A stretch of 32,000 nucleotides of DNA from an uncultured bacterium (GTDB lineage: Bacteria; GCA-001730085). The stretch is taken from positions 1 through 32,000 of the forward strand of contig CAZMGY010000025.1 of assembly GCA_964565945.1 (NCBI GenBank), in the 5' to 3' direction. Made by a program: the position numbers and the translations under genes. The notes beneath the pieces are model-generated. The model did not search any database. It was not told the origin of the DNA and saw only the letters and a list, made by a program, of their open reading frames with translations. Below are positions 1-32,000 of the stretch, piece by piece (within the stretch, counting starts at the first letter, position 1; each line of letters starts with the position of its first letter).

Positions 1-93
1 TTGGGATGGCACAGCAAGACCCTGGGCTAATTCAAATGAAAATGTTGTGAACAAAAACATTTGGATAATCAGAATAACCACTATTTGCTTCAC
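1..93 (-). CDS. 5' end of a gene running off the left edge; signal-peptide-like N-terminus (partial)
   Basis: GTG at 93 is preceded by a GAAAGGGTGG Shine-Dalgarno-like stretch. The frame is open to position 1 and reads VKQIVVILIIQMFLFTTFSFELAQGLAVPSQ (hydrophobic core). It is too short to be in the ORF track. Confidence 0.3.
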   Translation of the reverse strand, partial: MKQIVVILIIQMFLFTTFSFELAQGLAVPSQ

Positions 94-231
94 TAAAGCC
101 ACCCTTTCTTTTTTCGAAAACAGGAAGAGCCCTCTTAAAAAGAAGATCCAAAATGTATCATATCATATGGTCAATATTTTATCAACTCTTTTTTAAATTA
201 TTTAAGAATATACCTCTTCAAACAAGTTGAC

Positions 232-822
232 TCAAATGAGATTATGGTGCAAAACTAACTTTAAAGTCAATAAAATACTTTTCACACATCGTCTTATTTT
301 ATCAAAATAATCCATAGGTAATCTATTTTCATCATATTTAATCAAGCTTAATCCATTCCAATTTTGCCACAACTGTCTAAAATCACTCGAACGAACATAA
401 TCATTGTGAGGTGCCGTTAAAACCTGTAACCACACATCCTTAAGAATAACCTTATCCGAAAAAACACAAAACAATTCAGACACCCCTTGTCCTAAAGATA
501 AACGACTTCCTAAAACATAGCCTCTAATCATTTCTTGATCATCCCAAACACGATAAATCAGCAGAGGACGCATCGGTGGATCCTCTTGGACATTTCCAAC
601 TTGATCATGAACATAATGATAAGCTAATTCACCAAGATCCCTCTGCCATCTAAGCACTTTAACGTCCCACGTCGTCGCATGAGGCCAATAGTGCCGAATC
701 AACTCGTCGGGTTGTTGCAACTTGACAGGTTTGTCCCATAGGGCACTCAAAGGAGCTGGTAATAAAATTCCCCCTATCAGAACTCCCAGGAACCCCTGCT
801 TCCATTTTTTTTTAAACATCAT
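232..822 (-). CDS. Secreted hypothetical protein, possibly a degenerate FMN-binding-domain-like fold
   Basis: ORF 232..840 in the track starts at TTG. An internal ATGATG at 822/819 gives MMFKKKWKQGFLGVLIGGILLPAPLSALW, a typical signal peptide. It overlaps the rluD stop by 11 nt. No family motif was firmly recognised. Confidence 0.55.
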   Translation of the reverse strand: MMFKKKWKQGFLGVLIGGILLPAPLSALWDKPVKLQQPDELIRHYWPHATTWDVKVLRWQRDLGELAYHYVHDQVGNVQEDPPMRPLLIYRVWDDQEMIRGYVLGSRLSLGQGVSELFCVFSDKVILKDVWLQVLTAPHNDYVRSSDFRQLWQNWNGLSLIKYDENRLPMDYFDKIRRCVKSILLTLKLVLHHNLI

Positions 823-1759
823 CCGCGCGCACCTGATCAAGCACTGTTTGTATATCTTGAGGTAAGTCGCTCAAAAAAGTCATGAGAGTTTTACTTTGAG
901 GATGAATAAAAGCCAGCTCATGTGCATGTAAAGCTTGTCGGTTCAATTGAACCACCCTCTCTTTAATCCTTATAGCTTTTTTTCGGCTATAAACGGGATC
1001 TCCCAAAACAGGGTAACCCAAATGTTTCAAATGAACACGAATCTGATGAGTTCGACCTGTCGAAAGAATGGCCTGCAAAAGTGTAAAATGACAAAAGCGT
1101 TCTTGAATCACAAAACGGCTTATAGCTTCTTTACCACCTTGCTCAACAACCGTCATGAGTTTGCGATTGTTACGACTACGCCCCATTTGGTTACGCATCT
1201 CTAAATCTTCTTTGGGAAACATACCGCAGACAAGCGTCAGATATTTACGAGACAGGCTTCGAGACACAAGCTGATCGGCCAAAAAACGATGTGCAATATC
1301 ATGCTTGGCCACAATTATAAGACCACTTGTTTCCTTATCAAGCCTATGCACAATACCAGGACGCAATACACCATTAAGGCCCGACAAATTACGACAATGA
1401 TGCAACAGGGCGTGCACAAGCGTCCCACTATAGTGCCCACACGCAGGATGAACAACCATCCCTGCAGCTTTATTAATCACACACACGTCATCATCTTCAT
1501 AAACAATATCTAAAGGAATCTTTTCGGCTTGTAGTGTATACGCAATAGGTTCTGGAACATCTACAACAACCTTGTCCTCTGGGACCACAGAGTAATGAGC
1601 CTTCTTTAAGGCTCCGTTAACGCGCACATGTCCAGCCTGAATCAACTTTTGAACATAACTCCGAGACAAATCCATAGGCATATGCTCGGTGATAAATTTA
1701 TCTAAACGTTCCGAAACACCCTCTGTGTCTGAAACCATAACCGTGTAAACATCAGCCAT
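812..1759 (-). CDS. rluD: RluA-family 23S rRNA pseudouridine synthase (RluD-like) with an N-terminal S4 domain
   Basis: It carries the HRLDKETSGL catalytic motif, the GRTHQIRVH motif and an S4-like N-terminus (LSRSYVQKLIQAGHVRVNG). It has an ATG start, and its start overlaps the lgt stop. Confidence 0.9.
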   Translation of the reverse strand: MADVYTVMVSDTEGVSERLDKFITEHMPMDLSRSYVQKLIQAGHVRVNGALKKAHYSVVPEDKVVVDVPEPIAYTLQAEKIPLDIVYEDDDVCVINKAAGMVVHPACGHYSGTLVHALLHHCRNLSGLNGVLRPGIVHRLDKETSGLIIVAKHDIAHRFLADQLVSRSLSRKYLTLVCGMFPKEDLEMRNQMGRSRNNRKLMTVVEQGGKEAISRFVIQERFCHFTLLQAILSTGRTHQIRVHLKHLGYPVLGDPVYSRKKAIRIKERVVQLNRQALHAHELAFIHPQSKTLMTFLSDLPQDIQTVLDQVRADDV

Positions 1760-2471
1760 CTTGACACCCCTCCCGCTTTAGGAGAACAAGCCACAAGATA
1801 CACGCCACCGCAAAACACGCAACACTCGCCCATTGAGAAACACGCAGTCCATTCCAAACTCCCACATGATCACCCCTAAAAGACTCCAACACCCAACGTC
1901 CAATTGCATACATAGCCAAATAAAGGCTTAACAGCACCCCCTGTGGCTTGAGACGTTGAGAACGCAAGACAAATAACAAACCCGCCAGAACAATATTAAA
2001 AGCACTTTCATATAACTGAACAGGATATTGTCCTCCAGAATAGGCAACCCCGTAACAGCATCCATTCAAATAACATCCTAAGCGTCCCATAGCATGGGCA
2101 ATCGGAAAAAAAGGAATACTAAAATCAGCAAATTTGGGCCAGTCGTAACCTTTACGGATCACCAAAACAAACGCCAACACAAACGCAGCCATTAATCCTC
2201 CATAAAAAACTAAACCGCCCTGATGAATGTAGAGTATTTCAACCAAGTGCTGACGAAAATACGGCCATTCTTGAATCACGTAAAAAAGACGCGCGCCAAC
2301 AAGACCTGCAATCAAAACATAAAAACTAAAATCACCAATAAAGTCTGGTGAAAATCCGTAACGAGCGGACTGACGTCGTGCCAAAAAAACAACTGTTAAA
2401 AAAGCCAACGCGATCATAATCCCATAGCTATGAATAACTATTGGACCTTTTTGGAATAGAACAGGAAACAT
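1752..2471 (-). CDS. lgt: Prolipoprotein diacylglyceryl transferase
   Basis: This is a polytopic membrane protein. The N-terminus MFPVLFQKGPIVIHSYGIMIALAFL matches the Lgt consensus start, and a GRLGCYLNGCCYG motif is present. The track start (2498) is TTG; I prefer the ATG at 2471. Confidence 0.88.
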   Translation of the reverse strand: MFPVLFQKGPIVIHSYGIMIALAFLTVVFLARRQSARYGFSPDFIGDFSFYVLIAGLVGARLFYVIQEWPYFRQHLVEILYIHQGGLVFYGGLMAAFVLAFVLVIRKGYDWPKFADFSIPFFPIAHAMGRLGCYLNGCCYGVAYSGGQYPVQLYESAFNIVLAGLLFVLRSQRLKPQGVLLSLYLAMYAIGRWVLESFRGDHVGVWNGLRVSQWASVACFAVACILWLVLLKREGCQDG

Positions 2472-2881
2472 AACACCAACAACCCCATACCTATACAAAT
2501 AGCCGTATCGGCGATATTAAATACAGGCCATATACGAAAATCTAAAAAATCAATCACAGCACGAATTCGCAAACGATCGATAAGGTTTCCAATTGCGCCA
2601 CCACCAATTAAAGCATACGCCCATAAGGACAAGGGCCCCTCTTCGATGATAGCCTTTTGATAGAACACAAGCCCTGCAACTACAGCGACAGAAGTCAAAA
2701 CAAACAGCCACTGTTGATTTTGGAGCAATCCAAAAGCCGCTCCTTTATTATAAACCAATACCAAATGAAACACGGAATCAATCACAGGAACAGTATCTGC
2801 CAAATAGGCAACAGCCAACCACTTCGTCATCTGGTCAACAATAACAAGGCTAACCACAATACTCCAGAAATACACAATCAT
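2438..2881 (-). CDS. lspA: Lipoprotein signal peptidase II
   Basis: The 147-aa protein has four TM segments plus NKGAAFG and IDFLDF..WPVFNIAD motifs. Its ATG overlaps the upstream stop (ATGA). Confidence 0.9.
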   Translation of the reverse strand: MIVYFWSIVVSLVIVDQMTKWLAVAYLADTVPVIDSVFHLVLVYNKGAAFGLLQNQQWLFVLTSVAVVAGLVFYQKAIIEEGPLSLWAYALIGGGAIGNLIDRLRIRAVIDFLDFRIWPVFNIADTAICIGMGLLVLCFLFYSKKVQ

Positions 2882-3246
2882 AATTGTTCTTCGCGCTTCT
2901 CCTGACAGGGAACATAATTGGCCACATAGGGAATAGCTAACAAACGTTGCGTATGAATTTTCTCCTCACAACTCAAATAAACGCCATATTGCCCTTCCTC
3001 TATTCGTGCCAAAGCATCCTCAACCAGGGTTAACAAATCACTTTCATTCGAAGCTAAATTAAGTTGTAAATCATGATCAAAAATATCAGTTCCCAAATCT
3101 CCAATATGGCTGGGTGTCGACTGTATTGCACCACTACCTTTTTGAACATCCAAGCCAAATACACCTTCACCAAACAATTTGGACTTCACTGTTTCCCTCA
3201 TAGTTAATAACTTCTCTTGAGAGACCTGCAAATCTTTCTTTTTCAC
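2878..3246 (-). CDS. DksA/TraR-family protein with a half-degenerate zinc finger
   Basis: IGDLGTDIFDHDLQLNLASNESDLLTLVEDALARIEEGQYG resembles the DksA coiled-coil tip. In the C-terminal finger only 2 of the 4 canonical Cys are present. The GTG start overlaps the ileS stop (GTGA). Confidence 0.7.
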   Translation of the reverse strand: MKKKDLQVSQEKLLTMRETVKSKLFGEGVFGLDVQKGSGAIQSTPSHIGDLGTDIFDHDLQLNLASNESDLLTLVEDALARIEEGQYGVYLSCEEKIHTQRLLAIPYVANYVPCQEKREEQL

Positions 3247-6044
3247 AGATACTTCCCTTTCACATTAATCGAAAGCAATGAACTCACGGCATCATAACAT
3301 TTATGACACAGCTCTTTATGTTCAGAATGAGATCCAACCGTTTCACTGTAGATCCAACAACGCACGCACTTAGGCCAATCTAATTTTCTAACTTGAATCT
3401 TTAAGGCATCTCCCTTACGAATCTTGACGTTTGAAACAATGAAAATCATTGCCAAATCTTGCTCGCACTTAGACAATAGATCGTAGATGGCCTCAGGAAG
3501 TTCAAGCTCAACGGCAACTTCTAAAGAACTACCAATCTCTTTAGAACTTCTCAAAGGCTCAATCACCTTAAGAACTTCATCGCGAACAAGAGCAATATCG
3601 GCCCACTTCTGATTCAATTCTTTATCGTATAAAGAAAGATCAACCTCAGGCCAAGAAGCCTCATGAACCGATTCTGTTGTTTTCAAAGCCTGAGGTAAAT
3701 GCGACCACAATTCCTCACTGGTAAAAACTAAAACGGGTGCCAACAAACGCGTCAAAGCATCTAAAATATCAATCATCACCGTTTGGGCAGACAAACGCTC
3801 TTTCGATTTGGGTGCAGCCGTGTAAAGGCGGTCCTTAAGAATGTCCAGATAAAAAGCGCTCATATCCGAGATGCAAAACTGATAGAGCTCTTTATAAAAT
3901 TTATAAAATAAATGTTGTTCGTAATATTGACTGGCTTCCTGGATCAATTTTTGCAAACGTGATAAGGCCCAACGATCAATTGGCGTCAACTCACTGTAAG
4001 CTAAACGGTCGTTGTCCACATCAAAATCAAAGGTGTTACCCAATAAAAAGCGACACGTATTTCTTATTTTTCGGTAGACATCCACTTTTTGTTTCATAAT
4101 GTCATCCGACATGCGAATATCATCCGAATAATCGGAAGATGCAACAAATAAACGAACCAAATCGGCGCCATATTGGTCAATGATTTTCTGAGGCGCAATT
4201 ACATTCCCTACCGATTTAGACATTTTGTGCCCAGCGCCATCCACTACAAAGCCATGCGTTAATACCGTTTCAAAAGGCTCTTGCTCCAAACCTGCCATCG
4301 ATAAAAATAGCGAACTTTGAAACCACCCACGATGTTGGTCACTTCCTTCCAAATAAAGCTGCGCTGGAAACGCTAAACCTTCGGTCTGCTTCAAAACAGC
4401 ATAATGGCTTGCTCCAGAATCAAACCACACATCTAAAATGTCAGTCTCTTTTTCATACGATGTCCCTCCGCACAAAGGACATTCTTTTAAAGAACATAGT
4501 TCTTCTGAAGGTTCGGAATACCAAACATCACACCCATCTTTACGCACACGATCCGCTACCTCGCGAATCAAATCCGCTTGCAAAATAGGCGTACGACACG
4601 AATCACAATAAAACACAGGAATCGGAACACCCCAAGATCTCTGACGAGAAATACACCAATCGGGTCGATTTTTCACCATCTCGGACAAACGTGTTTGTCC
4701 CCACTCGGGCAACCATTGAACCCGTTCGATTGATTCCAAAACGCGTTCGCGCAAGCCTTGGTGATCCACATTAATAAACCATTGCTCAGTCGCACGAAAA
4801 ATAACCGCTTTGCGGCAACGCCAACAATGAGGGTAAGAGTGCTGAATATCCTCTTGATGATGCAGCACATCTAAGGATTTTAGTTTTTCGATAATAGGAG
4901 CATTGGCCGTAAAAACTTTTTGACCCGCAAATTCGGGCACCAAATCTGTAAACTCTGCACGAGCATTCACTGGTATAAACACACCTATCCCATACTCTTG
5001 GCCCACGCGAAAATCATCTTCACCATGACCTGGAGCAATATGAACACAACCTGTTCCATCTTCGACCGTTACAAAGTCGGCCAAAATCACCTGACGCTTT
5101 CCATTAAGCCCCTCTACCTGCCCCATAAAGGGATGTGCATAGGTTAGCCCCTCCAAATCACTTCCTTGAACCGTCCCCAAGACCTTATATTGATCAACAC
5201 CAGCCTTAGACATAATCGACTCGACCAGATTATGCGCCATCAGAACGGCCTCTCCCTCCAATTGAACACAGGCATATTTTAAATCGGGATGAACAGCCAC
5301 AGCCATATTAGAAGGTAATGTCCAAGGTGTTGTTGTCCAGATCATAAGAGCGAGAGATCCTTCATAATCGATTTTCAAAGAGGTGTCTCCATTAGCATGA
5401 CAAGCCAATTTTACATAAACAGACGGCGATGTATGATCACCATACTCAATTTCAGCTTCAGCCAAAGCCGTTTCGCAGTGCCCACACCAATAAATAGGTT
5501 TAAACCCCCGCTCGATATAGTTTTTATCCACCAAATTAGCGAAGACCTCTAAAATACCTGCCTCATATTCGTAATTCATCGTTAAATAAGGATGATCCCA
5601 ATGGCCCCAAATGCCCAAACGTTGAAACTCTTCACTTTGCAACTGTACAAATTCTTGGGCATAATCACGACACAGCTGACGCACTTCTAAAGGTCTTTTA
5701 TGCTCTTTCTTTTTCTTCAAACGACTCATCACTTGATGTTCAATGGGAAGACCATGACAATCCCAGCCAGGAACATAAGAAACGTAAGAACCTTTCATTA
5801 AGCGATACCGCACCACAATATCTTTCAAAATTTTGTTGAGCGCGTGCCCCATATGAATATGTCCATTCGCATAAGGAGGCCCATCATGCAAGGTGTACGA
5901 AACAGACTCATGTCTTTGGGCAAGCAATGTTTCATAAAGCTTAGACTGAGACCATTGCTCAGCCATCTTGGGCTCTTTTTGCGACAAGTTGGCCTTCATA
6001 GAAAATGAAGTTTGGGGTAAGTTAAGCGTTTCTTTGTAATTCAT
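3243..6044 (-). CDS. ileS: Isoleucyl-tRNA synthetase
   Basis: The 933-aa protein has the HIGH-type motif (NGHIHMGHALNK), KMSKS (GHKMSKSVGN) and a C-terminal Cys cluster (CVRCW...LCHKC). Confidence 0.97.
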   Translation of the reverse strand: MNYKETLNLPQTSFSMKANLSQKEPKMAEQWSQSKLYETLLAQRHESVSYTLHDGPPYANGHIHMGHALNKILKDIVVRYRLMKGSYVSYVPGWDCHGLPIEHQVMSRLKKKKEHKRPLEVRQLCRDYAQEFVQLQSEEFQRLGIWGHWDHPYLTMNYEYEAGILEVFANLVDKNYIERGFKPIYWCGHCETALAEAEIEYGDHTSPSVYVKLACHANGDTSLKIDYEGSLALMIWTTTPWTLPSNMAVAVHPDLKYACVQLEGEAVLMAHNLVESIMSKAGVDQYKVLGTVQGSDLEGLTYAHPFMGQVEGLNGKRQVILADFVTVEDGTGCVHIAPGHGEDDFRVGQEYGIGVFIPVNARAEFTDLVPEFAGQKVFTANAPIIEKLKSLDVLHHQEDIQHSYPHCWRCRKAVIFRATEQWFINVDHQGLRERVLESIERVQWLPEWGQTRLSEMVKNRPDWCISRQRSWGVPIPVFYCDSCRTPILQADLIREVADRVRKDGCDVWYSEPSEELCSLKECPLCGGTSYEKETDILDVWFDSGASHYAVLKQTEGLAFPAQLYLEGSDQHRGWFQSSLFLSMAGLEQEPFETVLTHGFVVDGAGHKMSKSVGNVIAPQKIIDQYGADLVRLFVASSDYSDDIRMSDDIMKQKVDVYRKIRNTCRFLLGNTFDFDVDNDRLAYSELTPIDRWALSRLQKLIQEASQYYEQHLFYKFYKELYQFCISDMSAFYLDILKDRLYTAAPKSKERLSAQTVMIDILDALTRLLAPVLVFTSEELWSHLPQALKTTESVHEASWPEVDLSLYDKELNQKWADIALVRDEVLKVIEPLRSSKEIGSSLEVAVELELPEAIYDLLSKCEQDLAMIFIVSNVKIRKGDALKIQVRKLDWPKCVRCWIYSETVGSHSEHKELCHKCYDAVSSLLSINVKGKYL

Positions 6045-6054
6045 AATCTAACCT

Positions 6055-6879
6055 TTATGCAGTCCATCTTTTCAAAAAAGACGTCACCAGACGACTCATT
6101 TTAGGCTCAGCCTCTTGGGCCACAGCAATAATTTCTTCAACATTTGCAGGCATCAAAGCATCTGGTAAACACATATCTGTCACACACGATATTCCTAATA
6201 CCTTCAAACCTGCATGCACCGCAACAATCACTTCGGGGACGGTCGACATTCCAATAACGTCAGCCCCCATCGCCCGCATGAATCGATACTCAGCTGCCGT
6301 TTCCAAACAAGGTCCCGTGACCCCAATATAGACCCCTCGATGAGCTTCTAAACCTTCGGTCAATGCAACCTCACAGGCCAGATCTTGACAATTCTTTGTG
6401 TAAGAGTCGGACATATCGGGAAAGCGTGGGCCTAAACGATCATCATTAGAACCCACTAAAGGGTTCACACCCATAAAATTAATATGGTCACTTATTATAA
6501 CCAAATCGCCTGTCTTGTAAAGCGGATTCAAGCCTCCCGCGGCATTCGAAACAACTAATAAATCCACGCCTAAAGCTTTCATAACACGCACAGGAAACGT
6601 AATTTGATCCAATCTATACCCTTCATAAAAGTGAAACCGGCCTTGCATCGCAACAATAGGGCAACCAGCGAGGTACCCCGCTAAAAAGTCACCTTCGTGC
6701 GACTCTACAGTGGATTGAGCAAAGTGAGGAATATCTTTATAGGCAACGCAAGCTGTTTGCTCCATTGTTTGAGCTAAATCTCCCAAACCTGTCCCTAAAA
6801 TAAGTCCCACCTTAGGAGTTACATTGATTTGAGGCTGCAAAAACTCAACCGCCTGATTGATATACTTCATTAATTCCAT
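6055..6879 (-). CDS. punA: Purine nucleoside phosphorylase (trimeric PNP/MTAP family)
   Basis: Motifs seen: LILGTGLG, RFHFYEGY, SNAAGGLNP, GPRFPDMS, GPCLETAAEYR and GADVIGMSTVPE. Confidence 0.85.
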   Translation of the reverse strand: MELMKYINQAVEFLQPQINVTPKVGLILGTGLGDLAQTMEQTACVAYKDIPHFAQSTVESHEGDFLAGYLAGCPIVAMQGRFHFYEGYRLDQITFPVRVMKALGVDLLVVSNAAGGLNPLYKTGDLVIISDHINFMGVNPLVGSNDDRLGPRFPDMSDSYTKNCQDLACEVALTEGLEAHRGVYIGVTGPCLETAAEYRFMRAMGADVIGMSTVPEVIVAVHAGLKVLGISCVTDMCLPDALMPANVEEIIAVAQEAEPKMSRLVTSFLKRWTA

Positions 6880-6897
6880 GATCGTTATCTCTTATCC

Positions 6898-7233
6898 TTA
6901 ACTTAAACTATGATCTTTGCCAATACTGCATTGAGGATCTTCCCCAGCAGGTCCAATCGTGTAGCTACCTCCAGCGAGACAGGACCCCAAAGAAGAATCC
7001 TGAGGAATGTGACCCTTAATCATGCTCCAAGAACAAATCGCGCCCTTCGGTTTTTCAGGCTCTTTAGCCCAGTGTTTTTTTGCCTCTCGTAAAATAGATA
7101 AATTATGCACACAAAAATGAGTTTCTGATTTCCGCTTAACATTCACGAAATTAGGAACAGCGATCGCGGCAAGCAACGCTAAGACCGCAACGATGATCAT
7201 AATATCCATTAGGCTAAAACCTTGCCGACCCAT
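6898..7233 (-). CDS. Prepilin-type N-terminal cleavage/methylation domain protein (pilin/pseudopilin-like)
   Basis: The N-terminus is MGRQG|FSLMDIMIIVAVLALLAAIAVPNF, a class III signal peptide. The protein is small (111 aa), and no other pilus or T2SS gene is adjacent. Confidence 0.8.
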   Translation of the reverse strand: MGRQGFSLMDIMIIVAVLALLAAIAVPNFVNVKRKSETHFCVHNLSILREAKKHWAKEPEKPKGAICSWSMIKGHIPQDSSLGSCLAGGSYTIGPAGEDPQCSIGKDHSLS

Positions 7234-7306
7234 CTATTCCCCACCTCTTCTCACCAGTAAAAAATCTATTGTATCATCCCCTTCCCTAGAAGAAAAAGCC
7301 GAACCA

Positions 7307-8305
7307 TCAGACCCAATTCAAAAGAGGTAAACAAGGAAGAGCATCTAAATTCAAAGTATCAGTATGGCCTGCTTTCCATTTTTGGTAGGCAAGGCCGCCA
7401 ATCATAGCCGCATTATCAGCCGAAAGCCCCCTGCCTGGAAATGTCACTTGAATTCCAGCGGCCTCGCTTTGTTCGAGCATCACCTCACGTAAACGGCTGT
7501 TCAGGGAGACGCCTCCTCCCACAGCAAGGTGACTCACTCCACATTGTTCAACAGCCAGCAACGATTTTTTGCAGAGCACATCCACTACGGCCTCTTGAAA
7601 CGACGCACATACGTCAGCCACATTTTCATTAGGATGATCCTTTAAATGGTAAAGAACAGCCGTTTTAAGCCCGCTAAAACTAAACGCCAAGGGGTTAGCC
7701 TTCACCTGACCACGAGGAAACTTAATTTTGTCTCGCTCCCCCTCTTTGGCAAGCTTATCAACAATAGGTCCTCCTGGATACCCTAGATCCAACATCTTGG
7801 CCACTTTGTCAAACGCTTCTCCTGCAGCATCATCACAGGTTTGCCCCAAAACACGATATGTTCCCCAAGCCGAAACCCCCGCCAACAATGTGTGCCCTCC
7901 CGAAACGATCAAACCAACACAGGGTAAAGTGGCTTTTTGCCCCATAAAATTAGCGTATATGTGAGCTTCAATATGATTGACACCAATCAAAGGCTTCTTG
8001 TAATGAAACGCTAAACTTTTAGCACAACTCAAGCCCACCATTAAAGCTCCAATCAAGCCTGGACCGTATGTAACAGCAAATGCATCAATATCATCTAACG
8101 AACAAGCGGCAACCTCAATAGCCTGATCAACAAGGGGCAACAAAGCCTCTTCATGTGCCCGACACGCCAACTCGGGCACAACACCACCAAAACGTTTGTG
8201 CAATTCAACTTGGGACGAGATAATATTGCTCAAAATACGATCACCAAACTCAACCACGGATACCGAAGTTTCATCACACGAAGTTTCAATAGCAAGAATT
8301 TTCAT
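7307..8305 (-). CDS. tsaD: tRNA N6-threonylcarbamoyladenosine synthesis protein TsaD (Kae1/Gcp)
   Basis: Motifs seen: ILAIETSCDETSV, GVNHIEAHI and GGVSLNSRLRE. The ATG overlaps the upstream stop (ATGA). Confidence 0.95.
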   Translation of the reverse strand: MKILAIETSCDETSVSVVEFGDRILSNIISSQVELHKRFGGVVPELACRAHEEALLPLVDQAIEVAACSLDDIDAFAVTYGPGLIGALMVGLSCAKSLAFHYKKPLIGVNHIEAHIYANFMGQKATLPCVGLIVSGGHTLLAGVSAWGTYRVLGQTCDDAAGEAFDKVAKMLDLGYPGGPIVDKLAKEGERDKIKFPRGQVKANPLAFSFSGLKTAVLYHLKDHPNENVADVCASFQEAVVDVLCKKSLLAVEQCGVSHLAVGGGVSLNSRLREVMLEQSEAAGIQVTFPGRGLSADNAAMIGGLAYQKWKAGHTDTLNLDALPCLPLLNWV

Positions 8306-8979
8306 CTTATATCCTTATATATGTGTTTCATTAATGGACGAGGATCAATATTCAACGTTCCCATAAGCAATAAAAACGTATTAATCATCCGTTGTTTAGT
8401 GGCACCTACTTTTTGATAGCGTCGCGAACACGCAATCACAAATTTATCTTTAAACACATGCACAGACCCCTGGTTTCTTAAACGTCGATACAAATCCACA
8501 TCTTCAAAAAAAGCCTTTTCGTCAAAACCTCCAAGCGCTTCAAAGTGTTCTCGTAACACAAAAAAACCTTGGTCTCCAAAAGAAAAACGATGAAATTGTG
8601 TCCCCCAAGAATGAATTCTATTCAAAAAAGAGTCTTCATCAAACTTTAGACGAAATCGCCCAGCTATCATCTCTGTTTCTTCGAAGCATCCACGAATGAA
8701 GCACAAAGCCTTCTCTGGCAAAGAAACATCGCAATGCAAAAAAAGAAGAATCTCTCCAAAAGTATGCCTAGCACCAGTGTTCATCTGGCACGCGCGCCCT
8801 TTCTCCGAAGACAAAACTTTAATGGGGAATTTTTGAGCCTTAGCCCAAGTATCATCGACACTTCCACCATCCACAACACAAATTTCATTGGCTCCATAAG
8901 AGAGCAAAGCCTCCAATTTCTGCTCAATGCTCACAGCTTCATTGTAAACAGGCACAATAATCGATACCGTACGACTCAT
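8302..8979 (-). CDS. Family-2 glycosyltransferase-like protein of the type reported with radical SAM/Cys-rich (ArsS-like) genes (transferase 2)
   Basis: Motifs seen: SIIVPVYNEA, EICVVDGGSVDDT, GRACQMNTGA, LLFLHCDVSLP, FGDQGFFV and ACSRRYQKVG. This matches my memory of the TIGR04283-like family. Confidence 0.75.
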   Translation of the reverse strand: MSRTVSIIVPVYNEAVSIEQKLEALLSYGANEICVVDGGSVDDTWAKAQKFPIKVLSSEKGRACQMNTGARHTFGEILLFLHCDVSLPEKALCFIRGCFEETEMIAGRFRLKFDEDSFLNRIHSWGTQFHRFSFGDQGFFVLREHFEALGGFDEKAFFEDVDLYRRLRNQGSVHVFKDKFVIACSRRYQKVGATKQRMINTFLLLMGTLNIDPRPLMKHIYKDIR

Positions 8980-9094
8980 ATTTTTCGATCCTTAACAAAC
9001 CCTATCATTATACATGGATCCAGGCTGTCGACCATCTTGATTAATTCCACCAATTCTGGTAGAGAACATTGACGTAATTCAATGTAAAAATAAT

Positions 9095-9430
9095 AAAATT
9101 GTCTTTGCTCGGCATAATCACAGGAGTTGTGGCAGGTCTTGTAGCAGTCATTCTAACATCCAGTTGTGTAAGCGCTCTTGATGCCGTATGAATAGGCGTT
9201 GGGTCCTGGATCATTTGCTACATCTTCGTAGCCTACATTAAACCTAAATTGGGATACGACGATACCTTAGACGCCTTTGGTTTTCATGAAATCGACGGTG
9301 TACGGGGAGCGCCTTGACCACAGGTCTTTGGACCTCACCAAAGTGAATTTCGACGGAGCCAAGGGCCTTTTATGGCAATCCAGAATTATTTTTGATCCAA
9401 ATCAAAGCCACTTTAAAGCCTAAAGAAGCT
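9095..9430 (+). pseudogene. amt: Ammonium transporter (Amt) fragment with an in-frame stop and frameshifts
   Basis: The + strand reads KLSLLGIITGVVAGLVAVILTSSCVSALDAV*IGVGSWIICYIFVAYIKPKLGYDDTLDAFGFHEIDGVRGA. After frame shifts it continues ALTTGLWTSPK and FYGNPELFLIQIKATL. These match the conserved AGLVaITP and GyDDsLDvfgvHgvgG blocks of Amt. Only about 110 of more than 400 codons remain. Confidence 0.7.
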
Positions 9431-9479
9431 ACTCCCGAGGCAAACACCACTTCCTCCTCCAATCACTATCACATAATAA

Positions 9480-10106
9480 TCACACTTCATTGTCGCCATC
9501 TTTCCTCAAGCTCTTCAAGTATCTCTCCAGATCCTCCACGGTATCAATATCGTACCAAGGTCTAAGCTCTTTAAAACTTAGGTTAAGTTTGTGTATGCCA
9601 GCCAAGGTTTGTGCAAAAACTCTCTTTGAACTCCATTCAATCGAATCAAACAACGCTTTATCATAAAACTTAGCCTGTACCCCTATCAAATAATATCCCC
9701 CATCTTCTGTTACGCCAATCACAACATTTTTATTTTTTAAGTGTTCATTAGCCAAATAAATCTGTTTTACAGGTAAATCAGGACTATCGCTTCCCACAAC
9801 CATCACACTTTGGTACCCTTGATTGATCACATAACGAAAACACGAATGCAATCGTTCACCTAAATCATGACCCTTTTGCTCTAACACATGTTGAGCACCT
9901 AGCCACTCCGTCCAAATGTCTGAGGATGAATTTGGAGTATGACAAAGCCATACATCGGCCGATACATGTTGAATTTTTTGCCAAAGGACCTCAACAAAGT
10001 GCCGATAATACATCAAAGCGCGATTATCGCCTATCGACTTAGCCAAACGGGTTTTGACCTTACCTAAAACAGGTTCCTTAACAAAAAATAAAAGAGCTGT
10101 CGTCAC
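9480..10106 (-). CDS. DUF2064-type transferase-like protein (transferase 1, partner of the radical SAM/Cys-rich gene)
   Basis: Motifs seen: LLFFVKEPVLGKVKTRLA, GHDLGERL, VVGSDSPDL, EDGGYYLIG, IEWSSKRV and YDIDTVEDL. The GTG start has an AGGAAGG Shine-Dalgarno sequence 7 nt upstream. Confidence 0.72.
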   Translation of the reverse strand: MTTALLFFVKEPVLGKVKTRLAKSIGDNRALMYYRHFVEVLWQKIQHVSADVWLCHTPNSSSDIWTEWLGAQHVLEQKGHDLGERLHSCFRYVINQGYQSVMVVGSDSPDLPVKQIYLANEHLKNKNVVIGVTEDGGYYLIGVQAKFYDKALFDSIEWSSKRVFAQTLAGIHKLNLSFKELRPWYDIDTVEDLERYLKSLRKDGDNEV

Positions 10107-10207
10107 AATAGGCCTTCCTAAGACGAAGACTTAAGTTGGTATATCCTCCAACGCAAATCCTTACGATTGTTCAGAGGGACATGGGGCGCTATATACGAAA
10201 ACAAAAC

Positions 10208-10297
10208 CTAAGCATAGTCGTCATCTTTAAGATCGGCATTCCCATAAAGAGCCGTCGCCATAATCGCAAAAAACAACATAATAACGCCTAATCTCAT
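10208..10297 (-). CDS. Candidate 29-codon small hydrophobic protein, translationally coupled to the radical SAM gene
   Basis: The ATG at 10297 overlaps the TGA of the upstream gene (ATGA), and AGGAG lies 7 nt upstream. The product is MRLGVIMLFFAIMATALYGNADLKDDDYA. It is below the ORF-track length cutoff. Confidence 0.3.
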   Translation of the reverse strand: MRLGVIMLFFAIMATALYGNADLKDDDYA

Positions 10298-11262
10298 AAG
10301 GTCGCTCCTGTACAACTCGATCCATAACCAGCCGTGCAACCATAACAGTAAGATCCAGTCACAATTTCATATTTGCTACGTATCACTTCATCCAAATTGT
10401 TCACTGTCATCACTCGACCATTCGAATCACGTATGGGCTGTTTCTCCTGTTGATTAAAATCACAGTGATACAAAGTTCCGTGCCAATCAACGTTGATCAA
10501 GGAACGGCACATAACCGCTTCTGCTACTTTAGTGTTAAAATGATCTGCTAACAGTTGTGTGTACGACTCTAAACGACCTTCTTTGCGCAAAAAATGTTTA
10601 AAACGACCGACTGGCAAATTAGCCAAAGCAAACAATCCCGTAAACTCTATGTCATATCTATCCCGCAATTCCTTGCGGTAGTGATCTTCAAGAATATTCT
10701 GTGGACTAGGTAAAAAATCTCCCGAAGGATTGTAAACCAAATAAAGATTCAAATCACAACCATAACCTCTTTGGTTCAATTGCCTTAATGCTTCAATGCT
10801 TTTATCAAAAACACCCTTCCCTCTTTGTTCATCCACCGTTTTTTCTGTGTAACAAGGCAACGACGCCACTAAAGTAATTTTTCGCTGAGCGTACCATTCT
10901 GGTAAATCTATCATCCCTGGTTCAAAAAAAACAGTTAAATTAGTCCGTACCATCACTCGATTCATGTAGGGTTGAGCTTGATCGACAAATGTTTGAAAGT
11001 TAGGATTCATTTCGGGAGCCCCACCCGTTATATCTAGGCAATCAATTTTATGCCTCATTATAAATGCAATGATGTTATCAAACGTGTCTTGTTCCATATT
11101 ATTGCGACCATTAGGGCTAGCAGTAACATGGCAATGAACACAGGTCTGATTGCAAAGGTTCCCCACATTGATTTGCAAAGTTTCAATTTTCTTAGGAACC
11201 ATTAAAGAAGGGTCAATAGCAAGCATGGTTTGGCGAAAGGCCTTCACTCCAGTCATGGACAT
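10294..11262 (-). CDS. arsS: Radical SAM/Cys-rich domain protein, ArsS-like
   Basis: It has the CNQTCVHCH radical SAM cluster motif and the C-terminal CYGCTAGYGSSCTG Cys-rich tail typical of the ArsS/TIGR04167-type family. The track start (11265) is TTG; I prefer the ATG at 11262, which has GGAGG 9 nt upstream. Confidence 0.8.
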   Translation of the reverse strand: MSMTGVKAFRQTMLAIDPSLMVPKKIETLQINVGNLCNQTCVHCHVTASPNGRNNMEQDTFDNIIAFIMRHKIDCLDITGGAPEMNPNFQTFVDQAQPYMNRVMVRTNLTVFFEPGMIDLPEWYAQRKITLVASLPCYTEKTVDEQRGKGVFDKSIEALRQLNQRGYGCDLNLYLVYNPSGDFLPSPQNILEDHYRKELRDRYDIEFTGLFALANLPVGRFKHFLRKEGRLESYTQLLADHFNTKVAEAVMCRSLINVDWHGTLYHCDFNQQEKQPIRDSNGRVMTVNNLDEVIRSKYEIVTGSYCYGCTAGYGSSCTGATL

Positions 11263-11588
11263 CAATAACAGCCTCCACTCAAAACAAGCTCTTCACTTGC
11301 TACAACAACAGGCTTACAGTCAAAATTCAAGGTTTCATCTGTTGTTCTTCATGGCGATAAGATAGCTAATTATTCCTTGGTCATATTCGACACCCATCAC
11401 GGGACCCTACTAATTTGGAGGCTAAAAACATATCTCACTGTTCCACATCCTAAATCAAGAACAATAAACCCCTGCATTGCTAAAGAAAGCGGTGAAGCAC
11501 AATCATAAAAATGACCCAAAACTTCGTCATCAATCATTTTCAAAAGAGTTTTAGGGTCTTCCAGAATGACATCACTTAAACAGCACCC
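11262..11588 (-). pseudogene. arsM: Arsenite S-adenosylmethionine methyltransferase (ArsM/AS3MT-like) remnant
   Basis: A single frame reads GCCLSDVILEDPKTLLKMIDDEVLGHFYDCASPLSLAMQGFIVLDLGCGTVRYVFSLQISRVP*WVSNMTKE*LAILSP*RTTDETLNFDCKPVVVASEELVLSGGCY*. This matches the ArsM blocks CC..., EVLekFYGCGSP, VLDLGCGsGrDvy and GvDMT. There are internal in-frame stops at 11397, 11370 and 11349. Only about 109 codons remain, and the terminal TGA overlaps the arsS ATG. Confidence 0.6.
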
Positions 11589-11612
11589 TTATGTTGAGGG
11601 GAAGTTTAAAAT

Positions 11613-11987
11613 TTAGTAATGCTGATGAGCTCCATCATGATCGTGCATCGCACGCTGAGCGTCAATGATTGAATGATATTTTTTAATTACATTAGGAGCG
11701 GTGTATTTCTCGGGATTGCTTTGAAACATACTCAACTGTTTTTGTGCAGGAAAATAGTAGGTTTCCCCCTTGTATTGTGCTTGAAATTTAGGATTCCCCT
11801 TCATGACATGTCCCATTTCGACCACACATACTGCACAATGGCCTTCCAATGCTACGTTATCTTTGTGTTCAACTTTTTTTTGACGATGGTCATCATTATC
11901 AAAGTGACCATAGCCTCCTCCCGAAGCCATCAAAATATGCCCCCTCATGCTCAGCCCTATAACCATCAATAACATAATTTTTTTCAT
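11613..11987 (-). CDS. Secreted His-rich YHS-like domain protein
   Basis: I prefer the start MKKIMLLMVIGLSMRGHILMA, which has a GGTGAGGG Shine-Dalgarno sequence; the track start at 12035 lies inside the sigma gene. The core GHCAVCVVEMGHVMKGNPKFQAQYKGETYYFPAQKQLSMFQSNPEKYT resembles YHS/TRASH metal-binding domains. His-rich stretches are GHFDNDDHRQKKVEHKD and MHDHDGAHQHY. Confidence 0.6.
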   Translation of the reverse strand: MKKIMLLMVIGLSMRGHILMASGGGYGHFDNDDHRQKKVEHKDNVALEGHCAVCVVEMGHVMKGNPKFQAQYKGETYYFPAQKQLSMFQSNPEKYTAPNVIKKYHSIIDAQRAMHDHDGAHQHY

Positions 11988-12015
11988 AATACCCTCACCA
12001 TTTATCACGTTAACA

Positions 12016-12603
12016 CTACTCTTTCCCCTTACCAAACCCCTCTAGACTCAAACAATCTCTTAAACGGGCTCTTGCACGGTGCAACAAAACCCACAGGTTG
12101 GTCGATGAAATACCTAAAACCTTACACACCTCTTCCGAACTGAATCCATCTACTTCCTTCATATAAAAAGCACGCGCTTGTTTATCTGGCAATACCGACA
12201 AAGAGTTTTGTAAAGTTAACCAAAACTCTTTATTCTCGGTCAACTGCGCTGGATCAAAAAACCATTCCGAAGAGGGAGTCTTCCATTGTCCATTATTTTG
12301 AAAGAGCTGAGCCAGCCACTCATCGTTCTCCACAGCATCTGTGCTTTGATACTTTTGATTTTTACGGATCAAATCTACAATTTTATGCTTCAAAATTCCT
12401 GTTAACCAGGTAAACTCCGTAGATTGACCAGCAAAATTATGCCGCGATTTAAGTGCTGCTAAAAAGGTTTCTTGCACAGCATTTTCCGCATCAGCCCGAT
12501 TCTTCAAACGAGACAAAGCAAAATAAAACAAGCGCTTTCCATAGGTATCGACCCACAAGTCGGGATCAATAGGCTCATGTTTCATATCCTTAGCCGTTGA
12601 CAT
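12016..12603 (-). CDS. ECF-type RNA polymerase sigma-70 family factor
   Basis: Region 2 is AENAVQETFLAALKS...IVDLIRK. Region 4 is the HTH SSEEVCKVLGISSTNLWVLLHRARARLRDCL. The protein is 195 aa. Confidence 0.9.
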   Translation of the reverse strand: MSTAKDMKHEPIDPDLWVDTYGKRLFYFALSRLKNRADAENAVQETFLAALKSRHNFAGQSTEFTWLTGILKHKIVDLIRKNQKYQSTDAVENDEWLAQLFQNNGQWKTPSSEWFFDPAQLTENKEFWLTLQNSLSVLPDKQARAFYMKEVDGFSSEEVCKVLGISSTNLWVLLHRARARLRDCLSLEGFGKGKE

Positions 12604-12689
12604 TCTCCATCTCCATGCTTCTTATTTACCCCTACGTGGTCAAATCCTTGCTCCTAAAGATTACATCTTTTGAGCAAAAACACGAATGT

Positions 12690-12698
12690 ATTATACCA
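12690..12698 (-). promoter_or_regulatory. Candidate extended -10 element (TGGTATAAT) upstream of the ECF sigma gene
   Basis: The minus strand reads gatcaTGgTATAATacattc about 90 nt upstream of the sigma ATG. No convincing -35 was found. Confidence 0.3.
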
Positions 12699-12863
12699 TG
12701 ATCGGTAACTCATTTTAAATAAAGGATATTAAACCATCTAATTTATCTAGCTTGATTAAGCGAAACAGAATTAAGACAATTCAAGAACACCAAAGGCTCT
12801 TGTTCATATTAAGAGTAATTCAAAGTAACAATCACTCCAAATACCCATTTCGTTCAAAATTAC

Positions 12864-13034
12864 CTAGATTTTCTTATAGTTTTGTCCCGTTTGGAGCAAA
12901 CGGCTTTGTTCAGATAAAGCCAAAACAAGTTTTTTCTCTGTAATGAAGCCACACTCCAAAGCGATTTGTCCAAAGTCTTTTTTACAAAATGACCAGATAT
13001 TCCCAAGTTCCCCTTTTTTTGTTAAACTGCACAA
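12864..13034 (-). other. Short frame with a GspE-N/T2SSE_N-like repeat motif; possible gene remnant or small ORF
   Basis: The TTG-initiated frame reads LCSLTKKGELGNIWSFCKKDFGQIALECGFITEKKLVLALSEQSRLLQTGQNYKKI*. After the stop it continues VILNEMGIWS, echoing the repeated lGeiLve.G.it.eqL..AL motif. It has no ATG and no Shine-Dalgarno sequence. Confidence 0.2.
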
Positions 13035-13121
13035 AGTTGCTTTTGCATTAAGGTCTTAGCATATTTGCAGCAAAAAAAGCAAAACTAACATTTTGACAAT
13101 CAAATACAAGGATACAGAGTC

Positions 13122-13535
13122 ATGGTTTCTACCGAAAATATTGATTTGGATTTCATTTTTGATAAACAAAGAGAACTCAACACACGCATTGAACCCGACC
13201 TCTACGAAAAGATGTCCGACCCAGACTTTCGTCGCCGTTGGTTTTTGAATTACACCTTAGCTTTGCAACAAGAAATTGCCGAAGCCATCGATAGCACACA
13301 ATGGAAGTGGTGGAAAAAAGGCGAAGATGACTGGGACAACATTAAAATTGAACTGGTCGACATGCTTCACTTTTGGATCAGCATGTGCCAAGTAGCTGGC
13401 ATGGATGCTCAAGAAGTTAAAGAGCTTTATCTTAAAAAAAACCAACTCAACCACACCCGTCAAGATCAAGGTTACAAAGAAGGAACCTATCAAAAAGTTG
13501 TCAATGGTCAAGAAGATAATCAAGCTCTTCTTTAG
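13122..13535 (+). CDS. All-alpha dimeric dUTPase / MazG-like NTP pyrophosphohydrolase
   Basis: QRELNTRI...LALQQEIAEAIDSTQWKWWKK...ELVDMLHFWISM matches the dimeric dUTPase (dUTPase_2-type) pattern. It is the only clear + strand gene within the first 30 kb. Confidence 0.7.
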   Translation: MVSTENIDLDFIFDKQRELNTRIEPDLYEKMSDPDFRRRWFLNYTLALQQEIAEAIDSTQWKWWKKGEDDWDNIKIELVDMLHFWISMCQVAGMDAQEVKELYLKKNQLNHTRQDQGYKEGTYQKVVNGQEDNQALL

Positions 13536-13921
13536 AGATTAAAGACCTCTTTAACCTTATTGCGAATGATATCACGGACTTGGGCAAACTTTTCTGGATC
13601 CATGTGTTTAGGATCTGGTATGCCCCAGTCTAAGCGGTTTTTAGCTCGCACCACTGGACACGCATCCTCACAGCCCATAGTAATGGCATATTCATACTTG
13701 ACCTGAGGAATCTCATCAAGTGATTTAGACCCCTGCATACTCAGGTCATAGCCTACTTCGGCCATCGAAACAATTGCTTTGGGATTAACTTTTCCAGAAA
13801 CTTTTGAACCCGAGCTAAAAATCTCCCAGCCTTCAGGAGCTAACATATGCGCAAAGCCTTCAGCCATTTGAGAGCGACACGAATTTTCAACACAAATAAA
13901 CACGACATACTTTTTATCCAT
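13532..13921 (-). CDS. arsC: Arsenate reductase, LMW-PTP (thioredoxin-coupled) type
   Basis: It has the VFICVENSCRSQMAEGF P-loop (CX5R) and a downstream Cys pair (MGCEDACP). The protein is 129 aa. Confidence 0.88.
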   Translation of the reverse strand: MDKKYVVFICVENSCRSQMAEGFAHMLAPEGWEIFSSGSKVSGKVNPKAIVSMAEVGYDLSMQGSKSLDEIPQVKYEYAITMGCEDACPVVRAKNRLDWGIPDPKHMDPEKFAQVRDIIRNKVKEVFNL

Positions 13922-13923
13922 TA

Positions 13924-14097
13924 CTATATCCTTTCGTTAACGACAAGAAGCTCCTGAACGTATACACAAACAGCTTTGTCTTTTCTAATTAAATTTTTGT
14001 TAGTACTTGTTAACGTTGGATAAATCACATCTTTAGAAAATTTGGCCAAGCGCTCCAAGACCTCCCAAACACACTCATCCCAAGACAATATATTGCC
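13924..14097 (-). pseudogene. Possible truncated ArsR-family HTH remnant directly upstream of arsC
   Basis: The 57-codon open frame reads GNILSWDECVWEVLERLAKFSKDVIYPTLTSTNKNLIRKDKAVCVYVQELLVVNERI*. It aligns loosely with the ArsR core LS..gElCVcdL...L..Sqp.iS.HL..L...GLi..rK.G..V.Y. The N-terminal ~45 residues and key residues are missing, and the stop lies 2 nt before the arsC ATG. Confidence 0.35.
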
Positions 14098-14116
14098 TCA
14101 CGAGCTCTATAAAATC

Positions 14117-14797
14117 CTAGACTCGTATCGCTCGCAACATATGATGCTTACGAGGAGATCCTTGCAAACGCTCTAAAGAAAAACCCACCTCTTTCAATGC
14201 CTGCTTCACCGTTCCACGTGATGCATAGGTCACCACGACACCTCCTGGTTTCAGGGACTCATAGATGTTACGAAAAACATCAACCGTCCACAACTCTGGC
14301 TGAACACCTGGAGAAAAGGCATCAAAATAGACAAGGTCATACACGTTTTTTTCCATAAAAAACTCTAGCAAAGATTCTTGTTTTTTATGAAAAGAAAAAC
14401 GATCCGACAAAGAATGTTCAATCCCCCAGGAGCAATAATGCATCTTATCAAAAACCTCTTTGTTAGCAACGTCCAGCTGCAACAATTCCCAATAGTTCAG
14501 CGATTGATATTGCTCCATTGTTAAAGGATCTATTTCGAGAGTTGTATAATCAACATGCCAATGAACCTGTGCCAAGCTTTCCAAATAGGTTAAAATCGCG
14601 TTCAAACCTGTTCCAAAACCCATTTCTAAAATCGAAAACTTGCTTTGCTTTTGAGCCATATAGTGTAACCCACTAGAAATATAAACATGTCGTGATTCAG
14701 CAATGGCCCCAAACCACGAATGATAATACTCATCCATATCGGGCAAATATATCGTGTAAGAACCCTCTTCTGTTTTGAATAATTCTTTACGATTCAT
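14117..14797 (-). CDS. MnmC-type (DUF752) SAM-dependent tRNA mnm5s2U34 methyltransferase domain protein
   Basis: Motifs seen: YHSWFGAIAESRHVY, ILEMGFGTGLNA, VYFDAFSPGVQPELWT, TYASRGTVKQALKEVGF and PRKHHMLRA. Confidence 0.75.
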   Translation of the reverse strand: MNRKELFKTEEGSYTIYLPDMDEYYHSWFGAIAESRHVYISSGLHYMAQKQSKFSILEMGFGTGLNAILTYLESLAQVHWHVDYTTLEIDPLTMEQYQSLNYWELLQLDVANKEVFDKMHYCSWGIEHSLSDRFSFHKKQESLLEFFMEKNVYDLVYFDAFSPGVQPELWTVDVFRNIYESLKPGGVVVTYASRGTVKQALKEVGFSLERLQGSPRKHHMLRAIRV

Positions 14798-14806
14798 ATA
14801 TTTCTA

Positions 14807-16084
14807 TTACACTGACGATGATGATTCCAAAAGAGCATCGCTCTCCTCGGTCTCTGAACTCACTAACGATTTAGGTCTTTTTTCCAATTGAGCAACATTG
14901 TCAACATCACTCTTCGAGGATATCCCCAAATCCTTGAATTTACGAACCGAAACCAAAACCCGACTTTCCAGGCTGGCAACGGATTGATTAAACGCGTCCG
15001 TAGCTTTTTCAAGAGACCGCCCCACTTTGCTATAATGGTCGACAAATTTAGCCAACCGTTCATACAACTCAGCACCTAACTGGCTGATTTCTTGGGCATT
15101 ATGGGTCAGCTGTTCTTGACGCCAACCATAAGACACAGCTCGTAATAGTGCAATCAAAGTAGTTGGTGTTGAAATAATCACTTTCTGATGAATCCCATCT
15201 TCAATCAGGTTCTTCTCGAACTCCACCGCCACGCTAAAAAAAGATTCCCCAGGAATAAACATCACCACAAAGTCAAGACTTTCTTCGAATTGATCCCAAT
15301 AAGATTTCTTGGCCAACCGTCGCATATGGTGCACCACATGCTGCGCGTGTCTCCTTAAACATTGCTCTTTTTCTTCGTCACTTTCAGCCTCTAAAGCCTC
15401 TAAATAAGCCTGCAAGGGCACCTTAGCATCGACAACAATCTTTCGGTTGTCAGGTAAATGAACCATCATATCGGGTCGCAAAAGCCCTTCGCCCCTATTC
15501 ACCGTCGTTTGTTCATAAAAATCACAATGCTCAATAAGTCCTGCCAACTCCGCAACACGCTTTAGAGTCATTTCTCCCCACCGCCCACGCACCTGAGGTT
15601 TTTTTAAGGCAGAGACAAGGTTGCCTGTCTCTTTTTTGAGTTCGCGATTACTTTCTAATAAAAAACGCAACTGTTCTTCCAAGCCACCATACGTTTTTTG
15701 CCTTGTTTCCTCTAGCTTTTGGTTCTGCTCTTCAACCTTCTTCAACATATCCTGAATTGGCTGAACCAGATGGGCAATGCTATCCTCTTTTTGATTCAGC
15801 TTACCCTCGGCTTTGAGCAAAACCTTTTCCAAAGACGACTGAGCCATTTGCATAAACACAGAATGATTGCTCTCCAATGCTTTTTGGGACAAAACTTTAA
15901 AAGTATCACCTAAGGCATTTTGCATATCAGCACTGCGTTTATATTCTTGTTCGAGATTTTTAAGAGATGTTTCTAGCTCGATTTGAGTCTTCAAGTATTG
16001 GTGTTTCTGCTGAATGAAACGCCAATAGGCAATGGCCGAAGCCACAGCAAAACCCAGTAAACAATAAAGCCAAGATGCCTTCAT
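14807..16084 (-). CDS. rmuC: DNA recombination protein RmuC
   Basis: It has an N-terminal TM segment, a long coiled coil, and VVDAKVPLQAYLEA, MFIPGESFF and ISTPTTLIALLRAV motifs. I prefer the ATG at 16084 (GGAGG 7 nt upstream) to the track TTG at 16120. Confidence 0.88.
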   Translation of the reverse strand: MKASWLYCLLGFAVASAIAYWRFIQQKHQYLKTQIELETSLKNLEQEYKRSADMQNALGDTFKVLSQKALESNHSVFMQMAQSSLEKVLLKAEGKLNQKEDSIAHLVQPIQDMLKKVEEQNQKLEETRQKTYGGLEEQLRFLLESNRELKKETGNLVSALKKPQVRGRWGEMTLKRVAELAGLIEHCDFYEQTTVNRGEGLLRPDMMVHLPDNRKIVVDAKVPLQAYLEALEAESDEEKEQCLRRHAQHVVHHMRRLAKKSYWDQFEESLDFVVMFIPGESFFSVAVEFEKNLIEDGIHQKVIISTPTTLIALLRAVSYGWRQEQLTHNAQEISQLGAELYERLAKFVDHYSKVGRSLEKATDAFNQSVASLESRVLVSVRKFKDLGISSKSDVDNVAQLEKRPKSLVSSETEESDALLESSSSV

Positions 16085-16146
16085 AGCCACACCTCCATCT
16101 ATAGGCTTTAGTGGCGTCAATCACATATTTGGCAATTAACATCCCT

Positions 16147-16545
16147 TCAAGCAAAGGATAAGAATTTTTTCCCTAACAAGAACCGATCCTTGTAAGTTTC
16201 AGGCTCACCTTCGGAATCATTGCAAACCAGGTACTTAACCAGAGCTTGCTCACCACGCATATCACTCCATTTGACAAAAGCCAGAAACACAGCTCTTCCG
16301 CGTCCACAAAGGCCAGTTTTTTTGATTTTTTCAATCACTTATTCCAGGCTCATGCCCCACACACGCTTAATACCCTTAAGCCCCTTTGTCAACGCCCTAT
16401 TATAACAAAGCCTACCATCCAATCCAATTAGAAAATAAAGTCCTGCTCCAACAGGAGCCTGTGGCATTAACTGTTTGTGATGCAAAATGGGAAGCACCTC
16501 CTTGTCGGAAAACAGGGTCCCCTTTTTTTTGTAATAACCATCCAA
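16147..16545 (-). pseudogene. NuoF/HydB-family (51-kDa NADH-binding flavoprotein subunit) N-terminal remnant
   Basis: The two track ORFs are in one frame, split by an in-frame TAA at 16339-16341: ...LDGRLCYNRALTKGLKGIKRVWGMSLE*VIEKIKKTGLCGRGRAVFLAFVKWSDMRGEQALVKYLVCNDSEGEPETYKDRFLL. This matches SGLRGRGGAGFPTGlKWsfm....YlvcNaDEsEPGtfKDR. It stops after about 130 of roughly 420 codons. Confidence 0.75.
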
Positions 16546-16638
16546 AAGAAAAAACCTCTGGCTTGAATAAGACTTTTATGATCATAGGGTTGATAGGTCA
16601 TCTTTCGATTTAAAAAAACGATAAACACTCAAAAAGAG

Positions 16639-16712
16639 TAGCGGCGCAGGGACTCGAACCCCAGACACGAGGATTATGATTCCTCTGCTCTAACCAACTG
16701 AGCTACGCCGCC
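16639..16712 (-). tRNA. tRNA with CAU anticodon (Met; an Ile2/lysidine type cannot be excluded)
   Basis: The reverse complement is GGCGGCGTAGCTCAGTTGGTTAGAGCAGAGGAATCATAATCCTCGTGTCTGGGGTTCGAGTCCCTGCGCCGCTA. It forms a cloverleaf with a GCTC/GAGC D-stem, a CAT anticodon loop and a GTTCGAGTC T-loop. CCA is not encoded. Confidence 0.9.
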
Positions 16713-16725
16713 ATTAAGATCCAAT

Positions 16726-16754
16726 AATGTACTATACCTAGAACCTTTCGTCAA
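16726..16754 (-). promoter_or_regulatory. Candidate sigma70-type promoter for tRNA-Met
   Basis: The minus strand reads TTGACG-17 nt-TACATT and ends about 13 nt before the mature tRNA 5' end. Confidence 0.35.
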
Positions 16755-17103
16755 GCTTGTTTCAAGAACCTCTAAAACTACCTCACATTTTCTTTTCTGT
16801 CTTCATCCCTACGGACAAACGCCACCTAAAATTTATTCCCTGGAACAAACGTATAAAAATTTCGTTTAAATTCTCTAATATTCAGCATAAGGGGACAACC
16901 TGCAGCAGGTGTAAACACGTAAACCAGAACATTCGCCTCGGGAAACTACTCTGACAACTCACTTGTTCAAAAGCGTAAACTTTTGCCAGCGCCAAAGCTT
17001 GCAAATAAGAAGGCCTCTCTACAAGGGATACAACAATAATAAATGAACATACCAACCGATTCATAACAACCGCTGTGTAAGTCATTCCCAGAAGATATTC
17101 TAT

Positions 17104-17187
17104 TGTCGAAGGGGGGACTTGAACCCCCACGAGATTATCTCTCACTAGCCCCTCAAGCTAACGTGTCTACCATTCCACCACTTCGAC
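17104..17187 (-). tRNA. tRNA-Leu (GAG), class II with a long variable arm
   Basis: The reverse complement is GTCGAAGTGGTGGAATGGTAGACACGTTAGCTTGAGGGGCTAGTGAGAGATAATCTCGTGGGGGTTCAAGTCCCCCCTTCGACA. The anticodon loop is TTGAGGG, a long extra arm is present, and CCA is not encoded. Confidence 0.9.
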
Positions 17188-17393
17188 GACATGATAATTG
17201 ATCATCTATTCTATGATAGATCGACAATAAAGGAAATGAAAAGGTTCAAAAACTTATTTTTTAACGAACAAATAGTGACTAAACATCCCCTCACGGCCTT
17301 GAGCCAAGCCAAACAACTAAGCAATAGCGACAGCCATGAAGAAAATTCTCCAGTAATGGACGAAAATCTCGCTTTAATCTCTTTAAATATCGA

Positions 17394-18389
17394 TTAAATG
17401 TCAGTGGAATGAGCATCTATATTGTCAAGCCCAGCATTGCGAACAGAACAATCGTTTAAGCATCCTTGAAAGCTATTGCGCCGTTCAAGCTCTCGTTCTA
17501 TACCGTTCAGAATATCTTGTTTATTACGACTCCATTCAGGCACATACAAGTCCTTAAGGATAGGATCCCCGTTTAAACGCTCAATCACCATATAAGACAA
17601 CAAACGCTCAAGGCTATCGCAAACAATGTTAATGTAATCCTCTTGGCTCAACAAATCAAACTGATAGTCATCATAAAATTTTTGTAAAGATGTGTTTTTT
17701 TCTATATAAAGGTTATGAATCTTAATGGCTTCCAAATCGAGTTGTGCCACACGGTCCACAGTCGTCATCATATCGGCATAACTCTCATGAGGTAAACCCA
17801 TAATCAAATGAGTGCAGATTTTCATATCATAATTACGGGTTAATTGAACGGCTTTTTCAAAATTAGCCCAGGTGTCTATCCGGTTAATCAAGGTGAGTGT
17901 GCGGTCGTGCGATGATTCTAAGCCATATTCCATCCAAACTTCATAGTCTTGAGTGAACTGATTGATCATGTCTAACTTTTCACGATCAATACAGTCTGGA
18001 CGAGTCCCAATAGCCAGAGACACAATATCGGGGTGGCACAATGCTTGCTTATAAATCTCTTCGAGTTCATCCACTGGAGCGTAGGTATTGGTGAATGCCT
18101 GAAAATAGATCATCACCTTCTTAGCCTTGTAACCTTGTTTGACAAATTCGATTCCTTGCAAAACTTGTTCACGCACAGGAATCTTTTTCTTACCCGACCC
18201 TGAACCTTGAGCATTGCAATAAATGCAACCACCTTTCGCCACAAAGCCATCCCGATTAGGACATGTAAACCCAGCATCGAGCACCACTTTATAAACTTTA
18301 CAGCCAAAGCGTTGCTTTAAATAAGTGCTAAAGTCGAAGTAGCGCTTGCCTGGAGCAAAATGCTCTGGCAAGCTAAAAGAATTAGTCAT
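17394..18389 (-). CDS. Radical SAM protein, TIGR01212/YhcC-like family
   Basis: It has the FTCPNRDG....GGCIYCN cluster motif and a conserved AIGTRPDC block. I prefer the ATG at 18389 (MTNSFSLPEH), which overlaps the serA stop by 8 nt; the track start at 18452 lies inside serA. Confidence 0.82.
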   Translation of the reverse strand: MTNSFSLPEHFAPGKRYFDFSTYLKQRFGCKVYKVVLDAGFTCPNRDGFVAKGGCIYCNAQGSGSGKKKIPVREQVLQGIEFVKQGYKAKKVMIYFQAFTNTYAPVDELEEIYKQALCHPDIVSLAIGTRPDCIDREKLDMINQFTQDYEVWMEYGLESSHDRTLTLINRIDTWANFEKAVQLTRNYDMKICTHLIMGLPHESYADMMTTVDRVAQLDLEAIKIHNLYIEKNTSLQKFYDDYQFDLLSQEDYINIVCDSLERLLSYMVIERLNGDPILKDLYVPEWSRNKQDILNGIERELERRNSFQGCLNDCSVRNAGLDNIDAHSTDI

Positions 18390-19983
18390 CAAACTTAACA
18401 AGGTCGGCTTGGACAATATCGTCCAAGGAACGAATATTTTTAAGAACTTCATCGGTCACAAAATCATCAACATTGAAGACAGTGATCGCATGCTCCCCTT
18501 TAACCTTCCGGCCAAGGGTCATATTGGCAATATTGATATTGTTTTCGCCTAAAATGCTTCCAATCCGCCCAATAAAACCAGGTTTATCGATATTTTTGCA
18601 CACCAAAACATTACCCTTGGGTTGCATGTCCACATGATGCCCATCAATACGAATAATCCGTGTGTCATGTTTGCCAAACGTCGTTCCCGCAACACTCACT
18701 TGTGTTCCGTCATCCAAAGTAACGGTTGCACGAATCAAAGAAGAAAAGTCTTCCGACTGCCCTTTTTTCTCGACATTGATCGAAATGCCACGCTCCTTAG
18801 CAATAAAACGCGCATTCACATCGTTCACATCGGTTTCCAAAATAGGTTGAAGCAAACCTTTAACCACAGAAACAGTTAAAGGAGTAATCTCGAGTTCAGC
18901 CAAATCACCAAAATAGCTCACGGTTAAATCCGTGTAGCGACCACGCTTAAGATAGGACAACATGTTGCCTAAATGCTCGGCAAGGTTCAAAAATGGCTCA
19001 ATCTCGGCAAAAACTTCGGGAGCCACCTGAACATAATTCACCGCATTCTTAATCTTTTGCTCTTTGAGCATATCTACCACTTGATTGGACACATCAATCG
19101 CCACATTTTCTTGAGCTTCTTTGGTCGACGCCCCCATATGTGGCGTCATTACAACACAATCTAAATCATAAAAAGGGTGATTGTCTTCGGGAGGCTCAGA
19201 CATATAGGCATCAAAAGCCGCTCCCGCCACTTGTCCCTCGTTAATAGCATCAACAAGAGCCATTTCATCAACAAGACCACCGCGCGCGCAATTAATAATC
19301 CGCACACCTTTTTTCATTTTGGCAAAGGTCTCTTTGTTAATCAAATTTTGGGTTTCATCAGTCAAAGGTGTATGCAAGGTGATAAAATCCGCCTGAGCAA
19401 ACACGTCATCTAATTCATTGCTAATCTCGATGCCTAAAGAACTTGCTGACTCTGAAACGGCATAGGGATCGTAAGCAATAATCTCCATCCCAAACGACTG
19501 CATCCTCTTGGCTACCTCGCGCCCAATGCGCCCAAAACCGACAATGCCCAAAGTCTTGCCAAACAACTCCGTCCCCATAAAGCCCTTACGATCCCATTTC
19601 TTTTGCTTCATTGAAGCATTAGCCTGAGGAATATTGCGCGCCAAAGATAAGAGCATGCTAATGGTCAATTCCGCTGTCGACAAGGTATTGCCCGCAGGAG
19701 CATTCATCACCACAATACCCTTGCAACTAGCCGCCTCAACATCAACATTATCAACACCCACACCAGCACGACCAACAACCTTAAGTTGATCAGCAGCATC
19801 CAAAATGTCCGCTGTCAGTGTCGTTCCACTTCGAATCAGAATGGCATCATACCCCAAAATTTCTTGTTTCAACTCATCAGGAGATAAGCCCAATTTTTCA
19901 TCGACTTGAATATCATCATAAGCTTGCAAGATCGCTAAGCCTTTATCCGACAGCTTATCGGTCACTAAAACTTTATGTGTCAC
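18382..19983 (-). CDS. serA: D-3-phosphoglycerate dehydrogenase, long form with a C-terminal ACT domain
   Basis: It has the GFGRIGREVAKR NAD-binding motif, a 2-hydroxyacid dehydrogenase core and an ACT-like C-terminus. I prefer the GTG at 19983 (VTHKVLVTDKL, AGAAGGGG Shine-Dalgarno upstream); the track start at 20052 would overlap dnaJ by 46 nt. Confidence 0.9.
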   Translation of the reverse strand: MTHKVLVTDKLSDKGLAILQAYDDIQVDEKLGLSPDELKQEILGYDAILIRSGTTLTADILDAADQLKVVGRAGVGVDNVDVEAASCKGIVVMNAPAGNTLSTAELTISMLLSLARNIPQANASMKQKKWDRKGFMGTELFGKTLGIVGFGRIGREVAKRMQSFGMEIIAYDPYAVSESASSLGIEISNELDDVFAQADFITLHTPLTDETQNLINKETFAKMKKGVRIINCARGGLVDEMALVDAINEGQVAGAAFDAYMSEPPEDNHPFYDLDCVVMTPHMGASTKEAQENVAIDVSNQVVDMLKEQKIKNAVNYVQVAPEVFAEIEPFLNLAEHLGNMLSYLKRGRYTDLTVSYFGDLAELEITPLTVSVVKGLLQPILETDVNDVNARFIAKERGISINVEKKGQSEDFSSLIRATVTLDDGTQVSVAGTTFGKHDTRIIRIDGHHVDMQPKGNVLVCKNIDKPGFIGRIGSILGENNINIANMTLGRKVKGEHAITVFNVDDFVTDEVLKNIRSLDDIVQADLVKFDD

Positions 19984-20006
19984 AGCTAAACCCCTTCTCT
20001 TAGGCT

Positions 20007-21125
20007 TTAAGCCCCTAAGGCATCTTTCACTTTTTGAAAAAAGCTTTTGCACATGGGCTGAACATCTTCTCCACTAATACTGGCAAATTCATTCAACAAC
20101 TTATGTTGCTGTTCATTCAATTTGGTCGGAGTCTCAACAATCACTCGAATCAATTGATCTCCGTGACCATAGCCCCTCACATTGGCAATTCCTTTACCTC
20201 TTAGGCGAAATACTTTCCCCGACTGTGTTCCCGCAGGTACTTTAATTTTACTACGTCCTTCCAAAGTTGGCACTTCAATTTCTGTACCTAAGGCCGCTTG
20301 GGCAAAACTAATCGGAACCTCGCAAATCACATCGTCATCCACACGCTCAAAGAAATCATGGACACGCACCGACATCACAACATACAAGTCACCACGAGGC
20401 CCTCCCTGAGGTCCAGCCTCACCTTCTCCACTCACTCGCAATGTCGTCCCACGTGCAACTCCTGCAGGAATGCGCACGCTAACTTTGTCGCGCGAATTAA
20501 CAACACCTCGTCCAGCACAGCTAGAACAAGGCTTTTCAACACGTGAACCGCGACCAGCACACGCATGACACGTACGAGCCATACTAAAGACCCCTTGGGA
20601 TACCCGTGTTTGACCAGAACCTCCGCATTGGTGACAGGTCACCCTTTGCGATCCCGCCGCAGCACCAAAACCAGAACAGGTTGAACAAGTGGTTTCACGC
20701 TGGACTTGCATGTTTTTTTCGATACCAAAGGCAGCTTCCTCAAAAGTAAGCTCTACACTCACTTTAAGATCGGCACCTAGACGCGTCCCTGAAGAACGTC
20801 GCCCTCCGCCACCGCCAAAAAAATTCTCGAAAATATCCCCCAAATCAACGTCTTCAACCCCCTGAAAGCCACCGCCTCTAAATCCAAAGCCGTCACCTCC
20901 GCCAGCAGAATGACCAAGGTGATCATACGTGCCCCGCTTTTGCTCATCGCTTAAAACACTGTAGGCTTCGGAACATTCTTTGAATTTCTCCTCGGCCTCG
21001 GGGTTGTCGGGGTTACGATCGGGGTGGTATTTAGCCGCTAATTTGCGATAAGATTTTTTAATTTCATCTTTCGAAACGTTACGCTGAACACCTAAAACCT
21101 CATAATAATCACGTTTTTCAACCAC
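20007..21125 (-). CDS. dnaJ: Molecular chaperone DnaJ
   Basis: It has a J domain (DYYEVLGV...YHPDRN), a G/F region and four CxxCxGxG zinc-finger repeats. The GTG start has an AAGGAAA Shine-Dalgarno sequence. Confidence 0.97.
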
Positions 21126-21189
21126 AATATTGTTTCCTTGTCATACAGATTCTCTTCCCTCCTCGTCCTTACAAAGAAAGAGCACGGTT

Positions 21190-21216
21190 ATCCCGCGACG
21201 CTAGAAATCGCGGGAT
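21190..21216 (-). terminator. 9-bp GC-rich hairpin between dnaK and dnaJ (attenuator or mRNA-stability element candidate)
   Basis: ATCCCGCGA-cgctagaaa-TCGCGGGAT is a perfect inverted repeat. No clean U-run follows on the transcribed strand, so it is not a canonical intrinsic terminator. Confidence 0.4.
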
Positions 21217-21232
21217 CCACAACCTTAATTAT

Positions 21233-23134
21233 TTATTTTTCATCATCGACAACTTCGGCATCAACCACATCGTCATTGTTTTTCGACTCCGACCCAGCTT
21301 GCTTAGAACCAGATTGATCTTGCTCAGCCGAAGCTGCTTTATAAGCCTCTTCCGCTAATTTGTGAGCCGCTTGGGCCAAGTTTTCTTGAAGTTTTTTGAT
21401 CTCTTCTAAATTATCCGACTCAATCGCCTTACGCAAAGAAGCAATGCCTTCTTCAATATTTTTCTTCTCATCGTCACCAACCTTATCCCCATATTCTTTG
21501 AGGGACTTCTCAGTGCTGTAAACAAAATTCTCAGCTTCATTTTTGGCATCAATCAGCTCACGTTTTTCCTTATCAGCATCAGCATTGGCTTCGGCATCTT
21601 TAACCATACGATCAATCTCATCTTCACTGATTCCACTGGAGGATTCAATGCGAATCTTTTGCTCTTTGCCAGTAGAGGTATCTTTGGCAGACACATGCAC
21701 AATCCCGTTAGCATCAATATCAAAGGCCACTTCAATCTGAGGAACACCCCGTGGTGCAGGTGGAATATCGGTCAAATCAAACTTGCCTAAAATTCGATTA
21801 TCACGAGCCATTTCACGCTCACCTTGCAAAACAACAATGCTCACAGCCGTTTGATTATCAGCAGCAGTTGAAAACACCTGGCTTTTCTTGGTCGGAATCG
21901 TGGTGTTGCGTTCAATTAATTTGGTAGAAACATCGCCCAAAGTTTCAATACCTAAAGACAATGGTGTAACGTCCAATAGAACAACATCATCGACATCTCC
22001 CGCCAAAACGCCCCCCTGAATAGCCGCACCAAGAGCCACCACTTCGTCAGGGTTCACGCCTCTATGAGGCTCTTTGCCAAACAATTCTTGAGCAACCTTT
22101 TGAACGGCAGGCATCCGTGTCATACCTCCCACAAGAATCACTTCGTCAATTTCACTGGTCGACAAACCAGCATCTTTCAAAGCATTCAAGCAAGGGGTTT
22201 TAAGACGAGTTAACAATTCAGCAACCAAGTTCTCGTATTGGCTACGCGAAAGAGTTAAATTCAAGTGTTTAGGTCCTGCTTGATCGGCCGTAATAAACGG
22301 CAGATTGACTTCCGTTTGAGTAGTCGAAGAAAGTTCAATCTTCGCTTTTTCAGCAGCTTCTTTCAAACGTTGCAAGGCCATCTGATCTTGACGCAAATCG
22401 ATTCCTTGCTCTTTTTGGAACTCAGACGCCAACCAGCCAATAATCACTTGATCAAAGTCATCACCACCCAAGTGCGTATCTCCATTGGTGGCTTTCACTT
22501 CGAAAACACCGTCACCAATCTCGAGAATAGAAACATCAAAAGTTCCCCCACCAAGGTCGAACACAGCAATTTTTTCGTCACTTTTTTTGTCCAAACCATA
22601 AGCTAAAGAAGCAGCAGTTGGTTCATTGATAATTCTTAATACATCCAAACCCGCAATCTTGCCAGCATCTTTGGTGGCTTGACGTTGACTATCATTAAAA
22701 TAAGCAGGAACGGTAATCACGGCTTGCGTCACTTCTTGGCCTAAATAATCTTCGGCTGTTTGTTTAAGCTTCTGCAAAATCATGGCCGAAATCTCTGGTG
22801 GCGCATAACTTTTATCACCGGCTGTGATTTCAACACTACCTGCAGAACTCGTGCCAACTTTGTAAGGTACCAACTTTTCTTCTGCACGCACTTCATCATG
22901 CTTACGTCCCATAAAACGCTTCGCCGAGAAAATAGTATTCGCAGGATTTGTCACGGACTGACGCTTCGCAGGTTGTCCCACTAACTTTTCTCCCGATTTG
23001 GAGAAAGCCACAATCGAAGGCGTTGTGCGACCACCTTCGGCATTAGGGATCACAATAGCTTCTCCAGCTTCCATAATTGCAACCACAGAATTCGTAGTTC
23101 CTAAGTCAATTCCTATCACTTTTCCTTTAGCCAT
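21233..23134 (-). CDS. dnaK: Molecular chaperone DnaK (Hsp70)
   Basis: Hsp70 signatures [17 protein letters not shown] and [11 protein letters not shown] are present. The protein is 633 aa. Confidence 0.98.
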
Positions 23135-23667
23135 TATTCACCTCCTTCATTCGAATCATTATTCATGTGCTTAGCCACTTTCACTTTGGCAAAGCGAATC
23201 ACTTTGCCGTGCAACTGATAACCACTTTGCAACTCTTCCAAAATGGTATTATCATCCACATCTTTCGCATCGTCTTCATATGTTACTGCTTCATGCAAGT
23301 TGGGATCAAACGTCTCACCTTGAACAAGCATTTTTTTAACACCTTTATCGCAAAGTACATCCAAAAGCTGTTTTTGCACCAGCACAATACCTTGCATCAT
23401 CGTTGTCACATCTGTTGTCGAGTGCGCACTAGCCATAGCTCGATCAAAGTTGTCCAAAACATCCAACAAACGAACAATCAAATCTTCCGACCCATAGCGC
23501 AAAAGATCCGATCTTTCTTTAATGAGTCTTTTACGAAAATTATCAAAATCTGCTTGCAAACGTAAGTGCTTGTCTTGGCATTCCAACAATTGATCTTCCA
23601 CAGATGGTTCCTCAACAGACGACTCAGCAACTTCCTCTTGCACCCGTTCCTTTTTTTCTTCTGCCAT
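23134..23667 (-). CDS. grpE: Nucleotide exchange factor GrpE
   Basis: [13 protein letters not shown] and the C-terminal beta domain (DPNLHEAV...[16 protein letters not shown]) are present. The stop overlaps the dnaK ATG by 1 nt. Confidence 0.95.
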
Positions 23668-23685
23668 TCCTACAATCTCCTCAAT

Positions 23686-24693
23686 TTAGTAATCTGCATC
23701 AGCCCACGCCAAAGCGCGACTCACCGAATCAGCGACACCTTCCACATGGGCAATCACTCGATCATAACGCATCCTTTTAGGTCCAATCACACCCAAGCTT
23801 CCACTTCCTCTTTGATCCGATCCATAATTCGCTGTCACAATGCTATAGTCATCAAAACCAGGACCCTGCTCACCGATATAAATATTCACTTTATCACGCC
23901 TTAGGCTATCACGAAGAAGCCTTAACAATTCTGTTTTCTCATCCAACATACGAATAAAATTCGACAAAATATGGTAGTGACAAAATTCTGGGTATTTGGT
24001 CAAATTTTCCCAACCTTGAATCACTAAATCTTCCGATACATGAAAAATATCCAATTTGACCAACTCATCCGTTAAGGCTTGTGTCGCCAAATCAGCCATA
24101 GCATCCAAAGTTTCTCCGCGTAAACGATACATAAGCAAGTTAGCCAAACTTGCAAGATCTTGATCGCTTTCGGGAAACGCCAACTTAACAATTTTTTGCC
24201 GCACCATTCCGTTGCTAAACAAAACAATCACCATCACCCGACGCTGATCTATGCGCACCATTTTTACTCGCTGAATATTATCCTCGTAAAGCAAGGGCAT
24301 ACTTACAATCGCCGTACACTCGTTTGAACTCGCTAAAGCTCGTGCCGCTTGATTCATCACCGATTCGACTTCTCTTTTCTTAAAAAAATATTTTCTGTCT
24401 ATCCGCTCCTCTTCCTCACGCGTCATTTTTTTTTCTGGCAGCAAGTACTCCACATAAAAACGATAACCTTCGTCAGTTGGCACACGACCCGAAGAGGTAT
24501 GTAACTGACGAATATATCCTTTTTGTTCAAGACAACTCATAACATTTCTTATTGTTGCCGAACTAAGTCTAACATTAAAACTTTGAACCAAAATACGTGA
24601 AGCTACAGGCTCTGCCGTCATAATGTAAGCCTGTATGATCAAATTTAAAGTATCTTGCTCACGTTGCGTTAAGGACACAAGCACCTTGTTCAC
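23686..24693 (-). CDS. hrcA: Heat-inducible transcription repressor HrcA
   Basis: It has an N-terminal wHTH (LTQREQDTLNLIIQAYIMTAEPVASR), runs the full 335 aa and sits upstream of grpE-dnaK-dnaJ. The GTG start at 24693 may be part of the Shine-Dalgarno sequence, with GTG 24684 as an alternative. Confidence 0.93.
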   Translation of the reverse strand: MNKVLVSLTQREQDTLNLIIQAYIMTAEPVASRILVQSFNVRLSSATIRNVMSCLEQKGYIRQLHTSSGRVPTDEGYRFYVEYLLPEKKMTREEEERIDRKYFFKKREVESVMNQAARALASSNECTAIVSMPLLYEDNIQRVKMVRIDQRRVMVIVLFSNGMVRQKIVKLAFPESDQDLASLANLLMYRLRGETLDAMADLATQALTDELVKLDIFHVSEDLVIQGWENLTKYPEFCHYHILSNFIRMLDEKTELLRLLRDSLRRDKVNIYIGEQGPGFDDYSIVTANYGSDQRGSGSLGVIGPKRMRYDRVIAHVEGVADSVSRALAWADADY

Positions 24694-24713
24694 CTCTTTA
24701 ATGCATTTTCAAT

Positions 24714-24740
24714 CTAGCACTCATGTCAATAGAGTGCTAG
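24714..24740. promoter_or_regulatory. CIRCE operator (HrcA binding site)
   Basis: CTAGCACTC-atgtcaata-GAGTGCTAG fits the CIRCE consensus TTAGCACTC-N9-GAGTGCTAA. The perfect inverted repeat extends to 12-nt arms (24711..24743). Confidence 0.92.
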
Positions 24741-24745
24741 ATTAC

Positions 24746-24774
24746 ATCTTAGCACCCTCCTTCAAGGAGATCAA
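24746..24774 (-). promoter_or_regulatory. Candidate sigma70-type promoter of the hrcA operon
   Basis: The minus strand reads TTGATC-17 nt-TAAGAT, placing the predicted transcription start inside CIRCE. Confidence 0.5.
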
Positions 24775-24784
24775 GATTTTTCTT

Positions 24785-25387
24785 TTAAAATCCCCAAAAA
24801 TGTAAAAATGTGTGGACGCCTGTTTGGATCCACTTACCTACAAACCCAAAGTAAAACAAGGCCAAAACAATCACAAATCCATAGGGTTCAAGGCGTGCAT
24901 AAGCCATTGCCTGTTTACGTGGCAAAAGGCCAGAAACAACCCTCGACCCATCTAAAGGCGGAATTGGAATCATATTAAGCATCGCCAGGGCTAGGTTCAT
25001 CAGAATAAAAAACGTACACACCTCAACCTTCAATCCCTGTTGCCCCAGGGCACCAGTTTTCAGCAAGAATACCCCTAGAAGAGCCAAAATAATATTAGAC
25101 AGAGGCCCCGCGAGAGCAACCCAAATCATATCGGTTTTGGGCTTCTTAAGTCTCCAGGGATTCACAGGCACTGGCTTGGCCCAACCAAACGGAACTCCAA
25201 TAGTGAAGGCCAAAACCAAAGGTACCACCACCATTCCCATAAGATCCACATGAGCCACGGGATTAAGCGTTAAACGACCCTGCTCTCTTGCCGTCTGGTC
25301 ACCTCTTAAGAAAGCCACCCAACCGTGGGCAAATTCATGCACAGTCACCGAAACAAGCAAGAGCGGTATAATAATCAAAAATGACAT
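24785..25387 (-). CDS. M50-family (site-2 protease-like) membrane zinc metalloprotease
   Basis: It has the HEFAHG zinc motif in TM1 and the LNMIPIPPLDGSRV (NxxPxxxxDG) motif. The 200-aa protein is polytopic. Confidence 0.85.
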   Translation of the reverse strand: MSFLIIIPLLLVSVTVHEFAHGWVAFLRGDQTAREQGRLTLNPVAHVDLMGMVVVPLVLAFTIGVPFGWAKPVPVNPWRLKKPKTDMIWVALAGPLSNIILALLGVFLLKTGALGQQGLKVEVCTFFILMNLALAMLNMIPIPPLDGSRVVSGLLPRKQAMAYARLEPYGFVIVLALFYFGFVGKWIQTGVHTFLHFWGF

Positions 25388-25425
25388 CTTATCGGTCTCT
25401 CCAATCAGGCCTTATCTTAAAAATC

Positions 25426-26133
25426 TTATTTGATGTAAGATTTTTTGGCAGCCCTGGTCTTGGGGTGAAGGGCTTGAGAATCTTTTTTGGTGTAATTAGG
25501 AATCACAATAATTTCGACACGACGGTTTTTCTTGCGCCCTTTGAGCGTAGCATTGCTAACTACAGGATGATGTTCACCATAAGCCGCCAAAGAAAGTAAC
25601 TTGGGATTAATGCCTTTAGCCATTAAAAATTCAAGAACTGTTAACGAACGTACCGCAGACAACTCCCAATTGGACGCATACAAAAATTTGGTTCTCTTAA
25701 TCGGTTCATTATCGGTATGACCTTCGATGCGTAACTGACGATTCAATTTAAGCAATGTTTGCGAAATTTTTTCGAGCGAAGCATTGCCAGCTTTGGTTAA
25801 GTTGGCCTGCCCAGAACTAAAGAAAACTTGGGATAAAAACTGAATCACAAGTCCACGATCACTCATGGTGACCGAAGCTTCATTTTTTTCAATTTCCTTT
25901 TGCAATTTTTGACGCAACTGTTGCTGAATACTCTTTAAACGCTGAATTTCGATTTCTTTCTTGCGCTGAGCATTGTAAAGTTCCTGGTTCAGCTGCTTCA
26001 CCTCGCCTTCAAGGCCTTCGATAATTTTATCTTGAGCCCGAGGCACTATATTCGTGGTCCGAAAAGCCAAACAACCATTGATTGAAAAAAGAGCAAAAAC
26101 AAAAAATCCGAACTTAAGCACACCCTTGAACAT
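25426..26133 (-). CDS. OmpA/MotB-domain protein with an N-terminal lipoprotein-like signal and a coiled coil
   Basis: The N-terminus is MFKGVLKFGFFVFALFSINGC, followed by a QELYNAQRKKEIEIQRLKSIQQQLRQKLQKEIEK coiled coil. The C-terminal OmpA-like domain reads RIEGHTDNEPI...SNWELSAVRS...NRRVEIIV. Confidence 0.82.
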   Translation of the reverse strand: MFKGVLKFGFFVFALFSINGCLAFRTTNIVPRAQDKIIEGLEGEVKQLNQELYNAQRKKEIEIQRLKSIQQQLRQKLQKEIEKNEASVTMSDRGLVIQFLSQVFFSSGQANLTKAGNASLEKISQTLLKLNRQLRIEGHTDNEPIKRTKFLYASNWELSAVRSLTVLEFLMAKGINPKLLSLAAYGEHHPVVSNATLKGRKKNRRVEIIVIPNYTKKDSQALHPKTRAAKKSYIK

Positions 26134-26145
26134 GAAAAACGCCTC

Positions 26146-26769
26146 CTAGGTAAAAAGTTTTTTTAATGTTTGTTCCACATAACTTGGTAGGGGCACATTA
26201 TACAATTGCACTATTAAAAGAGCAAGCAAAGCCGAAACGAGCAATAGAGCTATCAACAAAAACCCCGAAGCCCACAAAGGTATTCTGTTTATCACCACAT
26301 GTTTGACTTTTTGAGATTCTTGCGCACGCAAAGCATCGGAAAATTCTTCTTTAAAATCATCGAGATTAACCTCCTGCTCCAGTGTAAGATCTCGTGCTTG
26401 TTCAAGCAACTCCTCGCGATTGGGCAGAGTACTTGTCGCATCCACACCTACGGGAGATTCCGCAACTGCTTTATCTCTAGGATTTTCCAATAAATCATCG
26501 TCAAAGGACAAATCAATATCGGGCATAATCACCATATCTTCATCATCTTCTGTCACCTGTGACGAAGCATACTTCTGAACATTCACTAAACAGGAATCAG
26601 CTTTGTCTTTAGATGGACTTTGAGACACGACAAATGGATGGGAACTTTGTGTCCCCAATAAAGACTCAACTTGCCAAGTAACAGCTTGTTCTTCTGCCAC
26701 TTGCTTTTGTAAAAATTGCCCCTCATCACCCATAGCGCATATTTTATCAGATGACTCACAGTGTTGCAA
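26146..26769 (-). CDS. Acidic hypothetical protein with a single C-terminal TM anchor
   Basis: The ORF has no recognised motif. It has an Asp/Glu-rich centre and a C-terminal WASGFLLIALLLVSALLALLIV segment. The track start is TTG; the ATG at 26733 is an alternative. Confidence 0.5.
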   Translation of the reverse strand: MQHCESSDKICAMGDEGQFLQKQVAEEQAVTWQVESLLGTQSSHPFVVSQSPSKDKADSCLVNVQKYASSQVTEDDEDMVIMPDIDLSFDDDLLENPRDKAVAESPVGVDATSTLPNREELLEQARDLTLEQEVNLDDFKEEFSDALRAQESQKVKHVVINRIPLWASGFLLIALLLVSALLALLIVQLYNVPLPSYVEQTLKKLFT

Positions 26770-26782
26770 AATTTTAACGTAC

Positions 26783-27487
26783 TTAATACTCGGGTAATAG
26801 ATTCAAGGGGTTAACCACCTTACCATGTTTGCGAATTTCGAAGTGTAGAACAGGATGAATCGTATCTCCCGTCTGTCCCAAGCTCGCAATTTTTTGTCCT
26901 TGCTTAACAACACCCCCCTCTTTAACGTAGGTTTGTCCTAAGTGTGCATACACCGTACTATAAGTATCTTGATGATCAATCACCACCAAACGCCCCATAC
27001 CGCGCAAGGTATCGTTAAAAGTAACAACTCCCGTCTTAGAAGCAACAACCGCGGACCCAATCTTGGCCCAAATATCCACACCTTTGTTTTTAATACGTCC
27101 TTTGTCTTCGCCAAATAAAATATCAACACGACCATTTTGAACAGGGCGAAAAAAGACACTTTCAGTCTTCACTTTTTTGTGTGTTTTACGAATTACAGGA
27201 CGCTGTGCAGTTTTTTTCTGGTCGACATGTGGGACAAAGACCAATTGTCCCACGCGGAGTTGATTGTAATCCCGAATATGATTGACTCGAGCCAAAGCAA
27301 CAATATCAACACCGTAAGTCTTCGAGATTCGCCATAAGGTTTCCCCTCTTTCTACTTCATGATAGACACCTTTGTTAAAATTAACAGATGCTTGAGGAAA
27401 CTGAGGAATAAACAAACGACTGGAACGCGCACAGCCTCCCACATAAACACTTAACCCAATCATTGCAATCACAAACACCGATCTCAT
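26783..27487 (-). CDS. nlpD: LysM-domain M23 peptidase lipoprotein (NlpD-like)
   Basis: I prefer the ATG at 27487, giving MRSVFVIAMIGLSVYVGGC (lipobox). It has a LysM domain (YHEVERGETLWRISKTYGVDIVALARVN) and an M23 core (GVDIWA...HLGQ...GQTGDTIHPVLHFEIR). The track start at 27586 would overlap tldD. Confidence 0.88.
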   Translation of the reverse strand: MRSVFVIAMIGLSVYVGGCARSSRLFIPQFPQASVNFNKGVYHEVERGETLWRISKTYGVDIVALARVNHIRDYNQLRVGQLVFVPHVDQKKTAQRPVIRKTHKKVKTESVFFRPVQNGRVDILFGEDKGRIKNKGVDIWAKIGSAVVASKTGVVTFNDTLRGMGRLVVIDHQDTYSTVYAHLGQTYVKEGGVVKQGQKIASLGQTGDTIHPVLHFEIRKHGKVVNPLNLLPEY

Positions 27488-27500
27488 ACGATGTAAGAGT

Positions 27501-29078
27501 TTAACCACAATTGATCCCTTTCCATAAAATCCATGGTCCACCAGAACCCGCTTCAACAGATTCTTTATGATACTTACCACATCCACCCCATTTGTTATAA
27601 GGCGTCACAGAAGCATCACCGTCATCGTCCACTTTAGACTTTGCCACAATCCCATTCAATAAGGTGGGAACAGGATCTGAAAGCTCAATATGTCCTCCTT
27701 TGGGACCCAAAAACACGCGCCCCGTTAATTGCCCTTGCTTAATTTCTTGCAAATACTCCGTTCCAACTGTTAACCCCATTCCTTTAGGGTCTTCCATACC
27801 CCCATAAGCATTCTCGGCCAAAAAGCCATCGTCTACCATGGCAATCAATTCATCCAAAGTTTTATCTCCAGCCGTAAAGTAGGTGTTGGTTTGGCGAGCC
27901 ATAATCGGATTACGCCACGACTCCCTCTTGCCATTCGATTGGCGTGGCGACTGGCCATTCACATCACCAACCAGCGAACTTATCAAATCATTCATCGGCG
28001 TTTGCAAATACCCTTTGTCTAAAATGACATGTTCTCGAGCCAACTGACCTTCGTCATCAAAAAAGTGGGATCCATTTTGCCCATAATTCAACTTACCCAT
28101 ACGAAAGACCGCAGCATTATTCACAATGCTGGCTTGTTCATTTCCAACCGGAGTCCCCTCTTTTTTAAGGTCTGGGGCACAACTACGTCCATAACGGCAG
28201 GTATCTCCTTCTTGGGTATGCCCAAAAGCCTCGTGCGCAATGACTCCTGTCACATCGGGTCCAGTAATCACCTGATAGCGACCTGGCTTCAAGAGCTCAG
28301 CGCCCTCAATTTTGACAGACATCTTTGCAAGCTGCTCTAAATCTGCATCACTCAACGTTGCTGCTTCAAACCCAGCCATACCTCCCGAAATCTCCCGCAC
28401 AGTACGTCCTTTGGGAGAAACAGCATAAGCATAAGCTAGCGATGTTAACAGGGCTTGTGACATATTCTTTTCACGATCGATGAAAATCTTGGTTTTGATT
28501 TTCTGCCTCAAAAGCACCCCCACCATATTCGCACTATCACTGGCCTTATCTTTAAGATAAGTTTTCATGTCACGAGCTTTTTGACTCATCCAAATCAAAT
28601 CGGTTTCTTCAGGATCTATTTCGAAAGGTGTGCCAAAATGAACTTCTGTTTGCGAACTTAAACCTTGAGGCAATTGCTCTTTCATAAGCGGGTCCAATTG
28701 AGACAAGTGTTCATCAGCCCAAGCTATCGGAACATAATTGATCTGTTCCAACAAAGAAGATCCTTCCACATCTCCAACAAAACGCAAGGTTTCTTCGCGA
28801 AACTTTTGAGCCTTATGAATCAAATCATTTTGCTCTAATTGATTCGTGGCGCATTCAAAATTGTGGCCACGAATCAACAGACGCATCACAAGTCCACGAT
28901 CACACTTGACAACAACAGAATCGGTCAAGGAAGCACTAACCGACTTTTGCGCCAAATCATCCAGAGTCACAAACACATAACCATCGTGACCTTCTTGCAG
29001 GATATCTAAAATATGTGGCATAAATTCACGTATACGTTGCAAATGTTTAGGAAATTTAACTTTGTTCATTGCGTTCAC
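27501..29078 (-). CDS. tldD: TldD-like metalloprotease (TldD/PmbA family)
   Basis: It has the HEAFGH zinc motif and a C-terminal GGCGK-type Gly-rich block. It is paired with a second family member upstream. The start is GTG 29078 (GTGA overlap) or ATG 29069. Confidence 0.82.
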   Translation of the reverse strand: MNAMNKVKFPKHLQRIREFMPHILDILQEGHDGYVFVTLDDLAQKSVSASLTDSVVVKCDRGLVMRLLIRGHNFECATNQLEQNDLIHKAQKFREETLRFVGDVEGSSLLEQINYVPIAWADEHLSQLDPLMKEQLPQGLSSQTEVHFGTPFEIDPEETDLIWMSQKARDMKTYLKDKASDSANMVGVLLRQKIKTKIFIDREKNMSQALLTSLAYAYAVSPKGRTVREISGGMAGFEAATLSDADLEQLAKMSVKIEGAELLKPGRYQVITGPDVTGVIAHEAFGHTQEGDTCRYGRSCAPDLKKEGTPVGNEQASIVNNAAVFRMGKLNYGQNGSHFFDDEGQLAREHVILDKGYLQTPMNDLISSLVGDVNGQSPRQSNGKRESWRNPIMARQTNTYFTAGDKTLDELIAMVDDGFLAENAYGGMEDPKGMGLTVGTEYLQEIKQGQLTGRVFLGPKGGHIELSDPVPTLLNGIVAKSKVDDDGDASVTPYNKWGGCGKYHKESVEAGSGGPWILWKGINCG

Positions 29079-30445
29079 GCTCCAACAATACTCACACCAT
29101 TCATAATCAACATCTTTGAGGGACCATAATATCCCTTACCTTCGTAAAAGCCTGTACCTGGAAAGTTTACGGTGCCCAGCTCTTTAGAAAAATAGCAATG
29201 CTTTAAATTTTCACGCACTTGTCCCGAGACAACCCCTCCCTTAAACAAAGTAACAGAACCATCCTCGTTATACTGCTTAGCCAGCTTAATCTCACTGCTC
29301 CAAGTGAGCTTGTTATCGTCCACCAATAGAGATGAAAATTTGATCACTTCAATCACGTTGGGAACTTTATACCTCAAATCATCAACCGAATACTCCCCCG
29401 AAGAAAGCACCATGTTTCCTAAAATACCGTTGGCCTGCTTGCCTAAATATTGTCCAAAACGATTGCCAACGATTTGGGTTTGAATTTGCCCTTCCACAAT
29501 CACATCCGCTGCTTGCGCAATCAACCCATCTCCTGTGTAAGGCGAGCTGTCCACCATAGCCGGCAAAAAGGGATCCAATCGCAAATGAAGCGCGTCCCCT
29601 TCACTTTCCAGTCGATCTCCCTCTTGCAAACAAGGAAATTTGTAATATTCATTGGCACAGTTCAGCTGAGAACGTAAGGCCGCCATAAACGAAGAAATCG
29701 CATCTTCGTTCACTAAAACCACGGCCGACTCGCTTGTGGTCGGCTCCTGGGTTTGCCCCAAAATCAATGTTTCCTCGGCAGTTTTACGAATAAATTCGCT
29801 TACCTTCAAATCATCATGCGACATAGAAGTGAGCACATTGTTCACTTCTTGGTTTTGATGGTCAGGTGTTTTTTCCATCGCCACTTCAAAATAAATATCC
29901 GATAGGTCTTTCCGCATCTGAACACCCGTGCTTGAAAAACGCTGAACACATGATTTGCAGACATAAAGTTCCGCAGTGGTCACCGCAACACCCTCGAGCC
30001 CAACCATCGTTTGTTTAGCTTCGCGCTCGATGTCTAGCACAACAGCTTGTGGATCTTGCAAAATAGCATCATCAGCCGTCTTAACCCTAGCATAATCTTC
30101 TTGAGGAGGTTGGACAGGATCCCACATTTTATTAGGATTATTTTGAGCCATCTGAATGGCCAGCGCCAACTGCTCATCCAAAGGAGCATCACAATCCACA
30201 TCAAGACTAGCTTGTCCAATCATACCTTCTTGATCGACAGGTACCAAAACCTCTAAGGCATAGGACACTTCGTCCACTTGACGAATTTGGTGCGGACACA
30301 AGATAAGCTCTTCGTCGCTCTGATACAAACGCTGAAAGCTCTCACGAAAAACAGAGCGAATTTCCCACCAAAACAACTGCTCACTCTGCTGCTCCAAATA
30401 TAAATGTAACTCTTGAAAAAAACTGGTTTGCATCGACGTCAACAT
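29075..30445 (-). CDS. pmbA: PmbA/TldE-like partner of TldD (divergent)
   Basis: It has the family size and operon position, lacks an HExxxH motif, and has a C-terminal GxGFYEGKG Gly-rich segment. I prefer the ATG at 30445, because the GTG at 30457 sits inside the AAGGGGTGA Shine-Dalgarno sequence. Confidence 0.65.
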   Translation of the reverse strand: MLTSMQTSFFQELHLYLEQQSEQLFWWEIRSVFRESFQRLYQSDEELILCPHQIRQVDEVSYALEVLVPVDQEGMIGQASLDVDCDAPLDEQLALAIQMAQNNPNKMWDPVQPPQEDYARVKTADDAILQDPQAVVLDIEREAKQTMVGLEGVAVTTAELYVCKSCVQRFSSTGVQMRKDLSDIYFEVAMEKTPDHQNQEVNNVLTSMSHDDLKVSEFIRKTAEETLILGQTQEPTTSESAVVLVNEDAISSFMAALRSQLNCANEYYKFPCLQEGDRLESEGDALHLRLDPFLPAMVDSSPYTGDGLIAQAADVIVEGQIQTQIVGNRFGQYLGKQANGILGNMVLSSGEYSVDDLRYKVPNVIEVIKFSSLLVDDNKLTWSSEIKLAKQYNEDGSVTLFKGGVVSGQVRENLKHCYFSKELGTVNFPGTGFYEGKGYYGPSKMLIMNGVSIVGA

Positions 30446-30481
30446 AATGAATTTCACCCCTTTTTCAACACGACAGGGGGC

Positions 30482-30509
30482 ATTATAACATAAGCAAACA
30501 CTTTGTCAT
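30482..30509 (-). promoter_or_regulatory. Candidate promoter of the pmbA-tldD-nlpD operon
   Basis: The minus strand reads ATGACA-16 nt-TATAAT about 35 nt upstream of the pmbA start. It is divergent from ssrA. Confidence 0.4.
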
Positions 30510-30559
30510 CGCGCCCGTGGGGAACACAGGCTGTTTCGCTACATCTATCTTAAAAAATA

Positions 30560-30568
30560 TGTTATACT
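30560..30568 (+). promoter_or_regulatory. Candidate extended -10 (TGtTATACT) for ssrA
   Basis: atatgTTATACTttatgcttgtgg ends 12 nt before the mature tmRNA 5' G. No clear -35 was found. Confidence 0.35.
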
Positions 30569-30580
30569 TTATGCTTGTGG

Positions 30581-31016
30581 GGGGGCGACCAGGTTTCGAC
30601 CGGGGTCATTGTGCTCCTGGTGGCATGTCGAGGACTCAGGTGGCCTCGTAAAAAACCTGAACTTTGATAGATGCTAAATCATCTGTTGAAAATAAGGGTG
30701 TTGCCGTGAACGATGCTAACAACGTGATCTCTTTGAACATGTTGAACAACATTCGTCCTATGGCAATGCCCTTCGCTGCGTAATATACGCTGCCGTCTGG
30801 TGCATCCTCGCCTATAGGGCTGCATAGGGCGTTCGGTTATATAGGCTAGCAAAGCAATTTTATCTGAGGTTGTGGCGCGAAGTTTTATCAGGCTAGTCGT
30901 TGTGATAATCCTGTCTTTCGGAGTACACAAAGGCGAATGTAAAGGAAAGACTAAGCATGTAGGCACCCAGAGTATAAACCTACGGGACGCGAGTTCGATT
31001 CTCGCCGCCTCCACCA
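30581..31016 (+). ncRNA. ssrA: tmRNA (SsrA), one-piece, CCA encoded
   Basis: The 5' end is GGGGGCGACCAGGTTTCGACCGGGG and the 3' end is GGACGCGAGTTCGATTCTCGCCGCCTCCACCA. The acceptor stem has a G3:U pair. A PK1-like GTCGAGG...GGCCTCGTAAAAAACCTGA segment parallels E. coli. The internal tag frame ends ...PFAA-TAA. Confidence 0.92.
30673..30783 (+). other. tmRNA tag-peptide reading frame (resume codon uncertain)
   Basis: The frame from GCT 30673 (12 nt after PK1, preceded by uagau as in E. coli) reads AKSSVENKGVAVNDANNVISLNMLNNIRPMAMPFAA-TAA. Later in-frame Ala codons at 30703 and 30715 would give 26- or 22-residue tags. Confidence 0.55.
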
Positions 31017-31023
31017 ATCGAAA

Positions 31024-31072
31024 TGCTAGACGAACCCTCGTCCATAAAGAGTTCCGGACTAGCATTTTTTTT
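31024..31072 (+). terminator. Candidate ssrA terminator
   Basis: An outer TGCTAG...CTAGCA stem encloses an inner GACGA-accc-TCGTC hairpin and is followed by T8 (31065-31072). The structure is weak or atypical. Confidence 0.35.
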
Positions 31073-31081
31073 GCCTTTTTT

Positions 31082-32000
31082 TCAGATCTTCCACCAGCAA
31101 ACGTATTGGTCACGCCTCCTAAGGATAAAAATGATGATTTTTCTCCAAGCTCGGGAGTTACAGTTTGGGAGTTTCCTGAGTGGTTCGTAAGTCAAGATGT
31201 AAAAAAAGGTGATTCTAAAACAAGATCACGTTATCTTGTTCATAAAACATCATTAAAGAGAAATAAATCTGAAGGTTTAGATCGTAATAAATACTCGGTT
31301 GTACCTGTTCGTTTTGTAAGAGCATGCAGAAAAGGACATATTGGTGATATAAACTGGCCAAAATTTGTCCATGGCGATGTTGACTGTAAAAGACAACTTT
31401 ATATGGAAGAAAGAGGAAGAAGTGGTGACCTTTCAGAAATATTTATAAAGTGTGAATGTGGAAAGTCGCAATCATTACTTGAAGCAAGTAAAATGGATCA
31501 ACATGCAATTGGCCCATGTGATGGGCACAGGCCATGGCTTGGTAACTGGGCAGAGGAAAAATGTGGAAAGCCAAATCGGTTATTAATTAGAAATGCTAGT
31601 AATGCCTACTTTCCTCAGATGATGAATGTTATTTCAATTCCTGCGAACGAAGATATTATTTCTGTTGATCTCGATAAAGTTTGGAATGATGTTAAAGAAG
31701 TGGAATCTTTAAGTGAGTTAAATCAACTTTTTAAATTTAATAAAAGTGCAAAAGAAAAACTATCTGCATATACTCCCGAGCAGATTTTTTCTTCTATAGA
31801 AGAAAAAAAGAATAATTCAAGAAATAACTCTTATAAACCTGTAAAGCAAGCTGAACTTGAGACACTTTTACTTAGTACCGATGAAATTGGAGAAGATAAA
31901 CCTGATGGTGCTTTTTTTGCAAGAAATCTTCCTCGTGAGAAGTGGGATCGACCTTGGATGGAGACTATTGACCGTGTGGTCTTAGTTCACAGACTAAGAG
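31082..32000 (+). CDS. Cys/His-rich protein resembling the N-terminal half of DISARM DrmB (DUF1998-type) defence proteins; the 5' end is apparently missing and the 3' end runs off the window
   Basis: The frame (phase of 31082) has no stop from 30845 to 32000, so it is absent from the ORF track. It contains VPVRFVRACRKGHIGDINWPKFVHGDVDCKRQLYMEERGRSGDLSEIFIKCECGKSQSLLEASKMDQHAIGPCDGHRPWLGNWAEEKCGKPNRLLIRNASNAYFPQMMNVISIP...ETIDRVVLVHRLR. Downstream of the tmRNA terminator the only in-frame start-type codons before Met 31397 are TTG 31106 and TTG 31325, and neither has a Shine-Dalgarno sequence. The family call is from memory of motif patterns and has not been searched. Confidence 0.5.

Follow-up and report, generated by a model that had tools for sequence, protein, structure and literature searches.

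The closest described system is the arsenosugar pathway of Synechocystis sp. PCC 6803, in which the radical SAM enzyme SsArsS works with the methyltransferase SsArsM (Xue et al., 2019; Cheng et al., 2021; as recounted in PMC8552651, PMC12159101 and PMC13598754). ArsS acts there on dimethylarsenite made by ArsM, as the initial annotation of the present locus had understood, and converts DMAs(III) to DDMAA, an adenosylation that the account in PMC13598754, citing Cheng et al. (2021), gives as known only for the Synechocystis enzyme. In NCBIfam, the ArsS family (TIGR04167) forms a trio with two transferase families, TIGR04282 and TIGR04283, whose names as arsenosugar biosynthesis glycosyltransferases rest on gene association; our literature search found no biochemical study of the chemistry of either family. 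We analyzed a 32-kb stretch of DNA (here referred to as the window) that encodes an intact member of each of these families beside a destroyed arsM. The window ArsS shares with the Synechocystis enzyme its family, the CX3CX2C motif and the Cys-rich C-terminal domain, and two close relatives of the window organism, L007 and L008, have arsM immediately upstream of arsS, with the two genes overlapping. However, the window arsM is a pseudogene, the lineage is non-cyanobacterial, and the arsenosugar pathway here is a predicted one. The trio is also split, the TIGR04283 gene being coupled to tsaD in a unit of its own on the far side of the scar of an amt-glnK operon (Table 1).

Table 1. Features of the window discussed in the text, ordered by position.
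Feature	Coordinates	Strand	Description and evidence
tsaD	7307..8305	-	TIGR03723, 410 bits (cut-off 296)
TIGR04283-family GT2 glycosyltransferase gene, ArsS partner	8302..8979	-	intact, 225 aa
amt pseudogene scrap	9102..9415	+	Pfam PF00909 Ammonium_transp, E = 1.8e-14, profile positions 248-328 of 399
TIGR04282-family transferase gene (DUF2064, CofC/MobA-like), ArsS partner	9480..10106	-	intact, 208 aa
29-codon hydrophobic ORF	10208..10297	-	encodes MRLGVIMLFFAIMATALYGNADLKDDDYA; ATG overlaps arsS stop (ATGA)
arsS	10294..11262	-	intact; radical SAM with DUF3641 Cys-rich C-terminal domain; TIGR04167
arsM pseudogene	11262..11597	-	tblastn and local alignments against ArsM of L007 and L008
YHS-domain protein gene	11613-12035	-	Pfam and NCBIfam
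ECF sigma factor gene	12016-12603	-	Pfam and NCBIfam; overlaps YHS-domain gene
LMWPc/ArsC-like phosphatase gene	13532..13921	-	intact; Pfam PF01451

All elements named in the initial annotation (the arsM remnant, arsS, the 29-codon ORF, the DUF2064 gene, the amt fragment and the ATGA junction between GT2 and tsaD) were found on the strands given there, and its gene identifications were right: in the NCBIfam HMM search, the proteins matching TIGR04167, TIGR04282 and TIGR04283 all scored above the NCBI curated family cut-offs. The span of the arsM remnant was real, with an end that had been set at 11588 and lies 9 bases further, at 11597.

With the intact ArsM of the two relatives as query, tblastn recovered the remnant at E = 1e-13 and 50% identity over residues 25-82. 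Residues ~25-116 survive, as do the ~23 codons at the 3′ end; two large deletions have removed residues ~117-325 and, at the 5′ end, 24 codons plus the upstream region. What is left has no start codon and carries two in-frame stops and at least three frameshifts, so that no intact frame with a SAM-binding domain and As(III)-binding cysteines was found, and the motif YGCGSP reads YDCASP. Of 35 residues that are invariant in the family, nine differ here, whereas 121 real ArsM proteins have 0.26 such changes on average and never more than 2; the nine changes translate into ~0.13 neutral substitutions per site. To judge from this erosion, arsM has long been dead. Its 3′ tail still holds the ribosome-binding site of arsS and the TGATG stop/start overlap.

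Comparison of the neighbourhood in relatives, as had been proposed, located an intact arsM in both L007 and L008 (350 and 349 aa, respectively). The gene after arsS, with the same 4-nt overlap, encodes a DUF547 protein in L007 and a VTT/DedA-family protein in L008, and a YHS gene lies directly upstream of arsM in L007. The closest relative, L091, has intact amt (408 aa) and P-II (glnK) genes ahead of GT2-tsaD, encoded on the other strand. Synteny with the window is kept for rmuC, Methyltransf_30, LMWPc, dUTPase and YHS. The ancestral layout would have been YHS, arsM, arsS, a membrane or DUF547 gene and TIGR04282, with the TIGR04283-tsaD unit beyond a divergently oriented amt-glnK operon. Because relatives carry them at those positions, arsM, amt-glnK and the gene following arsS are taken as lost from the window lineage, destroyed there by deletions and point lesions. 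A nuoF-like gene is also among the losses of this lineage.

The amt scrap corresponds to residues ~256-360 of the L091 Amt (tblastn, matches in two frames at 70% and 50% identity). Two in-frame stops and one frameshift interrupt it, no full-length ORF for an 11-helix transporter is present, and it is a pseudogene. The fragment was rejected as a component of the cluster: the amt-glnK operon is intact at that position in L091, so the scrap is read as the scar of its loss. The 29-codon ORF had no Pfam match and no specific similarity to the DUF547 or VTT/DedA-family gene of the relatives; its position makes it a possible stump of the gene once found downstream of arsS.

The window ArsS scored 404.6 bits against TIGR04167 (cut-off 300; 400.6 and 410.5 for the ArsS of relatives), with Pfam matches to DUF3641 (163.7 bits) and Radical_SAM (38.2 bits). 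It bears CNQTCVHC and a CYGCTAGYGSSCTG tail. The first of these is the CX3CX2C radical SAM cluster motif (C37-N-Q-T-C41-V-H-C44), which is invariant in the alignment. The C-terminal motif HC-x2-CTAG-x-GSSCTG keeps C306, C309, C317 and TAG-GSSCTG, and the His before them is Tyr here. This change, H305Y, adjoins the Cys motif at a site that is His in 118 of 120 homologs, and is among the deviations at 3 of 82 conserved columns. The most likely function of the protein, judged by its family and motifs, is a putative transfer of 5′-deoxyadenosyl to dimethylarsenite.

Both partner transferase genes lie within 3 kb of arsS. The TIGR04282 protein scored 188.7 bits (cut-off 134; relatives 187.9 and 147.5) and had the family residue in all 18 columns with conservation of 90% or more. 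Almost the whole protein also aligns to PDB 3CGX (E = 5.5e-41), a structural-genomics DUF2064 protein labelled 'putative nucleotide-diphospho-sugar transferase' that has no assigned function. Its identity as CofC (2-phospho-L-lactate guanylyltransferase) was rejected at 30 bits, far under the cut-off of 105. The GT2 scored 194.4 bits against TIGR04283 (cut-off 182; L091 ortholog 191.0) and agreed with the family at 21 of 22 conserved columns; the remaining one carries S184C, at a near-invariant site. The GT-A N-terminal, nucleotide-sugar-binding half is common to this protein, the mycofactocin glycosyltransferase MftF and other GT2 enzymes such as dolichol-phosphate mannose synthase (PDB 5MLZ); as MftF itself the window GT2 was rejected, at 55 bits against a cut-off of 280 in a match confined to the first ~100 residues. 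Fusions of DUF2064 and GT2 in a single ORF occur in L055, L078 and L085 and suggest that the two transferases are functionally linked. Their folds, one nucleotidyltransferase-like and the other GT-A, together with the gene association, suggest activation followed by glycosyl transfer.

The initial annotation had described a destroyed methyltransferase beside three intact genes, and the lesion counts agree: the 2,274 bp of the trio are free of lesions, where ~28 would be expected at the density found in the arsM and amt scraps (at least 8 in ~650 bp for both together). Of the conserved columns of the trio, 4 of 122 are changed, within the range of functional homologs; for the arsM scrap the figure is 9 of 35. 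Tajima relative-rate counts for ArsS, DUF2064 and GT2 revealed no excess of changes along the window branch (unique changes in GT2, 13.4 in the window and 19.2 in L091), and the trio equals its orthologs from arsM-retaining relatives in HMM score. In addition, the deletions end just short of the start region of each trio gene. The nearest relative is saturated in dS, and the window organism is clonal, with contigs from at least eight sequencing runs 99.98-100% identical, so that a within-species dN/dS for the trio is not computable. The absence of lesions, the few changed columns, the lack of acceleration and the HMM scores support purifying selection on the trio after the adjacent arsM died.

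This result disfavours the earlier suggestion that the locus as a whole has barely started to decay, in which the pathway would already be useless and the three genes merely not yet struck. Such neutral decay fits a lineage that is losing genes (arsM, amt-glnK, the nuoF-like gene and the one after arsS) and fits the two changed near-invariant residues, ArsS H305Y and GT2 S184C, either of which could impair activity. However, arsM is heavily eroded while the trio is free of lesions, of conserved-residue loss beyond the functional range and of rate acceleration, and even if the trio had been unconstrained for one tenth of the time since the death of arsM, ~3 lesions would be expected (P ~0.05). 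With the deletions also sparing the start regions, we regard neutral decay as improbable.

Selection could also act on the reading frames for the sake of neighbouring genes, if coupling to tsaD or polarity forbade frame-breaking mutations. The GT2 stop overlaps the tsaD start as ATGA (4 nt), an overlap shared with L091, and tsaD is translationally coupled to GT2 through it. tsaD is an essential tRNA t6A gene. Yet this coupling could cover GT2 only: downstream of arsS and DUF2064 lies no essential gene, just the dead amt on the other strand. Furthermore, it would protect frame and not amino acids, and the conserved residues and HMM scores are preserved. In arsS and DUF2064 the catalytic residues are also conserved and the substitution rate is normal. 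An explanation by coupling therefore seems scarcely credible, and purifying selection on the proteins of the trio remains the reading adopted here.

To place the locus among other genomes, we considered 35 arsS loci flanked by 5 kb or more on each side and searched the fetched flanks for arsM. An arsM-like gene was nearby in 7 of the 35; both partner transferases were present in 13, and 8 of these 13 had no arsM nearby. The commoner arrangement in other genomes is thus arsS and its partners with no arsM nearby. Since most arsS clusters elsewhere also lack a neighbouring arsM, the locus is useful as a natural arsM knockout without representing a novel type of system. The earlier proposal that the trio functions independently of arsM stands as far as selection in the absence of an adjacent arsM is concerned; its further step, to an uncharacterised pathway independent of arsM, is not supported, as clusters without a nearby arsM are commoner elsewhere and this genome may hold an unlinked arsM.

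With the adjacent arsM dead, another source of dimethylarsenite is required. One candidate is a second, intact arsM in the genome, which would have made the local copy dispensable and left the pathway unchanged. Such simple redundancy is fully compatible with strong selection on the trio and matches the unlinked arrangement that is the norm in the surveyed loci. On the other hand, no ArsM-like sequence besides the remnant was found in the 32-kb window, and none of the best 120 database matches to a relative's ArsM (61-68% identity) carried the source signature of the window organism (NCBI and Logan, 12-25 contigs), a weak test in which a divergent copy would not be listed. We consider redundancy a serious, though less than even, possibility.

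Alternatively, the trio may function with no ArsM in the cell, turning imported methylated arsenic from a host or neighbouring microbes into arsenosugar-type compounds or using a substrate that does not derive from ArsM. The persistence of selection after the death of arsM, the frequency of the trio with no nearby arsM in other genomes, and the lack, in the literature found, of any study of the chemistry of the partner transferases leave room for this; if it is true, the trio, and not arsM with arsS, would be the self-sufficient functional unit. However, the sole characterised ArsS uses DMAs(III) (PMC13598754), arsM ancestrally overlapped arsS in this clade, and the arsenic genes around the cluster (the ArsC-like gene, and the MIP-family gene in L007) point to arsenic chemistry. 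A role for the trio with no ArsM in the cell is therefore unlikely in our view, though not far-fetched.

The locus is best read, and we think probably, as the remains of a larger arsenic/arsenosugar island in a clonal, sparsely sampled, gene-losing lineage, with the trio kept by selection for its usual chemistry. Purifying selection would have kept arsS, TIGR04282 and TIGR04283 together with their translation-initiation regions. The 5′-deoxyadenosyl radical of ArsS would adenosylate dimethylarsenite to 5′-deoxy-5′-dimethylarsinoyl-adenosine, the step shown for the Synechocystis enzyme, and both transferases may then process the arsenic-bearing riboside further. The dimethylarsenite would be supplied by an unlinked arsM or as methylated arsenic from a host or neighbouring microbes. 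Because the three genes stayed under selection beside a dead arsM, the value of the trio to the cell does not depend on an adjacently encoded methyltransferase. This, and the prevalence of arsS-partner clusters with no nearby arsM, make it worth asking whether bacteria make arsenosugars from the methylated arsenic of others and what the two widely conserved transferases do. The locus by itself changes nothing that is known, as the families are already named and an ordinary explanation, an unlinked arsM, is plausible.

Around the trio, the ECF sigma factor and YHS genes are probably, from their spacing, the upstream part of a transcription unit that now reads into arsS. The start of arsS is more likely the ATG at 11262 than the TTG at 11265. 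The LMWPc/ArsC-like protein scored 90-95 bits against the NCBIfam arsenate reductase models, below their equivalog cut-offs, and its gene appears to be a survivor of the ancestral arsenic island. Its ortholog in L007 (60% identity) comes after a MIP-family channel (aquaglyceroporin) gene. The window has no MIP gene, an odd fit with arsenic uptake from outside. The best matches to the window ArsS were from Planctomycetota/Pirellulales MAGs, at ~50%.

The initial annotation of this region had described a decayed arsM on the minus strand beside an intact ArsS-like radical SAM gene and two partner transferase genes (the three intact genes are here referred to as the trio). Every element of this description proved correct, with minor corrections: the arsM remnant extends to 11597, and the more likely start of arsS is the ATG at 11262. 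In our HMM analysis all three trio proteins scored above the NCBI curated family cut-offs; these families are already named, and the locus adds no new kind. In ArsS the radical SAM motif reads CNQTCVHC, and the C-terminal CYGCTAGYGSSCTG is likewise present. ATGA overlaps join the GT2 stop to the tsaD start and the arsS stop to the start of the 29-codon ORF. A scan for promoters and terminators returned consensus-level matches only, not usefully above shuffled expectation.

Features of the arsS region and fused transferase ORFs in other genomes
Feature	Contig or locus	Positions	Strand	Remark
ECF sigma factor gene	window	12016-12603	minus	first in transcription order
YHS-domain protein gene	window	11613-12035	minus	second in transcription order
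arsM remnant	window	11262-11597	minus	third in transcription order
arsS	window	10294-11262	minus	TIGR04167, 404.6 bits (cut-off 300)
29-codon ORF	window	10208-10297	minus	between arsS and DUF2064 gene
DUF2064 gene	window	9480-10106	minus	TIGR04282, 188.7 bits (cut-off 134)
ammonium transporter (amt) scrap	window	9102-9415	plus	between DUF2064 and GT2 genes
GT2 gene	window	8302-8979	minus	TIGR04283, 194.4 bits (cut-off 182)
tsaD	window	7307-8305	minus	last gene of region 7307-12603
DUF2064-GT2 fusion ORF	L055	10932-12164
DUF2064-GT2 fusion ORF	L078	10933-12243
DUF2064-GT2 fusion ORF	L085	10966-12231

Judged from its sequence, the arsM remnant is an old pseudogene. Codons 1-24 are gone along with the region upstream of them, stops occur at about codon 26 and in the DMT-x-EQL stretch, the reading frame shifts three times or more, and residues ~117-325 are missing; the last ~23 codons are kept, and in them lie the ribosome-binding site of arsS and the stop/start overlap TGATG. 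In the stretch of residues 25-82 the remnant shares 50% identity with ArsM of its relatives, compared with 69% there between L007 and L008, the contigs of relatives in which arsM is intact. Of the 35 positions with an invariance of at least 95% in an alignment of 121 ArsM sequences, nine were changed in the remnant (real ArsMs: mean 0.26, maximum 2), which corresponds to ~0.13 neutral substitutions per site since the loss of constraint.

In the public collection, L007 and L008 encode the ArsS proteins nearest to that of the window (62% and 60% identity), and a check of arsM in these relatives found it intact (350 residues in L007, 349 in L008), its 3' end overlapping the arsS start. L007 is syntenic with the window for rmuC, the YHS and dUTPase genes, a Methyltransf_30 gene and an LMWPc/ArsC-like gene. 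The interval from arsS to the DUF2064 gene holds a VTT/DedA gene in L008 and, in L007, a DUF547 gene, a transposase and a gene for a VTT/DedA-family membrane protein; all of these are absent from the window. A MIP-family (aquaglyceroporin-like) channel gene lies between the Methyltransf_30 and ArsC-like LMWPc genes of L007, and in its place the window has a 195-bp gap (13922-14116) with no detectable remnant. Caution is needed in judging whether genes of L007 are intact, as rmuC and the Complex1_51K gene (4318-5530 and 2884-4209) of this 2x-coverage long-read contig are each broken into several ORFs, probably by assembly errors rather than as real pseudogenes; its arsM, arsS and DUF2064 genes are full length nonetheless.

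We considered whether the 29-codon ORF derives from one of these lost neighbors. Its similarity to DUF547 N-termini was not significant (shuffle p 0.06-0.9), and its matches to VTT/DedA proteins (p 0.006-0.05) fell on different transmembrane helices in different proteins, which points to hydrophobic composition rather than homology. This leaves position as the one argument that the ORF may be the stump of a gene that followed arsS.

In L091 (SRR28385527), the closest relative by housekeeping genes (identities to the window of 79% for TsaD, 78% for PNP and 73% for IleRS), the GT2-ATGA-tsaD unit is arranged as in the window, and amt (408 aa) and glnK, both intact, precede it on the opposite strand. 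The window amt fragment aligns to residues 256-360 of the L091 Amt (70% and 50% identity, in two frames, with stops) and is thus the scar of a lost amt-glnK operon, not an insertion. A NuoF/Complex1_51K-like scrap on the minus strand at 16101-16383, beside rmuC, matches L007 genes (E=9e-18) and retains a decayed motif, GLCGRGRAVF...YLVCNDSEGEPETYKDR, and has a stop; it is a further pseudogene in the same 32 kb, left by the same decay process elsewhere in the window.

Four concordant tests, together with deletions that end just outside the start region of each trio gene, indicate that purifying selection has acted on the trio for most, if not all, of the time since the death of arsM. In the ~650 bp of the arsM and amt scraps there are at least 8 stops or frameshifts, and in the 2,274 bp of the trio none, where ~28 lesions would be expected at the scrap density. 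Deviations at columns conserved at 90% or more (3/82 in ArsS, 0/18 in DUF2064 and 1/22 in GT2) were within the range of family members. Relative-rate counts with many outgroups, window versus relative, were 25.6 vs 21.4 and 23.3 vs 27.4 for ArsS, 13.9 vs 20.1 and 13.0 vs 12.0 for DUF2064, and 13.4 vs 19.2 for GT2 (against L091), with no excess of changes on the window branch for any of the three genes. HMM scores of the window proteins equaled those of their orthologs in relatives keeping arsM, at 404.6 vs 400.6 and 410.5 for ArsS, 188.7 vs 187.9 and 147.5 for TIGR04282, and 194.4 vs 191.0 for TIGR04283. The suggestion that decay of the whole locus had just begun is disfavored by the age of the arsM pseudogene and by a trio with neither lesions nor a rate excess.

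Two substitutions at near-invariant sites of the trio proteins are caveats to this conclusion. ArsS H305Y (codon 10348-10350) lies immediately before the first cysteine in the C-terminal Cys motif; His occupies this position in 118 of 120 homologs, both close relatives among them, and the change may reflect early damage or a functional shift specific to the lineage. GT2 S184C replaces a Ser present in all 20 others. Contigs from at least eight sequencing runs were 99.98-100% identical, and eight Logan contigs with at most 1 SNP in 16 kb relative to the window offered no signal for within-species dN/dS. Against L091, dS was saturated (1.9-3.0) and only the ranking of dN is usable: 0.40 for GT2 and 0.165-0.245 for the flanking tsaD, PNP, ileS and pilin-like ORF.

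To place the locus in a wider context, 80 arsS loci from species-representative genomes (all distant, at 52% or less, among the matches listed) were searched with the relatives' ArsM and the window partner proteins; 35 of these loci had at least 5 kb on both sides. An arsM-like gene was present in the fetched flanks of 7 of the 35 well-flanked loci, and both partner transferases in 13, eight of which have no arsM there. In several MAGs of the PVC group (Planctomycetaceae, Pirellulaceae and Limisphaerales), TIGR04282-like DUF2064 and TIGR04283-like GT2 are fused in one ORF of 440-449 aa directly after arsS, which ties the two transferases functionally. The scarcity of arsM near arsS and the fused transferases indicate that the trio is the tighter unit and that arsM mostly lies elsewhere or is absent. 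In the ArsS subclade to which the window belongs (L007, L008, L009 and L031), however, arsM is adjacent, and its local loss is therefore a real lineage-specific event.

ArsS has been shown to adenosylate dimethylarsenite to 5'-deoxy-5'-dimethylarsinoyl-adenosine (PMC13598754; Cheng et al. 2021, cited in PMC12159101), and SsArsS to act jointly with SsArsM (PMC8552651). The window ArsS would adenosylate dimethylarsenite as characterized ArsS does and, with arsM dead, this substrate would have to be supplied by an unlinked arsM or from outside the cell. The DUF2064 protein, distantly CofC-like, has a nucleotide-diphospho-sugar-transferase fold (PDB 3CGX, E=5.5e-41); it and the GT-A glycosyltransferase may jointly process the arsenic-bearing riboside further. 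Our literature search found no paper on the chemistry of either partner transferase. The 32-kb window holds no ArsM-like sequence besides the remnant, and a database search with a relative's ArsM, which would miss a divergent copy, returned only other organisms among the matches listed (61-68% identity). The initial interpretation is partly supported: selection on the trio without an adjacent arsM is well supported by the four sequence-based tests; an uncharacterized arsM-independent pathway was not demonstrated and is not needed, because unlinked arsM genes are common. Situated in a clonal, gene-losing lineage, the locus is a natural knockout that raises testable questions on arsenosugar synthesis.

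The purine nucleoside phosphorylase gene (6055-6879), a candidate pathway member, was left out of the cluster, as no link with arsS was found; its placement with respect to tsaD and ileS is shared with L091. A secreted YHS-domain protein, with a weak match to the 'YHS domain-containing (seleno)protein' model, is encoded directly upstream of arsM/arsS in the window and in L007 (8295-8827), and in the window its gene is overlapped by 20 nt by the ECF sigma factor gene (11613-12603 for the pair); the two may be regulatory or metal-binding accessories of the arsenic island. GC skew is strongly negative (~-0.2) across positions 1-30000, where genes lie almost exclusively on the minus strand, and changes sign only after ~30 kb, near the plus-strand tmRNA gene (30581-31016). 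Contigs of the window organism from at least eight independent SRA runs (covering window 112-16044; L001-L006, L089 and L090) differed from the window by no more than 1 SNP over up to 16 kb, and those bearing the checked window proteins were all no longer than ~36 kb. These features suggest that the organism is very clonal and possibly associated with a host, and that repeats flank the region.

Follow-up and report, generated by a model that had tools for sequence, protein, structure and literature searches.

A long open frame follows the tmRNA gene (ssrA) at the end of a 32,000-nt stretch of DNA from an uncultured bacterium (GCA_964565945.1 CAZMGY010000025.1:1-32000), hereafter the window, and the question is whether this frame represents a working defence gene, the edge of a mobile island or a remnant. 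An earlier note on the same sequence had described it as a DrmB/DUF1998-like fragment fused to the tmRNA flank and had offered two readings, namely the eroded attL-side edge of a defence island or an unconventional DUF1998 system whose remainder would lie past position 32000. The analyses presented here favour, with a probability of about 85%, that the frame is a 5′-truncated and frameshifted pseudogene of drmB, a gene that occupies fourth place in a class 1 DISARM operon acquired by horizontal transfer. The features on which the argument relies are collected in Table 1.

Table 1. Features at the ssrA junction and in the sequence recovered beyond the window (coordinates counted from the first nucleotide of the window).
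Feature	Coordinates	Strand	Evidence or remark
ssrA (tmRNA), intact, CCA encoded	30581-31016	+	ARAGORN and Rfam RF00023 agree
Spurious 446-aa ORF	30902-32000, stop 32240-32242 outside the window	+	Automatic gene callers; start GTG 30902 inside the tmRNA gene
Terminator-like hairpin and T-runs, 3′ of ssrA	31020-31085 (hairpin and T-run 31020-31072)	+	RNA fold
Junction spacer, ssrA terminator to drmB homology	31086-31112		Unmatched in the intact locus L010
drmB, 5′-truncated, putative pseudogene	31113-32000, onward to 32707 in the extension	+	NF038324, PADLOC, L010 alignment
R.HpaII stub (PF09561)	Extension, after drmC	Opposite strand	Profile positions 1-39 of 359 left
C5 methyltransferase (PF00145, 335 bits), P0251, 349 aa, open	33842-34891 (= L014 3283-4332)	-	Pfam
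vsr (PF03852), two in-frame stops	Extension, flanking the C5 methyltransferase	Opposite strand	Pfam

We first describe the tmRNA gene and its surroundings. The gene matched Rfam RF00023 with 160.4 bits over the complete model (positions 1-374 of 374), encoded its terminal CCA (...CCTCCACCAATCG) and shared 72% identity with the tmRNA of a relative, L025. In that relative (L025 1618-2029) the terminal CCA was apparently not encoded (...GCCGCCTCCAAAAATAC). The tag reading frame of the window tmRNA probably occupies 30673-30783 on the plus strand and reads AKSSVENKGVAVNDANNVISLNMLNNIRPMAMPFAA up to the stop, which at 36 residues is unusually long, while ARAGORN itself called a 12-residue peptide further downstream (AAVWCILAYRAA). 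The 36-residue reading starts where Rfam aligns the resume region and its two ends resemble those of the ARAGORN tag of L025 (AKDATMKENMGTVVPMNFIVPPMPMFLAA). The run of G at the 5′ boundary of the tmRNA (30579-30585) was seven nucleotides long in the window and in contig L004 and eight in L001, L002 and L006; this difference between samples is either a length polymorphism or a homopolymer miscall.

The gene order changes at this point. The 24 window ORFs that reach 150 aa or more were without exception located on the minus strand, so the flip of polarity to the plus strand at ssrA that had been described is real. The Pfam labels of the window genes were housekeeping ones (IleRS, Lgt, LspA, RluD-like/pseudouridine synthase, TsaD, the HrcA-GrpE-DnaK-DnaJ operon, PmbA/TldD and others), in agreement with the earlier observation that no DrmA-like helicase precedes the frame and that no integrase is present. 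The GC skew was about -0.2 across the minus-strand block (1-30500) and +0.10 to +0.17 from the tmRNA onward (30501-32000), and its change of sign coincided with the switch of coding strand. Downstream of ssrA, the segment 31014-31085 folded with -16.2 kcal/mol (z = -3.2 against shuffles). The "weak terminator" proposed at this site therefore stands as far as a real hairpin with its T-run is concerned, but the consensus terminator scan made no call on it because the loop is too long. The 97-nt spacer that follows ssrA found no match in the intact comparator locus L010, described below, or in the other loci compared.

We then examined the frame itself. The frame of position 31019 is free of stops up to 32000 (327 codons) and contains every one of the Cys/His motif strings that had been quoted for it. 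Its opening lies within the tmRNA gene, after a last in-frame stop at 30842. As had been noted, no in-frame ATG or GTG lies between the terminator and 31397, although the first in-frame ATG is located at 31403 and not at 31397. TTG 31106 is the sole canonical in-frame start between the end of the tmRNA and that ATG, and the start-codon scan detected no Shine-Dalgarno-like sequence upstream of it. The 446-aa ORF of Table 1 was called on contigs L001, L004, L014 and L016 and has a database entry, P0002, which showed 99% identity over 71% of the query.

The in-window fragment matched the NCBIfam model NF038324 (DrmB_fam) with 203.9 bits (E = 5.1e-60), its residues 6-298 aligning to profile positions 70-376 of 604. 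The only reason why this value stays below the curated cut-off of 240 bits is that the window cuts the match off at profile position 376. The PADLOC DrmB model also recognised the fragment (2.8e-20), whereas the Pfam scan of the same fragment returned no match, since the C-terminal position of the DUF1998/MZB domain places it past 32000. When the sequence beyond the window was added and both frameshifts described below were repaired, the NF038324 score rose to 508.4 bits over profile positions 69-604, the DUF1998/MZB domain (PF09369) was found with 33.6 bits (gathering score 24.2) and chain B of PDB 7S9V, which is DrmB in the solved Serratia DrmAB structure, was matched with 5.5e-79. PADLOC scored the extended locus with 2.2e-76 for DrmB and 2.9e-60 for DrmC. 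The assignment to the DrmB/DUF1998-type family made in the earlier note is right, and the family signal far exceeds chance.

In order to place the fragment within a complete gene, we turned to an intact copy. A protein search retrieved P0001, a 599-aa protein with 90% identity to the window DrmB, encoded on four metagenomic contigs (L010-L013). L010 (ENA ERZ27316648, contig k141_24839) carries a complete class 1 DISARM operon, drmD-drmMI-drmA-drmB-drmC, with its five genes intact; PADLOC scores were 774 bits for DrmD, 1211 for DrmMI, 996 for DrmA and 281 for DrmC. Contigs L011-L013 carry this operon as well. The segment 31113-33466 aligned to L010 10200-12618 with 86.5% DNA identity over 2.35 kb. 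At the protein level, the identities to L010 were 90% for DrmB and 86% for DrmC, and the GC content of L010 is similarly low (35%). Position 10200 of L010 corresponds to codon 67 of drmB, so that the in-window part runs from codon 67 to about codon 362 of the 599 in the intact gene, and the sequence upstream of 31113 showed no similarity to any part of L010. The shared homology ended just past drmC, and the downstream neighbours of the L010 operon are unlike those of the window locus.

Compared with L010, the locus lacks drmD (an SNF2 helicase), drmMI (an N6-adenine methyltransferase), drmA and codons 1-66 of drmB, that is, at least 10.2 kb of upstream operon as measured on L010. The remaining DrmB homologues listed were 577-611 aa long and all carried the conserved N-terminus that is missing here. 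Hence, the N-terminal truncation proposed from the sequence was confirmed: about 66 residues are lacking relative to intact homologues, including the 90%-identical P0001, and the DNA homology starts at codon 67. The alignment to full-length homologues that had been suggested as a check agreed, since all the listed ones extended about 66 residues further.

The sequence past 32000 revealed further damage. We recovered it by searching for exact copies of the PmbA gene nearby, which led to contigs assembled independently from public sequencing runs (Logan), and the locus was extended by 3.4 kb, up to coordinate 35443, through contig L014. Contig L004 was identical to the window over 27888-32000, and L001 presented a single difference, at 31684, in the overlap after 30620. 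In drmB, an additional A in an A-run caused a +1 frameshift at 32215, after which the frame stops at 32240; a 1-nt deletion (-1 frameshift) at 32432 restored the frame, and the homologous reading ended at 32707. The PF09369 domain lies past 32000 and 3′ of the +1 frameshift and would therefore not be translated. The gene that follows is drmC, which also matched the NCBIfam model DISARM_DrmC_I. It carried two nonsense codons, TAG at 33001 (TCT in L010) and TAA at 33235 (AAA in L010), and a 62-nt deletion at 33356. The order drmB to drmC and the overlap of both genes were retained. The description of the gene as eroded was accordingly right but understated, with two frameshifts in drmB and two stops plus a 62-nt deletion in drmC.

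Every lesion (frameshift, stop or deletion) was carried by every contig reaching that position, and the sequence was identical in all five independent runs that reached both frameshifts, which makes a recurrent sequencing error very unlikely. An alternative genetic code was considered for the in-frame stops and rejected, because the core genes read normally in table 11 and L010 presents TCT and AAA at those codons. A putative strain-level rearrangement near tRNA-Met/tRNA-Leu was also discarded as a gene-calling artefact, contigs L016, L017 and L019 being colinear with the window at 99.98-100% identity. Contigs from many independent runs all ended at window position ~111 and at ~35443, bounding a block of ~35.3 kb, which suggests that repeats, possibly IS elements, are present on both sides.

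Relative to the L010 copy, dN/dS was 0.07 for drmB (dS 0.68) and 0.13 for drmC. Such low ratios against an intact copy indicate that most of the divergence arose under selection and that, compared with the separation of the two copies, inactivation was recent; they are not proof of present constraint, being expected when inactivation is recent. The DISARM core trio is not intact in this locus, drmA being absent and both drmB and drmC disrupted, and the window gene does not hold a complete DrmB coding sequence with a start codon and the DrmA-binding N-terminal region. Judged from its sequence, the window gene is a pseudogene of the DrmB family, neither a working member nor a new arrangement.

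We next asked where this segment came from. The GC content of 31017-35443 was 33.7%, compared with 42.3% in the core, and the GC3 of drmB was 0.22 against 0.40 +/- 0.035 in eleven core genes. The 32-35% GC that had been estimated near the junction was too low, the computed values being 37.8% (31001-31500) and 36.0% (31501-32000), but the windowed GC and codon composition, whose computation had been proposed, did shift at the junction instead of running flat. The closest proteins also belonged to unrelated lineages, as DrmB was 67% identical to a protein of a Bacteriovoracaceae MAG and the methyltransferase encoded further downstream was ~80% identical to Flavobacteriia enzymes. In the relative L025 (DnaK 83% identical), the one relative available for an empty-site comparison, pmbA-ssrA is followed by a 332-nt spacer and smpB-ffh, and defence genes are absent; in the window and its extension neither smpB nor ffh was found. 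Composition and the presence of smpB after ssrA in L025 agree with the foreign origin proposed by the earlier note, and horizontal acquisition of the defence segment at or near the 3′ flank of ssrA is supported.

In L022 a transposase abutted pmbA and contig L029 ended at that point, neither being usable for the comparison of ssrA flanks; rve or mutator-type transposases were found in this same neighbourhood in both. The gene order around P0136 differed from that of the window. A scan of GTDB representative genomes with PmbA gave best relatives of 34-37% identity (Leptospiraceae, Reinekea), and no near empty-site genome among them.

The acquisition could have taken the form of an integrative island inserted at the 3′ end of ssrA, which would have served as the attachment site; the segment next to ssrA would then be the attL edge of the island, whose integrase and attR would lie past the recoverable sequence or would have been deleted, the integrase perhaps together with drmD-drmA. 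Such an arrangement would fit the start of the foreign segment only 97 nt past the CCA (drmB homology at 31113), its composition and the relative in which smpB directly follows ssrA and defence genes are lacking. In addition, tmRNA genes are well-known integration sites for islands. However, we found no integrase gene in the window or up to 35443, no direct repeat of at least 10 nt of the ssrA 3′ end in 31017-35443 and no partial tmRNA in the extension (Rfam, E <= 0.1). Moreover, the 3′ end of ssrA is nearly identical to that of L025, so there is no visible sign of its replacement, and the rve-type transposases near pmbA in relatives, together with contigs that all break at the same two points, make IS-mediated rearrangement an equally available route. 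We thus regard integration at ssrA as possible but somewhat doubtful. Of the attL proposal, the foreign segment at ssrA holds, while ssrA-targeted integration is unproven, the recovered 4.4 kb containing neither integrase nor repeat. Since this reading concerns how the DNA arrived, it is compatible with the interpretation of the frame as a drmB pseudogene.

Beyond drmC, the extension contains a second set of defence genes. The C5 methyltransferase lies between a vsr gene and an N-terminal stub of R.HpaII (Table 1) and is the only open frame in this group of five broken defence genes. It lacks the 72-aa N-terminal extension of the Flavobacteriia enzymes to which it is ~80% identical, which are ~420 aa long. 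PADLOC scored it with 292 bits as DrmMII, the C5 methyltransferase of class 2 DISARM, and with 390 bits as a type II MTase, and drmE was not seen in the locus. The higher type II score, the R.HpaII and Vsr flanks and the class 1 context of the nearest intact drmB led us to conclude that the enzyme most likely belongs to a separate restriction-modification module. Possibly it has been retained as an orphan methylase. The 180-nt tail of the extension presented no match in L010 or other loci. A broader scenario would regard the whole segment as the stump of an ssrA-targeting mobile defence island, so far uncharacterised, in a little-known marine and probably host-associated PVC lineage, which would have shed its nuclease and helicase effectors and kept the C5 methyltransferase as a domesticated orphan. 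We consider this unlikely; if true, it would offer a snapshot of defence loss with the epigenetic mark retained during host adaptation.

The preferred reading, a decayed drmB at the margin of a deleted operon, can be put in terms of a sequence of events. A defence island with a complete DISARM operon would once have adjoined ssrA, and at least one deletion, of 10 kb or more, would have taken drmD, drmMI, drmA and the first part of drmB. The deletion edge would have come to rest just outside the ssrA terminator, because a closer loss would harm an essential gene, and its position beside the hairpin would produce the apparent "fusion" to the tmRNA flank. The comparator behind this history belongs to another organism and is not a sister strain that has kept the island intact, and the drmB fragment could already have been truncated on arrival. 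Class 1 DISARM (drmD-drmMI-drmA-drmB-drmC) has been characterised in Serratia sp. SCBI, including the DrmAB structure (PDB 7S9V/7S9W; Bravo et al. 2022, PMC9142583). The formation of the DrmAB heterodimer is essential for DISARM defence, and the C-terminus of DrmA wraps the entire N-terminus of DrmB (PMC9142583). The remnant would yield no functional DrmB and cannot operate as a DISARM system, since it has no start codon, no DrmA-wrapped N-terminal region and no DrmA partner, and meets the stop at 32240 before DUF1998/MZB.

The remaining interpretations are less compatible with these data. A residual role, either as a shortened protein with zinc ribbons, translated from TTG 31106 or ATG 31403 up to the stop at 32240, or as a regulatory ssrA read-through transcript, would draw on the N-proximal Cys/His clusters in frame to 32240 and on the low dN/dS against the intact copy. 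We judge it very improbable, because those ratios are expected after a recent inactivation, no ribosome-binding site was found, a hairpin and T-run separate the fragment from ssrA and the heterodimer in which alone DrmB acts (PMC9142583) lacks its DrmA partner here.

The idea that the frame starts a functional, unconventionally organised DUF1998 system, with drmB first, a non-canonical start and its partners downstream, took its appeal from the 327 open codons reaching the window edge. The shorter PADLOC DrmB model PDLC02584 (445 positions), which aligned from fragment residue 95, might also be cited in its favour, as its length implies that shorter DrmB subtypes exist. In contrast, the present gene is of the long subtype, the 90%-identical relative being a 599-aa protein in a canonical drmD-drmMI-drmA-drmB-drmC operon. 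The +1 frameshift leads to the stop at 32240 before DUF1998/MZB, drmC is interrupted by two stops and a 62-nt deletion, and no helicase was encoded within 3.4 kb 3′ of the window, drmA being absent from window and extension alike. Past 32000 there follow the remainder of drmB and then drmC, both pseudogenised, and a restriction-modification module in decay; this refutes the proposal of the earlier note, and we consider a functional system of that kind extremely improbable. Finally, an assembly chimera or binning artefact at the tmRNA-drmB junction might be suspected from the composition shift and from an organism whose only known sequences come from metagenome or host-associated assemblies and which has no entry among the GTDB r232 species representatives, but it can be dismissed with near certainty because the same 151-nt junction sequence (30990-31140) was identical in 10 distinct Logan contigs, one per run and from several accession series.

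Regarding the host, the window DnaK showed 83% identity to that of the 'PVC group bacterium (ex Bugula neritina AB1)', which corresponds to the AB1_div bin from the bryozoan Bugula neritina (Miller et al. 2016, PMC5041132). The source is an undescribed marine lineage of the PVC superphylum, possibly host-associated, with AB1_div / candidate division NPL-UPA2 as relatives. The value of this locus is mainly one of annotation, as an open frame of ~330 codons beside a tmRNA gene resembles an odd defence gene and yet is most probably a pseudogene, and a spurious 446-aa protein starting within the tmRNA gene has already entered the protein database through automatic gene calling. It also illustrates that an island undergoing decay can end up with its 5′ edge abutting an essential RNA gene's terminator. 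The locus adds one example of defence decay, from an uncultured marine PVC bacterium, in which a class 1 DISARM and an HpaII-type restriction-modification system were affected and the methyltransferase alone stayed open. It opens no new mechanism and constitutes another, apparently dead, instance of the known DISARM/DrmB.

Besides L010, three known systems can be compared with this arrangement. Among the genomic islands and prophages integrated at ssrA are E. coli CP4-57 and Vibrio cholerae VPI. Their defining integrase and duplicated ssrA 3′ segment were not found here within the readable 4.4 kb, and the shared traits are a foreign, low-GC defence cargo located directly 3′ of the tmRNA gene and missing in one relative. 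The HpaII-type type II restriction-modification systems with Vsr (vsr, M, R) resemble the downstream genes in that a C5 methyltransferase is flanked by a Vsr gene and the N-terminal stub of R.HpaII; here, R is reduced to that stub, vsr carries two stops and M is devoid of the 72-aa N-terminal extension. Of class 1 DISARM as found in Serratia, this locus presents only the last 1.9 genes, both disrupted, drmD, drmMI, drmA and drmB codons 1-66 being gone, while drmB and drmC are homologous to their counterparts and keep the gene order and the overlap of that operon.
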